A stretch of 56,883 nt of DNA. Origin: a virus (Duplodnaviria > Caudoviricetes). The notes below the pieces were generated by a model. That model was not told the origin of the DNA. It saw only the letters and a program-made list of their open reading frames with translations, and searched no databases. Each line of letters opens with the position of its first letter. Within the stretch, counting starts at the first letter, position 1. Made by a program: the position numbers and the translations under genes. The stretch lies in IMG/VR virus record IMGVR_UViG_3300033156_001123, positions 1 through 56,883 of that record, one strand, 5' to 3'. Below, one piece after another: positions 1 through 56,883 of this stretch.

Positions 1-202
1 TCTCTCTTATTTTTTCCTGTATCTTTCTCTCCTTCTCTATATCTACTTTATCCCAATCAATGCTCTGTATCTTAATCAGCTTCTTGACCTTCTCCAAATC
101 TACTCCTTCGCTTTCTTCATACGGTGGATAATCAGGAAAAGGAAGCCCATCTACCACAAGCTCTATTTTTTTCTTCTTTACATCAATTTTATAGCCCTTC
201 AT
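1..202 (-). CDS. partial small phage protein downstream of the tail-tip genes (possible fibre assembly protein); runs off the window
   Basis: ATG at 202, right after the 204..752 stop; open to the window edge (MKGYKIDVKKKKIELVVDGLPFPDYPPYEE...). Confidence 0.6.
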   Translation of the reverse strand, partial: MKGYKIDVKKKKIELVVDGLPFPDYPPYEESEGVDLEKVKKLIKIQSIDWDKVDIEKERKIQEKIRE

Positions 203-203
203 T

Positions 204-752
204 TTAACTCCTCGGTCTTGCTAAAATAAATCTTGAGCCTGCTCCTATGCCTCCAGAGACAGATGCGCTAATACGAAGAGAAGTGATATTTGATACAGGA
301 GCAGTTTTTGAGCCAGCTCGAATATTAAGTCGCTGGTCTGAACCTGTACGATAGTTGATAACTGAGAGCCATCTAAAATACCCGTCAGGGTCTCTTGTCA
401 ATCTTACATTAAAGAAAGTCCTTTCTCCAGTTGGTATACTAATTATAGTTGGAGTATTTGATCTGACTGGACTCGTACTTGTACCAGAGACTGTAACATA
501 CTGCGTATAGTAATTTCCGAGCGTATAATCACCTTCCACAAATATATAATAAACACTGGTTTCCTCACTCGGATTCTTGAGCGTTACATCCAAATAATAC
601 TCCCAATCTTTATTTATATCCAGCCCCGTAAAATCCACATAATCGCAGTCTGAGGAAACTTCGACTTCAGCGAGGACTTGCCAACCACCTGCACCTGGAA
701 CGTGATGAGCATTCGGGTCTCTGATGTGTGCTTGTAAATCTATTAGTGCCAT
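204..752 (-). CDS. putative tail fibre/receptor-binding or minor tail protein
   Basis: beta-rich, Ser/Thr/Gly-rich 182 aa; GAGGTG RBS; follows the baseplate hub gene. Confidence 0.5.
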   Translation of the reverse strand: MALIDLQAHIRDPNAHHVPGAGGWQVLAEVEVSSDCDYVDFTGLDINKDWEYYLDVTLKNPSEETSVYYIFVEGDYTLGNYYTQYVTVSGTSTSPVRSNTPTIISIPTGERTFFNVRLTRDPDGYFRWLSVINYRTGSDQRLNIRAGSKTAPVSNITSLRISASVSGGIGAGSRFILARPRS

Positions 753-762
753 TTTTCACCTC

Positions 763-2400
763 TCAATAAAGTGGATTATGTGTACCATCTAATAAACCCC
801 AATACGGATCATCCAACCAAAAAGCAGCCAAAGCCTCATCACTAATTTCTCTTGCTTTGAATTTAACCAGACCTGTTCTCAAATCTATCGATTCAATTTC
901 TTCAACTCTTGCTGGATTTGAATTTAAATCCTTCAGCTCTTCAGTTATAGTAATATCATCACCCAGCTGAAGCAAATATCCTATCATTGTTGCCGTAATA
1001 CTCAATACTTCTAAGGGTTGTTTGTTTTTATCAACTATCCTATCAGCGTAACTTTTAGCACTCCCTGAAGTACTATGCCAGACTACTTTATTTTCAATTA
1101 CTTTTTCTTTTACTCCATAATTTGATTGACTTGTAACATCTTCTGCAGTATAGCTACCAGTAAAATCATCTGAATCTGGATCATAGCCATAATAACACAC
1201 GGTCTTGTTTATCAAGTTACCCTTATCTAAAGAAGCATCAATTTGGGTGCAATTGCTTCTATTAAAATCGATTAACTCTCCTGGTGCGTAAGGAGGTATT
1301 GGTCTCTTAAAATGAAACTTACCATCCCCATCCACCCAAATATAACTATTAGTTAATTCTGCAATCATAGACAAAGCAGTTTTAATTGTGTGTCCGGTAA
1401 ACCTGGCCTTCAATCTAAAACTCAAAGTGTCACAATCATCTTTCCACTGAGACCAAGAATCGTAGTCCATGTCCTCATTGTCAGAGCTTGCTATTGAATC
1501 CAATCCACCATAATTGGTCAGAATATCCCAGACCAAATCAGCTGGATTGTAATCAGTGCTGTAATAATTTAAAGGATTTTGTCCATACCCAAGCTCTTTT
1601 TCGAGCATAGGGAGCATTTTGTCACGAATTCTCAAGGTTACTTCAGCTTCCTTGAAAGAAGCTTCTTCCACAGTCCCTGTGAACAAAGATATATGTTCCA
1701 ATGCTTTACCTGCCCCCAGTCCCTTCTGTCCTACTAACAGATAACTGCCTCGAAGCTCCAATGTCCTTATAACTGAGCCAGTTGCTCCCACTGCTTCTAA
1801 CGCTGCAATTAAATCATCGTTATCATAAACATTTGTCCGAGGTTCATCATAAGTATTAATTATAACATTAGTCCCATTGGGTAAGCTATTTAAATAATCT
1901 TTCATAGCAGTCGCTTCATTTATATCACTATAGCAATCAAATTGTTGCGTCTCTACCCAGTTCCAATTTGCATCACACTTGGTCACTGCCCAACTTCTTT
2001 CCGTCGTATGTCGTAAGACCCCTCCTACATAGACATACCTATCCCGTGGGTTATCATCTTTGCCACTCGAAGCTACTTTAATACCTTTTTCTTCATCGAT
2101 ATAATAAATTGACGACCCATATCGTGGTCCTTTTGCTTCATAATATCCATAAAAGTAAAGCTTTAGCTGAGCGCTCTTTCCTAAATTAGTTCTATCAGCT
2201 AAAAATATATTCCAAGTTTTCTCTCTAATATTTGAGAGCTCAATTGAAGCAAATCCCAAAGTTATATCTGAACTCCGAGAAATCTGGGACACATTAAGTA
2301 AAAACTTATCATAATCATGGCCATCGAAAATAAATCTAATACGAGGATGACTAACCTTAGATTCAAGTTTATTTCTAAATTCCTCAGAGACACTCAGCAT
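763..2400 (-). CDS. baseplate hub/Tal-like protein with an inserted ILEI (GG-type lectin) domain
   Basis: second gene after the TMP; hub-like motifs (NPADLVWDILT, WVDGDGKFHF, SQSNYG); internal FDCY...YLNSLPNGTNVIINTYDEP...LEAVGA...RGSYLLVGQKG matches ILEI/FAM3-type domains. Confidence 0.7.
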   Translation of the reverse strand: MLSVSEEFRNKLESKVSHPRIRFIFDGHDYDKFLLNVSQISRSSDITLGFASIELSNIREKTWNIFLADRTNLGKSAQLKLYFYGYYEAKGPRYGSSIYYIDEEKGIKVASSGKDDNPRDRYVYVGGVLRHTTERSWAVTKCDANWNWVETQQFDCYSDINEATAMKDYLNSLPNGTNVIINTYDEPRTNVYDNDDLIAALEAVGATGSVIRTLELRGSYLLVGQKGLGAGKALEHISLFTGTVEEASFKEAEVTLRIRDKMLPMLEKELGYGQNPLNYYSTDYNPADLVWDILTNYGGLDSIASSDNEDMDYDSWSQWKDDCDTLSFRLKARFTGHTIKTALSMIAELTNSYIWVDGDGKFHFKRPIPPYAPGELIDFNRSNCTQIDASLDKGNLINKTVCYYGYDPDSDDFTGSYTAEDVTSQSNYGVKEKVIENKVVWHSTSGSAKSYADRIVDKNKQPLEVLSITATMIGYLLQLGDDITITEELKDLNSNPARVEEIESIDLRTGLVKFKAREISDEALAAFWLDDPYWGLLDGTHNPLY

Positions 2401-2768
2401 TAAATAACCTCCCTTAATATCAGTTCACCTTCGAAATAAGTTTCCCAGCCAGGGTCAAACATTGCTTGTAATGGTCTTTCTTCATTGATAATTCTAACAC
2501 TGATGCTATCTGTAGGATCATATTTTAAATCTGGATAAAAAGTTAACTTCGTTAAATTCTGCCACCAGTCTACAAATGTATCTCTATCAGTTCTGCTTAT
2601 TTTTGTTACAGGTACAATATACTTCCTTTTATTGCCCCATTCGTAAATATAGAGCTCACCATCTAAAGTTTTGTGAGCAGTTCTTGGTCTATCTTCAGGT
2701 ACTTCAAAACCTTTAGCAGGAGAAAATTCTATTGAAATAACTCCATCAGTTAATTTCATTACTCTCAT
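2400..2768 (-). CDS. distal tail (Dit-like) protein
   Basis: 122 aa between TMP and hub; HKTLDG...YEWG motif typical of this position. Confidence 0.55.
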   Translation of the reverse strand: MRVMKLTDGVISIEFSPAKGFEVPEDRPRTAHKTLDGELYIYEWGNKRKYIVPVTKISRTDRDTFVDWWQNLTKLTFYPDLKYDPTDSISVRIINEERPLQAMFDPGWETYFEGELILREVI

Positions 2769-5700
2769 TTTGCCACCAGCTCCCCAACTAAGTCTGAGGA
2801 TAAAATACCAGATCTTGCAGCATCTTTAATGGCAGGAATAAATTTTAGCCTGAATATGCGATTTATCTTGCTCTGGTCCAAATTCTCTAAATCAACATTT
2901 GGCAATTCTATAGTTACATTAATATCGCCAAATCTTATAATGTTACCAGCTCTCCCTCCAATCAATTTGACTGGCACTGCTCCTCCTTCTAAAGGAATAA
3001 TTGCTTCTGGTCTTCCTCCTTCTCCAACCAACCCTAAAGTCGGTTTAGTTACTACTGCTCCTCCTTGTGCTTCTAATGGTTCAAACCCACCTTTTGCTAT
3101 TCCTCCTTTTTCAAAACCAATAATCCCTGCTACGAGCCTGCCAATTCCTGCAACCACTGCTCCAGCAGCTGCCAGACCTAAAATCGGACCTACAAAAGGA
3201 ATTCCTGCAAAAGCTGCATACGCTGCAGCTGCTGCTTTTGCTGTGAACAAAGCTATCTCTTTCATAACAGTGAAAACAGTTTTAGCCAGCATAACTCCCA
3301 TAGCCCACACGTGTTTAGCTACAATTGCTAAAATAGATTTCTCTTCTACTTTCTGTCTGGTCTTTGCACCTGCAATTGTAGCAAGAGTCATCATTACTTG
3401 TTTAGCTATCCATTCACTTGCCATTTCAGCAACACTGCGGTAAAAAGATGTTTTAATTTCTTCCCAAATGCCATTCCAAAAATTCTCCCAGGTAGTCATA
3501 CCTCTCATCCATTCTTCAACTACAGGCACAAATCTACCTTTCATATCCTCATAGAATCCTGCAAACATTTCTCTCCAAGTAATAGTACTTTCGAGAATTT
3601 CGTCCGTAACTTCTCCAAGAGCAGTCTTTACCGGTGCAGTAATTTTCTCCCACTCATAGAATTTTTCGTAAAATTTACTTACACTACCTCTGGCTCTGTC
3701 CATTGCTCCAATTAAAGAATCTGTTGCTACAATCGTCGTACTAATTCCATATGCAGGTGCCTCTGGAAATTTACGAGACATCAAATCGTACATCTCACCC
3801 CAAGATTGTCTCGCTCCTTCCATCCAGTAAATAAACTCAGAGCCTTTTTCACTGACATCGGATAAGCCATAAGCTGGTGCTTCAGGAAACTTTCGGAAGA
3901 AAAGATTATAAAACTCCTGCCACGCTAATCGTGATTTTTCAATATAAGTAGCAAAATCTTTAGCCAATTCAATAAGCGTTGAAATTCCATACGCAGGAGC
4001 TTCTGGGAATTTGCGGGATAAAACATCGTAAAATTCTTTCCAAGCCATTCTTGCCTTCTCAATATGGACAGCGAAATCCTTAGATTTCTCTGTAATATCT
4101 GGAATACCGTATGCAGGAGGCTCAGGAAACTTTCTGGACATAAGATTATACATCTCCTGATATTCTTGCCTTGCTCCTTCGATATATACAGCAAAGTCTT
4201 TGGATAATTCTATGATGTTTGAAATACCATATGCTGGAGGTTCAGGAAACTTACGAGATAGAATATTATAGAACTCTTGCCAGCCTAATCTCGCACTTTC
4301 TACCCAAATAGCAAAATCTTTAAGTTTTTCTGTAACATCTGAGATACCATAAGCTGGAGATTCGGGAAACTTTCTGGACATAAGGTCGTACATTTCTTGA
4401 TATTTTCCTCTTGCTTCTTCAATATATATAGCAAAGTCCTTAGCCAAAGCCATAGTTGTGCTAAAACCATAAGCTGGAGCATCAGGGAATTTACGAGACA
4501 TTAGGTCATACATTTCTTGATATGCCAGCCTTGCTTCCTCAATATAATCAGCGAAGTCTTTAGACAGAAGTATAAGTCCAGCAAGCCCATAAGCTGGAGT
4601 TTCTGGAAATTTACGAAGTAATAGTTCATAGAACATCTGCCATTCTACTCTCGATTCTTCCACCCATTCAGCAAGTTCTAATCCTATTATTGACTCTATA
4701 TTCTCGTCTAATTTCACAAGTTCTTTATTCAAATTGCTCAATTCTCTCTTAAATTTTCCAGATTCTTCTGCTCCTTGACCAAATTCATCAGCAAGCTGGC
4801 TTGTGCTATTGGCAGCATCTAAAGCTGATTTTGAAGTTTCATTTATATTTTTTTCAACTTCTTCTAAGCGATTTTCAAGAATTGTAAAAGCTTTATCAAC
4901 ACTTACTCCCACCATTTTAGGTAACTTTTCAGTTACTGGCTTGAAGCCCTCTAATAAAGGAGTCCAATCAGGAGGTTCAATCTTCTTAAACCAGTTTTTA
5001 GGATTTAATTTCTTTATTACCCAGCCGACCCAAGATGTAATATTTTTGCCTAAATTAGTAAAAACAGTTAGCACTGCCTTACCAGCATCAATGAATATAT
5101 TTGGGAAATTACTTATAAACCAATCAATAAAATTCCCAATATTGATACCAACTGATTTAAAACTTTCAATTATTATTCTACCAAACCATTCAATATATGC
5201 ACCTGCTTTCTGAACAGACTTTCTAAAAGTTTCACTCCTCTGATATAACAGATACAAACCAGCAGCTGCTGCTGTAAGTCCTAATATAATCCACCCGCCA
5301 GGTCCCATTCCAGCAAAAGCTGTCATCAATGCTGGACCTAACTTTGATAAAACTGAAATAAAGAAACCTATTGCCCCTACAGTTTTCATTATTGTAGGAG
5401 CCATCATTAATAAAGACCCACCAACTGCTAATAACCCTCCCAGTACTATAGCAAATTTAATAAGCGCTGAAGTAAGCTTAGGATGAGCTTTTGTCCACTC
5501 TCCAATGCTTCTAACTATGTCCTTTATATCTGCAATCATAGGAGTCAAAGTAGGTAATAATACATCACCAAGGACTAATTGCACTTCTTCAACTGCTGAT
5601 TTTAACAATTTTAAGGTGCCTTGCCATGTATTAATTTGTCTTTCTGCCATCTCAGCAGCTTTATTCGTCCCTGTAATTCTATCCTCAAGTTCTTTAAGAG

Positions 5701-6631
5701 CTTCAGAGCCAGTAGCTAACATCCTTACCATTGCAGGTCCAGCTCTTAATCCAAACAATTTCATCGTTTGTTCAGTAGTAATACCAGCTTTGTTTAATGT
5801 TTCAATTATTTCAGTAAATTTGTGTGTAGTTGGTGACACATCTTCGATAGTAAGATTTAATTCAGCTAAAGTATCTCTCATTTCTTTGGTAGGATCCATT
5901 AATCTACTTAAAGCTCCTCTGAGAGCAGTACCTGCCATACTGGCATCTATACCAGCATTATATAATACACCTAATGCAGCTGCTGTTTCTTCCAAAGTAT
6001 AACCTAAACCAGCTGCCACAGGGCCGACATACTGCATAGAAATTCCTAATCTGTCCATTGTAGCTTGTGAAGAGCCTATTATTGCTGCAAAAGTATTGGC
6101 TACCTTAGTAGCATCTTCCGCTTGCATTTCAAATTGATTTAAAGTAGAAACTACTATTCTTGTTGTTTCAGCTAAATCATATTGTGTAGCAGCAGCGAGA
6201 TCCAAAGTTCCTGGTAAAGCCTTCATCATTTTATTAACATCATACCCAGCACTGGCCAAGTAATACATAGCATCAGCTGCTTCAGAAGCAGAGAATACAG
6301 TATCAGCTCCCATTTTCCTGGCAAATTCGCTCAATTCTTTCATTTGTTCAGAAGTAGCTCCAGCGACAGCACCAACATTTGCCATAGAATATTCAAATTT
6401 CCCAGCAGTATGTAAAGCAAATCCTAAACCAGCGACAATTGCTCCACCAGCTACAGTAGCTGCAAGCCCCATACTTCTGAAGTGCTGCTCGTTCTTTTTA
6501 ACGAAATCCCTTAGTCCTTTAGATTTTATTTCAGCTTGTTCGACTTTACTGCTATAATCTCTTAAAGGTTTACTGTAAGCATCAATAATTGCTAACTTGA
6601 GACCAAAACCTTCTCCAATATTAACAGGCAA
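2765..6631 (-). CDS. tail tape measure protein (TP901-type core)
   Basis: 1288 aa; FSASEAADAMYYLASAG, GIDASMAGTALR core; hydrophobic segments; C-terminal GEGGRPEAIIPL; follows the tail chaperones. Confidence 0.95.
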   Translation of the reverse strand: MPVNIGEGFGLKLAIIDAYSKPLRDYSSKVEQAEIKSKGLRDFVKKNEQHFRSMGLAATVAGGAIVAGLGFALHTAGKFEYSMANVGAVAGATSEQMKELSEFARKMGADTVFSASEAADAMYYLASAGYDVNKMMKALPGTLDLAAATQYDLAETTRIVVSTLNQFEMQAEDATKVANTFAAIIGSSQATMDRLGISMQYVGPVAAGLGYTLEETAAALGVLYNAGIDASMAGTALRGALSRLMDPTKEMRDTLAELNLTIEDVSPTTHKFTEIIETLNKAGITTEQTMKLFGLRAGPAMVRMLATGSEALKELEDRITGTNKAAEMAERQINTWQGTLKLLKSAVEEVQLVLGDVLLPTLTPMIADIKDIVRSIGEWTKAHPKLTSALIKFAIVLGGLLAVGGSLLMMAPTIMKTVGAIGFFISVLSKLGPALMTAFAGMGPGGWIILGLTAAAAGLYLLYQRSETFRKSVQKAGAYIEWFGRIIIESFKSVGINIGNFIDWFISNFPNIFIDAGKAVLTVFTNLGKNITSWVGWVIKKLNPKNWFKKIEPPDWTPLLEGFKPVTEKLPKMVGVSVDKAFTILENRLEEVEKNINETSKSALDAANSTSQLADEFGQGAEESGKFKRELSNLNKELVKLDENIESIIGLELAEWVEESRVEWQMFYELLLRKFPETPAYGLAGLILLSKDFADYIEEARLAYQEMYDLMSRKFPDAPAYGFSTTMALAKDFAIYIEEARGKYQEMYDLMSRKFPESPAYGISDVTEKLKDFAIWVESARLGWQEFYNILSRKFPEPPAYGISNIIELSKDFAVYIEGARQEYQEMYNLMSRKFPEPPAYGIPDITEKSKDFAVHIEKARMAWKEFYDVLSRKFPEAPAYGISTLIELAKDFATYIEKSRLAWQEFYNLFFRKFPEAPAYGLSDVSEKGSEFIYWMEGARQSWGEMYDLMSRKFPEAPAYGISTTIVATDSLIGAMDRARGSVSKFYEKFYEWEKITAPVKTALGEVTDEILESTITWREMFAGFYEDMKGRFVPVVEEWMRGMTTWENFWNGIWEEIKTSFYRSVAEMASEWIAKQVMMTLATIAGAKTRQKVEEKSILAIVAKHVWAMGVMLAKTVFTVMKEIALFTAKAAAAAYAAFAGIPFVGPILGLAAAGAVVAGIGRLVAGIIGFEKGGIAKGGFEPLEAQGGAVVTKPTLGLVGEGGRPEAIIPLEGGAVPVKLIGGRAGNIIRFGDINVTIELPNVDLENLDQSKINRIFRLKFIPAIKDAARSGILSSDLVGELVAK
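3726..4685 (-). repeat. eight tandem 120-bp (40-aa) coding repeats in the tape measure protein
   Basis: RKFPExPAYG recurs with an exact 120-nt period (PAYG codons near 3747, 3867 ... 4587). Confidence 0.95.
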
Positions 6632-6874
6632 CTAAAACCTCCCCCTCCTATATAATCCTTTGCTCCTTTCCTCAGCTTCTCTTAACTTCTGTTCTAACCT
6701 CATTTCTTTTTCTCTTTTCTTTCTTTCTTCTTCTAACTTTTCATTTCTCCACTTGTCATAATATTTCCATTCTACAAATTCCTTGGCACTCATTCGCATC
6801 CCTAATTCAGCTCGGGTCATGCCTAATCTTTCAGCTAATACAAAAGAGTAAATAAAATCTTCATCTGTCTCAAA
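6632..6874 (-). CDS. tail assembly chaperone C-terminal extension (lambda gpT-like), reached by +1 frameshift
   Basis: +1 frame is open from the chaperone stop: FETDEDFIYSFVLAERLGMTRAELGMRMSAKEFVEW, a typical gpT-like motif that starts upstream of the listed ATG. Confidence 0.8.
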   Translation of the reverse strand, partial: FETDEDFIYSFVLAERLGMTRAELGMRMSAKEFVEWKYYDKWRNEKLEEERKKREKEMRLEQKLREAEERSKGLYRRGRF

Positions 6875-6884
6875 ACCTACTCCT
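6870..6884 (-). promoter_or_regulatory. prfB-like +1 programmed frameshift cassette AGG AGU AGG UUU UGA
   Basis: internal SD, 3-nt spacer, then UUU-U overlapping UGA; the +1 frame carries the conserved gpT-like sequence. Confidence 0.7.
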
Positions 6885-7250
6885 TAAAGCTTCCTCCATT
6901 TCAGCTCCAAAACCAGAGAGCTCAGTTATTTTTCTTGTGATTCTATCCAGCACTGAAGCATTCTTTTCTCTCAATTTTTTAATGTCAGCTTTAGTGAATA
7001 CTTGGTTACCATCTTTATCCCTAATACCAACTATCAATACGGCCATTTGAAAATTTTCTCCTCTTTTTAGCTCATCTTCATCTCCAGTTCTGGCTGCTTC
7101 TAATGCTTCGCTTCTTTCTTGCTGAGTGAGTGATTTAATCCAAATAGTCACTCCCCATTCCTCAATTTTCATTGGCTCAAATTTAATGTCTTTTGCTGTG
7201 AAAATTTTCTCTCTAAGTTCCTCAGCTGTTAAATCTTTTTTTGCTGTCAT
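6870..7250 (-). CDS. tail assembly chaperone (gpG-like)
   Basis: IEEWGVTIWIKSLT...DKDGNQVFT...LREKNASVLDRI...ELSG; lies between tail tube and TMP. Confidence 0.85.
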   Translation of the reverse strand: MTAKKDLTAEELREKIFTAKDIKFEPMKIEEWGVTIWIKSLTQQERSEALEAARTGDEDELKRGENFQMAVLIVGIRDKDGNQVFTKADIKKLREKNASVLDRITRKITELSGFGAEMEEALRSRF

Positions 7251-7261
7251 TATTCTCTCCT

Positions 7262-7570
7262 TTAATAATTTATAAATCGTGGAGGCTCAGTAGCAACAAA
7301 AATCAATCTTGATTTTAATGTTTTACCAACTTGTGGCTGACCTCTGGGTTTACATTTAATTAATATCTTGCTGGGTCCAGCCAATAGAGATAACTCATAT
7401 TCACAGTCAGGCTCATACCAATATTCATTAAAATAGTATGAATCTACTTGAACTTCTATAGGATTTCCAGTCATTGAAAACTCCCATCCACCAACATTGC
7501 CTACTACCAAGCCTCCACGTAATATATGACCAATTTTTCCTTTAATTATAGACTCACCTAACACATTCAC
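7262..7570 (-). CDS. hypothetical tail protein (possible degenerate tail-tube paralog)
   Basis: IKGKIGHI...VGNVGGWEFS resembles the tail-tube N-terminus VHGKGGYL...VDQLHGWSLS. Confidence 0.5.
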   Translation of the reverse strand: MNVLGESIIKGKIGHILRGGLVVGNVGGWEFSMTGNPIEVQVDSYYFNEYWYEPDCEYELSLLAGPSKILIKCKPRGQPQVGKTLKSRLIFVATEPPRFINY

Positions 7571-7578
7571 CTCCTAAA

Positions 7579-7977
7579 CTAAAAACCAGATTCGTGTAAC
7601 TGTCCAACTCCAGTCAAAGTCCCCGAAATATCAATAGCACCATCCACAGGCACATCAAGATCAAAATCACACCAAGCATCACCATAAAAATATTTGGTCA
7701 AATCACTTTTTTCTGGATACAGATACACATCTTTTTCAGTAGTAGAATTCACCACATCATAAAACTTACCCACATTAGCTCTATCATAATAAGCAGAGAA
7801 ACTACCAGACCAGCTACCCTGACCTCTCACTGAATCTTTATATTCTTCTCCCTGCTGTGGTGTATCAACTATATCTCTGGAAAAACTTAGGCTCCAACCA
7901 TGTAGCTGATCTACCACTCCTATCCCTTCAATAATCAAATACCCACCTTTTCCGTGAACTTTAGAAATTTTAACCAC
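7579..7977 (-). CDS. major tail tube protein (possible AUU start at 7968)
   Basis: SKVHGK...WSLSFSRDIVDT...GQGSWSGSFSAYYD...GTLTGVGQL siphoviral tube pattern; upstream of the chaperones. Confidence 0.85.
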   Translation of the reverse strand: MVKISKVHGKGGYLIIEGIGVVDQLHGWSLSFSRDIVDTPQQGEEYKDSVRGQGSWSGSFSAYYDRANVGKFYDVVNSTTEKDVYLYPEKSDLTKYFYGDAWCDFDLDVPVDGAIDISGTLTGVGQLHESGF

Positions 7978-8008
7978 CCCCTTTTAATTTTTGAAACATT
8001 TTATTCTT

Positions 8009-9170
8009 CTATAATTTAACAAGTTGTAAAAGCTTTTCAGCTCTATTTAAATATGTGTGTTTCTTAATTTTTCTGTTACCATTTTGAGCAATTTTTTTTC
8101 TTTCTTCTTCATGCTCCAAATAATAAAATATCTTTTCAGCTGCATCTTTAGCGTCTTTATAAATCACAAGATCCTCACCAGGAACAAACAAGTCATCAAT
8201 TTCTTTCCTATAATCAGTCATTAAGAAACCACCAGCAGCCAATATTTCATATACTCTGGGATTTAAGCTGTAAGGCTCTATCTCTTCAACTCGGCTTTCT
8301 CCAGTTTTAATATTCCTTACTATTTTTTTGGACTCATTAACTCTAAAATGATTCAATACTATTTTTGAATTAGCATAGTACCGAATAACTTCATACTTGC
8401 TCAATGTAATTGGAATATAAAAAGGTTCCAACTGTGGACACAGTCCCTTATCCATAGAAGGGAACACTCCAAAAATTTTAAAAGCTACTTTCCCTTTAAT
8501 ATAAGAGACCAAGTCTGTCAAGAATTCAATTCTTCCAGGTACCTCAGATCCTACAAAAAACAAATCTGGGGTATATACAATTTGTTCCCATCTTTTCAGC
8601 TCAGTTTTCCATTCATAGTGTGAATTATAACCTACTGGCAAATAATAACTATTCGGATTGAATCTACGATATATTTTTTCACAAGCTTTATCACAAGTAA
8701 ACACATAATCATATAATGGTGCTCTTTGAATTTCATGGGCAATATTATAAGGTGATTCTGTAAACCAGATAACCTGTTTCATATGAGGAAATCTCTCCTT
8801 AATCAAAGCTGGCACCCAAGCTGGTATATATTGACCTGTGATATAAATTATCAACTTTGGCCAAAGATGAACAACTGTAGTTATTAATCCTTGGCAAGCT
8901 GCCGAGTAAACATCCTTCCAAGCAACCCTATCATCAGTGCCTTTTAAAAAATATTGCACTGCTTGACGATAAAACTTCAGTCTATCCTTTAGCTCAAAAG
9001 GATATACTTCCTGTCCCATCATTTTAAGAGCATCTCCCAATCCATAATAAACATCCACAGTACTAATACCATGGCCTTTTTCAGCCAGGCTCAACAAGCA
9101 AGATTTTAAATTTCTTGCTGGCTGAGCCTGGTTTGAACGCCTCCTTTTTGCTATTTTTTATCATTGACAT
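8009..9170 (-). CDS. CgeB-like GT-B glycosyltransferase; 29-codon N-terminus (9170..9084) joined to the main ORF across a 10-nt gap
   Basis: C-terminal FVGS...YANSKIVLN...NPRVYEILAAGGFLMTD...HTYLNRA; the first-strand motif KILLVEPG lies in a separate upstream frame with an AAGGAG RBS. Confidence 0.8.
9074..9131 (-). promoter_or_regulatory. candidate translational-bypass element: 18-bp hairpin, take-off GGC, UGA, AAAA, landing GGC
   Basis: CCAGGCTCA/TGAGCCTGG and AGCAAGA/TCTTGCT arms; matched GGC codons at 9086-9084 and 9076-9074 flank the stop. Confidence 0.6.
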
Positions 9171-9849
9171 AATTCTTACTCCTTTGTCTTGCAATATTAG
9201 ACAAAACCATTCTCCAAAATTCTCTATCTCTTCTTATGCTTAAATGGCATTGTGTGCACAAACTGATAAGATTTTCAGGTGAATTATTCTCAGGTTGCTC
9301 ATCTATATGATGAACTTCTAATTGTCTTATACATTCTCTCTCTGGTACTCCACAAATCTGGCACTTATAATCATCCCGCTGTCGAATAATAGCTCTCAAT
9401 TGCTTAAATTCTGGTGGATAAGGCTTATAACTCCTGCCATCTATCCAAGATGGATTTAGTTCTCCACAAAATCTACCTTTTAAGGATTCAGAGATTTTCT
9501 TCCTTACTTCTTCTCGACAAGCTGGATTATATTTTTTCATCCATTCTGCTTGTAAAGCAATTCTTCTATCAGTCTCCTTATTTTTCCCTTTATTCCAAGG
9601 AGCTTTAATCTTCCGACGATCAATTTTAGGCTTTTTAATTTTATATCCTGATTTTCCTTTATTCCAAGGGATATGACCTTTCTGAAAACCATTCTTATTT
9701 CCCAATAAAGCTTTACTCATCTTCTCTCTGGTCTCTGCTGTAGGTCTTTTTCCTCTATGTGATTCACTTAACTTTTGTCTAATTTCAGCTGCTCTCTCTT
9801 TGCCATATTCTTGTTCTAAGCTAATTCCTTTCCGATGAGACTTTCTCAT
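9151..9849 (-). CDS. free-standing HNH homing endonuclease with NUMOD3 repeats
   Basis: ETREKMS/PWNKG repeats; RDDYKCQICG...LEVHHID...NNSPENLISLCTQCH. Confidence 0.9.
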   Translation of the reverse strand: MRKSHRKGISLEQEYGKERAAEIRQKLSESHRGKRPTAETREKMSKALLGNKNGFQKGHIPWNKGKSGYKIKKPKIDRRKIKAPWNKGKNKETDRRIALQAEWMKKYNPACREEVRKKISESLKGRFCGELNPSWIDGRSYKPYPPEFKQLRAIIRQRDDYKCQICGVPERECIRQLEVHHIDEQPENNSPENLISLCTQCHLSIRRDREFWRMVLSNIARQRSKNYVNDKK

Positions 9850-9860
9850 TTTATCCTCCT

Positions 9861-10499
9861 TTAATATCCATCAACCTTTCTACCCATATAAGCGAATGCT
9901 AATTGGCCCACCTTATTTCTCCATCTCCTCCAACCGTACCTCACAAGTCTGGACACAATACATTCAAAATGTTTATCAACTATATCTCTAAACCAGCTGT
10001 ATGTTAAACTGTGTTTGTGTGCTGGATGTGGGTTAATTATACTATTATTTATACAACAATGAACAGCTAAAAAACCCCCTGGTCTCAATATTCTCCACAT
10101 TTCTTTGATAGCTTTAGCTGGATTTTCAAAATGGTCTAAAGCGTTCATACACAGAACCAAATGAGCAAAATTATTCTCCAGTGGCAAATTCTCTGCTACC
10201 CCTTGAATCCAAACTATAGATGTATCTCTGGGAATCACTTTAACATATTCATCAATTAAAGGGTCAACAGCAACTTTCATAATAGCTTCTGGTATATATA
10301 CTAAAGCTGAAATCGGTCCGCTACCTACATCAATGATTATTTTATTGTCCAATCTCAACAAGTTAACCCCCATTTCTTCCAGCATTTTTGGATACCTAAC
10401 TTTTTCTCTTTCAAGTTTTTCCCATCTTTTTTCTTCGTCTGATAATAGCCAAGTTGATAATTCAGCTTTCAATACTTCATTCATTTGGCACACTCCCAA
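9861..10499 (-). CDS. class I SAM-dependent methyltransferase (probable start ATG 10484)
   Basis: IIDVGSGP, GVAENLP, NALDHF, EMWRILRPGG. Confidence 0.9.
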   Translation of the reverse strand: MGVCQMNEVLKAELSTWLLSDEEKRWEKLEREKVRYPKMLEEMGVNLLRLDNKIIIDVGSGPISALVYIPEAIMKVAVDPLIDEYVKVIPRDTSIVWIQGVAENLPLENNFAHLVLCMNALDHFENPAKAIKEMWRILRPGGFLAVHCCINNSIINPHPAHKHSLTYSWFRDIVDKHFECIVSRLVRYGWRRWRNKVGQLAFAYMGRKVDGY

Positions 10500-11244
10500 A
10501 AATTAAAGGCTTTCTGCTAACCCCTACTTCTTTACCTTTCCACCTCATGCTTGTAAAAGGTTCACCAAACCCAAAATTGGTCACTAAGTCTATTTTTGGT
10601 AAAGCTATCCAATATCCTTCTTTTTTCAAGTGCATCTTATATTCATAGTCTTCTCCAAATGCCCACGAGCCTTCAATAAAATCTCCATATTTTTCATATA
10701 TCTCTCTCCTAAAAGCCATTGCTGAGCCAACCTGATCTTCATGAATTTCAATAGTCAAACCATCTCTGGTAACTTCTTTAATCAACATTTTTCTCCAATC
10801 ACAAGGGTCATACCAATATTTGAACAATCCCAAAACTCCAATCTCTGGAAATGTTTCAAGAATTGCCACAGCTTTTTCAAGCCACAAGGGTTTAAATTCC
10901 AAATCAGAATCCAACTTGAACAAATATTTTCCGTGAGCACAGTGAAATCCTTTATTAATTGATGCTCCTACCCCTTGATTCTTGCCTGCATTTAGAATTA
11001 AACAGCTTAATTCTTTAGCTTTATATAACCTTAAAAGAAATTCCACATTCTCCTCTTCCATCGAACCATCATCTACTATTATGAGTTCGTACGGATATTT
11101 GGTATTTTTCTTCAATGAAGCAATTGTAGTATGAAGAAATTGTGGCCTGTTAAAAGAAAGAACTACCAAACTTGCTAATGGTTTACCTCCTACTGTAATG
11201 TATGGAATCCTATTTTCTTTATCATCTAAAAATTTCTTTTGCAT
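10477..11244 (-). CDS. GT2 glycosyltransferase
   Basis: SLVVLSFNR, IIVDDGS, KLDSD, GEDYEY. Confidence 0.9.
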   Translation of the reverse strand: MQKKFLDDKENRIPYITVGGKPLASLVVLSFNRPQFLHTTIASLKKNTKYPYELIIVDDGSMEEENVEFLLRLYKAKELSCLILNAGKNQGVGASINKGFHCAHGKYLFKLDSDLEFKPLWLEKAVAILETFPEIGVLGLFKYWYDPCDWRKMLIKEVTRDGLTIEIHEDQVGSAMAFRREIYEKYGDFIEGSWAFGEDYEYKMHLKKEGYWIALPKIDLVTNFGFGEPFTSMRWKGKEVGVSRKPLIFGSVPNE

Positions 11245-11765
11245 TACTTAACTGCCATCAAAGTTGTAAACAAACCTTCGCCTTGAACAAAATTCTTTAA
11301 TACTTCAAATCTGGCTCTAACTCCGTAAGCTTCTCTGTCTCTGTTATCAGCTGAAGGCAGCCACCATGACCATAAATCTGGATGAATTAATCTTTTGTGG
11401 TCAGGATGTGCATATGCATATTTAGATGTCCACAGAGGATTAATCATTTCTAATATGCCTTTTCTTTTCAACACTCTCCAAATTTCTTCCATAACAAAAA
11501 TCAAATTGTTCACATGCTCCATAAAATGCGAAGCATAAATAAAATCTATAGTGCAATCTCCAAAAGGCAAACCATGTTTATCCACATCCCTAACAATATC
11601 AACTCCAGGACATTTATAATTATCAATTCCTATAAAACCAGGAGGAATTTGCCTTTTTCTATCTCCACAGCCAAGATCAACTTTTACGCAATTTGGATTC
11701 GTTAATGGTAAAGCTATTGAATCACTACTTGTTAATCTCAACTTAACTTGAATACTTTCAATCAT
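11244..11765 (-). CDS. small class I SAM-dependent methyltransferase
   Basis: VDLGCG, LPFGDCTID, SHFMEH, EEIWRVLK, HPDHKR. Confidence 0.85.
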   Translation of the reverse strand: MIESIQVKLRLTSSDSIALPLTNPNCVKVDLGCGDRKRQIPPGFIGIDNYKCPGVDIVRDVDKHGLPFGDCTIDFIYASHFMEHVNNLIFVMEEIWRVLKRKGILEMINPLWTSKYAYAHPDHKRLIHPDLWSWWLPSADNRDREAYGVRARFEVLKNFVQGEGLFTTLMAVK

Positions 11766-12793
11766 AGTATGCTACAAACCCTTTTTCTATTTTTGTGCGC
11801 CCAATCCCAAATTATGTCTATTACTTGTTTTGGATTGAGTTTTGGCTGCCAATACTTCGAGACTTTCCTGATATCACTTACATATACCAAGTGGTCAGCT
11901 GGCCTCCAATTTTGATACACTACTCTATATGGCCGTTGGTCTAAATTAGATAGATATTCTAATACTTCAATCAGTGATACAGTATTATTAGGTCCACCAC
12001 CAACATTATACACTTGGCCTTTGTGTACATCTATATCTTCAATCTCTTTCAAAAACAAATCAGCCAAATCTCCAACATATAACACATCCCTAACTTGCTT
12101 ACCATCACCATAAATATTTATCACAGCATCAACCATTTTAGCATAAACAAACCAAGATACCCACCCTTGTTCTTCTTTACCAAGCTGCCTTTCCCCAGCT
12201 ATACAGCTCATCCTATTCACAACAGTAGGAACACCATAAGTATGATAATATTCTTGGCAATATCTATCTCCTATATATTTAGAACAACCATATGGGCTAT
12301 AAGCGGCTCTACCTCCAGAGTCAACTGGAAAACCTTCAGGGATACCTAAAATAAATTTTTTGTCTATCCATTTTCTCTTATTGTCAAAGATCTTAGATTG
12401 AATTTCATTTACTTCACAAGAATAAACTTTATTAGTGCTACAATAAATTACTGGCATTTTACCATTATTCTTGGCCAATTCAAGCACATTTAAAGTACCT
12501 AAAGCATTTACTTCAAAGTCATAAATGGGATCTTCAATTGAAGCTGGAACTCCTGGCTGTGCTGCTGTGTGAATAATGGCATCAACATTTTTAATTCTGG
12601 ACAGCTGGTCATAATTCCTTACATCTCCCTTTATAAAAACAAAATTCTGATTTTTGCTCAATTCCTCTAAGTTGCTTTCTGAGCCTTTTCTGCACAAATT
12701 ATCAAAAGCAACCACATTGTACCCTCTACTTAAAGCTCTCAATGCCACATTTGTACCAATAAAACCACAGCCACCAGTAATTAATATTAGCAT
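11762..12793 (-). CDS. CDP-paratose 2-epimerase (tyvelose epimerase)-like SDR
   Basis: GGCGFIG, STNKVY, SPYGCSK, NRMSCIAGERQ, QGWVSWF, GKQVRDVLY. Confidence 0.8.
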   Translation of the reverse strand: MLILITGGCGFIGTNVALRALSRGYNVVAFDNLCRKGSESNLEELSKNQNFVFIKGDVRNYDQLSRIKNVDAIIHTAAQPGVPASIEDPIYDFEVNALGTLNVLELAKNNGKMPVIYCSTNKVYSCEVNEIQSKIFDNKRKWIDKKFILGIPEGFPVDSGGRAAYSPYGCSKYIGDRYCQEYYHTYGVPTVVNRMSCIAGERQLGKEEQGWVSWFVYAKMVDAVINIYGDGKQVRDVLYVGDLADLFLKEIEDIDVHKGQVYNVGGGPNNTVSLIEVLEYLSNLDQRPYRVVYQNWRPADHLVYVSDIRKVSKYWQPKLNPKQVIDIIWDWAHKNRKRVCSIL

Positions 12794-13621
12794 CTATGCT
12801 CTCCTTTCATTCTTAACATATTCTCCAATACATTCTGGAATCACTTCCTCAATATTTCTTACTTTAAAGCCCGATTGTTCAAGTTTTTGAGTGGACAAAA
12901 TCAGATTAGTCCTATTAAGTCCCAATTCCTCAAAGTCAATAACTTTATATTCAAACTCTGGGTGTGCTTTTTTGTAATATTCCATTAATTGTGGGTATCT
13001 TAGCCCACCTTTATTAACAACATTATATACTCCTCTTGCATCAATTGAAATCAAATGTTCTACAGCTTTTATAAAGTCAGGGATATATGTAATAGAATTT
13101 GGAATATCTATAACTTTTTTATATTTGATTAGCTTAGTCAGAAGATTATGTGAGTGAACCTTTACGTCCAGAGGAATTCTAATCCTGACGATTAAAATTG
13201 GGTAACTTTCAGCTAAAACTGATAATGCCCTTTCTGCATAGATTTTGGATCTTGAATAAAAAAGCTTGAAATAATCTGGCGGTAAATTCTCTGTGATGAT
13301 CTCAGACCCATGATAATGATAAATACAACCACTGCTAATATGAATCATTTTAATTCCTTTCCTAATAGCAATTTCAGCTAAAATAATAGGAATTGCCACA
13401 TTAGCAAATATTGTTTTATCTTTATCTGTTTCACAATCATCAACATTATTAACTCCTGTATAACCTATACAATTGATTATAATTGATGGTGAATACTTTT
13501 GGATCTCATTCTCAGCATCCTCAAAAGTATAAATCTTACGATCTGATATTTCACATTGTAACCCCTCCAAAAGCCTACCGCCTATAAATCCCTTACCGAT
13601 TATTAGAATTTTTTGTTTCAT
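12794..13621 (-). CDS. NDP-4-keto-6-deoxyglucose 3,5-epimerase/4-reductase-like SDR (NRS/ER, RmlD-like)
   Basis: GKGFIG, TGVNNVDDCE, SSGCIY, FYSRSK, RIRIP, KVIDIPNSIT closely follow the NRS/ER pattern. Confidence 0.75.
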   Translation of the reverse strand: MKQKILIIGKGFIGGRLLEGLQCEISDRKIYTFEDAENEIQKYSPSIIINCIGYTGVNNVDDCETDKDKTIFANVAIPIILAEIAIRKGIKMIHISSGCIYHYHGSEIITENLPPDYFKLFYSRSKIYAERALSVLAESYPILIVRIRIPLDVKVHSHNLLTKLIKYKKVIDIPNSITYIPDFIKAVEHLISIDARGVYNVVNKGGLRYPQLMEYYKKAHPEFEYKVIDFEELGLNRTNLILSTQKLEQSGFKVRNIEEVIPECIGEYVKNERRA

Positions 13622-14108
13622 TTTCTATAACCTTTGATGCCTCCAATAAATTTGCAGCAATTGTTGGACTTAAAGGACTCTTAACCAAAATGCTCCTGCA
13701 GCCCAAAGTATCAGCAGCTACTAAATCAGACAGACTATCTCCTATTACATATGATTCCTTAACATCTATATTCCAATCTCTAATAGCTTTCACAAACATA
13801 CCCAATTTCGGCTTTCTGTCACTACTATAATCTGGACAAACATAAATTGCATCTATAGTTATTCCAAATTTTTCAAATTCTTTTTTCATGTGTTCATGAA
13901 TAGCATTTACATCTTGTTCTGTTGCTTTACCTAAATAAATACCAAATTGATTCGTGATAATAATTATCAAATATCCCAATCTTTTAAATCTCTTCAAAGC
14001 ACCAATGACTCCAGGAAGAATCTTAAAATCCTCAACTTTAGTAACATATTTTCCTGGCTCAACATGATTAATTACCCCATCTCTGTCTAAAAATACTGCT
14101 TTATTCAT
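13593..14108 (-). CDS. gmhB: D,D-heptose 1,7-bisphosphate phosphatase
   Basis: AVFLDRDGVIN, ITNQ, RKPK.GM, IGDS.SD; inside the heptose cluster. Confidence 0.9.
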   Translation of the reverse strand: MNKAVFLDRDGVINHVEPGKYVTKVEDFKILPGVIGALKRFKRLGYLIIIITNQFGIYLGKATEQDVNAIHEHMKKEFEKFGITIDAIYVCPDYSSDRKPKLGMFVKAIRDWNIDVKESYVIGDSLSDLVAADTLGCRSILVKSPLSPTIAANLLEASKVIENETKNSNNR

Positions 14109-14644
14109 TACCTCCTACCCTTCAAATAACTTGAAATTGAGTGTGCTATCGCAAGATGTATATCCTCTACCATCTCATAGTTCTTTAGTCCAACTCCTAT
14201 ATATTTATCGCAACATTCAGCTACCTGTCCACTACCCGAAAAGCCTAACAAAGCAAATACAATCATCCCAATCCTTTTAGCAACTTTTGCTGCCTCAACT
14301 AAATTCTTCGAATTACCAGAAACTGAGATTATCATTAATATATCCTGGTCAGTACCAAACAATTTCAATTGCTCTGAGTAACTTTTTGAAAAATCTATAT
14401 CATTCGACAAAGCTGTCACCAAGCCCGAATTGTCAACCAGCGAGATAGCTCTAATACCACAATTCTTCACTAAGTCAGTAGCAAAATGGCTCGCAGTTTC
14501 AGCAGATCCACCATTCCCAACAATATATATTTTACCTTCACATATTTTTATATACTCAGCCATATAGCCAATATCATCTATATAATCAGCAATTGACTCC
14601 AAGAAATAAGCTGTCAAATGAGCAAAATAATCATCAATTTTCAT
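14108..14644 (-). CDS. gmhA: phosphoheptose (sedoheptulose-7-P) isomerase
   Basis: GNGGSA, TALSND, ISVSGNSKN, VEDIHL. Confidence 0.9.
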   Translation of the reverse strand: MKIDDYFAHLTAYFLESIADYIDDIGYMAEYIKICEGKIYIVGNGGSAETASHFATDLVKNCGIRAISLVDNSGLVTALSNDIDFSKSYSEQLKLFGTDQDILMIISVSGNSKNLVEAAKVAKRIGMIVFALLGFSGSGQVAECCDKYIGVGLKNYEMVEDIHLAIAHSISSYLKGRR

Positions 14645-15570
14645 TTTATTCCCAAAACCTCCTTCTTAATCCATTCAGCTGTCAGCCTAATTGCCTCCTC
14701 TGGTGGAACTTTTGGATTATAACCCAGTACCTTCCTTGCTTTTTCATTGGAGAATAGCTCTCTTTGTCCAAACTCACCAGGTCTATATGGTTTTTCAATA
14801 ATCGGCACTCTTTTTCCACAAGCTTTCATACACAATTCAGCTATATCTCTCACTTTTAATTCTTTACCATAACTGACCTGAAATTTTTCTCCGACCACTT
14901 TCTCCCTTGGTGCTTGAATAGCTAATTCCCAAGCATCTAAAACATCATCAACATAAGTAGTATCTCTTGTTTGGTCGCCTCCTTCCAGAATTATTGGTTT
15001 ATTTCTCAAAATATTATAAATCCATTTGAATACAAAAATTTCTCTCCTCATACCAGGACCACAAATATATCCATTACTCATTACTACAATTGGAACCTTA
15101 TAACTTCTATACCACGCCCAGCAAGCCAATTCCTGTGCACATTTACTCCAAGAATAAGGATTGTGTGGCATCAAAGGATGATCTTCATCTATAGGTAAAT
15201 ACAATGGCCTGCCCCATTCATTACCTGAACCAGCATATATCAATTTCTCAATTTTGACTTTTCTGGCTGCTTCCAATAATGCCACTGTGCCCATAGCATT
15301 TTCCCAAGCAGTCCAAACTGGAGAAGGAAAACCCATTGGCACATCCGCTTGTGCACAGAAGTGAACAACAATATCATGGCCTTCAATATCTTCAGGTTGA
15401 ATATCATGAACAGCTTTCCATAAATAATTTAGTTTTGGATTATCAATATCTAAACCTGAATGCAGAGGAGCCACAATATCCAGAGCTGTTACTTCATAAC
15501 CTTTTTTCAGCAGCCTTTTAGTCAACCCAGATCCACCAAAACCAGCTGCTCCAGTAATTAGTACTTTCAA
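14641..15570 (-). CDS. NAD-dependent nucleotide-sugar epimerase/dehydratase
   Basis: TGAAGFGG, NPYSWSK, GGDQTRD, RPGE; embedded among the heptose genes. Confidence 0.85.
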   Translation of the reverse strand: MKVLITGAAGFGGSGLTKRLLKKGYEVTALDIVAPLHSGLDIDNPKLNYLWKAVHDIQPEDIEGHDIVVHFCAQADVPMGFPSPVWTAWENAMGTVALLEAARKVKIEKLIYAGSGNEWGRPLYLPIDEDHPLMPHNPYSWSKCAQELACWAWYRSYKVPIVVMSNGYICGPGMRREIFVFKWIYNILRNKPIILEGGDQTRDTTYVDDVLDAWELAIQAPREKVVGEKFQVSYGKELKVRDIAELCMKACGKRVPIIEKPYRPGEFGQRELFSNEKARKVLGYNPKVPPEEAIRLTAEWIKKEVLGIK

Positions 15571-15581
15571 GGTATACCTCC

Positions 15582-16556
15582 TTAATTAACATAAATTATC
15601 CTTGAACCCTCGAAATCAAATCTGAAAGGCACTTCTATTAACGGCCAAAGTGATTCTCTAACTTTTTGACGATTATATTTCTCAACAAATAAAAGAAGAA
15701 AACCTCTACCTCCAGCTCCGCACAGCTTACCACCTAATGCACCTGCCATTTTCGCTGTTTCATAAATTGTATCAATATCTTCATTCGTGATTAATTTAGA
15801 TAATTTCTTCTTCAGCTTCCATTCTTCATCCAACAGTAAACCAAAATCTGTAAGTTCTTTACCTTCTTCCAAACAATCTTTCATTTCATATGCCAATTCT
15901 CTCATCTCTTTCAAGACCAAATAGTTCTCTTTAAAGTTATAAGTAGAAATTACATCAGAAGCTCTCTTCCGCTTACTTATACCAGTATAAATTAACATCA
16001 GACTTTGATTTAATTCATCTTTAATCTCAGGTTCACAAAGTATAGGCTTGATATTTACCGCATCATTAGATTCAAACTCTATAAGGTTCAAACCTCCATA
16101 TGCTGCAGCATATTGGTCTTGTTTGCCTATATGCTCTTTAAGAATATCTATCTCTATTGCACAGGCTAACTCTGCCAATTCTGTTCTTGACAAATATTTA
16201 CTTTTCAGTGCACACAGAGCATTTAACAAGCCAACAGTAAAACTTGAAGAAGACCCTAAACCTGTCGCTTGAGGAATATCTGCAATTGAGGCTATATCAA
16301 CACCACTCACATTGATTAATTTTAAACATTCTCGAATAATAGGGTGTTTAATTTGATTAACTTTTTCAGCTTCCTCTACTTCAGAGTAGCACGCCCTTAT
16401 TCCACCGTCAAATCTTCTATTTAGAAAAATATACATATAGCGATTGATAGTTGTAGAAATTACTGCTCCAGTTTCTAAACCATAAAAATCCTTAATATCA
16501 GTACCGCCACCAGCAAAGCTAATTCTAAATGGTGTTCTTGAGATTATCATTGGCAA
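15582..16556 (-). CDS. hddA: D-glycero-alpha-D-manno-heptose-7-phosphate kinase (GHMP)
   Basis: RTPFRISFAGGGTD, GLGSSSS, GKQDQYAAAYGG, GGKLCGAGGRGF. Confidence 0.9.
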   Translation of the reverse strand: MPMIISRTPFRISFAGGGTDIKDFYGLETGAVISTTINRYMYIFLNRRFDGGIRACYSEVEEAEKVNQIKHPIIRECLKLINVSGVDIASIADIPQATGLGSSSSFTVGLLNALCALKSKYLSRTELAELACAIEIDILKEHIGKQDQYAAAYGGLNLIEFESNDAVNIKPILCEPEIKDELNQSLMLIYTGISKRKRASDVISTYNFKENYLVLKEMRELAYEMKDCLEEGKELTDFGLLLDEEWKLKKKLSKLITNEDIDTIYETAKMAGALGGKLCGAGGRGFLLLFVEKYNRQKVRESLWPLIEVPFRFDFEGSRIIYVN

Positions 16557-16583
16557 ATCTCCTAAATTTTTAATAACACATTT

Positions 16584-17261
16584 TTAAATCCCAACCATTT
16601 CTTTTTTAAATTTCTGCAGTCCAGAAAAAGTTCCAATATCATAAAACTTATTCTTACTTATATATGTTTTTACTTGTCTTTCAGAAATTAACTTCGGTAA
16701 TACTTCCTTTTCAAATGAAATAAAATATTTATCAGGAAATAAATTGAATATACCTTTATTCATTACCGAAACTCCTGCATCAATATAAACTGGGTCAAAA
16801 CCTGATTTGCTATATTCAATTAAATCACCATGCTGACCAATTTTACAATTTGCTTTTTCAGCTTCGCACACAACCATCATCATTAACCTATTGGATCTTT
16901 TAAATAACTTATATAACTCCAAATAATCAATATCTAAATAAGTATCTCCATTAACTACAAAAAAATCTTCTCCCAATAGATTTTTAGCTAATTTCAGTGA
17001 ACCTCCAGTGCCTGCTGGAATAACTTCATGGCTATATTCAATATTAACACCAAAAGCAGCTCCATCTCCAAAATATTTTTTTATCTGCCCACCTAAATAG
17101 CCAGTACAAATAACTAAATTAGCGATCTTATTCTTTTTCAACAGCCTAATCACATATTCCAAAAATGGGTATATACCTATCCTAATCATGGGCTTTGGCT
17201 CCAAATATGTCAAAGGTCTTAATCTTGTACCTTGTCCACCCGCCAAAATAACTGCTTGCAT
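16584..17261 (-). CDS. hddC: heptose-1-phosphate guanylyltransferase-like nucleotidyltransferase
   Basis: ILAGGQGTRLR, PKPM, GTGG, VNGDTY, FYDIGT; adjacent to hddA. Confidence 0.75.
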   Translation of the reverse strand: MQAVILAGGQGTRLRPLTYLEPKPMIRIGIYPFLEYVIRLLKKNKIANLVICTGYLGGQIKKYFGDGAAFGVNIEYSHEVIPAGTGGSLKLAKNLLGEDFFVVNGDTYLDIDYLELYKLFKRSNRLMMMVVCEAEKANCKIGQHGDLIEYSKSGFDPVYIDAGVSVMNKGIFNLFPDKYFISFEKEVLPKLISERQVKTYISKNKFYDIGTFSGLQKFKKEMVGI

Positions 17262-18107
17262 TCATCGCTCCTTTAACACTCCCCAATCTTTCCCAACATT
17301 AACTTTCCATTCATTAGGTTTCCTTGATTGCAATCTTAAATAATTTTTCTTAACTAACTCTGGCTGCCAAGTATACGGAGGTGGAGGTTCATGATATAAA
17401 TGTATAGCAATCATTTTATTTGTTCTAACTTCTTTAATTCCATAATATCTCAGTCGAGTTAATAGATCAATATCATCATAGCCTCCAGCTCCTCCGTCCA
17501 GAAATTCCTCATCATAACCACCAATCGCCAATAAGTGCTCCTTAAATGTTACTGCTATGTGATGAGTACCTCCATTTGGGAAATAAGTAATTGTGTCTGG
17601 CGGTGAACAATAGCCTACATAATAATCATGCACATTTGGTAATTTAGTTATTAAAATAGGATTTAATAGTTGTTTTTCACTTAATTGTCTCAAAGCTATT
17701 TCATAAACATCATACAAGGGGTTCGCAATCAATATTTTGTCTTCATTTTCAGGTTCAGAAAAAAATTCTTTAGCAATCTTAACATCTGGTGTTGGGTGAA
17801 GGACCTCTGGTTCTGTTAGCATAATTAAATCTCCAGTAGCCTTCTTAATACCACAATTCATTCCATGAACACAAATAGTCCAACCTGGATTGTTATTATA
17901 ATAATATTTCAAATTTACTTTAGGATACTCTTTCATAAAATTCTCAATAATTCTACCAGTACCATCTACAGAGCCATCATCAATAAAAATAATCTCATCA
18001 GGTGGCACTTGTTGGTTTATTAAACTCAATAAACTCCACCTAATAAGACCACCTCTGTTATAAGAAGACGTTACAGCCGATAATTTCATGTCCTTATTAC
18101 TCCCCAT
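17262..18107 (-). CDS. GT2 glycosyltransferase (GT7_C-like C-terminus)
   Basis: SYNR, IDDGSVD, IGGYDEEF, GYDDIDL, HLYH. Confidence 0.9.
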   Translation of the reverse strand: MGSNKDMKLSAVTSSYNRGGLIRWSLLSLINQQVPPDEIIFIDDGSVDGTGRIIENFMKEYPKVNLKYYYNNNPGWTICVHGMNCGIKKATGDLIMLTEPEVLHPTPDVKIAKEFFSEPENEDKILIANPLYDVYEIALRQLSEKQLLNPILITKLPNVHDYYVGYCSPPDTITYFPNGGTHHIAVTFKEHLLAIGGYDEEFLDGGAGGYDDIDLLTRLRYYGIKEVRTNKMIAIHLYHEPPPPYTWQPELVKKNYLRLQSRKPNEWKVNVGKDWGVLKER

Positions 18108-18883
18108 TCTTTATCTTTATTTGCTATTATTGGCTTGTTAGGATCTTCGTGTAAGGTCTTATTGTAATTCCAGTTCTCAAGACATCCTGTATAACCATGA
18201 GCTAAATGAACCACTTTTATACTTTCATCAGAAATACATCTGACACCAAATCTGCTCAATCTTGATTGCAAATCAATATCATCCCACCCCCAATGAGGTA
18301 AAAACCTTTCATCAAAACCACCAATTGCCATCAGCCACTCTTTTCTCACTGATGCACAATAGCAAGCTGAAACTCTTCTTGATACAGCAATATCTTCATA
18401 CTGAGGGATATAACCTTCTCTCCATTCAACCACTTCTTTTATTTTTGTAATTAATTCGGGATTTCTAAAATGTTCAAGACTTAAAATCCTAATAATCCCA
18501 GCAAACACAAAATAAACCGTCCCTGCTGACACAAATAATTTAAGTTCTCTTTTGTGCCAATCCACATGCTGTTTAATAGTATTGCCTATATGTAACACTT
18601 CTGGCTCTGTAAAAATAATCAGCTCTCCTTTAGCTTGTTTAATCCCGATGTTTTTTGCCAAACAGCAATTTGTATATCCTGGATTATTGTTATAAATATA
18701 TCTAATATTATGATTAGGATATTCACTCTGAAATGTTTTTATTAAGTCAGCCGTATAATCCTGACTACCATCATCAACTATAATTACCTCATCAGGTTTA
18801 TAATCTTGATTCAACAATGTATATAAACCCCTATTTAGATGTCCTGCTCTATTATAAGTTGTTATTATTACTGATACTTTCAC
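18086..18883 (-). CDS. GT2 glycosyltransferase
   Basis: VSVIITTYNR, VDDGSQD, IGGFDERF, WGWDDIDL. Confidence 0.9.
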   Translation of the reverse strand: MKVSVIITTYNRAGHLNRGLYTLLNQDYKPDEVIIVDDGSQDYTADLIKTFQSEYPNHNIRYIYNNNPGYTNCCLAKNIGIKQAKGELIIFTEPEVLHIGNTIKQHVDWHKRELKLFVSAGTVYFVFAGIIRILSLEHFRNPELITKIKEVVEWREGYIPQYEDIAVSRRVSACYCASVRKEWLMAIGGFDERFLPHWGWDDIDLQSRLSRFGVRCISDESIKVVHLAHGYTGCLENWNYNKTLHEDPNKPIIANKDKEWGVIRT

Positions 18884-19172
18884 CTTTTCTTTTCCTGATG
18901 TTTCTGAAATTTAACAAATTCTTCTGCAAGAGTTGCCAGTTTATCTAATTTTTCACTAATAGTGGCAAGTTTAGAATTTATATTCAACGATCTATCTTCC
19001 TTTGGTTTTGGCCAAACAAATAATACGGATTCCAAAACATAATCCTCTTTTTTTCTACAATCTTCTTTAACTCTTCTACTGCTGTATCAAAGTCCTTGAT
19101 ATAATATTCTTCTGATTTATTCCATCCTTTAATAACTACCTTTATCATCTTTGCTGGGTCAATTAATGCCAT
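18880..19172 (-). CDS. small hypothetical protein; 62-aa form and ~97-aa form via -1 shift at A_AAA_AAG
   Basis: -1 frame is open from 19047 to a TGA that overlaps the next gene's GTG (GTGA). Confidence 0.6.
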
Positions 19173-20003
19173 TTAATGCCTCCTTTTATGTTTGTTATCT
19201 ATATATTTTATATTTTTCTTCAAACTTTCTATGTTTGCTTCTTGATTTCTTTCATGATAAATATGCCAGCCCATCACTTCATCTGTAAAGATGAACTTAT
19301 ACCCAAATTCATCAATCATTTGACCTAAATCACAATCCTCTCCTCCATGCCCAACGATGTTTTCATCAAAACCTCCAACCTCTAAAAAAATCTTTTTAGG
19401 CATTAAAACATTACCACCAAATAAAGCGCCACCAGACCCTGAAACTGGCCTCCTTGATGAATTGTCTCTATACCTTTTATCTCTTTCAAATAATGACTGT
19501 CTTATATCAGCACCAATTAATTCACCCTTAGGAATATATTGAACATTTACCCTATTGCTTACCACCAAATCAAACCTAAATAATACATCCTCCAGTGTCA
19601 GCTTCATTGGCAATAGGAAATCGTACCTGCCACAAATTACACAATCAGGGAATTGGCTATGCAGACTGTGATAAGTGGCCAGCCAATCATTCTTGACAAT
19701 AATATCAGAATCTATAAATATTATTGTATCAGAATTTTCATTCATCAGCTCAACTCCCCTGTTGCGAGCTTGACCTGCTCTAAACCCTCTATCTGGCTGC
19801 CAAAAATACTTAATATTAAAGTCAGCAAACTTCCTGACAACTGACAAAATGTCTTTCTGAGAACCGTCATCACAAACAACCACTTCAAACTTATCAAAAT
19901 CAAACTCCTGTTTAAACAAGCAAGTCAAACAGCACTCCAATTCGAATGGTCTATTATACACCGGTATCACAATAGAATATTCAATCATAGCCTTAGACAC
20001 CAA
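19173..20003 (-). CDS. GT2 glycosyltransferase
   Basis: SIVIPVYNR, CDDGS, FIDSD, GGFDENIVGHGGED. Confidence 0.9.
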   Translation of the reverse strand: MVSKAMIEYSIVIPVYNRPFELECCLTCLFKQEFDFDKFEVVVCDDGSQKDILSVVRKFADFNIKYFWQPDRGFRAGQARNRGVELMNENSDTIIFIDSDIIVKNDWLATYHSLHSQFPDCVICGRYDFLLPMKLTLEDVLFRFDLVVSNRVNVQYIPKGELIGADIRQSLFERDKRYRDNSSRRPVSGSGGALFGGNVLMPKKIFLEVGGFDENIVGHGGEDCDLGQMIDEFGYKFIFTDEVMGWHIYHERNQEANIESLKKNIKYIDNKHKRRH

Positions 20004-20904
20004 GTTCTTTTCTTTTCTCTAAAGGAAGAAACATCCCATCATCACTGTAAATCATATTCTTCTCTGGCTCTGCAATAATTCCATACTTAATGTGTAAATC
20101 CCGATATTTATTTTCTATGTACCTAATATTCTTTTTAACATCCTGTTCATTTTGAGCTTGATTTCTCGGATGCCAGATATGCCAGCCAATTACTTCCTCT
20201 GAAAATAACGCTTTTGCTCCTCTCCTAAACAGTTCCCATCCTAAACAACAGTCTTCCCCTCCATGTCCTCTTATATTCGTATCAAAACCACCTGCTTCCA
20301 AAAAAAGCTTTTTAGGGATTAGCAAATTACCTCCAAACATTCCTAAAGCAAAAGGTTTACCTGTAACTGGCGATAAACTACTCGGCTCTTTCCAAAATTT
20401 TGTCCTTTCATCCTTCCACCTTGGATCTACTCCTGGTAGAGGACCAGCAGAAATAGGAGCTACTTGTGGAAATTGATTACTTACTACTTTATCAAATTGA
20501 TTTGCCACCAATTCTTCAGTTATATTCATAGGCATCAGCCAATCATATCTGCCACAAATTATTGTCTCAGGATATAAACTATGTAACTTATCATAGGCTT
20601 TCAAAGCATCAGGATTAAGAATTACATCTGAATCCACGAATATCAGAGCTTCTCCAATAGCAATTTTACTTGCCAGATTTTTTGCTGGACCTGGATTACC
20701 TGTCTTGCCTATTCTCCATAGATACTTTATATTCATTATAGCTGAATACTTCTGAGCTATCTTCACAGCAGGGTCTGTACCTTCATCGCTAATAATGACT
20801 TCCCAAAATTCTGTAGGGAAGGTTTGTTTTGCTAAAGCCATCAAACAACATGATAAATTCTGGTGTCTATTATAGGTAGGAATTATAATAGAAAATTTAA
20901 TCAC
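19993..20904 (-). CDS. GT2 glycosyltransferase
   Basis: SIIIPTYNR, FVDSD, GGFDTNIRGHGGED. Confidence 0.9.
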   Translation of the reverse strand: MIKFSIIIPTYNRHQNLSCCLMALAKQTFPTEFWEVIISDEGTDPAVKIAQKYSAIMNIKYLWRIGKTGNPGPAKNLASKIAIGEALIFVDSDVILNPDALKAYDKLHSLYPETIICGRYDWLMPMNITEELVANQFDKVVSNQFPQVAPISAGPLPGVDPRWKDERTKFWKEPSSLSPVTGKPFALGMFGGNLLIPKKLFLEAGGFDTNIRGHGGEDCCLGWELFRRGAKALFSEEVIGWHIWHPRNQAQNEQDVKKNIRYIENKYRDLHIKYGIIAEPEKNMIYSDDGMFLPLEKRKELGV

Positions 20905-21790
20905 AATTTCCTCCTAAAAATTGTAAAGTTTTTAAAACTATCTTATCTGTTATTTGAGTCTCATCAAAATATGCTACCTTCCAACCATATTTGCCAAATA
21001 TTTTAGAACGCTTCTCCTTCCATTCTTCTATACTCCTACCACCTCTGCTCTTATAATATCTGGCAAAAACTTCCACTGCAATTTTCTTGCCATTAGTATT
21101 AATAAAGTCAGGATTACAATTTTCAAGAATAAATGAGCCATCACCCACATATTTATAAGGTAAGCCATATTTATCAACAATTCTCTGAAACTTAATTTCC
21201 AAACTGGTGGGAATCCTTCGTCTCATAACATTCTTAATTGCTTGTGCAGACCGTTTTTTGCCTCTTAAAGCATGAGACCTTTTTAGTTTAGTCCACTTTG
21301 ATTGCTTAACTCCTAAATGAGATTCTCTGAGATCTCTCGGAGTAAAACCAAACTGTTTAAATAACCACTTGAAATTAGTTGGGGAAAAGCCAAGAATTTT
21401 TGAACACTGATACAATGATTTTCTTTGATAAAAATACCAATACCAGAATAGCCATTTAGGATGCATATGATATTTCTGCTTTAAAATATGGAATTTTCTC
21501 AATCTTCTCTTTAATAAGTTTGGTGGATTGTTTCTTAGGGCTTCTTTAATTTTTTCTATAGTTATAGGTGAGAGCTTTTTACCTTTATTCCAGGAGATCT
21601 TTCCTTTCATAGCATTGCTTATTTTTTTTCTCCGCTCTTCAGTAAATACCTTCCCTTTTAATGCATTGCTTATCTTCTTGCGAGTCTCTTCAGTATGATG
21701 CCTACCTTTAATCCAAGGAATTTTTCCTTTATTAGCAATGCCTATTTTCCGTTTATGCTCTTCAGATAATCGTTTCTTCATTTTCTCCAT
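20897..21790 (-). CDS. NUMOD3-containing putative homing endonuclease with Vsr/DUF559-like nuclease domain
   Basis: SEEHKRKI/TEETRKKIS/WNKG repeats; C-terminal PTSLE...NPDF...KIAVEVF...YGWKV. Confidence 0.75.
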   Translation of the reverse strand: MEKMKKRLSEEHKRKIGIANKGKIPWIKGRHHTEETRKKISNALKGKVFTEERRKKISNAMKGKISWNKGKKLSPITIEKIKEALRNNPPNLLKRRLRKFHILKQKYHMHPKWLFWYWYFYQRKSLYQCSKILGFSPTNFKWLFKQFGFTPRDLRESHLGVKQSKWTKLKRSHALRGKKRSAQAIKNVMRRRIPTSLEIKFQRIVDKYGLPYKYVGDGSFILENCNPDFINTNGKKIAVEVFARYYKSRGGRSIEEWKEKRSKIFGKYGWKVAYFDETQITDKIVLKTLQFLGGNCD

Positions 21791-23454
21791 TAATCTGCAA
21801 TATAACAGGTGCTATAAGGGCCGTCTATATGACAACTCGGCCTAAAACACTTATCAGTTAAACAATTGACGCCCAGCTGACACCATTCAGCTGTACGACC
21901 CCATACATTAGGAAGATCTTTCAAGTGGCAAAGAGGCTTCAATTCGTGGCAGATAGAAACACTAAGATCTGTATCAACTACCAAACTCTTTCTAAAAGCC
22001 TCACATTTTTTATGTTCACCTGTTCTCAAGAATTGAGTAATCTTTTTTGCAAATCTGTCATGAGCAAATAGTCTATTCGGTGTTTGATTAATAATCCTAT
22101 CTAAAAGACCTATCTTCTCAGGAGTCCATTTTTCTTTTACTTTCCCTACAAAATAACTTCCAGAAACTCCTGTTCTAATACAGAAAGTTATTCCCAATTT
22201 CTCTATGAATTCAATTAAATAAGGTAACTCCTCAACTGTGTCAGGATAAACAGTAATACTTATCCCTCCTTTATGTGGCCACAGGGAATTTAAAAATTTT
22301 GCAGTTTCAATTGCTTGATTAAAAACTCCAGAGACACCTCTAAGTCTATCATGGACTTCCTCTCTGCCATCTATACTAACCCTAATAACAAAATTACCTT
22401 TTAGATTATTTGCAACAGTCTGCCAAATTTTTTTCTGGAGAGGAAAATTTGTGCCATTAGTAACAACTCCTATCTCCTGACCTGGCCACCGATTATTGCA
22501 AATCGCAAGTAATTCAACAAGATTAGGGTGTAGAGTAGGCTCCCCTCCAAAAATACATACATTTGTAATATTAGAGAAAAAGTTATGAGCAATAAATTTC
22601 TGTAACTCAAACACATCCAAATCATTTGAAGATCGCTTTTTCCAGATATTACAATGAACACATCTTAAATTACATCTCCAAGTGGCAGCAATAGCTATCC
22701 AAAAAGGAGCAATAACATCTAATTTCCTGTGATGAAGCCATTTTTCTCTGAATAAAGACTTATTTTCAGTCTCATGTAAAAATCTACCCTCAGAGCCAAA
22801 ACGATGATGCAATATTACAGCATCTGCACAATAGTAAATCCCATAGCCATATTCTTTTGCCCTTAAACAAAAATCTACATCTTCCCATCCATTAATAAAC
22901 TCTTCACAAAAACCACCCAACCTGTCAAATACTTCTTTCTCTACCAATATACAAGCTGCAGTTACAGCCTCAGCTTCTCTGCTTTTATTACAACTATAAT
23001 CATCTGCTGGCCTACCTTGGCCATATTCATAAGGATACCCAGAAGCTGCCATAAACCTAATTCCTGCATGCTGTATAAATCTACCATCAATTGTCAACAA
23101 TTTTGCACCCACTATTGGAAATTTGGGGTAATTATCCTCAGCAATTTTCAGCATATACTCTAAAAAGCCTTTTTGTGGCTCTGTGTCATTATTTAGAAAC
23201 AATATATACTCAGCTTCTAAACTCTTAGCACCTCTATTACAGCTTTTAGCAAAACCAACATTTGCTTCATTCTTAATATAGTTAATCTCTGGATATTTTT
23301 CTGCCCATCTATCAGTACCATCTATTGAACCATCATCTACCAAAGTTAATTTCCAATTTATTTTATCAGATATATTCTCCCTTAAACACTTCCACAAAGG
23401 ATCTAAAAACTTCTTGCCATTATAAGTTGGCACAACGATATTTACTTTAACCAT
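21790..23454 (-). CDS. GT2 glycosyltransferase fused to a radical SAM domain
   Basis: N-terminal VDDGS, FLNNDT, EDVDFCLRA; C-terminal CNLRCVHC, GGEP, VSIDG and a Cys-rich tail. Confidence 0.9.
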   Translation of the reverse strand: MVKVNIVVPTYNGKKFLDPLWKCLRENISDKINWKLTLVDDGSIDGTDRWAEKYPEINYIKNEANVGFAKSCNRGAKSLEAEYILFLNNDTEPQKGFLEYMLKIAEDNYPKFPIVGAKLLTIDGRFIQHAGIRFMAASGYPYEYGQGRPADDYSCNKSREAEAVTAACILVEKEVFDRLGGFCEEFINGWEDVDFCLRAKEYGYGIYYCADAVILHHRFGSEGRFLHETENKSLFREKWLHHRKLDVIAPFWIAIAATWRCNLRCVHCNIWKKRSSNDLDVFELQKFIAHNFFSNITNVCIFGGEPTLHPNLVELLAICNNRWPGQEIGVVTNGTNFPLQKKIWQTVANNLKGNFVIRVSIDGREEVHDRLRGVSGVFNQAIETAKFLNSLWPHKGGISITVYPDTVEELPYLIEFIEKLGITFCIRTGVSGSYFVGKVKEKWTPEKIGLLDRIINQTPNRLFAHDRFAKKITQFLRTGEHKKCEAFRKSLVVDTDLSVSICHELKPLCHLKDLPNVWGRTAEWCQLGVNCLTDKCFRPSCHIDGPYSTCYIAD

Positions 23455-23467
23455 TTAAACTCGTCCT

Positions 23468-24007
23468 TTAAGAATCACTGTTTATAAACTTTTTAGTCTT
23501 ATCTTTTAAAACTTCCCAATATCCATCAATCATGCTTCTAAACTTCCTTACTACATCCTCTTCTGTTTCTCCCCCCAGAGGTGTAATACTACCTAATTCA
23601 ATATCAGCAACAACTAATTCAGAACCTGCATCAGGATTGCCACTATTATCAAAACCTTTATAGATCTGAATTCCATGTTTATTACCAACCTTAGAAGACA
23701 GAATCACTCTCCTTACAAGTTCTGGCAATTCTCTTTGCTGAGAATAAGCCCGACAATAAACTCCAATAGTAAAATTAAACCTCGCCAGCCTTGACTCTGT
23801 GCCTTCATAGTCAGGCTGAACATTCACATCATGTTCTTCTAAATAAGGATGAATAAGAATGAAAGGTAATGTTAAATCTGAAAGATTTAAATCAGGATGA
23901 CTAATATAAACTCTATCATCAAAATCATTTTCCAAATCTGCTGAGCTTCTTAAGAAGTATACCAAACTATTGTAAAAAGCTTCCCCGAGATTATTGACTA
24001 AAGACAT
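23468..24007 (-). CDS. tail terminator/completion protein
   Basis: RVYISHP...LPFILI...FTIGVY pattern; otherwise missing between neck and tail tube. Confidence 0.6.
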   Translation of the reverse strand: MSLVNNLGEAFYNSLVYFLRSSADLENDFDDRVYISHPDLNLSDLTLPFILIHPYLEEHDVNVQPDYEGTESRLARFNFTIGVYCRAYSQQRELPELVRRVILSSKVGNKHGIQIYKGFDNSGNPDAGSELVVADIELGSITPLGGETEEDVVRKFRSMIDGYWEVLKDKTKKFINSDS

Positions 24008-24027
24008 CTTTAACTCCCTGTTTTTTA

Positions 24028-24744
24028 CTATTGTTCAATCTTATTTCTTTCATAAAAATACTGACTACTCTTAAAAAGAGAGGTAAAGGTCCCCGCATCG
24101 CTCCAGAATCCATCAAGTATTCTATATGTCAAACGATGATGAACGAGGTAATATCGATTAGTATCAGTAATTTCTAATTCTCCTCTATTTGAATATTCTT
24201 GGCTTCTAATTACATCAAAAACTTCACAATCATATAAATAAAAACCTGTTATTGCTAAGTCACTGATAAATTTCTTAGGTTTCTCAATAATCCTCATTAC
24301 TTTGCTATCTCTAATTTCAGCTACCCCAAATCTCTGGGGATCGCTAACTTTCTTCAGAAAAATCTTAGCCCCTCCAGTAAAATCAAGGATATCAGATTTG
24401 AAATCCTCTTCAAAAATGTTATCACCCAAAATCACTGCAACATTATCATCCTGAACAAAATCCTCAGCTAACAATAATGCTTCAGCAATTCCTCCTGCTT
24501 GGTCTTGGACTTTGTAAGTAAACTCTACTCCAAAGTCTTTTCCACTTCCCAAAGTCTGAATAACTGCTCCCATATGTTCCCTGCCAGTGACAATCAGAAT
24601 TTCTTTAATCCCTGAGTTAATTAAAGTTTTCAGAGGATAGAATATCATCGGTTTATTGAACACTGGTAGAAGATGTTTATTCGTCACTTTAGTACAAGGA
24701 TAAAGCCTCGTTCCCTTACCGCCCGCAAGTAATACTCCTTTCAT
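24028..24744 (-). CDS. rmlA: glucose-1-phosphate thymidylyltransferase (short form)
   Basis: LAGGKGTRLYP, NKHLLPV, ILGDN, RGELEITD, WSDAGT. Confidence 0.92.
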   Translation of the reverse strand: MKGVLLAGGKGTRLYPCTKVTNKHLLPVFNKPMIFYPLKTLINSGIKEILIVTGREHMGAVIQTLGSGKDFGVEFTYKVQDQAGGIAEALLLAEDFVQDDNVAVILGDNIFEEDFKSDILDFTGGAKIFLKKVSDPQRFGVAEIRDSKVMRIIEKPKKFISDLAITGFYLYDCEVFDVIRSQEYSNRGELEITDTNRYYLVHHRLTYRILDGFWSDAGTFTSLFKSSQYFYERNKIEQ

Positions 24745-25715
24745 TTATCATCCTCTTTAAGTTTTAATTTCTTCCACCACCACTCATTATTAATATACCA
24801 ATTAATGGTTTTATTCAAATTTGTTTCTAAATTATCTTTTATTTCAAAAACTAATTCAGTAATTTTTTTACAATCAACTGCATATCTCCTATCGTGCCCA
24901 GGTCTATCAGGAACAAATTCTATAAAGTATTCATAGTCAAGCGCCATATTCTCAATTATAAACTTGATTAATTCATAGTTAGTCACATCATCATATAAAG
25001 AGCCTATATTATATATCTCTCCAAATTTCCCTTTGTGAAGAAGAAGGTCTATAGCTCTACAATTATCCTCTACAAATATCCAGTTTCGTATTTGGTCTCC
25101 TTTTCCATAGATAGGCACTTTTTTATTTTCAAGTAAATTTGTTATTGCAAGAGGGATTAGTTTTTCAGGATACTGATAAGGACCAAAGTTATTAGTACTC
25201 CTGCTGATAATGTATTTAAGTCCGTAAGTTCTTCCGTAAGCTTGTACTAACAAATCTGCTCCTGCTTTACTTGCTGAATAAGGAGAAGAAGGCTTCAAAA
25301 GAGAATCTTCATCTGCAAATCCATCAAGCACTTCTCCATATACTTCATCTGTGCTAATTTGAAAAAATTTACAGTCATATCGAACCGCATAATCAAGAAG
25401 TCTCTGCACTCCTAAATAATTGCTTTTTATAAAAGGCAAGGAGTCTCTTATACTTCTATCAACATGGCTCTCAGCAGCAAAGTTGACTATCCAATCAGGA
25501 GGATCAAAAGGGAAATTCTGGATATCACAAATATCCATTTTAACAAAAATATAATTAGGATTATTTTCAATATCCTTCAAATTATCAGGATTGCCTGAGT
25601 AGGTGAGTTTATCTAAATTGTAAACTTTATAAGTAGGATAGCTTCTAAGAATATAATGGATGAAATTAGAACCAATGAACCCACATCCTCCAGTAATTAA
25701 TAGTCTTACACTCAA
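24741..25715 (-). CDS. rmlB: dTDP-glucose 4,6-dehydratase
   Basis: GGCGFIGSNF, FAAESHVDRS, STDEVYG, YSASK, DRPGHDRRY. Confidence 0.95.
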   Translation of the reverse strand: MSVRLLITGGCGFIGSNFIHYILRSYPTYKVYNLDKLTYSGNPDNLKDIENNPNYIFVKMDICDIQNFPFDPPDWIVNFAAESHVDRSIRDSLPFIKSNYLGVQRLLDYAVRYDCKFFQISTDEVYGEVLDGFADEDSLLKPSSPYSASKAGADLLVQAYGRTYGLKYIISRSTNNFGPYQYPEKLIPLAITNLLENKKVPIYGKGDQIRNWIFVEDNCRAIDLLLHKGKFGEIYNIGSLYDDVTNYELIKFIIENMALDYEYFIEFVPDRPGHDRRYAVDCKKITELVFEIKDNLETNLNKTINWYINNEWWWKKLKLKEDDK

Positions 25716-25731
25716 ATCTACCTCCTTTCAA

Positions 25732-25995
25732 TTACCACTTAATCATTACTAAAGCTGAAACTAAAGCACCAATCACAGTAATCAATAAAGAGAAAAATAT
25801 CCTCCTTGAAAACCTTTTGTATTCATCAATACATCTTGCCAGCCTATCAATCTTGTCATTAGCTACTTCCAGCTGTTCATATATATGCTTAGTTTCATTA
25901 CTTATCAGCTTCTCAACCATTTCCTTAAAACTCAATAAAATAGCTCTCGTTTCCCTACCATAAGAACAACCATTTTTTATATTCTGTCGAGTCAA
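25732..25995 (-). CDS. small coiled-coil protein with C-terminal TM helix (XhlA/holin-like)
   Basis: coiled-coil followed by IFFSLLITVIGALVSALVM. Confidence 0.45.
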   Translation of the reverse strand: MTRQNIKNGCSYGRETRAILLSFKEMVEKLISNETKHIYEQLEVANDKIDRLARCIDEYKRFSRRIFFSLLITVIGALVSALVMIKW

Positions 25996-25996
25996 A

Positions 25997-26410
25997 TTAC
26001 ATCACCCCTTTTTTCCAAAAATCTCCCAATATTTTGGTCAATAAATTGGCTGCTTCTTTTTTCATTGGCTCTTTCACACTTTTAATACCTTTGTGAATAA
26101 AATGGCTCTTAGTTTTGTGCTCAAATTCTTGTTTAGCAGTATATGGTAGAGCTGAGCCAACTAAATATGTCAATTTGTCTATTTTTTGTCCAGTCACAGC
26201 GGGATAAACTCTATTCTTATAATCCACAGAAGCTGTCAGACTTTTTTGCAAAGTGCCCGTCAATACAGGGCAGTGCAGCTTAGCATTTTCCGCAGCTTCA
26301 ACTGCATATCTCTTAACAACCCTATCTAAAGCTTCTGTTATAGCATCATCACTCCTACCAACATTTTCAGCCTTGTCCCAATTAAACATTTCTGCTGGCA
26401 TTTTACCCAC
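25997..26410 (-). CDS. HK97 gp10-like neck/tail-completion protein
   Basis: AKLHCPVLTGTLQKS...VGSALPYT..QE...HFI. Confidence 0.8.
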   Translation of the reverse strand: MGKMPAEMFNWDKAENVGRSDDAITEALDRVVKRYAVEAAENAKLHCPVLTGTLQKSLTASVDYKNRVYPAVTGQKIDKLTYLVGSALPYTAKQEFEHKTKSHFIHKGIKSVKEPMKKEAANLLTKILGDFWKKGVM

Positions 26411-26834
26411 CTGTTTTCTTACCCAAATAAATTATTTGCCTCGTTATTTCAGAGCCTAAACCAGTCTTGTGCACTTGTCTAATAACATAAGTTTCATCTT
26501 TGTAAACAGCTTCATAATATTGAGTACCTCCCACAGTAGTTGGTTCAGAAGTGTTTATCTCTTCCTTTCTCCAATCTATTGTAGCAATTATGTCTCCCCG
26601 CTCAAGGAAGCCTGGTGCTGCCACGATTTCTCTCTCTTCACCTTTCAATATCTGAATTACAGGCTCGCAATATTCCTCTGCATAAGTCCAACTTTTTTCA
26701 TTTGTAAATGGATCGATACTATCCAAAGTTCTTTTCTTAAAATAAAATTCTCCTGGGCTACATCTCCTTCCTCCATAAATACCAAGCTCATTCAGCTTTG
26801 TCCATTTTATATCTTCTTTAGTTAACATTTTCAA
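26403..26834 (-). CDS. head-closure protein
   Basis: DPFTNE, G.LERGD, Y.I..V; between adaptor and gp10-like gene. Confidence 0.6.
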   Translation of the reverse strand: MKMLTKEDIKWTKLNELGIYGGRRCSPGEFYFKKRTLDSIDPFTNEKSWTYAEEYCEPVIQILKGEEREIVAAPGFLERGDIIATIDWRKEEINTSEPTTVGGTQYYEAVYKDETYVIRQVHKTGLGSEITRQIIYLGKKTGG

Positions 26835-27391
26835 TCCTGATAAATTCCTGTATAATCACCTTCATCCTCTGAATATATCTCAGCTCTTAATACACCCACT
26901 GCTAAGCTTGCTGCCTGTTCTTCTTTAGCTTTCTGTTCAAATGCTTCTGCCATTCTCAAGAAATTCTGACACTCTTTGGTTTTATCCACTTTCTCGTCGC
27001 CTGACCAATAAACAAAGAATTTAGCAGCATTTGTTGCTAAAGCTCTGCAGCAGTGAGCAGCAGCCATATTTATATCATTGCCATAATCCGACAATATCTG
27101 GTCAAGCTCATCATCGCTAAAAGCATTATATTCATACTTCTGAGCTTTTAATATAGCACCATTACTCGGAGCTGAGGTCATTGTGATTAAACCAGTATCG
27201 TTGTCAATTGTGTAGTCAGTATTCCTTGTCTGTGAATTGTTGTTTAAAATAATAACTTCAGTAGTTGCTCTAACTGGATACATACTCAATTGAAAGTACT
27301 TATTACTCCCATCACCAACACCAAATTGGTCGTTGACCATTATTTTATTTTTATCACCAATTAAAAGTCTCAATTTTTCTCTATTAGTCAA
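26831..27391 (-). CDS. head-tail adaptor with an inserted beta domain
   Basis: LRLLIGD...FSDDELDQIL...AAAHCCRALA; inserted GDGSNKYF...DYTIDNDTGLIT...APSNG. Confidence 0.75.
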   Translation of the reverse strand: MTNREKLRLLIGDKNKIMVNDQFGVGDGSNKYFQLSMYPVRATTEVIILNNNSQTRNTDYTIDNDTGLITMTSAPSNGAILKAQKYEYNAFSDDELDQILSDYGNDINMAAAHCCRALATNAAKFFVYWSGDEKVDKTKECQNFLRMAEAFEQKAKEEQAASLAVGVLRAEIYSEDEGDYTGIYQD

Positions 27392-27700
27392 TTACATCAC
27401 TCCTATTTGTAAATGAAAATGGTCTCTAACTTTGAAATGACTAATATCAATATTTTTAATCTTGTTAATTTTTCTTTCTTGAATAAGTTTGTTCGCTACA
27501 TCTATCCCTTTTTGGAGCATATATTCAACAGTTTCAGCTCTGTAACTTTCGTACGGTTTGTGATAAGACTGTCCACTAAAGACAATTAAAATTCTCATTT
27601 TGAAGTTCTTACTATCTAAATCTTCACAGACCACCAAATCTTTTTCTTTTAGAAACCACTCGGTCTTTTTCTCTATTGGACAGAAAGGACAGTTATCCAT
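27392..27700 (-). CDS. HIT/GalT-like small protein
   Basis: N-terminal CPFC; C-terminal HFHLQ. Confidence 0.55.
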   Translation of the reverse strand: MDNCPFCPIEKKTEWFLKEKDLVVCEDLDSKNFKMRILIVFSGQSYHKPYESYRAETVEYMLQKGIDVANKLIQERKINKIKNIDISHFKVRDHFHLQIGVM

Positions 27701-27718
27701 TAATTCAATTAATCTTTC

Positions 27719-28054
27719 TTATTTGTTCCCTTTTATTTCTTTGATTATCTCTTGTCTCGCATAGTTATTTATAACTTGTAGAGCGGCTTTCAATTCACCA
27801 GGTAATTTGCTTATCTTCACTCCCCATCTCGTAAAATTTCTTGTTCCAAGCTCCTCAATTCTATTACCATTATCATCCACAAAATAGTAATTAGCTGAGA
27901 AATCAATTGAGCCGTCACGGTTCGCTATTGTAACATTCATAACTTTTATATCCTTGACCGTTATCGTTTTTAATGCTTGCCCAAAAGCTATCCCTGTTAA
28001 AAATGTTCCTAAAGCCAAAGCAATTATAAGCTTTTTAGTCATATTAACCTCCAT
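27719..28054 (-). CDS. hypothetical protein with N-terminal signal peptide
   Basis: MTKKLIIALALGTFLTGIAFG. Confidence 0.7.
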   Translation of the reverse strand: MEVNMTKKLIIALALGTFLTGIAFGQALKTITVKDIKVMNVTIANRDGSIDFSANYYFVDDNGNRIEELGTRNFTRWGVKISKLPGELKAALQVINNYARQEIIKEIKGNK

Positions 28055-28063
28055 TATTCAATT

Positions 28064-29101
28064 TCAAGGAGATGCCACACCATTCCTATCAACTTGGAAA
28101 TAGAGCCCTAAATGAACTAAAGCAGCATCTACTCCATAGTCATCTGCATCAGCATCTCTGTAAATCCTCATTGAGACAGTATCCTTAGCTTGAACCCCTG
28201 TCCCTGATATCGTTATGAAATCTGTTAATAAAAGTTCATTTGCAAGACCTTCTGCTGAATCAGTTACAGTTGCGGTAGTAGTTGCAACTGTTAGAACCTC
28301 ATCGTTATCTGGAGTTACAATCGTATATTCCGTTGCCCAAACAACATCACCCGTTGATGCATCAGTTGGTGCCCAAGCAAATCTTAACTTTATATCAGAG
28401 CCTGGATCATAATTATCAGGCACTGCCCACTCATAATATATCTCTTCATCATTGGTAGCATCAAAGAGAAGAACTGGAGTAACGCCAATTTCACCCTCAG
28501 CTGGATAATTAGTTCCAGGTTTGTAAAACTGTGTAATATGCGCCCTTTGCTCTTCCCACACAGGTGTCCACTGAAGCTCTCCTGATGCATTTTCAAAGCC
28601 TACTTTATACTGCGTGTCATCTCTATCCCAAATAAACCACCACCGGTTATCATCTGTGTCCTCCCAGAGGGCTACTCGGCCAGTGGTTATATTAGGTTCT
28701 GTAGTTTGGGAGTAAAAATCAACTTCCGTTATCTTAGCTCGGAAAAGGACACTAGCAGTATGTAGCGCAAACTTTTCCTCCCATACAATAGCTCCCGTTC
28801 CAGCTCCAGCAGAGTAAAATCTCGCAAAATCTCCTGTAGAAAGATTTATCCTCCAGCACGTTTTACTCTCATCAATCCTATACCAGTTACCGCTTGCCTC
28901 ATCGTAGTAGGCATTGACCACAAGGTTTAACTCATCTTTACTCCTTATCCGCTCAACATTGAATAATTCGTGGTCATTAGCGTCTACATCTCTCATCCAA
29001 TAATAGATATTCGGAGAATAACCCATATAACGAGCATTACAAATTGATGCTATATTCAATAATAAAACTGTTATTAGCCCAATAAATTCAAGTTTTTTCA
29101 T
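28064..29101 (-). CDS. putative virion/fibre-like protein with signal-peptide-like N-terminus
   Basis: MKKLEFIGLITVLLLNIASICNA; acidic, beta-rich C-terminal domain (LFDATNDEEIY...RIYRDADADDY). Confidence 0.6.
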   Translation of the reverse strand: MKKLEFIGLITVLLLNIASICNARYMGYSPNIYYWMRDVDANDHELFNVERIRSKDELNLVVNAYYDEASGNWYRIDESKTCWRINLSTGDFARFYSAGAGTGAIVWEEKFALHTASVLFRAKITEVDFYSQTTEPNITTGRVALWEDTDDNRWWFIWDRDDTQYKVGFENASGELQWTPVWEEQRAHITQFYKPGTNYPAEGEIGVTPVLLFDATNDEEIYYEWAVPDNYDPGSDIKLRFAWAPTDASTGDVVWATEYTIVTPDNDEVLTVATTTATVTDSAEGLANELLLTDFITISGTGVQAKDTVSMRIYRDADADDYGVDAALVHLGLYFQVDRNGVASP

Positions 29102-29103
29102 CT

Positions 29104-29409
29104 TTAACTCCCTTCAAGTATTCTCACATCTTCGGTCCCTGAAGCTACTATACCATATAGAACCACACCAACATCCAATTTAAAACTATATGAACCTCCT
29201 GGGGGCATCGGCAAGCCATTTCCCACAGTAACATTTGCATCTCCGAGGTAAACAGTATTTGAGCCGTTGTTATATACGATTATGCTTCTTCGGTGATTTA
29301 GTGCTGTGGTGGGTAACGGAGTAGGAGTAGTTCCTACATTAACCTGGTTCGGTTTAATAGCTCCTGTTAACCAGTCTCCTACTGGTAGTCTATTCTTAGT
29401 TAATGCCAT
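29104..29409 (-). CDS. small beta-sandwich virion (decoration-like) protein
   Basis: RRSIIVYNNGSNTVYLG...G.PMPPG...LYGI; located after the capsid gene. Confidence 0.55.
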   Translation of the reverse strand: MALTKNRLPVGDWLTGAIKPNQVNVGTTPTPLPTTALNHRRSIIVYNNGSNTVYLGDANVTVGNGLPMPPGGSYSFKLDVGVVLYGIVASGTEDVRILEGS

Positions 29410-29415
29410 TAGTTA

Positions 29416-29604
29416 TCACCTGCTTTTTGGTCTTCTTTTAATCTTTTCTTTTTTCAGCTTCTCCTGTCTCAATTTTGCTTCTTGTTTTTTCTTCCTCTTA
29501 ATTTCGTCCAACTCCTGCCACTGCTTCAATATCTCCTTATTGGCTGGTCTCTTAATAGGTTTAATCACCACAGGTATACCACTATACCCTGAAGAAATAC
29601 TCAT
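29416..29604 (-). CDS. small basic hypothetical protein
   Basis: GGAGGT RBS; 62 aa, Lys-rich. Confidence 0.6.
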   Translation of the reverse strand: MSISSGYSGIPVVIKPIKRPANKEILKQWQELDEIKRKKKQEAKLRQEKLKKEKIKRRPKSR

Positions 29605-29618
29605 TTAATTAACCTCCT

Positions 29619-29658
29619 TTAAAAAATGGGTAGGAGCCAACACAAGCTACCTACCCAT
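29619..29658 (-). terminator. Rho-independent terminator after the major capsid gene
   Basis: minus strand ATGGGTAGG-TAGC...GCT-CCTACCCAT followed by a T run. Confidence 0.8.
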
Positions 29659-29704
29659 ATTTGAAGAGGAGCGACAACATACCAGCTCCTTTATCTCAAT
29701 ATTT

Positions 29705-30658
29705 TTAATATTCTGTCCTGACCCATTTATCTGGTTCCAAAATATCAGCATCAAATCTTGCCTTAGCTCTGGCATTTTCTGTGTCTCGTAATAAATCTTG
29801 CCATTGCTTAATCTGTAGCATTAATCTCCTTAAAAATACACAGCCTCCTCCAGTCTTCGCTTTTCCGATGTAATAATAATCAGAATCCACATACGGAGAG
29901 CATATAATATTCAGCACATTCTGAAATACATTAGTTCCACCAGCTGCTACAGTCCCACCAATATTAGCAGTTACAGTTAGAGAAGTATTAATTAATTCCC
30001 TGGCCTGATACAAATGAGTAGGATCAACAATTATCACATCAGGAGCAATAGGATCTCTCTCAGCTCTTCCTCCTGCTGTTACAGTTCTGTTCATCAAGGT
30101 TGCAATAGCCGATTCGAGAGCCGCTGCATTCAATCCAGTATTAGTATTCTGATTCATCGAAGCTCCCCGAGTAGTAAAAGCCCCAAAAGCTATTTCATCT
30201 TCTTTCTGTTTAAACCTGTGACCAACTACCCTTAAACACCACCCCATAACATCAACTTCTGCATCTTCCAGCATCTCCTCAGTGAAACCCAGCAAACACT
30301 CAAATTTCCTTGGTTTCATAGTCGCTTCACCAGACACAGGTCCTGTAAAGTGCTTCTCCTGTCCGCTAATCGCCTCATAAACATGAATACCTTTCAGTCC
30401 TGGGAAATCAATCTCCTTACCTTTAGTCATTGTGACCAAGTCGAATACTTGTGGCCACAATGCCACATGTTCCATATAACCATCCAGCAATTTGGTATTA
30501 AAAGCTGTTCTTAACAGCTCTGGCATCTCTGAAGTCGTACGAGCTTCCTTCAGCAGTTTTCTAATCACTCTTTGCTGAGCTTCTGTCCAGCCTGAAGTCT
30601 GAACCGCTGTCTCTCTTAAGTCTTGCACACTAATCAATTCTGTATCGTTATTTTTCAT
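29705..30658 (-). CDS. major capsid protein (HK97 fold, Mu gpT-like)
   Basis: LLKEARTTSEMPELL...KLLDGY, FTEEMLEDAEVD, PDVIIVDP, ICSPYV; position after protease and cement genes. Confidence 0.88.
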   Translation of the reverse strand: MKNNDTELISVQDLRETAVQTSGWTEAQQRVIRKLLKEARTTSEMPELLRTAFNTKLLDGYMEHVALWPQVFDLVTMTKGKEIDFPGLKGIHVYEAISGQEKHFTGPVSGEATMKPRKFECLLGFTEEMLEDAEVDVMGWCLRVVGHRFKQKEDEIAFGAFTTRGASMNQNTNTGLNAAALESAIATLMNRTVTAGGRAERDPIAPDVIIVDPTHLYQARELINTSLTVTANIGGTVAAGGTNVFQNVLNIICSPYVDSDYYYIGKAKTGGGCVFLRRLMLQIKQWQDLLRDTENARAKARFDADILEPDKWVRTEY

Positions 30659-30693
30659 TTTATTAAATCACCTCCATCGCTTTCAAGCTTAAA

Positions 30694-31161
30694 TTATAAG
30701 TACGGATTAGCCTGGTTATAACAATATGGTGAACGCTTCTGAACTGGAGTAATAAATACCTCCACAATTTCACCACTCGCAGATCCTGGTGTTGAAGATT
30801 CTGCTACTCCTACTGAAATTTCTTGGTCTCTACCACCACCCAAATCAACTGTATTGCTCCCAGTAGCATACACATAATTTCCAGGTTTTATTGCCTGAGC
30901 AACAGAAGTTGTAAATTCAAATACACCAGTCTGCCAAAGCAAAACTTCTTCTCCTTCAGCAGCTTTAGTCTCAGCCACACCTGCTATCCCTCCTCTACCA
31001 AACAGTAACATAGGGTCAGCTGCAGGTCTTGCTTTACCTGCTCCATCTAAATAGCACATGTCTCCAGCTTCAATGTTTGCTCCAGCTGTAAACTTACTCA
31101 ATATTCCCGCTCTCACATAGTTCTCTAATGAAGAATTATATGTCATTATTTTCCTGCTCAT
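30694..31161 (-). CDS. capsid cement/decoration protein (DUF2190-like)
   Basis: AGANIEAGD...GVAE...GEEV...GVFEF...G.YVY. Confidence 0.75.
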   Translation of the reverse strand: MSRKIMTYNSSLENYVRAGILSKFTAGANIEAGDMCYLDGAGKARPAADPMLLFGRGGIAGVAETKAAEGEEVLLWQTGVFEFTTSVAQAIKPGNYVYATGSNTVDLGGGRDQEISVGVAESSTPGSASGEIVEVFITPVQKRSPYCYNQANPYL

Positions 31162-31195
31162 TTAATTAAATCACCTCCTAATAACTCTCTGTAAC

Positions 31196-32836
31196 TTAAT
31201 CCTCGTCCTCTTCGTCATAAATTCTCTGTATATTCTCAGCCAAATTCCACAGTTTCTCATTACCTTCTTTTAAAATATCTGCTTCAGTTTTAGATGTTGT
31301 TTTTGTTGCTCCTACTGGAGGTTTACCATACACCAAAGTCTTCTTCTCTCTGGTAAGTGGAACCAATTCCTTAATATAGTCAAGCTCTGCTTTAAGAGAT
31401 TCTTCTACTTCCTTTTCGTTACTACCAACCACTCTCTTCCTCAATAACTCCTTAACCTTATCATCAACATCCAGCTCTTCAATTTTCTTATTAATAAACT
31501 CTTCTAACTTTTTCTGCTCTATTTCTGCTTTTAGTTTATCCCGTTCCTGTTCAGCAGCCACTAATTTAGTCTCCAGCTCTTTAATCTTCTCTTGTAATTT
31601 ATCAAATTCTTCTTGTAGCTTTTCTTTTTCAGTACTCAATTCCTCAACTTCAGTACTCAATTCCTCAACTTGTGCAGCTAAAGTCTCCTTAGCATCCTCA
31701 ATCAGATCCTGAACTTCGCTCATCTGGAGTAATTCCTCCTTTGTCATATTTTCAACACCTCCCTTGTTTTCATACACTTCTTTAACTTTTGCTCCTGGTA
31801 TTGCTCCCTCTAATACGAGATCAATACCTTTCAAATGCATTTCTAATACTCTTTCTCTTTTGTGACCATTGACTTTTTCAGTCATTAAATTACCTTCCGC
31901 CCTTATGGACAGCTCCTGTGAACCGGCTGGTCTGAATTTCAGTAATTCTTGCGCATCCTTACCCAAAGACGTATTATTTAACTCAGCAACAAAAGTAACT
32001 TCTCCATTGTCATTTAAATCTATCTCGACAGGTCTGCCAACAATCCTACTGGGGTCATCACCTGTCGGATGGCCCATCATAATTGTTAATTTTTCAATAT
32101 TCTCTTTAGCCTCTTTAACTGCTGATTCTACTACTTCTCTCGGATAAAATCTACCATTGGCACTTTCTGCATTTGCTTTTAAAGCTACCCCACTGAATCT
32201 GAACGGTTTTTCTTTATCTTCTTCTATCCAGTCCAAACTAATAACATTCTCTGTGATTTCTTGATTCTTGCGAATTGTGCCTTCTGATAACTTTGGAGTT
32301 CTCTTTGGAGGTTTACTTTCTTTAATCAATTCAGCTATTTTATTCAGCTCACTAATATTCATACTTTTCAGTTTAGCTATTGCTTCAGTAGTATTCTGGA
32401 TTGCCAATTCTTTAGAAGCATAATAACCATATTTGGGTGCTAATAGATTCCTAATCTGGGTTAACTTGGTTTGTGTCGCTTTGTCTTTTATTGTCTTAAT
32501 TAATTTATCTAACAGACTGAGTGCTTTCTTAAACTGTTTGTTATATTTACCATAATAACCATAACCATAATAACCATAGCCATACTTGCCATAATCACCA
32601 TATTTTCCATATTTACCATACTTCTTAGTTACTTTTTTAGCTTCATCAGAGCCTCTCATCATATTGCCACATTTTGGGCATTTTATTTGGGTACAAGGAA
32701 TCGATTTGCCCAACCCAATCTTTTTGTGAACAACTTTATAACCACATACTGGACAGACACAATATTTAGCTCCCCCATCTGCTTGAGGGTAACCTCCTAC
32801 ACCTTTACCATAGCCTCTTGCTTCTATAATGCCCAA
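31196..32836 (-). CDS. T4 gp21-type prohead protease fused to a scaffold, with N-terminal Cys-rich and Tyr/Gly-rich extension
   Basis: SANGRFYPREV, GHP, TSLGK, LSIRAEG, IDLV; C-terminal coiled coil. Confidence 0.85.
   Translation of the reverse strand: MGIIEARGYGKGVGGYPQADGGAKYCVCPVCGYKVVHKKIGLGKSIPCTQIKCPKCGNMMRGSDEAKKVTKKYGKYGKYGDYGKYGYGYYGYGYYGKYNKQFKKALSLLDKLIKTIKDKATQTKLTQIRNLLAPKYGYYASKELAIQNTTEAIAKLKSMNISELNKIAELIKESKPPKRTPKLSEGTIRKNQEITENVISLDWIEEDKEKPFRFSGVALKANAESANGRFYPREVVESAVKEAKENIEKLTIMMGHPTGDDPSRIVGRPVEIDLNDNGEVTFVAELNNTSLGKDAQELLKFRPAGSQELSIRAEGNLMTEKVNGHKRERVLEMHLKGIDLVLEGAIPGAKVKEVYENKGGVENMTKEELLQMSEVQDLIEDAKETLAAQVEELSTEVEELSTEKEKLQEEFDKLQEKIKELETKLVAAEQERDKLKAEIEQKKLEEFINKKIEELDVDDKVKELLRKRVVGSNEKEVEESLKAELDYIKELVPLTREKKTLVYGKPPVGATKTTSKTEADILKEGNEKLWNLAENIQRIYDEEDED
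31630..31671. repeat. perfect 21-bp tandem duplication (VEELSTE x2) in the scaffold coiled coil
   Basis: CAGTACTCAATTCCTCAACTT twice. Confidence 0.95.
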
Positions 32837-32876
32837 AATTTTTCACCTCCTCTTATAATAATTAAAATATGATTTT

Positions 32877-35693
32877 TTATTCATCCTTGAAAAAAGTTTG
32901 ATCCTTAGGTCTTTTGGCTATCCAAATTCGCTTGCCGTCAGCAATTGGAGCATACATGAATAACCATCTACCTGACAAATTTTTGTTCCTTGTGAAATTG
33001 AACTCAAATTCTTTAATATGTTCTTCTTGTTTGTGAGCTTTCCAATCTATGAAATCTATTATTATCATTACTGCATATGACTTACTGAATGCACCCACTT
33101 CTCCTGGCTCAAATATGGCTGGGCTCTTTTTACCAAAATCCAGCCATGACAAAGGTCCTCTAATTACCTCAGCCTCACCTTCACCTTTTCTGGGCTGTTT
33201 CCACATAAACCGTAAGCTGTCTCCAGGTTTATAATCTGCCAACTTATCAAGCCCTTTAATATTGCCAATTAGTATTTCTCCACCTTCCCAATAATTCTTA
33301 CCTGAAGGATGTAATCTTAAGTCTATGTGACAACCCGCTGAAATTAACGATTGCATTATATCTCTAAAAGGTTTAAGACCTTTTCTAACGGCTGCCATGA
33401 TTCTTAATGAATTCCTCATGATTTTCTTCACCCCATCCTCAGTTAAACCCATTATGTGTAGTTGAAGAACCCCATCACCTTTCATTCTTTTAGTAATAGT
33501 AATATTCCCTCTCTCTCCTGCTTCACCTTCCTTTTTTGCTTCAATGATAACAAAACTTTCACTTGATGATATCAATTTACTCTTTTTCAACTCATCTCTC
33601 ACATCAGGGCTAATCTGCAATATACCTGCAGCATAAGCTCTCTTAATTATTTCTTCAGCTGTCTCTGGATTCTTTCTGGCTAATTCTATGTCTCGAACTG
33701 CTGGTACAACTGCACCAATTAGCCAACGACCATCTTTGAATTTTGGTATAATTTCTTGTGCGGTTATGGTCAGTATATCGCCAGGGTTCGCTTTCACAGT
33801 TGTGTTAAAAGTTTTACCCAAAGTCTCCAACTTACCTTTAGACAAATACCCAACAGTATAATTGAACACATTAGTAGTACCTTTAACAGAATTCCTTTTT
33901 ATTACTTGAACCTTGAATTCAACTATTGTTTTAATTTTAGCCCAGGCAGGGGTCTGTCCAGTTAAAGGATATGTAGAATCAGTTACTTTACACACAGCCC
34001 CTTCTGAACCCTCAACTTTACTAACCTTCTGAATATCTTTTATCAAGTCTGCTTTACTGCCAGAAATGTTTTTAGGAGATAGCTTGAAAATTTTAAAGTC
34101 ATACTTAGCAAAAATATTCTCTAATTGCTCTCTACGGACAGTCCAAGGTTCATTGTGTAAATCTTTATCATCATAATACAGACAGTCAAACACATGGCAC
34201 ACTAAAGTTCCTTTTACTCCTGCTGGCGTTTCAAACTTGCGATAAACTTTATCTTTAGTAGTGCCCCAGTAAGCTAAGTCTTTCCTGGCTATAACTTTAC
34301 CACCTGGACCAATAGCTCCCAATTCAGCGTCCAATATAACTGGCTTGTCTATAACTTTCAAGTCCGCTACCAAGTCTGGAAACTGATTGCTTCTATCTCT
34401 TTTAGAATCCTCAAAGTAAATTAAAGTGTTACCATTGTCTTTTTGCAAAACAGTTCTCCAACCGTTGTATTTAATCTCTGTGTCTATTTTCTTACCTCTC
34501 TTCAAATAAGCATCAGCCCACTTATCCACAAAAGTTTTAATATCATAATATTCCTGCATAGTATATCCACTTGAGGTCTTGAGTGGAGTAAAAATCTGGA
34601 GTGGCTTGAGATTTTTACTTTCAAGTACTTCATCTATCCCAGAATTTTTAACACACTTCAATTTGCCAACCAAATACACAGCATCCCACTCAGGATCGTC
34701 ATATTCTTCCAACTTTTCTATTTCAAACTTGGGATATATGAAATGGCTTTTGCGCAAATTGTCTTCACAAAAAAATTGTATAGTAACCGCATTCCACATA
34801 CTCTTGTGGGTAGGATTGCCGAATGCTCCTTGTCCTTTAGTACTGGGAAATTCAAATTCAAAGATGCCTCCAGGTTTCAATACCCTCCAAATCTCTGACA
34901 TAATGAAGAAATGGTTGCTCAGATGTTCAAGTGAATGTTTAGCCAACACATAATCCACAGAATCATTGGGAAATGGTATGCCATGTTCTAAGTTCCAATA
35001 TAAGTCGGGATGCCCAGTAATATCAATATTAACAAAACCAGGTAGCTTATTATCACCACAGCCTAAATTCAGCTTGATAACTTTTTTATTCTCTGTACTT
35101 TTACCCTCATTAACCTTAACAATACCTTTGTCCTTAGCTCTTAACACCAAATCGAACAAAGGCACATAGTCATCATGAGGACCTTCTGGGTTATATACCC
35201 AATGATATTCTTTATTCTGCCTGCCGAGAGTCTTAGCAACCAGCACTTCTAAACTTGGATCTCTGGGTGGTCTTCTGAACAATATGTCTATGTCTTCATA
35301 ATTGTCTTTCTTGACACTGCTACCTATCTGGCACACAAAGTCAGGAATATATACTACATCTTTTTCGTTCTTTAACTTCAAGCTCTCTGTCACATCTGAC
35401 AATTCCTTGCCAATTCTGCTCAATATTTTCTTTAATAGCTCTAAACTACTTTTCTTCATCTTGTCTGGGTGGAAAACTATTATCTTTCTCTTCAGCATTT
35501 CTCTCACTATTTTTTCTGCAAATTCAATCAAATCCTCAATTTTAGCAAATTCAGTCTTCCCACCCTTCTTCATTACACTATACTTAGCACACAATAACCT
35601 CCAATCATCCCTCAATTGGTCATCCCTTACTTTACTCGCATCATAGCCCTTAACTTTAAATTCATTTATTTTTATTTTTATCACCCCTCCCAA
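32877..35693 (-). CDS. multidomain protein: NTase-like, SAM methyltransferase, ATP-dependent DNA ligase/OB and LigD-phosphoesterase-like domains
   Basis: QIGSS...DIDIL; LNLGCG...EIWRVLKPGG; EIKYNGWR, LDAEL, VFDCLY, EGAVCK, WAKIK; LQLH...HIDLRL. Confidence 0.8.
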   Translation of the reverse strand: MGGVIKIKINEFKVKGYDASKVRDDQLRDDWRLLCAKYSVMKKGGKTEFAKIEDLIEFAEKIVREMLKRKIIVFHPDKMKKSSLELLKKILSRIGKELSDVTESLKLKNEKDVVYIPDFVCQIGSSVKKDNYEDIDILFRRPPRDPSLEVLVAKTLGRQNKEYHWVYNPEGPHDDYVPLFDLVLRAKDKGIVKVNEGKSTENKKVIKLNLGCGDNKLPGFVNIDITGHPDLYWNLEHGIPFPNDSVDYVLAKHSLEHLSNHFFIMSEIWRVLKPGGIFEFEFPSTKGQGAFGNPTHKSMWNAVTIQFFCEDNLRKSHFIYPKFEIEKLEEYDDPEWDAVYLVGKLKCVKNSGIDEVLESKNLKPLQIFTPLKTSSGYTMQEYYDIKTFVDKWADAYLKRGKKIDTEIKYNGWRTVLQKDNGNTLIYFEDSKRDRSNQFPDLVADLKVIDKPVILDAELGAIGPGGKVIARKDLAYWGTTKDKVYRKFETPAGVKGTLVCHVFDCLYYDDKDLHNEPWTVRREQLENIFAKYDFKIFKLSPKNISGSKADLIKDIQKVSKVEGSEGAVCKVTDSTYPLTGQTPAWAKIKTIVEFKVQVIKRNSVKGTTNVFNYTVGYLSKGKLETLGKTFNTTVKANPGDILTITAQEIIPKFKDGRWLIGAVVPAVRDIELARKNPETAEEIIKRAYAAGILQISPDVRDELKKSKLISSSESFVIIEAKKEGEAGERGNITITKRMKGDGVLQLHIMGLTEDGVKKIMRNSLRIMAAVRKGLKPFRDIMQSLISAGCHIDLRLHPSGKNYWEGGEILIGNIKGLDKLADYKPGDSLRFMWKQPRKGEGEAEVIRGPLSWLDFGKKSPAIFEPGEVGAFSKSYAVMIIIDFIDWKAHKQEEHIKEFEFNFTRNKNLSGRWLFMYAPIADGKRIWIAKRPKDQTFFKDE

Positions 35694-35823
35694 TAAACAA
35701 TTTTAATTCTTCCAATTCTAAACAGAGCTTCTCCACTAAATCACTAAAAGCCACACTCTCCTTTTTTAACCATTCCTTCAATTCATCAATTTTGTATTCA
35801 ATTTCTTCCCTCAATCTGACCAT
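35662..35823 (-). CDS. 53-aa hypothetical protein (not in ORF track)
   Basis: MVRLREEIEYKIDELKEWL...; fills the gap between neighbouring genes. Confidence 0.5.
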   Translation of the reverse strand: MVRLREEIEYKIDELKEWLKKESVAFSDLVEKLCLELEELKLFIGRGDKNKNK

Positions 35824-36020
35824 CTCACTGGTGTGCTTTTCTTTGGTTTCAAGTCATATTCTCTCTCCAATTTGTCAATTACTATATCAGCCACAACTTC
35901 ACCAACTTCATCAATGTTCAAATAGTTGACAGCTCTCACTCTATCTTTCATCAAGCCTCTATAGTCCATCATTGTCTTGACTATTAACTGTTTTACCTCA
36001 TTTTTCTCTTCCTGTGTCAT
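35811..36020 (-). CDS. hypothetical protein
   Basis: AGGAGG RBS; 69 aa. Confidence 0.7.
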   Translation of the reverse strand: MTQEEKNEVKQLIVKTMMDYRGLMKDRVRAVNYLNIDEVGEVVADIVIDKLEREYDLKPKKSTPVRWSD

Positions 36021-36030
36021 TTTAACCTCC

Positions 36031-37371
36031 TTAAAAAAGAAACTTAAGTTGCCTCAATTCGTTTCTTATCCTCCTCCTCGCCATTTCACAGTATTTGGGG
36101 GATATATCTATGCCTATGAATCTTCTCCCAAGCTGGAGGGCAATAAGAGCAGTAGTACCAGACCCAATAAAGGGGTCTAATACTATACCGCTTTCCCATT
36201 CAGCATTGCAACCGCAATCTGTCCAGCCTTCTGTTTTAGTTATATTTCTCATAGCTGGCTTACCTGGCGTTCCCAAAACTCTTGCTTTTCTATCTACTCC
36301 CCAACTTACTCGCTCTTTCCCAATTACTTTCCCTATTCTCACCCTTGCCTTCCCACATTTCTTACAAATCCATTGAGGGCACCCTGCTTTTATCATTGGC
36401 TCAACCAGTTTTTCAGGAAAAGTAGCAAAGTGGGCTTCGGGAAAGGGTTGAGTAGGGATTTGCCAAACATCGCCTGGATTTTTGCCGAGAGGATGGAGTA
36501 GATTAGGATAATTGGGATTATTATAAGTTCTACATTCTTGAGAAAATCCAAATTTTTTCCCATCTCCTTTTCCTTTACCTCCGCTTTTTGAATGTTTATA
36601 TTTTACTCTTTCAATGCTACTTTCTTTTTGTGGTATCCTTATCGCATCTAAATCGAACCAATATTTCCTTTTCTTTGTGAGCATAAATACTGGCTCATAC
36701 TTGTTAGCCATTCTATCTTTCACGGAAGAGGGCATCCCATTGGGCTTATTCCAAATTATAATATTGCGGAGTATCCAACCTTGTTCATCAATCATACGGA
36801 GGATTAAGCGATAGTTCTGGAGACATATACATTTTGGAGTTAATTTTAACTGAGGATTGGGTTTATCAGAATAGAGATTAGGATTGGATAAACTTACCTC
36901 ATTATTGTTCCTATAGTCTCCTTTACCACAGCCAGAGCCTCCATAACAATCTCCATGGTTCCAAAACATTACCCCAGTGGGCTTTAAAATTCTTTTTAAT
37001 TCAGCGGTAATTTGTAATAAATGCTCAATATACATATCAAGAGTGGGTTCTAATCCCAATTGTCCATACCAAGCTCCACATTTTTGGCATAATAACCCTC
37101 CGGGAAGATGAGCAGAAGGTATACTTTCTTTCCAATTTCCATCATTTGTTCCTCTTAGTTTTTTACCTGCTGTGTTAACCCACTTATGCTTGCACTCAGG
37201 GTCTCCTCCCCACATAGTTTTTGTTTCTTCTCCGTAATCTCGGAGGCCCCAGTAGGGAGGAGAGGTAATAATAGTATCCACACACTCATCAGGCATTTCT
37301 TTCAAAACATCAAGAACATGCCCACAGATAATCTGATTCACAAAATCAGAAGGCCAAATTAACTTTTGCAT
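36031..37371 (-). CDS. beta-class N4-C/N6-A DNA methyltransferase
   Basis: TSPPYWG, HFATFP, VLDPFIGSGTT. Confidence 0.93.
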   Translation of the reverse strand: MQKLIWPSDFVNQIICGHVLDVLKEMPDECVDTIITSPPYWGLRDYGEETKTMWGGDPECKHKWVNTAGKKLRGTNDGNWKESIPSAHLPGGLLCQKCGAWYGQLGLEPTLDMYIEHLLQITAELKRILKPTGVMFWNHGDCYGGSGCGKGDYRNNNEVSLSNPNLYSDKPNPQLKLTPKCICLQNYRLILRMIDEQGWILRNIIIWNKPNGMPSSVKDRMANKYEPVFMLTKKRKYWFDLDAIRIPQKESSIERVKYKHSKSGGKGKGDGKKFGFSQECRTYNNPNYPNLLHPLGKNPGDVWQIPTQPFPEAHFATFPEKLVEPMIKAGCPQWICKKCGKARVRIGKVIGKERVSWGVDRKARVLGTPGKPAMRNITKTEGWTDCGCNAEWESGIVLDPFIGSGTTALIALQLGRRFIGIDISPKYCEMARRRIRNELRQLKFLF

Positions 37372-37483
37372 TTTCTCCTCAAGAAAGTTATTTTTTGCAC
37401 TTGTTTCACCCTCTTCTTCAACTTGAAAATATTTTTTACCACTAAAAAATTGCAGCGGGAAATCAATTTTTGGTCAATTTTCT

Positions 37484-37512
37484 ATCGTATTTCAAACATT
37501 CAAATTTGTCAA
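37484..37512 (-). promoter_or_regulatory. sigma70/sigmaA-type promoter
   Basis: TTGACA-N17-TACGAT in a non-coding gap, facing the MTase-ligase-capsid genes. Confidence 0.65.
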
Positions 37513-37522
37513 ATGGTGTCAG

Positions 37523-37602
37523 GGATGGCAGGTTGGGGCTTTAGTGAAATACTGAAAAATAAAAATTTATGTGTAACTCCCCAACCTCCCAACCAGCCAT
37601 CC
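37523..37602. repeat. GC-rich imperfect inverted repeat around an AT-rich core
   Basis: GGATGGCAGGTTGGG (37523-37537) vs CCCAACCAGCCATCC (37588-37602), one mismatch. Confidence 0.75.
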
Positions 37603-37992
37603 AGCGAATCAATTAGGGTTTCAAAAATCCAGCCATCATGAAAAATTATTCACCAGCTACTGGACAGCCAGCAAATAAATATGATACTAATCGTCCTTTG
37701 CAATTTTCTTCCCTATTTTCCAGCAAGCTCCCAATATTGCGAAGACTATTACACTTTCCATTTTATTCTCTCTCTCTTGAAACTTTTCTGCAAATTTCTC
37801 TTTATTTTTTAAACTGCAAAAGAAGTTTTCACAGATAGATATTACATTTGAACATTTTCACAGAATTTACTCTCGGAGATCCTCAAAAATCGGATTACCA
37901 CATCCAGATCGTGTCAAATAGCGAATTTGAAAAAATTGATGTTTTTTCTATTTATGAAAACAATGAATTTTTGTTCAAAGTCAATAGCCAAG

Positions 37993-38367
37993 CTATTCAT
38001 CCACATTTCTCAAGTCCTTCACATCCATAATGATATCATTTTTCTTAATTACAACTGGCGCTCTCATTCTCTTCAATCCATCATTCCAATATTTCTTAAT
38101 TTCACTCCAAGGAATAGCAAATCTGCAATTCTGTGTCACCCTGCGAGAATGCAGAGACGTGGGAGATTTAGCAAATTGAAACAATAACTTAGATCCTTCT
38201 CTATATACATTCACATATTTATATTGTGCAAAGTTATATATCTTTTCTCTAACATAAACTGGCAAGTAAACTTCAAGTCTACGACCAATTCTACAAAAAG
38301 TGATTAATTCCTCACTTATACTCACTTTCTTTTTTACTAATTGCCAGGTCATTTTTATTTCTCCCAC
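37993..38367 (-). CDS. hypothetical protein (possibly AbrB/MraZ-like DNA-binding)
   Basis: AGGAG RBS; two short beta-hairpin-like halves (VYLP..., FAIP...). Confidence 0.55.
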   Translation of the reverse strand: MGEIKMTWQLVKKKVSISEELITFCRIGRRLEVYLPVYVREKIYNFAQYKYVNVYREGSKLLFQFAKSPTSLHSRRVTQNCRFAIPWSEIKKYWNDGLKRMRAPVVIKKNDIIMDVKDLRNVDE

Positions 38368-38602
38368 AATCTCCTTTTTTATTTATCAACATTTCCAAGA
38401 CATCCAGCGATTGCCAAGATGCCCATAGGATCACAATTTGAGCGAGCGATGGGCTATATTCCACCCCTGACATCCAGCGAATCATGCCCAAATTTCACAT
38501 TATCCAAAAAGTGATACAGTAAAACTGAAGTAAAATTGCAATTGATGAAAATTGATATTTTATTGTATATTCTTTTCCTATATAATTGATGATATTTTCC
38601 TT

Positions 38603-38905
38603 TCATTTCTTCATAAATTTCTCAGTTTTTTCAGCATTTTTTTCAGCTAATTCTTCAACTGTTATTTCGTCTATTTCATCTATTATCACATCACCTTTAA
38701 TATTTTCACCGATCCAGCCAAGAAAAGTAAAATCCTTTGACTTCAATATGAGATTTATCAGCTAAAGCTAAGAAGCACTCTAAACACAAAATTTTATCTG
38801 TATTTGGATAAATTACTTTACTCCAAAGTGAATCTTTAACTGATAAGCGATTCTCTGGATCCTACCACATTGATCACATATTTCATACTTCCATTTTTCT
38901 TTCAT
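38603..38905 (-). pseudogene. Zn-finger-like small gene interrupted by two compensating frameshifts
   Basis: MKEKWKYEICDQCGRIQRIAY / VKDSLWSKV...ILCLECF...IEV / KDFTFLGWIG...: the middle segment is in the -1 frame. Confidence 0.55.
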
Positions 38906-38951
38906 TTCTTTTTCCTTCTTTTTTCATAACTTCAGAATTCAAAATAAACAA

Positions 38952-39392
38952 TTAATCTAAGAAAAACCTCCTGCTAAACTTTTGTTCACCGAACTCCCAT
39001 ACTATCCAAAAAGAAGAAGAACTCTTCACAAAGTCCACTGAAAACAATTGACTCAATGTGACTGTGCTTTTCTTATCAATTTTATAATTCAGCCAATGAG
39101 GCCATTGCACACTATAAATTGTAGAATTGTTATTGATATCCTTAATTTTAAAAGTGACATTCTGTTGCCAATCTTTATTAACAGTATTTTTGACTACAAT
39201 GATCGAGCTGATAGTATCTTCTTTAAACCAATAACAATAAAACTTTTCAACCGTTAATTGTGGTAAATTCTTATCAATCTTTTTTTCACCTCCAAAAAAT
39301 ACCAGCAAAACAATACACATCACACCAATAGCCACCAAAACCAATATATTAGACAATTCATAATCTACAAAAATATCTTTTAAATTTTTCAT
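38952..39392 (-). CDS. membrane-anchored hypothetical protein
   Basis: N-terminal TM helix ILVLVAIGVMCIVLLVFF, then a beta-rich domain. Confidence 0.7.
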   Translation of the reverse strand: MKNLKDIFVDYELSNILVLVAIGVMCIVLLVFFGGEKKIDKNLPQLTVEKFYCYWFKEDTISSIIVVKNTVNKDWQQNVTFKIKDINNNSTIYSVQWPHWLNYKIDKKSTVTLSQLFSVDFVKSSSSFWIVWEFGEQKFSRRFFLD

Positions 39393-39406
39393 GATGATAC
39401 TCCAAT

Positions 39407-39544
39407 TTATTTTTGTGTTTTTTTCTTTTTTAGCTTATCAATTTCTTGCTGAAGTCTCTTTTTAAATTCTTCTGGAGATAACTCATATGCGTCATAGCCA
39501 ATGCCAGCTTCCGTATCGTCAATTATAATTTTCTTATTGTTCAT
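39407..39544 (-). CDS. 45-aa protein immediately downstream of MuF (not in ORF track)
   Basis: ATG 2 nt after the MuF stop, GAGGT RBS: MNNKKIIIDDTEAGIGYDAYELSPEEFKKRL... Confidence 0.6.
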   Translation of the reverse strand: MNNKKIIIDDTEAGIGYDAYELSPEEFKKRLQQEIDKLKKKKTQK

Positions 39545-39546
39545 AA

Positions 39547-40950
39547 TTACCTCACTTTTGTTCTCTTATAAACTAAATCAAATCTTTTTGATAAATTTTT
39601 CATAATTTCATGTGAATGCTGTTGCCAAGCTTCTCTTGGACCTAACAGACCTGAATGCACTTTATTATAATATTTATAATATGTTTTTGATTTTTCTTCA
39701 AGATATTTCATTCTTACTGCCATGGCATCTGGCCAATCACCCAATTTTTTTGGATATATTTCATATCTGTATTTATCACTAATAACCCTCAGCCTCTTCA
39801 ATCGGACTCGTTTAGCAAATATCAAATCACTATCACTAAAACTTGAGCTATTAGGGTGATTATGAATCATAGTTAATGAATGAATTTTCTGACGACGAAG
39901 TATTCCTGATTCTGATGGCGATAAAGTTATTTGATTTTTAGTACCTGTTTTGGTAAAAATAATATTACCCTTTTCATCTAAAATAGCAGTATGTTCAAGA
40001 CCATCTTTCTTAAACTCATTCATTATAGATTCTTCAGCTCTGAGAAATCGAGTTTCTAAAGGAGGTTCATAAACTCCTTTGACTTCCATTTTCAATCTTT
40101 CCAATTCTTCTTTTGTGAACAAGTCTTTCCTATAGAGATATGTGGTAAAACAACGACAGAGCGGGTGGAGCGGGATTTCAGCCCTTTCTCCTTTAGCATA
40201 ATAATATTCTCTACCTTCTCTTTCGGCACACTCTGGACAAGGCCAAGGCCCTATACTATTAACCATCCATCTTTCACCAATAATCCAATCAGTAGATTGC
40301 CCAAAAGAATAGTGTCCCATTTGAAACGCCCTGGCCATCTCTGTCCTGGCAATTCTTTGTGCTTTATAAGTCAAACCTTTTGCTGGCTTGCCAAACTCCG
40401 CTCCGATCATTTGCCTAATATCAGTGGTCAATTTTTGTATCGTATCTGCTTGAATTAGTCCTTGTTGCAGTCTATTTTGAATCTGACGAGTGGCTGCTAC
40501 TGTGTCAGCATCAACTAATTGTAAAGCGTAATTAGCATAAACTTCTATAGCTGCTCTATTTATAACTGTGAAAGCCGGTCTGAGAGTTGTCTCTATATTG
40601 TCAAGCAATGCTGCCATCTGAGCCTGACCAAATTGTATACCTTTTTCTCCAGCTCCTCTGACTGCCTGTGGTACTTGTCTGCGCAGTTTAGCATTTAAAA
40701 CTTCCATTTCAGCAGCAATAGCATCCTGTAATTCTCTCAATCTACCAATAGCAGTAGGAGAAGCTACATCTTTAGTCCAATCTGCCCATTTTAAAGCAAT
40801 TTGTCTCTCAATTTCTTTCCTGGCTTCATAATATAATCTCCATAATCTTTTCAGCTGATTCTCACTATATTTCTCAAAAGAATTTATAGCTCTTTCTGTA
40901 GCTTTCTGAATAGCCAGAGATATGTCTTTGCTTTCTGTTATTGTTTTCAT
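39547..40950 (-). CDS. MuF/SPP1 gp7 minor head protein with C-terminal JAB/MPN-like domain
   Basis: RIARTEMARA, CPEC, PLHPLCRC; C-terminal EHTAILD...HNHPNSSSFSDSD. Confidence 0.85.
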   Translation of the reverse strand: MKTITESKDISLAIQKATERAINSFEKYSENQLKRLWRLYYEARKEIERQIALKWADWTKDVASPTAIGRLRELQDAIAAEMEVLNAKLRRQVPQAVRGAGEKGIQFGQAQMAALLDNIETTLRPAFTVINRAAIEVYANYALQLVDADTVAATRQIQNRLQQGLIQADTIQKLTTDIRQMIGAEFGKPAKGLTYKAQRIARTEMARAFQMGHYSFGQSTDWIIGERWMVNSIGPWPCPECAEREGREYYYAKGERAEIPLHPLCRCFTTYLYRKDLFTKEELERLKMEVKGVYEPPLETRFLRAEESIMNEFKKDGLEHTAILDEKGNIIFTKTGTKNQITLSPSESGILRRQKIHSLTMIHNHPNSSSFSDSDLIFAKRVRLKRLRVISDKYRYEIYPKKLGDWPDAMAVRMKYLEEKSKTYYKYYNKVHSGLLGPREAWQQHSHEIMKNLSKRFDLVYKRTKVR

Positions 40951-41443
40951 GGTTTCTTCACAATGATAATATTCCTCTTCTGTCTACCGAAATTCTTAGC
41001 AATTTTTCTACTTCTTAAAAATAGATCAACAGTATTCACTACCCTTTTACCACCAGCAAACTCTCCCATTAGATCCTGAACCTCAAATCCTATATATATT
41101 ACATCTCCCCACTTTAGATTATATTTCTTTTTCAAGTCTCTACTCACAGCCACATACTTCATTTGCCACAGATCCAAAGGAGTTACTTTCAAATTACTCG
41201 CAGTTCTAAAAACATCTCCAAAAGTTTGAGCTTTGTCTGGGGAATAAGCTGTTACATCAGCTTCAAAAATTGAATAGTCTTTTTTATCTTTATAATCAGC
41301 CAGCTGGACAAATTGCATACTTAATTCATTCAGCTTATCTCTGCGTTCATTAGCCAATTTGTATCCATGGCAAAACCCAACAAATAACATATCAAGCACA
41401 GGATAATTACAATCAGAACCCAATACAGGACTTTATATCTCAT
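40947..41443 (-). CDS. membrane-anchored 3D-domain (MltA-like) peptidoglycan enzyme; N-terminus joined by -1 shift at G_GGU_UUU
   Basis: VTAYS, TAS, VAVSRD, EVQD, VDLF, FGRQ; RBS-backed ATG at 41443 encodes a TM helix in a different frame. Confidence 0.75.
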
Positions 41444-41455
41444 TTGTCCTTCCTT

Positions 41456-41686
41456 TCATCCACACTCACTATACCCACAAGATCTGCAGACTGAACAGCC
41501 ACCCTCATATTCAATATTACTGCTTCCACACTCAGGACAGCAAGCAACCTTTCTTTTACTATTATATCTTACAATACCGCATTCACCATATCCACCAGCT
41601 TTCAATGCTTCAGACAATTCTTGTTCATTTAAAACATGCCATCTGATTGCTAATAACGCTGCTCTTTTTAATTGTTCCAATTCCAT
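41456..41686 (-). CDS. small Zn-ribbon protein resembling the class II RNR C-terminal finger
   Basis: CPECG...YEGGCSVCRSCGYSECG. Confidence 0.7.
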   Translation of the reverse strand: MELEQLKRAALLAIRWHVLNEQELSEALKAGGYGECGIVRYNSKRKVACCPECGSSNIEYEGGCSVCRSCGYSECG

Positions 41687-41776
41687 CTATTTACTCCTCT
41701 ATCAAGAATTGCAATCCATAAAAGGACAAAATCCAAAACATCAAAAAGCATCATTCATCTCTCGCAAAACAATCAA

Positions 41777-42382
41777 TTAAAACAAAAACCCCTGGGCTAA
41801 TCTTCTCTCTGCAATCCTACAATATTCTTCATTAATCTCAAAGCCAATATAATGTCGGCCAAGCTCCTTACAAGCTACAGCAGTAGTTCCCGAACCCATA
41901 AATGGATCAAGGACAACATCTCCTTCATCAGTAAATCTCTCAATCAACTTTATCATAAAATCAATAGGTTTAGGTGAAGGATGCTTAGGTTTCTTGCCTT
42001 TTATAACAAACTCAAAATAATCTTGACCTCTCTTTATCTTTCCTCCTAAAACAATAGGTATCCAATTTCCAAATCCCACCTTATTAGAAGTCATCCCATT
42101 CTTATTCCTCGCAGCAAGAATTCCTTTGTATTCATTTCCTAATGCCAAAATACATTGGGCTATATTCTCTTGACCTGGTGTTATAGCAACTCCTTTGCGA
42201 GAAAGTCGCAATAACTCTTTTTCAAACCCTGTTATATAACTTGTGTCCCAGTCTGCTTTTAAAATCCCATAAGGAGGGTCTGCAAAACAAAAATCCACAC
42301 TTTTACTGGGCAGCTTTTTCATTCCCTCAAAACAATCCTCGTTATAAATCACATCAAGCTCCACCTTACTTCTCCTTCTCAT
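41777..42382 (-). CDS. beta-class DNA methyltransferase
   Basis: ADPPYG, HPSPKP, VLDPFMGSGTT. Confidence 0.92.
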   Translation of the reverse strand: MRRRSKVELDVIYNEDCFEGMKKLPSKSVDFCFADPPYGILKADWDTSYITGFEKELLRLSRKGVAITPGQENIAQCILALGNEYKGILAARNKNGMTSNKVGFGNWIPIVLGGKIKRGQDYFEFVIKGKKPKHPSPKPIDFMIKLIERFTDEGDVVLDPFMGSGTTAVACKELGRHYIGFEINEEYCRIAERRLAQGFLF

Positions 42383-42393
42383 TTCTTATACTT

Positions 42394-43833
42394 TTAATCA
42401 TTCTTCACCCTATTAAGAATTTTTGTAATCAATTTTGTGGCAGCTTCTTTCTCTATTTCTCCTTTAGCAACAGCATTGCCAATTTCTGCAATCGCCAAAT
42501 CAACTTTACTAAAACTTTCTTCTGTTTCTTTAACAGACTCTTCCTGCTCCTTTGACAGCTTCTCCTCTTCCTTCTCAACATCCAAGCCAAAATACTGGCA
42601 AATTAAATCCAAAGCTGTTTTAGCGCTAATGATACCTGCTGCCCTAACTGACAATATTGACCTGCTGATTTTTTCAATTTCCGATAATTCATAATCCTGA
42701 ATTGGTGGAAATACAACTTTCAAGTCAAACTTACCTTCTTTATTTTCAGCAGTCTTCCAAGGCCAAATATTTTTTCCTCCACTTTTTTCCAAAGATATTT
42801 TATAAATCTTATAAAACAATTCTTCAAACTTCCTGGCAAATATAGATTGTCTCCTTTGAATTTTTTTCATAAAAGGAAATAACATTTCTCTTGCTGTAGC
42901 TCTGTTTACCATTTCTCCTAAATTTAGCCAGTGGGTCGGTGTTTCTGATGCCATAGCAATAACTTTAGCCAATCTATTTATCATCGCTTCTAAATCAAAT
43001 TTACCAGTAGGCTCTACCAATTGATAATCTGCACCTTTGGGCAAATATAATTGCGTTCCTGGTGGGAAACTTCTCCTAATGCCTTTTTTAGTGTCCACAT
43101 CTCTGCTCAATTTAGCCATTCTTTTTTTCAGCAATACTCTATACCTTAAATCAATCCCTATAAACTTACCAATTGGCTGGCTGGCAAATAATCTTCTTTT
43201 ATCAGCTTCCTCAACCAGAGAATCATACATATCCAAGTGATAGAATAAGTGATACAAATCACTATTACCAAATAAACTATCACTTACAGCATTAACCATT
43301 ACATGAACCATTTCCTCTGGTGGAATTTCTTCGCCTTGTGGATTTGTATCATCGGTAATTTGAGGAAATTGCTGGACAAAACTTTTTACTTCATTCACAT
43401 TATCCTCGTCTACGATTTTGCCAATAGTTTTTGGAGGTAATAAAGCTATTTCAAAATGATTTATATCCTTTTTATCGTGGAAAATTCTAATAAAATTGTC
43501 TCCATATATCCCTGATTCAATGCCAACTTGAAATAAATCCAGCTGTTTAATTAATTCTCTTGCAAATTGAACTTGATCATTATCACCAACAAATTGAATA
43601 CCTTTGCCAAAAGTCGCAGAAGCTGTCAAATTGATAATTGGTCTGGCAAATTGATTTTCTAAATAATAACTCCAAGCTTTTTCATAAATAGCGATCCTAT
43701 CTTCAGGAGCTTTCCAATCTTTGCCTTTTTTGTAAATATAACTACCTAAGCTGATGTCGACACTCCCATATTTGGCTCTTCTAAAAGGTAATCTTGCTTC
43801 TAAAATGTTATTAAACCAATCTTTTATTCCCAA
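42394..43833 (-). CDS. portal protein
   Basis: 479 aa directly after the terminase; FGKG, IYGD.F, GNSDL, P.HWL...NRATA. Confidence 0.85.
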   Translation of the reverse strand: MGIKDWFNNILEARLPFRRAKYGSVDISLGSYIYKKGKDWKAPEDRIAIYEKAWSYYLENQFARPIINLTASATFGKGIQFVGDNDQVQFARELIKQLDLFQVGIESGIYGDNFIRIFHDKKDINHFEIALLPPKTIGKIVDEDNVNEVKSFVQQFPQITDDTNPQGEEIPPEEMVHVMVNAVSDSLFGNSDLYHLFYHLDMYDSLVEEADKRRLFASQPIGKFIGIDLRYRVLLKKRMAKLSRDVDTKKGIRRSFPPGTQLYLPKGADYQLVEPTGKFDLEAMINRLAKVIAMASETPTHWLNLGEMVNRATAREMLFPFMKKIQRRQSIFARKFEELFYKIYKISLEKSGGKNIWPWKTAENKEGKFDLKVVFPPIQDYELSEIEKISRSILSVRAAGIISAKTALDLICQYFGLDVEKEEEKLSKEQEESVKETEESFSKVDLAIAEIGNAVAKGEIEKEAATKLITKILNRVKND

Positions 43834-43845
43834 TTAAATCACCAC

Positions 43846-44544
43846 CTACATTATTATTGGCACACCATCTCCAAAATGTCCATCTTCTGGACTATAAATA
43901 TCTTCATCTTCTTCAACTGCCCATGTGCCTTTTCTATATTGACTTACTTCACCATAATCTATTTCCAAATCTTGACCAATACCAGTGCCACCATTTAACC
44001 ATTCCTGCTCTCCAACCATAGTATAAGCTAAAGCATCCGCATAATCAGGAGATTTGCCTATTCTCTTAATTATCTCTTCTTTACTTTCAAACTTTATCTG
44101 TCCTGAACGAGTATAATAATATTTAATACTACTCAATTCTAATATAATCCTGTTCTTTTGCTCTGGAGTCACATTTTTAAATTTAATCGCTCTTTTTTCA
44201 AATGCTTGTCTCAACCTCCAATATAGCTCAGACCTTAAATCCTTAAATTCTTTGGGTCTAAATGCTTTTGCTCCTCCAATTACTCTAAATAAAGGAATCA
44301 TTCTTTCTTCAAGATTGTCTGCAACCCCAGCACCAATACCAATAGCATCTATGCTTATAAACATAGGATGCCAATTTCTAAAACTCGCTTCTATTATATC
44401 AGTTAATTCATTAGTTTTAGTCTTGCTGTGTTCTTCAAAACCTTCAATTATATATATACCATTTTCATAATTGCGTATACAAAACACAGACTGGTCACTA
44501 CCTAATCTGGCAATATCACAGCCCATGATCCTCATTTTAATCAA
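43846..44544 (-). CDS. terminase large subunit, RNase H-like nuclease domain as a separate gene (likely ATG 44535)
   Basis: GCDIARLGSD, IDAIGIGAGV, ESKEE...SPDYADAL; GAAGGAG RBS. Confidence 0.88.
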   Translation of the reverse strand: MIKMRIMGCDIARLGSDQSVFCIRNYENGIYIIEGFEEHSKTKTNELTDIIEASFRNWHPMFISIDAIGIGAGVADNLEERMIPLFRVIGGAKAFRPKEFKDLRSELYWRLRQAFEKRAIKFKNVTPEQKNRIILELSSIKYYYTRSGQIKFESKEEIIKRIGKSPDYADALAYTMVGEQEWLNGGTGIGQDLEIDYGEVSQYRKGTWAVEEDEDIYSPEDGHFGDGVPIIM

Positions 44545-45368
44545 GCTCCTTCAAAAGCTAATTCTATCCAGTTTAAAGGTATACCATATTCAACATCCTC
44601 TTCTGGAAATTCTCCCAGCACTTTAGCTCTCCACAAAATAGAATCCTCTCCCCATTCTAATTTTCTACCTTCTATCCATCCTTTTTCAACCAAACCAGGA
44701 ATAGCTGGTTCTTTACCACTTACATTTGGACTATCAAAGCAACTGATGTGGATTTTATAATATTTAGGATCCTGAAAAGCCTTATAAAAATGATCGCCTT
44801 TACCAACTGGATTGCCTAATTGTAAAAAATACGCATTAGTAGTTAGCAGACTCTGACTCGCATCATATAATGTTTTACTGACTCCAGGAGATTCATCTAA
44901 TATTACCAAAATATTTGGTGAATGATATCCCTGGAAACTTTCTGGCTTTGTTTCATCTGGGTGCAAACCCACAGCAAAATGATTATTAGAAAGTTCATAT
45001 CTCATTGCCAGCATTCTACCTCCAATTACTTGTGGCATCAAAGATTTTTCATATATATCCCTTATGTGCTTCCAGAGTATCATCTCAACCTGCTTATATG
45101 TGGGAGCTGTTGTAATAGCAATACTGGGGTGACGAGTAGCAATAAAAGTCAATACAATTGCAGCACTAACCAATGTTTTGCCAACTCCGTGACCAGATCT
45201 TACAGCTACATAATGATGTTCGAATAAAGCATTGACAATTTCTACTTGTTTACTCCAGAGATTAATTCTGAGTATGTCGTTGATGAATCGCATCTCTGGA
45301 GTATTTTTTGAGAAAATCGTCGAGGAGTTGCTGCTCCTGGCTCGAGGCTTTCTTACTACTGACATCAT
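44541..45368 (-). CDS. terminase large subunit, ATPase domain
   Basis: WSKQ, RSGHGVGKT (Walker A), VILDES (Walker B), LGNP, VLGEFP. Confidence 0.92.
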   Translation of the reverse strand: MMSVVRKPRARSSNSSTIFSKNTPEMRFINDILRINLWSKQVEIVNALFEHHYVAVRSGHGVGKTLVSAAIVLTFIATRHPSIAITTAPTYKQVEMILWKHIRDIYEKSLMPQVIGGRMLAMRYELSNNHFAVGLHPDETKPESFQGYHSPNILVILDESPGVSKTLYDASQSLLTTNAYFLQLGNPVGKGDHFYKAFQDPKYYKIHISCFDSPNVSGKEPAIPGLVEKGWIEGRKLEWGEDSILWRAKVLGEFPEEDVEYGIPLNWIELAFEGA

Positions 45369-45810
45369 TTAGCACCTGCTGTAATGTAATTTTTTGTTCA
45401 GTTCTTTCAGTTGGCTCTCCTAACAAATAAAATAAAGTCCTGATTAGCCTTTCCTGACTATCAACTAATTGCCTAACCTCATGAATAGCATTTACATTCA
45501 GTTCTCCACTCTTAAACTTCTTTTTAGCATTCTTAATTAGTTTCTCTACCAACCTTAGAGAGCTTTTAATTTCTTTAACTGCTTTGTCCCTCTGTTTAAT
45601 AATATAATTATCAGTTCGCTCAGCTAACTTATTAGCAATTCTGGCATTTCTCTTCTCTATTTTTTCTCTCCATCTATATCGTTGGCTCCAGCCACACACT
45701 TTTTTGTAAGGCACACCAAATTTCTTTGCTACTTTTTCCAGACTACGGTCTTGTCCTAAAGCAAAATAATACTCAAATGCTTCAATGTGTTCCAAATCTT
45801 CCATTCTCAA
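45262..45810 (-). CDS. terminase small subunit
   Basis: AFEYYFALGQDRSLEKVA...WSQRYRW HTH; GEPTERTE; precedes TerL. Confidence 0.8.
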   Translation of the reverse strand: MRMEDLEHIEAFEYYFALGQDRSLEKVAKKFGVPYKKVCGWSQRYRWREKIEKRNARIANKLAERTDNYIIKQRDKAVKEIKSSLRLVEKLIKNAKKKFKSGELNVNAIHEVRQLVDSQERLIRTLFYLLGEPTERTEQKITLQQVLNDVSSKKASSQEQQLLDDFLKKYSRDAIHQRHTQN

Positions 45811-46180
45811 ATTCCTCCCATAACTTCTGACATTCTGGATTCTCTTTTATTACAGATTTAATAGCCTTTAACCTTGTAAATACATAATACTGGCTACAAC
45901 CAAGGAATTTAGCAATTTTAAATTGTGACAGTTCTTTAAAATACCTTAAATAAATAATTAGACCATCTAATCCTCTTAATTGATCTCTAATCTTAAATAA
46001 TAAATTAAGTTCAGCAGAATCCCACTCTGGCTCTTCTAACTCTTCAGTAACTATCTCGTCAATTGTTTTAGTTTTACCATCAACATCAACAATACTCAGC
46101 TCAGAAAAATTTTTAACAATGATTGTGCGTAACTTTTTATGCTTCTTGTCGTAGAATTGTATCTTCTCTATTTTCAGCAC
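45782..46180 (-). CDS. sigma70 region-4-like HTH transcription regulator
   Basis: IIYLRYFKELSQFKIAKFLGCSQYYV. Confidence 0.7.
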   Translation of the reverse strand: MLKIEKIQFYDKKHKKLRTIIVKNFSELSIVDVDGKTKTIDEIVTEELEEPEWDSAELNLLFKIRDQLRGLDGLIIYLRYFKELSQFKIAKFLGCSQYYVFTRLKAIKSVIKENPECQKLWEEFENGRFGTH

Positions 46181-46332
46181 CTGCCTCTATTTTAATAAAA
46201 AAATAATTTCAGACTAATCAGTTAAATAACTTGCTAATCAATGATAGCCAGGTTTCTCAAAAATTCAATTATGGCACTCTCGTTACTTTTCTTTAATTCA
46301 AATTGTTTCTTTATCTTCCTTTTCATCCTCAT

Positions 46333-46593
46333 CTATTTTACGAGATAAGACTTGAGAAAATTTCGAACATATGGGCGTCTTAATGCAGCTTCTTTAACTC
46401 TTTCATCTCGTAAGACTAAATCAATTAACTTTGGTATCTCATACTCATTTAGCTCAACGATATACTGTTCATTAGCTGACACATCCATTGCAAGCCAGAC
46501 TTTATCGTTTTTGTTTGGTCTAAAATCGATTCTCATATCTCCCTTCTTAATAGTATATGCTGGAATCCCTTTGCTTCTTGTTATTATCTTCAT
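46333..46593 (-). CDS. hypothetical protein
   Basis: ORF with RBS in the accessory block. Confidence 0.65.
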   Translation of the reverse strand: MKIITRSKGIPAYTIKKGDMRIDFRPNKNDKVWLAMDVSANEQYIVELNEYEIPKLIDLVLRDERVKEAALRRPYVRNFLKSYLVK

Positions 46594-46648
46594 TTCCCTA
46601 TCTCCTTTTTTAATTAATTTTTTCTCTTCTCATATATATCTATCCTTC

Positions 46649-46888
46649 TCATTTTTTCCTACTTAGATAAGATGTTATATCCTTCCCATTTACTCCAACT
46701 AAATAAACTTCATTTCTACATCGCACATAAGCTAATGTCTTATCCTCTATCTTTGTATTATTACTCAAAACTTTTTTACCATACTCAACTTTATGTTTTT
46801 TTCCACAATGCGGACAAACAATTTCTTCTCCCAAATCAGGCATCTTTTTTAATTCATCATTACCAAAAGCAATAAATGGGACATTCAT
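46649..46888 (-). CDS. small Cys-motif protein
   Basis: CPHCGKKH. Confidence 0.65.
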   Translation of the reverse strand: MNVPFIAFGNDELKKMPDLGEEIVCPHCGKKHKVEYGKKVLSNNTKIEDKTLAYVRCRNEVYLVGVNGKDITSYLSRKK

Positions 46889-46895
46889 ATTCTTC

Positions 46896-47030
46896 CTATC
46901 TCCTTTCTACTTTAAAATTATCCTCACATTTTTCGCAATAACATATACAAAAAACTTTACCATCTGCCTCTTGTAGAGTACCTACCAGCTCGGCTTTTCC
47001 TCCACATTTTGGGCATTTAAGATGGCTCAT
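46896..47030 (-). CDS. 44-aa Zn-ribbon protein (not in ORF track)
   Basis: GGAG RBS; MSHLKCPKCGG...CEKC. Confidence 0.6.
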   Translation of the reverse strand: MSHLKCPKCGGKAELVGTLQEADGKVFCICYCEKCEDNFKVERR

Positions 47031-47176
47031 TTATCTCTCCTCATAGATATCTATCCTCCTCATTGTCCCCTTTGCACCTAATCTATGAACGGTAAATTTC
47101 AGTGGCTCAGGCTTCTTGAGCATAAATGAGTTATCAAAAGAAATAGAGACTGATTTGCCATTTGGGGTTGTGTTAT

Positions 47177-47392
47177 TCATTTTTTAGCCTTATACTTTCC
47201 TTCTCCTCGTTCAATTATCCGCAGACCCGTAAGGTATCCTCGCTTGGTTACAAGAAGCTCAACAAGATACTTTTCTGTCTGCCCGATAGAAGGTGCATAG
47301 TAAGGTCTGGTTTTAGTAAGAGTAATCTCCAAGCAAGCTTCGTGTGCATCTCCTTTCACCTTTATTGGTTTCATTTTCCATACGTGCTTCAT
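47177..47392 (-). CDS. hypothetical protein
   Basis: ATGA-coupled to the upstream gene. Confidence 0.55.
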   Translation of the reverse strand: MKHVWKMKPIKVKGDAHEACLEITLTKTRPYYAPSIGQTEKYLVELLVTKRGYLTGLRIIERGEGKYKAKK

Positions 47393-47862
47393 TGCCCTAT
47401 CTCCTCACCCAATCTGATAATTGCTCTCATCACTGCTTCCTGACGAGTCTTGCCTCTTACAGAAGGGAATTTATCCTCCTCGTTTTTAATTATTCGGCAA
47501 TTCCACTGTTTATACCAATTATCCCACCAAAGAATTACATAATACCCCAGTCCCTCCATAATCTTCTCCAGTTTCTCCCAGTGGAGGAGGGGAATAAGAT
47601 TTTTCTTAGATTGCCAAGATAAAGTGTGATTAATTAAAACTTGCACCATCTCTTCAATTTCCTTATCAACTAGAAGGATTAAAGATGTAGATTTTTGATT
47701 ATTAATAATACACCATTCCCCAACTTTTGGCTTCCACTCCCAATCTCTCCCCTTAGCCTTCGCAATTTTTTTAATAGCCTCATAAACCTTTGGGGCAAGT
47801 TCTATTTCGGTTTTGGTGAACATTTTTTGCTCCTTATTATTTTTTCTAATCTTTCTTTCCAA
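47389..47862 (-). CDS. hypothetical phage protein
   Basis: WKPKVGEW...GKTRQEAVMRA. Confidence 0.65.
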   Translation of the reverse strand: MERKIRKNNKEQKMFTKTEIELAPKVYEAIKKIAKAKGRDWEWKPKVGEWCIINNQKSTSLILLVDKEIEEMVQVLINHTLSWQSKKNLIPLLHWEKLEKIMEGLGYYVILWWDNWYKQWNCRIIKNEEDKFPSVRGKTRQEAVMRAIIRLGEEIGQ

Positions 47863-48302
47863 TCTGTTATCTCGCTTACCAAATCATACTCATCATAATC
47901 TTCTGCTTCCCATCGGCACAAGGCATCTTCCATCTCATCAATTATTTCTTCGAGCTCAGTTTTGCCTATTATGATGAACATTTGATTACCTCCTCTAAAT
48001 TCTTTAGTCCTTTCTTCAAACCTCTAAAATCAAAAAACCATTTAACCTTCCATCCTTCCCCGCATATACAAAACCAATCAGGGATATCTTCTACATCTAT
48101 AACCGGGACTTCGCTCCAGTTTAGTTCGGTGGACATTTGGTTATCTCCTTAATATCTACATATCTCTCAATTACTGCTCCGTCCCATTTAAATTCCCTAA
48201 TAATAAATCCATTAATTGTCTGTTCAATCTCATCTTCACCGATCTTTATTGACATTTTTCCTCCTATAAATTATATAAACCACGTAATTACCCAGCCCAT
48301 TA

Positions 48303-48668
48303 TCATTCACGTCCTTTTTTCAATAACTCAGGATTCTGATAAATATTCCCAATCACAATAAGTGGATTATAATTCGCTAATTCATACAAATATTCATCTT
48401 CCCATATTTTTTGAGGATTATGAGCCATCCAAGCCAGTTTTTCTTTTGACCAAATTACATACCAAACAGAACCGCGCAGATAGAAATCAAGAATATCTCC
48501 TTCATAAATTTCTTTTCCATTTTTATCCTTGAGCCCTGTATACTGCATAATCACACCATTAATCTGTCCATCTTCAATAGTATAAAATAATTCACTTAAA
48601 CCAAATTTATCAGAATAAAACATTCGCTTTACTTGTTTATCCCAAGCTCTAAATTTGATTGGTCTCAT
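48303..48668 (-). CDS. YopX family protein
   Basis: IKFRAWDK, MQYTGLKDKNGKEIYEGDI, VIGNIYQNPELL. Confidence 0.95.
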   Translation of the reverse strand: MRPIKFRAWDKQVKRMFYSDKFGLSELFYTIEDGQINGVIMQYTGLKDKNGKEIYEGDILDFYLRGSVWYVIWSKEKLAWMAHNPQKIWEDEYLYELANYNPLIVIGNIYQNPELLKKGRE

Positions 48669-48779
48669 TCTTATCTCTTCTTCTTTTTATCGCTAAAGCT
48701 GAACAGAAGCAGCGACAATGCTGATTTAAGCCAGAGCATTTCGCTCACAGCATCCTCTGCATACATACTGCACCTCTTA

Positions 48780-49010
48780 TTATTTATTTTCTTTCTTTTT
48801 AATAGCCATCAATATCCTTGCTCTCCCTTCTGCCATTCTAAATTTATCATATAATTCATTATAATTAACGGGATTCACAAGAGAATACAAGCTCTCAGTA
48901 CAATTAACATAATTCAAAAATTCCTCAAGTTCATCCACTGATAAATTATCAATATGTTTAAAAGCTTCATTAATTTTAATTGCTATTTTCAATAATCTTT
49001 GTATATCCAT
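48780..49010 (-). CDS. hypothetical protein
   Basis: AGGAG RBS. Confidence 0.6.
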   Translation of the reverse strand: MDIQRLLKIAIKINEAFKHIDNLSVDELEEFLNYVNCTESLYSLVNPVNYNELYDKFRMAEGRARILMAIKKKENK

Positions 49011-49045
49011 TAATACTCCTCTCTTATAAATTATCTTCCATAAAG

Positions 49046-49261
49046 TTAAAAAGCTGAATTTAGCTCTTCTAAAATCTCTGCAGCCACTTCAAATTCACCC
49101 TCTCTACACCTTGCACGAGCAAAGAACCATTTTTGCATTTGCTTCTCAAACTCATCCCAATAGGTAGATGCAAGAAAATCTTCTCCTTTATTGAATTCTG
49201 CCCCTGTTAATATTTCTTGAAGAGTCCATTTTAGTTTTTCTAAAACTTGATCTTCTCTCAT
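49046..49261 (-). CDS. hypothetical protein
   Basis: abuts the upstream gene; RBS present. Confidence 0.6.
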   Translation of the reverse strand: MREDQVLEKLKWTLQEILTGAEFNKGEDFLASTYWDEFEKQMQKWFFARARCREGEFEVAAEILEELNSAF

Positions 49262-49450
49262 TTAATATCTCCTAAGATTCCCAAACTTTTCTTCTTTTAT
49301 TATTTCTCTCAGTCTCTCCTTCCAGCCAACCAGTATAGCTAACAGCTCCCAATCGGACTGAGTATGACCATAATCTATTCTCCATTTTTGTATAATACTT
49401 TCCATTTCACCAATTATTTTATTAATTTCATTTAAATAATTAATCTTCAC
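49262..49450 (-). CDS. hypothetical protein
   Basis: 62 aa in the tightly packed accessory block. Confidence 0.55.
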   Translation of the reverse strand: MKINYLNEINKIIGEMESIIQKWRIDYGHTQSDWELLAILVGWKERLREIIKEEKFGNLRRY

Positions 49451-49515
49451 TTCCTACAAAACATCTCCTTCATCCCTAATCTTTATCTCCATTCTTAAAC
49501 TTTCTTCAATAATAT

Positions 49516-49725
49516 TCATCCTAATCCTCCAATCAGCTCCCATATGATAGATCCGCAAAAAATGAATATTATAACTGCAAGAAAAAACATAATTCCTATT
49601 ATTACTTTTTCAGCTTTATCGGGTCTATCCTTCAATATAAGTATTCCCAATACCATTGCAAAAATTCCTGGTATCAACAACATCCCCAAACCAAGAATTG
49701 CTTCAGGGATTTCTTTTAATGTCAT
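49516..49725 (-). CDS. small two-TM membrane protein
   Basis: two hydrophobic helices separated by KDRPDKAEK. Confidence 0.65.
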   Translation of the reverse strand: MTLKEIPEAILGLGMLLIPGIFAMVLGILILKDRPDKAEKVIIGIMFFLAVIIFIFCGSIIWELIGGLG

Positions 49726-49776
49726 TCTTTTCCTTTTTTATAGAGATTAAACTCTCATCCTTTCTTTACACTCGCT

Positions 49777-50076
49777 TTATCCATAAAATCTTGCTATAAA
49801 ATCTTGTAGCTCTTTTTTCATATGTTCCAATAGCTCACTTAGAGTTTTCAATATTTCATCCAAATTCATTCCTTCTAATACTTCCTGAGAAATACAAAAA
49901 TGGACATCAGTATATTCTGAGATAATTTCAATTATCCTCTCTTTAAGACTAAGCTCAGTGGTAGACCACAAAAAATTCGCCTCTTCTGCTTCTTGAACTT
50001 CTTGCTCTTCCAAATCAAACTCTTTGAGACCTATTGGTTCATTCATTAAAGCTTCAAAGCTATCATAATATCTCAT
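49777..50076 (-). CDS. acidic hypothetical protein
   Basis: follows the RNase HII gene; Glu-rich. Confidence 0.65.
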   Translation of the reverse strand: MRYYDSFEALMNEPIGLKEFDLEEQEVQEAEEANFLWSTTELSLKERIIEIISEYTDVHFCISQEVLEGMNLDEILKTLSELLEHMKKELQDFIARFYG

Positions 50077-50079
50077 TTT

Positions 50080-50730
50080 TTATCCTTTACCTAAAATTCT
50101 CTGCCACCAATCTTTAGCGTAGCCTGACCTGTGTACTGGTGATAAACCTCTTGCTCTCAGTGCTAATTTGTGTTCGGTACTGAGACTGCCATGATTATGA
50201 TTTAATCCATAGCCAGGCCAATTTTTGTTCCAGCCTTCAAATAGAGCATCCACATATACCTTAGCCACAATGCTTGCAGCTCCTATTAAGTAAGATTGTT
50301 CGTCTCCATTGACAATAAACATTAACTTACTATCAGGTATATTTGTATGATTAGCGAACTTTTTACCATCAATTAAAAATTTCTCAATTATTACCCCCCT
50401 TGAAATAGCTATTCTATATAACATTTCCATTGCCATCGCTGTTGCCCAAATTCTTGAACTATACAAGCCCATATTATTGATTAGATTCACATTAGCAGGC
50501 ACCACCACTACCAATCCTTTTTTTAATATGCGAGCAAATAGCTGTTTTCTCCTCTCTGGAATTAATTTTTTGCTATCATTAATCCCTCTGATTCTATTTC
50601 CTTTATCCAGAGGGAGCCAAACAGCTGCCACAACACAATCGCCAGCCAAGCTGGTACAATAATTTACCTCATCAACACCAGCTGCAATTTTATATTTAAA
50701 ATCCTCATTAAATTCAATCTTTTTCTTCAT
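50080..50730 (-). CDS. rnhB: RNase HII-like nuclease
   Basis: AGVDEV, INDSKKL, LIDG, GAASIVAKV, PVHR. Confidence 0.8.
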   Translation of the reverse strand: MKKKIEFNEDFKYKIAAGVDEVNYCTSLAGDCVVAAVWLPLDKGNRIRGINDSKKLIPERRKQLFARILKKGLVVVVPANVNLINNMGLYSSRIWATAMAMEMLYRIAISRGVIIEKFLIDGKKFANHTNIPDSKLMFIVNGDEQSYLIGAASIVAKVYVDALFEGWNKNWPGYGLNHNHGSLSTEHKLALRARGLSPVHRSGYAKDWWQRILGKG

Positions 50731-52621
50731 TAATCACACTCTCCCCATTTCTTTTCATTACTACCATCACATCATTAAAATATTCTTTCAGACCTTCATC
50801 ATGGCTGATAACAAAAACTCTACAGCCATTTAAAGATTCTTCATACAAAAGTTCCATAGCTCTTTCTATTCCTGATTCATCAAGCACATCAAAAATTTCA
50901 TCACAAAATAAGATTCCAAGATCCTTGTCAGACCTACTTTTAACAAGATCCCTCAATGCCATCAGAATAGATAAATCAACTTTTCTTTTTTCACCACCAC
51001 TCAACTTCTTATAGCTTCTTTCTTCTCCATCATATTCAATCCTTACCTCAAACTTATCTCTCAATTCTCCCGATTTTAATCGGCTCTGAGTACTAAGATA
51101 TACTTGTATCAAGCCATCAGTCAACACTTTGCTATAATAGTTAGTCCTCTCATTCAAAAATGGCACTACACAATCAAATATAAAGCTCTTTAAACCCTTA
51201 TTGCCAAACCCTTCTACCCAAAATTGATAATATTTAAGTTCTTCTCCTAATCTTTCACAATTCTCTTTTAACTCTTTAAGTTCTCTTTTTTCATCAAATA
51301 ACTGACTCTCAGTTTGTTCAATTAACTTAGTATATGGATTAGAAACTCTCTGTTCCCTTAATTCATTAATCTCTTCATTAAGCCTTTCTTTTAACTTCAT
51401 ACACTCACTTATCTCCAAAGAAACCTGATCCATCATAGACATTAATTCTCTATGTTCATCTACCAGTTCAAAACAATACTTCAAATCCTTTTTCTTGCTA
51501 TTTAGCTCCTCATACTTCTCCCTAAGCTCTTTTTCAATCTTTCCAACCATTAATCTATTCTTTTCTATTCTTTCATTGATATCATCATAATCCTTCTTTA
51601 ATCTCTTAATATGATCTTCAAGCTTATCTCCAGTGAGAGACTGTCCACAAAATGGACATTCAGCTCCACCTTTAAAATCCTGAACAGTTTGAATACGATC
51701 ACCCAATTCTCTACGATCACTTTTAAGCAAACCATTTGTTGCCTCAAGCTTAGCTCTCTTCTCTTCATTAGTAGCAATCACAGATTCAAGCTCTTTTATA
51801 GACTTTTCAATTGTTTCTCTTTTAACAATAGCATTTTTAATCACATGAGCCTTTTTCTTAATTGACAACTTCTTTTCTTTTAAAGATTCAACTACAATAT
51901 CTATCTCAGAGATCTTCGCTTTTTTATCTTCAATTTTTCTCCTCTGTTCATTCAACCAATTTCCCTTATCAGCTTTCAATCTCTCTATCCTAACTTCTGA
52001 TTCTTTTACAATACCTTCCAGCACAGCAATCTTACCAGAGAACTCACCAATTTCATTTTTCAGCTTATTAACTTTTTGCTTTGCCAGATTTTGATAAATT
52101 GGAAACTGGTCAAAGCCCAAAGCCTTTTCTATTATCTGTTTCTGTTCTTTATCTGTCAATGAGGCAAAAAATTGGATTGAACCTTGAGGAAAAACAACTG
52201 AGTTAATAAAAATCTGATAATTCATCCCTATAATTTGTTCAATCAGTTTTTCAGTCTCAGCAACTGATGATTTAGAAATATCTTTGCCATTCTGAAAAAC
52301 TGCTAAAGTATTTCCTTCCTTTGTTTTTCTACCTCTAACAATTTTATAGTTAGTTGAACCATCAGTAAGATCTAACACAACTTTACAATTTTTTCCTGCT
52401 TTTTCATTAATCACATCATCATACTCAGCTCCTCTAACTGTCCTACCAAATAGACACCAGCATATAGCTTCAAAAATAGCAGATTTACCAGCACCATTAC
52501 TATCAGCACTTGAAGAATCTTCATTATCACCAATAATTAAACAGAAATTATGTTCATCAATATCTAACTCCTGCTGTTTATAGCTTAGAAAATTCTGAAT
52601 TTGAATCCTATTTACTTGCAT
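50714..52621 (-). CDS. Rad50/SbcC/gp46-like ATPase
   Basis: NGAGKS, CPFCG zinc hook, LSGGE, FCDEIFD, VISH. Confidence 0.95.
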   Translation of the reverse strand: MQVNRIQIQNFLSYKQQELDIDEHNFCLIIGDNEDSSSADSNGAGKSAIFEAICWCLFGRTVRGAEYDDVINEKAGKNCKVVLDLTDGSTNYKIVRGRKTKEGNTLAVFQNGKDISKSSVAETEKLIEQIIGMNYQIFINSVVFPQGSIQFFASLTDKEQKQIIEKALGFDQFPIYQNLAKQKVNKLKNEIGEFSGKIAVLEGIVKESEVRIERLKADKGNWLNEQRRKIEDKKAKISEIDIVVESLKEKKLSIKKKAHVIKNAIVKRETIEKSIKELESVIATNEEKRAKLEATNGLLKSDRRELGDRIQTVQDFKGGAECPFCGQSLTGDKLEDHIKRLKKDYDDINERIEKNRLMVGKIEKELREKYEELNSKKKDLKYCFELVDEHRELMSMMDQVSLEISECMKLKERLNEEINELREQRVSNPYTKLIEQTESQLFDEKRELKELKENCERLGEELKYYQFWVEGFGNKGLKSFIFDCVVPFLNERTNYYSKVLTDGLIQVYLSTQSRLKSGELRDKFEVRIEYDGEERSYKKLSGGEKRKVDLSILMALRDLVKSRSDKDLGILFCDEIFDVLDESGIERAMELLYEESLNGCRVFVISHDEGLKEYFNDVMVVMKRNGESVINEEKD

Positions 52622-53672
52622 TCGCTAACTCCAGACCTAACTTTATTAGTTTTTCTTTATCAAGATCTGTCTTAACTGCTTTAACATACTCGGCAATCAT
52701 ATCTTCCATTTTCATCTCAAGCTCAATATTAGCTCTTTTCTTTTCTTCAATCTTCGCAGTTTTTTCAATTACAACATACTTAGCTCCAAGTTCATACAAA
52801 GAATCTCTAATTTCCTTAATCTCAGATTCCTTAATCGCTGGAGGTAAAACTACTTTAACATAATTGTTCTCAAAATCTACATCTTTGTCTTCATTGCCAT
52901 CCAGTAATATAAATTTAGGAGTATGAGTTTCTATAAACTGATATTCTACTTTTGTATTCTTATCTCTCAATTCAATATCCCAAAAACCCTTATTATCATT
53001 TCTTTCTCCAAAATTTAACTGAAGAGGAGAACCTACATACAGAACATTTTCTCTCAATTTCTGGCTCTTGTGATAATGTCCAAGAAGAACTAAATCAAAC
53101 AGCTCTGGAAATAAATCCTTTAGCTCAATTTCATCTTTAAGTACATAGTGAGATAAACTACTAACTTCAGCTCCAGCCACTCCAGTATGTGCTATTAAGA
53201 TTCCTTGTTTCTTTTGTTTCTTACCTATCAATTCCAGCATAGCTTTCCTTCTTTCATCAGGGTTATCAATATAAGGTAAAGCATACACAGGAGTGAGTTT
53301 GTCCAGGAAAAACTTTTCAGGCTTATCAATGACATGAGCTATTTCACTGAATGGTTTAACTGAATGATATTCTCCTTTCTTAAGAAACTGGTCATGGTTG
53401 CCCACTAAAATATGAATTTCTACACCAGTTTCTTTAATTTTCTTCAATCTTTCATATACAAGATGATAAACTTCTATAGATACTTTTGTTCTGCTATTAA
53501 ACAAATCACCCAAAAACAAAAATGCTTCAATATCATCATTGCTAACTATATATTCCTCAATTTCATCTAAAACTCTTACACAGTCTAATAATCTGCTATT
53601 TAATCCATCAATAATTCGGGCAAATTGTGTATAGTTATGAACATGTAAATCTGCGGTCGCTATAAACCTCAT
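52608..53672 (-). CDS. Mre11/SbcD/gp47-like nuclease
   Basis: ADLH, GDLF, GNHD, GHYH, YVGSPLQ. Confidence 0.93.
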   Translation of the reverse strand: MRFIATADLHVHNYTQFARIIDGLNSRLLDCVRVLDEIEEYIVSNDDIEAFLFLGDLFNSRTKVSIEVYHLVYERLKKIKETGVEIHILVGNHDQFLKKGEYHSVKPFSEIAHVIDKPEKFFLDKLTPVYALPYIDNPDERRKAMLELIGKKQKKQGILIAHTGVAGAEVSSLSHYVLKDEIELKDLFPELFDLVLLGHYHKSQKLRENVLYVGSPLQLNFGERNDNKGFWDIELRDKNTKVEYQFIETHTPKFILLDGNEDKDVDFENNYVKVVLPPAIKESEIKEIRDSLYELGAKYVVIEKTAKIEEKKRANIELEMKMEDMIAEYVKAVKTDLDKEKLIKLGLELANASK

Positions 53673-53854
53673 TAATAGTCTCCATAATAATTTTCCCCAT
53701 CTAAATCATCAATACTAATTTCGTCTTTTTTAATTGCCATATAAACCCAATCATAAATTTTGACCACTTTTCTCCTTCTCAATAATCTAAAGACATTCAA
53801 CACACCTACCACATAACCAATAAACAAAAATAATAAACAAAGAGTTATTACCAA
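53672..53854 (-). CDS. small membrane protein
   Basis: N-terminal TM helix; AGGAG RBS. Confidence 0.55.
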   Translation of the reverse strand: MVITLCLLFLFIGYVVGVLNVFRLLRRRKVVKIYDWVYMAIKKDEISIDDLDGENYYGDY

Positions 53855-53996
53855 AATTTAGCTCCTTTCAGATCCTCTTTATCAGCTTTAACTACTTTTT
53901 CAAGATCTTCTTCAATCACCAAAATTCCTGTATCTAATTCCTTATAAATAGCTTTACCTGTCTTAGTTTTGCCCACTTGCTTATACCTCTTTTTAC

Positions 53997-54527
53997 TCAT
54001 ATTTCTCTCCTCAATTTAATATATCTTAGCATATCAGCTGACCAGCTTTTAAACAAATCTGATAATAAACCAATAACAAATTTATTCCTTTCACCAAATT
54101 CATTAACCCGCTCAAAATACAATTGCTTTCCTACTAAATGATTACTAAAGTCCTCAATTTTTAATATGTCCTCATATGACATCATATAAAAATCTGGACA
54201 ATAATTCTTCGTGAAAATCAATAAAGGAATTTTACCACTTTCTAAAGCGTCATTTTCACATTGTTTCCAATATTTCATTATTTCATTCTTTTCTCTGAAT
54301 AAATCTTCAAACTTCCAGCTCTGTCTATTTTTGCATTCAAGATGAAAAGGAAAATCTGGATCCACAGTTACACCATCACCTTTCCAATGAGACCCGCCAC
54401 TTATTGGAGTTCTATATATTGGCTTGCCCCACCACTTTGTCAACAACTTACAAATCTTTCGTTCATAATTACCACCCTTAATGCGACTATATTTAGCAAC
54501 TTGTGATTTAGTTCTCTTCTTCTTCAC
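53997..54527 (-). CDS. Holliday junction resolvase (PD-(D/E)XK)
   Basis: KGGNYER...RTPISGG...GD...LECKN. Confidence 0.85.
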   Translation of the reverse strand: MKKKRTKSQVAKYSRIKGGNYERKICKLLTKWWGKPIYRTPISGGSHWKGDGVTVDPDFPFHLECKNRQSWKFEDLFREKNEIMKYWKQCENDALESGKIPLLIFTKNYCPDFYMMSYEDILKIEDFSNHLVGKQLYFERVNEFGERNKFVIGLLSDLFKSWSADMLRYIKLRREI

Positions 54528-55510
54528 CTAAGCACCTCTTTTATTAACTCTGAATTCTGCTGAATAAAATTCGGAAAATCTTTTCTCCTAAATTTCTCTT
54601 CTTCTTTATCTTTAAAATACCACCATCCACCTTTATTCTCCACAATTCCCTCTTTAAATAAATGCTCTAATAAACCACTATATTCTGGAATGCCAATATC
54701 GTAGTACATTTCGAACTCCACTTCTCTAAATGGTGGAGCAATTTTATTTTTTACTACTTCCAATTTGCCATATTGGCCGACCACCTTACCTTTTTCATTC
54801 TTAATTTTATTGCCACTTTTTAGCATTACTCTAATACTACTATGGAATTCTGGAGCCTTACCTCCACTGGTTATCCAAGTTTTACCATAAACAACTCCAA
54901 TTTTTTTTCTTAACTGATTAATAAACATTAAAGCTATATTTTTATCAGAGATATTTATCATCAATCTTCTTAACCCTTGACCAATTAATCTGGCTCTTAT
55001 ACCCATTTCCTGAAAACCAACGCCTTTCTTCATTTCTTCTTCGCTGGTTGTAGCTGCTATACTGTCCCAAACTATCCCCACTAAACCTTCAGGAAATTTT
55101 TTCCTAATTTCATTTATAACTGTGTCCAATACTTGAAAAACTTTTTCAATTGTTTGTGGTTTAAAATATAGCAATTTCGTATAATCCAAACCTATATTCT
55201 CTGCCATGTTTTCTGAAAAACTGCTTTCACTATCCAAAAATACTGCAATGCCATCTCTTTTCTGCACTTCTCTCAAAAATTGCATCCCGATAAGAGTTTT
55301 ACCTGTACTGAAATCACCAAAAAATTCACTTAATCGGCCAATTGGTATACCCCCACCTAAAGCCCAATCAATCACCTTAACACCAGTGCTAATGAACTTA
55401 ACTTTTTTCAGTTTCCTAATTGGCTCATTACCAAGTTTTTCTTCTACATCCTTAATTATTGATGTAACTAAATCAGAGTCTAATGACTTTTTAGGTCTTC
55501 TTTTGTGCAT
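54524..55510 (-). CDS. phage RecA/UvsX-like recombinase
   Basis: GGGIPIGR, GDFSTGKT, WDSIAA, FINQLR, SGGKA, KNKIAPPF. Confidence 0.95.
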   Translation of the reverse strand: MHKRRPKKSLDSDLVTSIIKDVEEKLGNEPIRKLKKVKFISTGVKVIDWALGGGIPIGRLSEFFGDFSTGKTLIGMQFLREVQKRDGIAVFLDSESSFSENMAENIGLDYTKLLYFKPQTIEKVFQVLDTVINEIRKKFPEGLVGIVWDSIAATTSEEEMKKGVGFQEMGIRARLIGQGLRRLMINISDKNIALMFINQLRKKIGVVYGKTWITSGGKAPEFHSSIRVMLKSGNKIKNEKGKVVGQYGKLEVVKNKIAPPFREVEFEMYYDIGIPEYSGLLEHLFKEGIVENKGGWWYFKDKEEEKFRRKDFPNFIQQNSELIKEVLR

Positions 55511-56471
55511 TTCTTAATTTCCTCATAATCCTTTCTTTAATATCCTTTGGAGATGCTGTTTCTGTTTTTTCCACAGATTTTTCTGATTGACTTTCAAATT
55601 TACATTTATCCTTCACTGGACAGGCTTGACAAGCTCCATCACTATCGTCAAATGTGCCAAAACATCTGGGTTTTGTTTCAACTTCAGTAGCATCAGTTTC
55701 AATTTTAGATTTTTCCTCAGCTTTCTCAATTTCTGCCTTAGGCTCAGTTTCTTCCGCTTCATCAGCTGGTTCAGCTTTCTCAATTTCATTAATTTCTTCA
55801 TTAGGTTCTTCTTCCAAAGATGCGCCAGACAAAATAGCTGCCAATTCTTCATAACTATATCTCTTAACCAATATATTCAGGTCTACACATTTCTCTTTCC
55901 AGTCTTTAATGCCAATTGGTGTTTTTTTACCAACAGGCATAACCGAATATTTAACATTCCGCTTATTTTTAGGATTCACACGTTTATTAATCACTATATC
56001 AACCCCTTCCTCAGGATCAACAAGCGTTTTAAAGTATTCTGGATATGAAAAAATACCCAGAATATCAAAAAAAACTGTTTGTGGTGCGTTATAAACTTTA
56101 ATTTGGCCATCTGAGCGATCTACAATATTCATAATATACTGAACTTTAGCTCTCATACTATTAGCTAATCTTATATCATCTCGATTTTTAGATTCATACA
56201 GCTCTTTCACCATCTGACAAATTGGACAAACACTATCTGGATCTTTCTTTTGGTCTTGTTTTAAGCAAGTAAACTTTCGTCTGCCTTCTTCAGTATCTAC
56301 CCAATGAACCCAAGCCTCAACATAAAAAGTCATATCATCGCTAATTGGAGGTAAAATACGAATTACATTGTCTCCACTTTCAGGACTATACCAGATAATA
56401 TCTCCAGAACCTGAGCTTTCCAGATCAGCAGCTATCTCATTCCTTTTTTTCTTAATATCTTCAATATTCAT
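55491..56471 (-). CDS. gp32-like single-stranded DNA-binding protein
   Basis: GDNVIRILPP, HW...C...CPIC, DPEEGVDIVI; acidic linker; Cys4 tail. Confidence 0.8.
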   Translation of the reverse strand: MNIEDIKKKRNEIAADLESSGSGDIIWYSPESGDNVIRILPPISDDMTFYVEAWVHWVDTEEGRRKFTCLKQDQKKDPDSVCPICQMVKELYESKNRDDIRLANSMRAKVQYIMNIVDRSDGQIKVYNAPQTVFFDILGIFSYPEYFKTLVDPEEGVDIVINKRVNPKNKRNVKYSVMPVGKKTPIGIKDWKEKCVDLNILVKRYSYEELAAILSGASLEEEPNEEINEIEKAEPADEAEETEPKAEIEKAEEKSKIETDATEVETKPRCFGTFDDSDGACQACPVKDKCKFESQSEKSVEKTETASPKDIKERIMRKLRNAQKKT

Positions 56472-56883
56472 TTGCCTGCCTCCTTATATTTTTTAACATA
56501 TTGTTTATTTTTTCCTTTTTAATTGATAACTCTGTATCAAATTCTTCTCTTAAATTAGCTGCCAAAGAAATTAACATATCTTTCCTCTGAGCAAACGCTT
56601 CCTTAATTACTCGAGCAATTCTTTCCTGATTTTTTAATTCTCTATATTTTTCATTTACATTGATTAAATTCTTAATTTTGGCTTCTGTTATTTTTTCTCC
56701 AGAAGCTTCTGCTGATTTTCTAATTTCACTATCCAATTTCCCTTCTTCAGTATCGACCAAATCTTTAGCTACTGCATGGACAACTCCCCACCAAGCAAAT
56801 TTTGCAGGCTGTTTAGCCAATTCTTCATTCAGATTTGATAGATCGATCTGTAGCTCTTTAGTAATATCTCCATCATAAGTCTT
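56461..56883 (-). CDS. UvsY-like recombination mediator (5' end outside the window)
   Basis: frame open to the edge (…ELQIDLSNLNEELAKQPAKF); KITEAKI, AFAQRKDMLISL. Confidence 0.7.
   Translation of the reverse strand, partial: KTYDGDITKELQIDLSNLNEELAKQPAKFAWWGVVHAVAKDLVDTEEGKLDSEIRKSAEASGEKITEAKIKNLINVNEKYRELKNQERIARVIKEAFAQRKDMLISLAANLREEFDTELSIKKEKINNMLKNIRRQANEY

What the first reader, a model, noticed from the sequence alone, without database searches (positions are those of the whole stretch)
6820..6890. Tail assembly chaperone uses a prfB/RF2-style +1 frameshift instead of the usual -1
Seen: the chaperone ends AGG AGU AGG UUU UGA G. The -1 frame closes after about 12 codons. The +1 frame reads ETDEDFIYSFVLAERLGMTRAELGMRMSAKEFVEW up to the TMP start (205-aa fusion). 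Established: bacterial prfB uses AGG GGG UAU CUU UGA, the same geometry (SD, 3-nt spacer, YUU-U overlapping UGA); lambda-type gpG/gpGT normally uses a -1 heptamer. Inference: the G:GT ratio could depend on host RF2 activity.
Basis: partly seen in the sequence, partly recalled or inferred. Interest (0 to 1): 0.75.

Follow-up and report, generated by a model that had tools for sequence, protein, structure and literature searches.

The report
Plus-one frameshift in phage tail chaperone
This uncultured phage very probably makes a short and a long tail-assembly helper protein by letting some ribosomes slip one base forward exactly at the stop codon, a rarer relative of the usual backward slip that copies the signal bacteria use to control release factor 2.

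Summary
On the minus strand the chaperone G (6870-7250, 126 aa) ends UUA AGG AGU AGG UUU UGA. The -1 frame closes after 13 codons. The +1 frame stays open for 79 codons, up to the codon before the tape-measure start, giving a 205-aa fusion.

The +1 reading is real. Against a 97%-identical sister contig, 18 of 18 changes in G are synonymous in frame 0. In T, 12 of 13 are synonymous in frame +1 and 0 of 13 in frame 0. T-domain homology starts at the slip site and runs through the "start" Met 6820.

Of 80 related viral loci, 71 keep T in the -1 frame behind A_AAA_AAC or G_GGA_AAC heptamers. Five keep it in +1, and they form one clade with the window. Every +1 sequence has Arg-UUU-pyrimidine at the junction.

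Only the window and its sister add a UGA in the A site and a 7-nt Shine-Dalgarno match at prfB spacing. So the conserved core is a UUU_Y slip, and the prfB-like stimulators are lineage-specific and untested.

Forward-slipping tail chaperones, UUU_Y sites and UUU_UGA prfB sites are all in print, and this scan met UUU_C chaperone sites on other DNA. I rate it a new variant of a known kind.

The parts
7579..7977 (-). Major tail (tube) protein gene, upstream of the chaperone
   Evidence: phrog_1407 major tail protein, E 6.5e-12
6870..7250 (-). Tail assembly chaperone G, 126 aa, frame 0, stop included
   Evidence: phrog_344 tail assembly chaperone, E 3.2e-23. Pfam Phage_TAC_13 scores 26.6 bits, below its cut-off of 28.8. 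All 18 differences from sister contig L001 are synonymous in frame 0
6880..6886 (-). Internal Shine-Dalgarno-like UAAGGAG. Its UAA is also the last +1-frame stop before the site
   Evidence: Seven contiguous matches to UAAGGAGGU, in the register of the E. coli prfB AGGGGG with a 3-nt spacer to the P-site codon. A run of 7 or more in that register occurs at 7 of 16,427 codons. It is kept in L001 but is absent at this spacing in the other +1 relatives
6876..6878 (-). AGG (Arg125), the E-site codon at the moment of the slip and the 3-nt spacer
   Evidence: AGG in 5 of 6 +1 lineages and CGA in the sixth. AGG is not rare in this window, at 12.6 per 1000 codons
6872..6875 (-). Slip site UUU_U: tRNA-Phe moves from UUU (6875-6873) to UUU (6874-6872)
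   Evidence: This is the only position in the 4-codon overlap of the two frames that allows re-pairing. UUU plus a pyrimidine is present in all 6 +1 lineages, including two GC-rich ones where TTT is the minor Phe codon
6870..6872 (-). UGA stop of G (read by RF2 only), followed by G
   Evidence: Sequence. UGA is used as a stop by 20 of the window's 60 ORFs
6632..6871 (-). T segment in the +1 frame: 79 codons plus TAG stop, with no start codon of its own before ATG 6820
   Evidence: phrog_337 and phrog_14766 tail protein match residues 8-40. 12 of 13 differences from L001 are synonymous in +1, against 0 of 13 in frame 0 and 1 of 13 in -1. It aligns without gaps to T domains of -1 and +1 relatives
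2765..6631 (-). Tape measure protein, TTG start directly after the T stop and in the same frame
   Evidence: phrog_1533 tail length tape measure protein, E 5.2e-103

Best explanation
This is a programmed +1 ribosomal frameshift at AGG_UUU_UGA. Most ribosomes translating G reach Phe126 (UUU in the P site) with UGA in the A site, and release factor 2 frees the 126-aa chaperone. In a minority, peptidyl-tRNA-Phe slips one base forward from UUU onto the overlapping UUU. GAG then enters the A site and translation runs on for 79 codons, giving a 205-aa G-T fusion (...ALRSRF-ETDEDF...). That fusion ends one codon before the tape-measure gene starts. By analogy with lambda gpG/gpGT, the G part would hold the tape measure and the T part would recruit the tube protein. 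The UUU_Y slip is the conserved core of a +1 sub-clade inside a chaperone family that otherwise slips -1. In this lineage the slow A-site codon is a stop, and a UAAGGAG placed at prfB spacing probably raises the slip rate by pairing with 16S rRNA. Shown here: the frames, selection on the +1 frame, conservation of the site, and the sequence geometry. Inferred: that the slip is ribosomal, its rate, the Shine-Dalgarno effect, the RF2 competition, and the roles of G and T.
For: Identity and position: G is a phrog_344 tail assembly chaperone (E 3.2e-23) lying between the major tail gene and the tape measure gene. Frames: the fusion is 205 aa and the -1 frame is closed. Selection: against L001 there are 31 differences in 619 nt. 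In G 18 of 18 are synonymous in frame 0. In T 12 of 13 are synonymous in +1, 0 of 13 in frame 0 and 1 of 13 in -1. Family survey: of 80 IMG/VR loci, a T-domain HMM found T in 76, with 71 in the -1 frame behind ...EKN/...GN ends and 5 in +1 (L009, L020, L021, L022, L023). Site conservation: every +1 sequence has AGG UUU C/U, and Microcystis phage Mae-JY09 has CGA UUU C. The +1 frame opens 8-20 nt before UUU and frame 0 stops 0-9 nt after it in 7 of 8 sequences, so the shared overlap is AGG UUU. The conserved Met-Thr lies exactly 17 codons after the slip in all 6 lineages. Phylogeny: the five +1 rows form one clade with 99/97 support among -1 rows. Shine-Dalgarno: a run of 7 or more in the exact register occurs at 7 of 16,427 codons, and no start codon follows it in the +1 frame. 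Host: the sister contig is binned in a Candidatus Omnitrophota MAG, and that MAG's prfB carries AGAGGU-UAU-CUU-UGA. [quoted passage not shown] Twenty-one low-GC genomes have TTTTTGA in prfB with the Shine-Dalgarno sequence and spacing kept (PMC12421855).
Against: There is no protein or ribosome data. The Shine-Dalgarno match and the adjacent stop are found only in the window and its 97% sister, which is 1 of 6 +1 lineages, so neither is needed for the shift in this family. This part of G is rich in Arg and Glu, which makes AGGAG-like strings likelier here than the window-wide rate suggests: the coding strand holds 65 AAGGAG and 167 AGGAG outside ribosome-binding sites. The same UAAGGAG lies 5 nt before a TTG (6873) that opens a 13-codon ORF in the -1 frame, so it could be an incidental or minor initiation site. 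The base after UGA is G, not C. UUU_U is reported as much less efficient than CUU_U in the prfB context (PMC5009743). The host assignment rests on metagenomic binning only, and the contig is at 36% GC against 41-44% at three loci of the MAG.
Confidence: 0.8

Rival explanations
1. The +1 slip is the same UUU_Y slip, but it is plain. The Shine-Dalgarno-like string is a by-product of the Leu-Arg-Ser codons and gives no stimulation. The stop is just one more slow A-site codon, a one-base change from the CGA seen in L020.
For: Four of the 5 other +1 lineages have no Shine-Dalgarno match at this spacing or only a partial one, and all 5 have a sense codon after UUU. SD-like strings are common inside genes of this purine-rich coding strand. 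UUU_Ynn shifts +1 without a stop (PMC5009743).
Against: A 7-base match in the exact prfB register is rare here, at 7 of 16,427 codons, and this is the only in-frame UUU_Y in the 60 ORFs preceded by a run of 6 or more. It survives in the sister contig although the adjacent base changed.
Confidence: 0.3
2. T is made on its own from ATG 6820 as a 62-aa protein, and no fusion exists.
For: ATG 6820 opens a 62-codon ORF. The differences from L001 all lie downstream of it, so that pair alone cannot exclude this reading.
Against: The Met is the internal, conserved 'G-M-T' of the T domain in 8 of 9 aligned T sequences. The 17 codons before it are conserved in the +1 frame and of fixed length in 6 lineages with different DNA. 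The PHROG matches start 9-10 residues before the Met. There is no usable Shine-Dalgarno sequence before ATG 6820, only AGG one base away.
Confidence: 0.05
3. The offset is an assembly or sequencing error in the T run, or G-T is a decaying gene.
For: A homopolymer of four T sits at the junction.
Against: A separate contig with 31 differences in 619 nt has the same TTTT. Four more contigs at 35-57% GC keep the +1 offset with other sequences after UUU. Both frames evolve under purifying selection.
Confidence: 0.02
4. The +1 frame is reached by another route: a -2 ribosomal slip as in phage Mu, or transcriptional slippage.
For: -2 and +1 lead to the same frame. A -2 chaperone shift is reported for Mu (Xu, Hendrix and Duda 2004; recalled, seen only in reference lists).
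Against: No tRNA in the 4-codon overlap can re-pair 2 bases back (GGU for tRNA-Phe). A run of 4 T is far shorter than known polymerase slippage runs (my knowledge). There is no 3' structure: z = 0.07 against shuffles.
Confidence: 0.03

Closest known systems
Lambda gpG/gpGT-type tail assembly chaperone frameshift (Levin, Hendrix and Casjens 1993; Xu, Hendrix and Duda 2004), as described in PMC5009743 (passages)
   Same: The gene order is tube, then chaperone, then T extension, then tape measure. A short product and a C-terminally extended product come from one start. T has no start of its own. The nearest cultured relatives (Streptomyces phages Dubu and phiSASD1) are annotated with the joined CDS.
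   Different: The direction is +1, not -1. There is no X_XXY_YYZ heptamer, and the shift occurs on the last sense codon with the stop in the A site.
Bacterial prfB (RF2) autoregulatory +1 site, including its natural UUU_UGA variant in low-GC bacteria (PMC12421855, passages)
   Same: A Shine-Dalgarno-like element, a 3-nt spacer, a YUU codon whose tRNA can re-pair one base on, and a UGA stop. There is no 3' structure. The MAG that holds the sister contig has such a prfB site.
   Different: The product is not RF2, so there is no feedback loop. The base after the stop is G, not C. The element sits at the end of a gene rather than after about 25 codons. The stimulators are not conserved in relatives.
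Forward (+1) frameshifts already annotated or proposed in tail chaperones: SEA-PHAGES actinophages (350 forward against 2,368 backward sites; PMC10274946, passages), and archaeal virus HSTV-2 'very likely +1' (PMC5009743)
   Same: A +1 route to the long chaperone, and a run of identical bases as the slip site.
   Different: Those accounts stress a rare A-site codon. I found no printed case of a chaperone with the stop as A-site codon plus a Shine-Dalgarno sequence at 3 nt (searches). Supplements were closed and may list such sites.
Listeria phages PSA, A118 and A500 major tail gene tsh: +1 at CCC_UGA (PMC5009743, passages)
   Same: A phage structural gene in which a +1 slip occurs on the last sense codon against a UGA stop.
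   Different: The gene is the tube protein, not the chaperone. The slip codon is CCC (Pro), and no Shine-Dalgarno element is described in the passages read.
UUU_Ynn +1-prone sites in bacteria (Schwartz and Curran 1997, seen only as a reference), Yersinia YopN-TyeA, and influenza PA-X UCC_UUU_CGU (PMC5009743)
   Same: tRNA-Phe slips from UUU to UUY. The relatives' AGG_UUU_CGA/CGC resembles the UUU_CGU cassette.
   Different: Those are not tail chaperones. Here the A-site codon of the window is a stop.

Membership tests
Lambda-type G/GT tail assembly chaperone pair | G belongs to a tail assembly chaperone family | tested here: met
   phrog_344, E 3.2e-23. Pfam Phage_TAC_13 scores 26.6 bits, just under its 28.8 cut-off. 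2,767 relatives at E<=1e-3
Lambda-type G/GT tail assembly chaperone pair | Located between the major tail gene and the tape measure gene | tested here: met
Lambda-type G/GT tail assembly chaperone pair | T ORF overlaps the end of G in another frame, lacks its own start, and is under selection | tested here: met
Lambda-type G/GT tail assembly chaperone pair | -1 slip on an X_XXY_YYZ heptamer | tested here: not met
   The -1 frame closes after 13 codons. Among related loci, 71 of 80 do have the -1 arrangement
Lambda-type G/GT tail assembly chaperone pair | Two products at a fixed low ratio, both needed for tail assembly | not testable with these tools
   This needs protein analysis
prfB/RF2-type +1 frameshift cassette | P-site codon whose tRNA re-pairs in +1 (YUU_U) | tested here: met
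   UUU_U at 6875-6872
prfB/RF2-type +1 frameshift cassette | RF2-read stop (UGA) as the A-site codon | tested here: met
   UGA at 6872-6870. The MAG holding the sister contig has prfB and a second release-factor homolog
prfB/RF2-type +1 frameshift cassette | Shine-Dalgarno-like element 3 nt before the shift codon | tested here: met
   UAAGGAG at 6886-6880 in the register of AGGGGG. A run this long in this register occurs at 7 of 16,427 codons. Its function was not tested
prfB/RF2-type +1 frameshift cassette | Weak stop context (C after UGA) | tested here: not met
   UGA is followed by G
prfB/RF2-type +1 frameshift cassette | Elements conserved among homologs | tested here: not met
   The stop plus the Shine-Dalgarno element occur in the window and L001 only, which is 1 of 6 +1 lineages
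prfB/RF2-type +1 frameshift cassette | Feedback: the product is the factor that reads the stop | tested here: not met
   The product is a tail chaperone
UUU_Y +1 shift-prone site | In-frame UUU followed by a pyrimidine, at the frame junction, conserved | tested here: met
   All 6 +1 lineages, with U or C after UUU. 9 of 150 family representatives end ...RF plus 0-4 residues whose first codon can begin with C or U (protein level only)
UUU_Y +1 shift-prone site | Slow or rare A-site codon | tested here: inconclusive
   In the window CGA is 2.8, CGC 1.3 and CGG 1.4 per 1000 codons. Counts in the relatives' 3-kb loci are small, come from stop-to-stop frames, and are not uniformly low

The most novel reading that the evidence does not exclude
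One lineage of a +1-slipping chaperone clade has converted its slip site, by a single C-to-U change (CGA to UGA) and the gain of a Shine-Dalgarno match at 3-nt spacing, into a full copy of the host's RF2-sensing cassette. The G:GT ratio, and with it tail assembly, would then be set by competition between RF2 and the slip. A phage structural ratio would in effect be coupled to the host's own autoregulated termination capacity.
Probability: 0.4. Interest if true: 0.6.

Novelty: new variant of a known kind. Interest (0 to 1): 0.45.

Why it matters
The finding shows one chaperone family holding both solutions to the same problem of making a little long form beside much short form. About nine in ten sampled relatives slip backward and a single clade slips forward. 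Inside that clade the pause codon varies naturally between CGA, CGC, CCG and UGA. That makes a compact natural series for asking what sets +1 efficiency at UUU_Y, and whether a Shine-Dalgarno element and a stop codon add to it outside prfB. For annotation, this clade is currently called as two genes. An example is the Microcystis phage Mae-JY09 pair, labelled as hypothetical proteins. No cultured phage of the clade was found in the phage collection by tblastn with two of its members.

Tried and rejected
- **Reads:** Homopolymer length therefore rests on two separate contigs only. The run search listed 3 DNA runs and no RNA holder.
- **Single-protein scans:** scans of viral contigs with P0004, P0006 and P0007 found no locus. 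A 16-row alignment was too diverse to search with. A 6-row alignment found only the sister contig and one 52% relative in viral, metagenome and genome collections.
- **Cultured phages:** tblastn of P0012 and P0011 against cultured-phage records gave no match.
- **Relatives of a virus record:** these cannot be drawn.
- **16S rRNA:** none was found in the MAG, so its anti-Shine-Dalgarno sequence was not read. Use of Shine-Dalgarno sequences is inferred instead from 37 of 60 ORF starts having such a motif.
- **3' RNA stimulator:** the 93 nt after the site fold no better than shuffles, z = 0.07.
- **Phage-borne tRNA:** none in the window.
- **AGG as a hungry rare codon:** rejected, because it is the second most used Arg codon.
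- **Rare-codon pause in relatives:** not established.
- **ORF 7262-7570 as a frameshift extension of the tube protein:** rejected, because a stop lies just before its start and it has its own AGGAGG.
- **Literature:** Schwartz and Curran 1997 is not held.
- **One versus two origins of +1:** the tree needs 2 changes because Mae-JY09 sits apart on a long branch. Starred branches do not exclude a single origin.

Full report
**What is there.** The window is a 56,883-base virus record judged about 39% complete, with 35% GC. Nearly all of its genes lie on the minus strand. The tail module reads as follows:
- major tail protein, 7579-7977 (phrog_1407, E 6.5e-12);
- an unassigned ORF, 7262-7570;
- a 126-aa tail assembly chaperone G, 6870-7250 (phrog_344, E 3.2e-23; Pfam Phage_TAC_13 at 26.6 bits, just under its cut-off);
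- a 1,288-aa tape measure protein, 2765-6631 (phrog_1533, E 5.2e-103).

G ends GCU UUA AGG AGU AGG UUU UGA G. The -1 frame stops after 13 codons. The +1 frame is closed by UAA 8 nt before UUU. It then stays open for 79 codons to a TAG, and the next in-frame codon is the tape measure's TTG start. Reading UUUU as one step gives a 205-aa protein.

**The +1 frame is translated.** A second contig (L001, also recovered as L008, L010 and L012) differs from the window at 31 of 619 positions across G and T.
- In G, 18 of 18 differences are synonymous in frame 0.
- In T, 12 of 13 are synonymous in frame +1, 0 of 13 in frame 0 and 1 of 13 in frame -1.
- The sister contig has the same TTTT, with AGU changed to AGC beside it.

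An assembly error is therefore very unlikely.

**T is an extension, not a separate gene.** The +1 product matches T-type tail-protein families from residue 8 or 9 onward, which is before the Met of ATG 6820. I aligned it with T segments of Streptomyces phages Dubu and phiSASD1, where the joined chaperone CDS is annotated. I also used Moraxella Mcat phages, three Omnitrophota-genome loci and two +1 relatives. That Met turns out to be the internal Met of a conserved ...L-G-M-T-x-x-E-L... motif. No start codon lies in the +1 frame between the slip site and that Met, and no usable Shine-Dalgarno sequence precedes it.

**Family survey.** A full HMMER search found 2,767 relatives of G at E<=1e-3. 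Of the best 150 representatives, 9 end in ...R-F plus 0-4 residues and 58 end in ...K-N or ...G-N. Most of the remaining 83 carry ...EKNS... followed by a tail.

I obtained DNA for 80 viral loci: 79 of the 80 kept, leaving out L008 because it is the sister contig, plus L009. I located T in them with an HMM built from nine T segments.
- T was found in 76 of 80. The four misses were L042, L063, L069 and L094.
- In 71 it lies in the -1 frame, typically right after A_AAA_AAC or G_GGA_AAC.
- In 5 it lies in the +1 frame (L009, L020, L021, L022, L023). L020 and L021 are identical at the site.

Three Omnitrophota-genome homologs (L017-L019) are also of the -1 type.

For the tree I collapsed identical G proteins. 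Of the 51 sequences given, 50 rows were used and L030 was dropped. The five +1 rows, including the window, form one clade with 99/97 support among -1 rows. Microcystis phage Mae-JY09 is also +1 but sits elsewhere on a long branch, so one or two origins of +1 both remain possible.

**The conserved site.** Every +1 sequence has Arg-Phe at the junction:

| Sequence | Site |
|---|---|
| Window and L001 | AGG UUU UGA |
| L020/L021 | AGG UUU CGA |
| L009 | AGG UUU CGC |
| L022 and L023 | AGG UUU CCG |
| Mae-JY09 | CGA UUU CCU |

The +1 frame opens only 8-20 nt before UUU, and frame 0 closes 0-9 nt after it, in 7 of 8 sequences. Mae-JY09 has a wide overlap. The only stretch common to all the overlaps is AGG UUU. 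After a slip at UUU, the conserved Met-Thr lies exactly 17 codons on in all six lineages, without gaps.

UUU is kept even in the two GC-rich loci, where TTT is the minor Phe codon in my rough counts: 14 TTT against 41 TTC in L020, and 2 against 18 in Mae-JY09. This argues for selection on the bases rather than on the residue. tRNA-Phe can re-pair perfectly one base forward on UUU_U or UUU_C, and no other codon in the window's four-codon overlap can. I therefore place the shift at UUU with high confidence.

**The prfB-like features.** Aligned on the shift codon, the window reads AGGAGU-AGG-UUU-UGA against the E. coli AGGGGG-UAU-CUU-UGA. The wider string UAAGGAG gives seven Watson-Crick pairs with the usual anti-Shine-Dalgarno sequence in that same register.
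- A run of 7 or more in that register precedes 7 of 16,427 in-frame codons in the window's 60 ORFs, this site included. A run of 5 or more precedes 0.48% of codons.
- Allowing the register to move by one base either way, a run of 7 or more occurs at 0.16% of codons.
- This is the only in-frame UUU_Y site with a run of 6 or more.
- The host clearly uses Shine-Dalgarno sequences: 37 of 60 starts have one.

Natural prfB genes with UUU in place of CUU exist in low-GC bacteria, with the Shine-Dalgarno element and spacing kept (PMC12421855, passages).

The sister contig is binned in a MAG whose record title names Candidatus Omnitrophota. That MAG's prfB carries AGAGGU-UAU-CUU-UGA-U ahead of a typical RF2 body in the +1 frame. 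If the binning is right, the host's ribosomes already respond to this kind of signal.

**Against a role for these features.**
- They occur in only 1 of 6 +1 lineages.
- The C-terminal helix of G is rich in Arg and Glu, so purine strings are locally enriched. The window holds 65 AAGGAG and 167 AGGAG outside ribosome-binding sites.
- The same string lies 5 nt before a TTG that opens a 13-codon ORF in the -1 frame.
- The base after UGA is G, not C.
- UUU_U is reported to be much weaker than CUU_U in the prfB context (PMC5009743).

A weaker site would in fact suit a chaperone, since the long form of lambda is made at about 1 in 30 (PMC5009743). That last link is inference.

**Mechanism and what is inferred.** The frames, the selection on them and the conserved UUU_Y are shown here. 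That the event is a ribosomal P-site slip follows from established work on UUU_Ynn and prfB (PMC5009743). If the slip happens on the last sense codon, it must compete with termination at UGA, which only RF2 reads. A single C-to-U change turns the CGA of L020 into the window's UGA while keeping Phe and the next +1 codon GAG. This suggests how the variant arose. I found no 3' structure and no phage tRNA.

**What is already known.** Forward shifts in tail chaperones are already annotated in quantity. Among SEA-PHAGES actinophages, 350 of 2,718 positive slip sites are forward (PMC10274946, passages). A forward shift is also proposed for the archaeal virus HSTV-2 (PMC5009743). Listeria phages shift +1 at CCC_UGA in their tube gene (same paper).

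Earlier notes of this scan report conserved UUU_C +1 sites in chaperones of other phages. Here the conserved UUU_Y and the stop coincide.

I found no printed chaperone case combining UUU_UGA with a Shine-Dalgarno element at 3 nt (searches). Supplementary tables, which were closed, could hold some.

**Verdict.** This is a real and well-supported +1 chaperone frameshift. It is a new variant of a known kind, with moderate interest.

Noticed in passing
window 6629-6646 (minus strand): The T ORF ends AGG GGG AGG UUU UAG UUG. This is a second Shine-Dalgarno-3 nt-UUU-stop arrangement, here with UAG. The tape-measure TTG start is the very next codon in the same frame, so T and the tape measure are separated by a single UAG. 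The GGAGG is most simply the tape measure's ribosome-binding site, and a +1 slip here would end after 13 codons. It shows that such geometry can arise at gene junctions for ordinary reasons.
   Followed up: partly
window 8009-25715 (minus strand): A block of roughly 17 kb of sugar-modification genes sits between the tail tube gene and the head genes. It holds glycosyltransferases, SAM methyltransferases, three NAD epimerase/dehydratase genes, SIS and HAD proteins and a radical-SAM protein, with an HNH/NUMOD3 endonuclease at 9151-9849.
   Followed up: partly
L012 / G001; L013 1440-1530: A 97%-identical 56,298-base contig is binned in a MAG titled Candidatus Omnitrophota. That MAG's prfB has the programmed +1 site AGAGGU UAU CUU UGA U. 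GC is 36% for the contig against 41-44% at three MAG loci. Only 4 of 401 genomes sampled from that phylum have a homolog of this chaperone.
   Followed up: partly
L005 (Microcystis phage Mae-JY09, PP395641.1) 753-1305: The chaperone and T ORFs are annotated as two hypothetical proteins. T is in the +1 frame and the junction holds CGA UUU CCU, so a +1 frameshift seems to have gone unannotated.
   Followed up: partly
window 2765-6631 (minus strand), about residues 640-1000 of the tape measure: The tape measure contains at least eight tandem copies of a motif of about 40 residues (...SRKFPE[AP]PAYG...DFA.YIE.AR..[WY]QE[MF]Y...), seen in the translation.
   Followed up: no
window 6832-6873 (minus strand): A 13-codon ORF in the -1 frame (TTG at 6873, MRQMKILFTLLY) starts 5 nt after the UAAGGAG and ends 12 nt before ATG 6820. 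It is probably meaningless, but it is an alternative reason for the Shine-Dalgarno string.
   Followed up: no
window 7262-7570 (minus strand): The ORF between the tube gene and the chaperone has no Pfam or PHROG match. The tube gene also ends UUU UAG, but the next ORF is in its -1 frame behind a stop and has its own AGGAGG, probably with GTG 7564 as its start.
   Followed up: partly

What the first reader, a model, noticed from the sequence alone, without database searches (positions are those of the whole stretch)
9074..9184. Candidate programmed translational bypass (10-nt ribosome hop) in the CgeB-like glycosyltransferase
Seen: AAGGAG lies 8 nt before ATG 9170, which opens MSMIKNSKKEAFKPGSASKKFKILLVEPG and then hits UGA. 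The mRNA reads CCU GGC UGA AAAA GGC CAU, so an identical GGC lies 10 nt downstream in the GT frame. Hopping gives KILLVEPG-HGISTVDVYYGL (383 aa) and restores the N-terminal beta strand that the listed ORF lacks. The listed TTG start has no RBS and is buried in an 18-bp stem (9131-9085, one mismatch, one G-U). The leader codons are complementary to the ILLVEPG codons and the stem ends in the take-off codon. CAGCCAG/CUGGCUG offers an alternative pairing over the stop, and an SD-like AAGGAGG precedes the stem. Established: T4 gene 60 bypassing uses matched Gly codons, a stop and stem-loops; as I recall, a short hop has been proposed for a Streptomyces phage terminase. Inference: a new natural bypass that meters one glycosylation step.
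Basis: partly seen in the sequence, partly recalled or inferred. Interest (0 to 1): 0.93.

Follow-up and report, generated by a model that had tools for sequence, protein, structure and literature searches.

The report
Ribosome-hop gap in phage glycosyltransferase gene
A phage sugar-transferase gene is broken by ten extra bases just downstream of a selfish nuclease gene, and eight relatives carry similar short breaks at the same spot yet keep the gene intact, which points to ribosomes hopping over the break as they do in the classic phage T4 case.

Summary
On the minus strand, a 29-codon leader (ATG 9170) ends CCU GGC UGA. A second GGC lies 10 nt on, in the frame of a GT-B glycosyltransferase. 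An 18-bp hairpin (9131-9085) ends inside the take-off GGC.

Comparison turns this single case into a family:
- A 96%-identical phage (L003) lacks both the HNH gene and the 10 nt. There, 33 nt stand in place of window 9846-9077.
- Eight other homologous loci (53-64% identical) carry gaps of 4, 5, 5, 7, 11, 18, 21 and 22 nt in the same beta1-alpha1 loop.
- In 9 of 9 gapped loci a stop codon directly follows the last homologous codon, and a lineage-specific hairpin abuts the take-off codon.
- Three gaps cannot be crossed by a single frameshift.
- The downstream ORFs are intact, with dN/dS 0.04-0.09 between pairs that are both gapped.
- 5 of 5 loci with the HNH gene are gapped.
- An independent contig also holds the 10 nt.

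Best reading (about 0.72): a programmed translational bypass cassette carried by an HNH homing endonuclease. It is analogous to T4 mobA/gene 60 but sits in another gene and has much shorter gaps. There is no experimental proof. The idea that it "meters glycosylation" has no support.

The parts
9151..9849 (-). HNH homing-endonuclease ORF (232 aa, NUMOD3 + HNH). It uses the RBS and ATG that serve the glycosyltransferase in the cassette-free relative L003.
   Evidence: Pfam HNH 2e-06, NUMOD3 5.7e-06. Homologous HNH ORFs sit at the same position in L005, L008, L090 and, split in two, L092. The shared RBS+ATG is seen, and the flank alignment ends at 9847.
9077..9846 (-). Mobile cassette: HNH gene, new RBS, N-terminal leader, recoded beta1 codons, take-off codon, stop and gap. 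Its 770 nt replace 33 nt of L003.
   Evidence: blastn of window against L003: flanks 95.5% (12000-9847) and 95.9% (9076-6000) identical, with nothing alignable between them. MAFFT places a clean 10-nt gap.
9179..9184 (-). Shine-Dalgarno AAGGAG, 8 nt before the leader ATG.
   Evidence: Sequence.
9084..9170 (-). Leader ORF of 29 codons. It ends in the beta1 strand (KILLV), Pro, and the take-off Gly codon GGC (9086-9084).
   Evidence: The beta1 residues align with uninterrupted homologs. Strand beta1 is residues 6-10 in the AF2 model of the L003 protein.
9085..9131 (-). 18-bp hairpin. The 5' arm lies in the leader codons. The 3' arm is the ILLVEPG codons and ends inside the take-off codon.
   Evidence: Energy -30.7 kcal/mol, z -5.0. 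Own-arm duplex is -33.1 against a mean of -12.9 for other clades' 5' regions. Strain variant X1 changes C9131 to U, which keeps a G-U pair.
9140..9146 (-). Internal SD-like AAGGAGG just 5' of the hairpin, with no start codon behind it here. In the L006/L087 and L089-92 clades an SD at this place serves an AUG at the base of the hairpin.
9081..9083 (-). UGA stop in the A site when GGC 9086-9084 is in the P site.
   Evidence: A stop directly follows the last homologous codon in 9 of 9 gapped loci.
9074..9083 (-). The 10 nt absent from relatives (UGA AAAA GGC). The proposed landing codon is GGC 9076-9074.
   Evidence: Alignment with L003. Table of take-off and landing codons.
8009..9073 (-). Body of the GT-B (GT4-like, Pfam Glyco_trans_1_2/DUF3880) glycosyltransferase, from resume codon CAT 9073 to stop TAG 8011-8009.
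   Evidence: Pfam 9.2e-28. The ORF is intact, and dN/dS against L003 is 0.037. AF2 model of the 98%-identical L003 protein has pLDDT 94.6. Foldseek top hits are TreT, MshA and BshA.

Best explanation
The glycosyltransferase (GT) is made by programmed translational bypassing, and the bypass signal is part of a mobile HNH homing-endonuclease cassette.

Shown:
- An HNH gene, a new leader and a recoded copy of the first GT codons have replaced 33 nt of the gene start. The junction with the resident gene carries 10 extra nt.

Inferred mechanism:
1. Ribosomes start at ATG 9170, melt the 18-bp hairpin and translate 29 codons.
2. They pause with peptidyl-tRNA(Gly) on GGC 9086-9084 and UGA in the A site.
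3. Most of the 3' arm of the hairpin is then inside the mRNA exit channel, while its partner arm is already outside. Re-zipping pulls the mRNA forward.
4. The tRNA leaves GGC and re-pairs with the identical GGC 10 nt downstream.
5. Decoding resumes at CAT 9073, giving a 383-aa enzyme with the same beta1-loop-alpha1 sequence as gap-free homologs.

Inferred purpose: the extra bases and the dense synonymous changes beside them make the carrier DNA a poor target for its own endonuclease. Bypassing keeps the interrupted gene usable.
For: 1. Product fit. Ten of 19 aligned homologs are uninterrupted and have no residues where a +1 reading would put E-K-G. The hop gives their sequence exactly.

2. Recurrence. 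Of 14 distinct close-family loci, 9 are gapped in the same loop. The shifts are 10, 5, 4, 5, 7, 18, 22, 11 and 21 nt.

3. Stop codon. In 9 of 9 gapped loci a stop (6 UGA, 2 UAG, 1 UAA) directly follows the last homologous codon.

4. Codon matching. [quoted passage not shown] They are GGC/GGA in L092. In L006, L087 and L008 they match at two of three positions, and in L089 at one of three.

5. A single frameshift cannot do it everywhere. L089 and L092 are in frame with two stops inside the gap, and L090 has a GT-frame UGA inside the gap.

6. Not pseudogenes. All 9 gapped loci keep an intact ORF of 352-357 or 366 codons. dN/dS between pairs that are both gapped is 0.043-0.093 at dS of 1.2 or more. 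For window against L003 it is 0.037.

7. No alternative start. Six of 9 have no ATG, GTG or TTG in the GT frame between the last stop and the conserved ISTxDV motif. The beta1 residues are conserved in the other frame (one search list).

8. Hairpin.
- It is present in 9 of 9 gapped loci and abuts or includes the take-off codon.
- Own-arm duplexes are -18 to -33 kcal/mol, against cross-clade means of -9 to -14.
- Uninterrupted L003, L004 and L094 have none.
- In the L006/L087/L007 clade, the gapped members carry a 9-nt leader insertion that creates the lower stem.
- Two compensatory pairs occur within the L089-92 clade.

9. Link to HNH. Five of 5 loci with an HNH ORF are gapped, and 0 of 5 uninterrupted loci have one (one-sided Fisher p = 0.044).

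10. Cassette edge. The gap is the cassette's 3' edge. Six of the next 21 nt differ from L003, against about 4% elsewhere.

11. The gap is real.
- Contig X1 carries it.
- Contigs X2 and X4 carry the gap-free allele.
- L008 and L009 are identical contigs from two samples.

12. Precedent.
- The T4 MobA element carries a bypass cassette that blocks self-nicking. It is found in every phage with the endonuclease and in several that have lost it (discussion section read).
- Pairing of exiting mRNA has been proposed as the forward driver of bypassing (passages).
- Upstream refolding hairpins stimulate +1 frameshifting (abstract in the listing).
Against: - No protein, RNA or ribosome data exist. Every sequence is a metagenomic assembly and the host is unknown.
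- Landing codons are imperfect in 5 of 9 loci: L006 and L087 CGT to AGT, L008 CAC to CCC, L092 GGC to GGA, L089 GGT to TGC.
- For the window, L006 and L008 a plain +1 shift is possible, adding 3, 1 and 2 residues. For L005, L087 and L091 a +2 or -1 shift is possible.
- L084 has the long leader and a strong hairpin (-18.9 kcal/mol, z -4.4) but no gap, and L007 has a weak inner hairpin. The hairpin may therefore have another role, or these loci may have lost a gap.
- I noticed no T4-style mini-SD and no A-site stem-loop in the 7-nt gap. I judged this by eye and ran no scan.
- If translation starts at the internal AUG of L006/L087/L089-92, the nascent chain is only 18 residues long, which favours drop-off.
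- The samples are small and phylogenetically dependent. The tree needs only 3-5 changes of state.
- RNAalifold on all 10 sequences found only 4 common pairs, because the registers differ.
- The pulling role of the hairpin and the immunity role of the gap are inferences.
Confidence: 0.72

Rival explanations
1. Programmed +1 ribosomal frameshifting at GGC UGA A, stimulated by the A-site stop and by the upstream refolding hairpin. The enzyme would carry three extra residues (E-K-G) in the beta1-alpha1 loop. Other family members would use whatever shift their gap needs.
For: - The GT frame is +1 from the leader frame, and P0002 is an open 386-aa reading.
- A stop in the A site and an upstream hairpin are known +1 stimulators (abstract in the listing).
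- L006 and L008 also fit a +1 shift.
Against: - None of the 10 uninterrupted homologs has residues in those three columns.
- tRNA(Gly) on GGC would re-pair poorly with GCU, whereas a perfect GGC lies 10 nt on.
- There is no SD close upstream as in prfB (by eye).
- L005, L087 and L091 need +2 or -1.
- L089, L090 and L092 cannot be rescued by any single shift.
- One mechanism for all nine is therefore more economical.
Confidence: 0.12
2. Split gene. The leader is a separate small peptide, either regulatory or supplying beta1 in trans. The GT body would be started independently, by re-initiation after the stop or at TTG 9097.
For: - TTG 9097 and TTG 9094 exist in the GT frame.
- T4-type endonuclease insertions do split proteins that then reassemble (discussion section).
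- The codon after landing is AUU, AUA or AUC in 7 of 9 loci.
Against: - Six of 9 loci have no canonical start between the last GT-frame stop and the ISTxDV motif.
- I saw no SD before the resume codons (by eye).
- The window resumes at CAU and L008 at GGG.
- TTG 9097 lies inside the stem and would replace beta1 by unrelated residues.
- Beta1 is the first core strand of the N-terminal Rossmann-like domain.
Confidence: 0.07
3. Inactivated gene. The HNH cassette, or sloppy repair of its cut, left a frameshifting scar, and the GT is simply dead or dispensable in carriers.
For: - The gap sits exactly at the cassette edge.
- Short direct repeats such as GGC...GGC can arise from microhomology repair (general knowledge).
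- L092's HNH is itself broken into two ORFs.
Against: - All 9 gapped loci keep a full-length open body.
- dN/dS is 0.04-0.09 between pairs that are both gapped and have diverged to dS of 1.2 or more.
- A stop follows the last homologous codon in 9 of 9, and a hairpin abuts it in 9 of 9. Neither is expected of random scars.
- The beta1 residues are conserved in the leader frame.
Confidence: 0.06
4. Assembly or sequencing artefact: the 10 nt are not in the phage DNA.
For: The window is a single metagenomic contig. No raw reads of its own sample could be laid.
Against: - A separate public contig (X1, depth 19, 5 substitutions) holds the same 10 nt.
- Gaps recur in eight other loci.
- L008 and L009 are identical contigs from two samples.
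- A 10-nt heteropolymer is not a typical sequencing error.
Confidence: 0.01

Closest known systems
Phage T4 gene 60 / MobA bypass cassette (Manning & Atkins, bioRxiv 10.1101/2022.08.31.505936, abstract and discussion read; Bonocora et al. 2011 known only through that text and recall)
   Same: - Matched Gly take-off and landing codons, with a stop codon in the A site.
[quoted passage not shown]
- The longer gaps are AU-rich.
- The cassette lies next to a homing endonuclease.
- The gap is present in all endonuclease carriers and in some loci that have lost the endonuclease.
- A diverged, recoded region flanks the gap.
   Different: - The host gene is a GT4-like glycosyltransferase, not the topoisomerase II large subunit.
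- Gaps are 4-22 nt, not about 50.
- There is no room for an A-site take-off stem-loop, and I saw no mini-SD (by eye).
- The hairpin abuts or includes the take-off codon, rather than lying 9 nt upstream, and it is the one conserved RNA feature. In the T4 family the 5' stem-loop is the least conserved.
- The endonuclease lies upstream of the whole gene and does not split it.
- No sequence homology to the T4 cassette was shown.
Streptomyces phage phiHau3 terminase bypass at rare UUA codons (PMC10732093, passages read)
   Same: A short programmed hop in a phage structural or assembly gene. A junction peptide was confirmed by mass spectrometry in E. coli, which shows that short natural hops are real.
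   Different: It is triggered by a hungry sense codon, not a stop. That paper's main text never mentions an endonuclease ('homing endonuclease' 0 and 'HNH' 0 occurrences). The gene is different.
Low-level stop-hopping in E. coli (+5/+6 hops; Weiss et al. 1987, seen only as a reference, content recalled)
   Same: Peptidyl-tRNA hops over a stop codon to a matching codon a few bases on. L005's GGA UAG GA has exactly this +5 geometry.
   Different: Those events are unprogrammed and occur at about the 1% level in test constructs. Here the sites are conserved, carry a strong hairpin and sit in genes under selection.
prfB (RF2) +1 programmed frameshift (textbook knowledge, recalled)
   Same: Recoding at a codon followed by UGA, where the poorly decoded stop gives time for the P-site tRNA to move.
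   Different: prfB uses an SD 3 nt upstream and a CUU slip of one base. Here there is no nearby SD, the family's gaps include in-frame ones with two stops, and the shifts range from 4 to 22 nt.
Upstream refolding hairpins that push ribosomes forward (PMC3639245, PMC6321510; abstracts in the listing only) and the 'exiting-mRNA driver' model (bioRxiv 10.1101/2024.12.09.627546, passages read)
   Same: A hairpin that re-forms directly behind the ribosome favours forward movement of the mRNA.
   Different: Those are engineered or T4 cases. Here a natural family appears to rely on such a hairpin as its main signal. This is inferred, not tested.
Mitochondrial 'byp' elements of Magnusiomyces capitatus (mentioned; details recalled)
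   Same: Many mobile inserts that are bypassed in translation. They tolerate imperfectly matched take-off and landing codons, and the 3' parts of the gaps are AU-rich.
   Different: They are 27-55 nt inserts in a eukaryotic organelle (sizes recalled), with no endonuclease partner described in what I read.

Membership tests
Programmed translational bypassing (general) | Two ORFs that together encode one conserved protein, separated by non-coding bases that relatives lack | tested here: met
   Leader plus body match uninterrupted homologs with no extra residues. The 10 nt are absent from L003.
Programmed translational bypassing (general) | Matched take-off and landing codons for one peptidyl-tRNA | tested here: met
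   Window: GGC to GGC. Across the family: 4 of 9 identical, 1 of 9 GGC/GGA, 3 of 9 matched at two positions, 1 of 9 at one position.
Programmed translational bypassing (general) | Slowly decoded A-site codon (stop or hungry codon) next to the take-off codon | tested here: met
   UGA 9083-9081. A stop is present in 9 of 9 gapped loci.
Programmed translational bypassing (general) | A single polypeptide spanning the gap is actually produced | not testable with these tools
   No proteomic or reporter data are available. No run listed as holding the stretch is recorded as RNA.
T4 gene 60 / MobA cassette | Insertion in the topoisomerase II large-subunit gene, and homology to the T4 cassette | tested here: not met
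   The host gene is Glyco_trans_1_2/DUF3880. The HNH protein search of phage records listed no T4-like phage among its 15 rows or its organism tally.
T4 gene 60 / MobA cassette | Take-off stem-loop formed by the gap in the A site | tested here: not met
   Only 7 nt (UGAAAAA) lie between the codons. The fold shows them unpaired or in a 3-bp outer helix.
T4 gene 60 / MobA cassette | Mini-SD about 6 nt 5' of the landing codon | tested here: not met
   The window gap UGAAAAA holds no GAG, GGA or AGG (by eye). The other gaps were inspected by eye only.
T4 gene 60 / MobA cassette | [quoted passage not shown] | tested here: met
   18 bp, -30.7 kcal/mol, z -5.0. Present in 9 of 9 gapped loci.
T4 gene 60 / MobA cassette | Adjacent homing endonuclease, with the gap protecting against self-cleavage | tested here: inconclusive
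   Adjacency is met: 5 of 5 HNH loci are gapped. Cleavage and protection cannot be tested here.
T4 gene 60 / MobA cassette | Nascent-peptide signal needed for bypass | not testable with these tools
   Gapped loci all have leaders of 18-48 or more codons, often basic. No function can be assigned from sequence.
prfB-type +1 frameshift site | Slippery P-site codon that re-pairs in +1, with an SD about 3 nt upstream | tested here: not met
   GGC to GCU is a poor match. The nearest SD-like motif ends 53 nt upstream. In-frame gaps with two stops occur in L089 and L092.
GT-B glycosyltransferase (GT4-like / CgeB-like) | Two Rossmann-like domains, matching Pfam Glyco_trans_1_2 | tested here: met
   Pfam 9.2e-28. 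AF2 pLDDT 94.6. Foldseek hits TreT, MshA and BshA at E about 1e-13. Donor and acceptor are unknown.
HNH homing endonuclease (free-standing) | HNH catalytic motif plus a DNA-binding module, present or absent between near-identical genomes | tested here: met
   HNH and NUMOD3. Present in the window and absent in the 96%-identical L003. Nuclease activity was not tested.

The most novel reading that the evidence does not exclude
This is a second, independently evolved family of translational bypass cassettes carried by a homing endonuclease. Hops are very short (4-22 nt). The main signals are a stop codon and a strong hairpin that re-zips directly behind the ribosome and drags the mRNA forward, with no A-site stem-loop and no mini-SD. 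If so, 'endonuclease plus bypass gap' would be a general way for selfish nucleases to immunise their carrier without killing the host gene. The nine natural variants would also form a ready-made mutant series for testing the exiting-mRNA driver model.
Probability: 0.6. Interest if true: 0.93.

Novelty: new variant of a known kind. Interest (0 to 1): 0.88.

Why it matters
- Natural programmed bypassing is known from very few systems: the T4 gene 60 family, yeast mitochondrial byps and a Streptomyces phage terminase. The 2022 survey of the T4 element still calls its cassette unique.
- A second endonuclease-linked family, in another gene and with much shorter gaps, would show that the T4 arrangement is a recurring evolutionary solution and not a one-off.
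- The family offers a minimal system: stop, hairpin and matched codon. It comes with natural length variants of 4 to 22 nt, some in frame with two stops. These can directly test whether pairing of mRNA leaving the ribosome drives forward sliding.
- It also matters for annotation. Gene callers truncated or mis-started this gene in at least nine database entries. Similar short gaps beside homing endonucleases may be misread elsewhere as pseudogenes.
- Four literature searches found no description of a bypass in a phage glycosyltransferase. Supplementary files of the papers could not be seen.

Tried and rejected
- DNA search of window 7900-9900 against 50,697 phage records found no match.
- The code GGCT=G shifted frame too early, at an upstream GGCT. 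I replaced it with TGAA=E to read the +1 product.
- Stop-codon reassignment was rejected. The frames differ, and all three stops occur at the junctions.
- The phage encodes no tRNA (0 genes) and has no Rfam family at threshold.
- RNAalifold on 10 hairpin regions found only 4 common pairs, because the arms are in different registers. I used single-sequence folds with shuffles, an own-versus-foreign arm duplex matrix and a within-clade alignment instead.
- Sequencing runs: no run listed as holding the stretch is recorded as RNA, and every run holds only a small share of the words. The runs laid were contigs, not raw reads.
- Search for the same trick elsewhere:
  - Of 79 viral loci with related HNH genes, a script found an HNH ORF in 62.
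  - I looked at three candidate 'short ORF then long ORF' junctions: L221, L251 and L266.
  - All three were ordinary separate genes with their own starts.
  - The rest were not examined, so this is not evidence of absence.
- Genome and second viral scans added no new close relatives. L093 lacks the N-terminus and was dropped. L087's upstream region is too short to score for HNH and was left out of the Fisher table.
They are not counted.
Full report
**What is there**

The window is a 56.9-kb viral record. All features below are on the minus strand.
- SD AAGGAG (9184-9179) and ATG 9170 open a 29-codon leader that ends ...KILLVEPG.
- CCT is 9089-9087, GGC 9086-9084 and TGA 9083-9081. Then come AAAA (9080-9077), a second GGC (9076-9074) and CAT (9073).
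- From the second GGC on, the reading frame is that of the 362-aa ORF 8009-9097.
- Pfam assigns this ORF to Glyco_trans_1_2 (9.2e-28) and DUF3880.
- The 699-nt ORF directly upstream (9151-9849) is an HNH endonuclease with a NUMOD3 motif. It overlaps the leader start.
- The predicted hairpin 9131-9085 has 18 bp, one mismatch and one G-U pair. Its energy is -30.7 kcal/mol (z -5.0; 0 of 200 shuffles as good). It ends inside the take-off GGC.

**Homologs show the 10 nt are extra**

A protein search with the +1 reading (P0002) gave 96 hits. I aligned the 19 best.
- Ten are uninterrupted. They read (K/R)-hydrophobic strand-x-P-G-H/A-G/x-I/W-S/A-T-x-D-V, with empty columns where P0002 has E-K-G.
- The other nine start late or oddly, as expected if gene callers met an interruption.
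- The AF2 model of the uninterrupted L003 protein has pLDDT 94.6. L003 is 98% identical to the window's body.
- In that model the strand is beta1 (residues 6-10), the loop is 11-17 and helix 1 is 18-31. The gap therefore lies in the beta1-alpha1 loop of a GT-B fold.
- The nearest solved folds are TreT, MshA and BshA.

**The gap recurs**

Scans of viral, metagenome and genome contigs gave 13 further distinct close-family loci with DNA. I read them in three frames and tabulated them by script.

Five are uninterrupted: L003, L004 (L085 is identical at the junction), L007, L084 and L094.

Nine, including the window, are interrupted in the same loop:

| Locus | Take-off | Stop | Landing | Shift (nt) | Note |
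|---|---|---|---|---|---|
| window | GGC | UGA | GGC | 10 | |
| L005 | GGA | UAG | GGA | 5 | |
| L006 | CGT | UAG | AGT | 4 | |
| L087 | CGT | UAA | AGT | 5 | |
| L008 (= L009) | CAC | UGA | CCC | 7 | |
| L091 | GGT | UGA | GGT | 11 | |
| L090 | GGT | UGA | GGT | 22 | GT-frame UGA inside the gap |
| L092 | GGC | UGA | GGA | 21 | in frame, two stops |
| L089 | GGT | UGA | TGC | 18 | in frame, two stops |

- In all nine, the stop codon directly follows the last codon that aligns with gap-free homologs.
- No single frameshift can carry a ribosome across L089, L090 or L092.
- L006 (4 nt) and L087 (5 nt) are close relatives that need different frame changes to reach the same resume codon.
- Aligned with gap-free L007, the inserted bases are CGTT or CGTTA, and the landing AGT descends from L007's Arg codon AGG.

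**The interrupted genes are alive**

- All nine keep an open body of 352-366 codons reaching the normal C-terminus.
- Nei-Gojobori dN/dS between pairs that are both gapped:
  - L006-L087: 0.052
  - L090-L091: 0.063
  - L090-L092: 0.050
  - L091-L092: 0.093
  - L089-L090: 0.043
  - dS is 1.2-2.3 in these pairs.
- For window against L003, dN/dS is 0.037 at dS 0.21.
- Six of nine have no ATG, GTG or TTG in the GT frame between the last stop and the ISTxDV motif.
- The beta1 residues stay conserved in the leader frame despite many synonymous differences.

The body must therefore be translated, and beta1 still matters.

**The hairpin goes with the gap**

- Each gapped locus folds into a strong hairpin. 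Its 3' arm is the beta1-Pro-Gly(-His) codons, ending at or inside the take-off codon. Its 5' arm lies in the leader.
- z scores are -1.8 to -5.1 on a fixed 75-nt segment and -2.8 to -5.3 on longer segments.
- The arms are lineage-specific. Own-arm duplex energies are -18 to -33 kcal/mol, against means of -9 to -14 for other clades' 5' regions.
- Uninterrupted L003, L004, L094 and L007 have own-arm energies of -9 to -11, no better than background.
- Within the L089-92 clade, 23 pairs are shared, 2 with compensatory changes.
- L006 and L087 differ from gap-free L007 by a 9-nt leader insertion that builds the lower stem.
- Exceptions: L084 has a long leader and a good hairpin (-18.9 kcal/mol, z -4.4) but no gap. 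L007 keeps a weak inner hairpin.
- Counted with a threshold of -18 kcal/mol, 9 of 9 gapped loci and 1 of 5 gap-free loci have the hairpin (one-sided Fisher p = 0.005, ignoring phylogeny).

**The link to the endonuclease**

- In all loci a methyltransferase gene precedes the GT.
- An extra HNH ORF sits between them in the window, L005, L008, L090 and L092. In L092 it is split into two ORFs. All five loci are gapped.
- The HNH proteins are mutually homologous, 35-47% identical to the window's.
- No uninterrupted locus has an HNH ORF. L004 has three small ORFs there, two of which were scanned and had no Pfam hit.
- Gapped L006, L089 and L091 lack it. L087 is too short to tell.
- Window and L003 are 95.5% and 95.9% identical on either side. 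In between, window 9846-9077 (770 nt) stands where L003 has 33 nt.
- The HNH ORF uses the RBS and ATG that start the GT in L003. The gap is the cassette's 3' end.
- The 21 nt after the gap carry 6 mostly synonymous differences.
- On a GT tree the gapped state is scattered: 3 changes are forced by well-supported branches, and 5 are the most parsimonious count.
- Both alleles exist in public vent and sediment data.
  - Contig X1 spans 9048-9278 with the gap. Its C-to-U change at 9131 keeps a G-U pair.
  - Contigs X2 and X4 leave the window at 9067 and 9073 and continue as the L003-type gap-free sequence.

**Mechanism proposed**

Shown: the anatomy, its recurrence, purifying selection, and the hairpin and HNH associations.

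Inferred:
1. The ribosome pauses with tRNA(Gly) on GGC and UGA in the A site.
2. The lower stem cannot re-form because its 3' arm is inside the exit channel.
3. Re-zipping drags the mRNA forward.
4. The tRNA re-pairs at the next GGC, and decoding resumes at CAT.

This follows the model in which pairing of exiting mRNA drives T4 bypassing (passages). It also fits reports that upstream refolding hairpins stimulate +1 frameshifting (abstract in the listing). The purpose of the gap is inferred by analogy with T4. There, the bypass insert prevents MobA from nicking its own carrier, and it is found in every endonuclease carrier and in several that have lost the enzyme (discussion section).

**Comparison with known systems, and novelty**

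- The arrangement works like the T4 mobA/gene 60 cassette but is not a member of that family.
  - The host gene is different.
  - The gaps are 4-22 nt rather than about 50.
  - There is no A-site stem-loop.
  - I saw no mini-SD (by eye).
  - The hairpin abuts the take-off codon.
  - The endonuclease does not split the gene.
- The phiHau3 terminase hop is also short, but it uses a hungry UUA codon and has no endonuclease in the text I searched.
- Four literature searches found no report of bypassing in a phage glycosyltransferase. Supplements were closed, and subscription journals are not covered.

**Verdict**

- Programmed bypass is the best explanation (0.72). For this window alone, a +1 shift is the main rival.
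- The 'metering' idea is unsupported.
- The HNH cassette context is the more important new fact.
- Experimental proof is still lacking.

Noticed in passing
L084:263-334 (metagenome contig, GT on + strand): An uninterrupted homolog that still has a 21-residue N-terminal extension and a strong hairpin (-18.9 kcal/mol, z -4.4) ending on the Pro-Gly codons. It may be a lineage that lost its gap by precise deletion, or the hairpin may have a role of its own.
   Followed up: partly
L092:737-1620: The HNH gene beside this gapped GT is split into two overlapping ORFs: 179 aa with a zinc ribbon, and 133 aa with the HNH C-terminus. The endonuclease appears to be decaying while the gap is kept.
   Followed up: partly
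L124 / L003 (contig QNCD01000002.1, 56,298 nt): The cassette-free twin of this phage is deposited as a scaffold of a Candidatus Omnitrophota MAG from a vent sediment. This is either a host hint or a binning artefact.
   Followed up: no
window 2765-6631 (-): The 1288-aa tape-measure-like protein contains about nine tandem copies of a roughly 40-residue repeat ending ...SRKFPE(A/P)PAYG.
   Followed up: no
window 6632-7250 (-): Two small ORFs (126 aa and 62 aa) lie directly upstream of the tape-measure gene. This is the usual place of the tail-assembly-chaperone -1 frameshift. No slippery site was looked for.
   Followed up: no
window 9861-12793 (-): The GT closes a sugar-modification module: NAD-dependent epimerase/dehydratase, methyltransferase, GT2 glycosyltransferase, then a second methyltransferase. 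The module sits next to the tail genes. Its target (virion or host surface) is unknown.
   Followed up: no
window 9134-9136 with 9081-9083; L089, L090, L092 (alignment A9 columns 1-3 with 61-63): In two unrelated clades a UCA just 5' of the hairpin can pair with the UGA stop, extending the stem over the stop codon.
   Followed up: partly
L004:2390-2957: In this gap-free locus three small ORFs (76, 74 and 39 aa) occupy the slot between the methyltransferase and the GT where other loci carry HNH. The last has a CxxC...C motif. The two larger ORFs had no Pfam hit and the 39-aa ORF was not scanned.
   Followed up: partly
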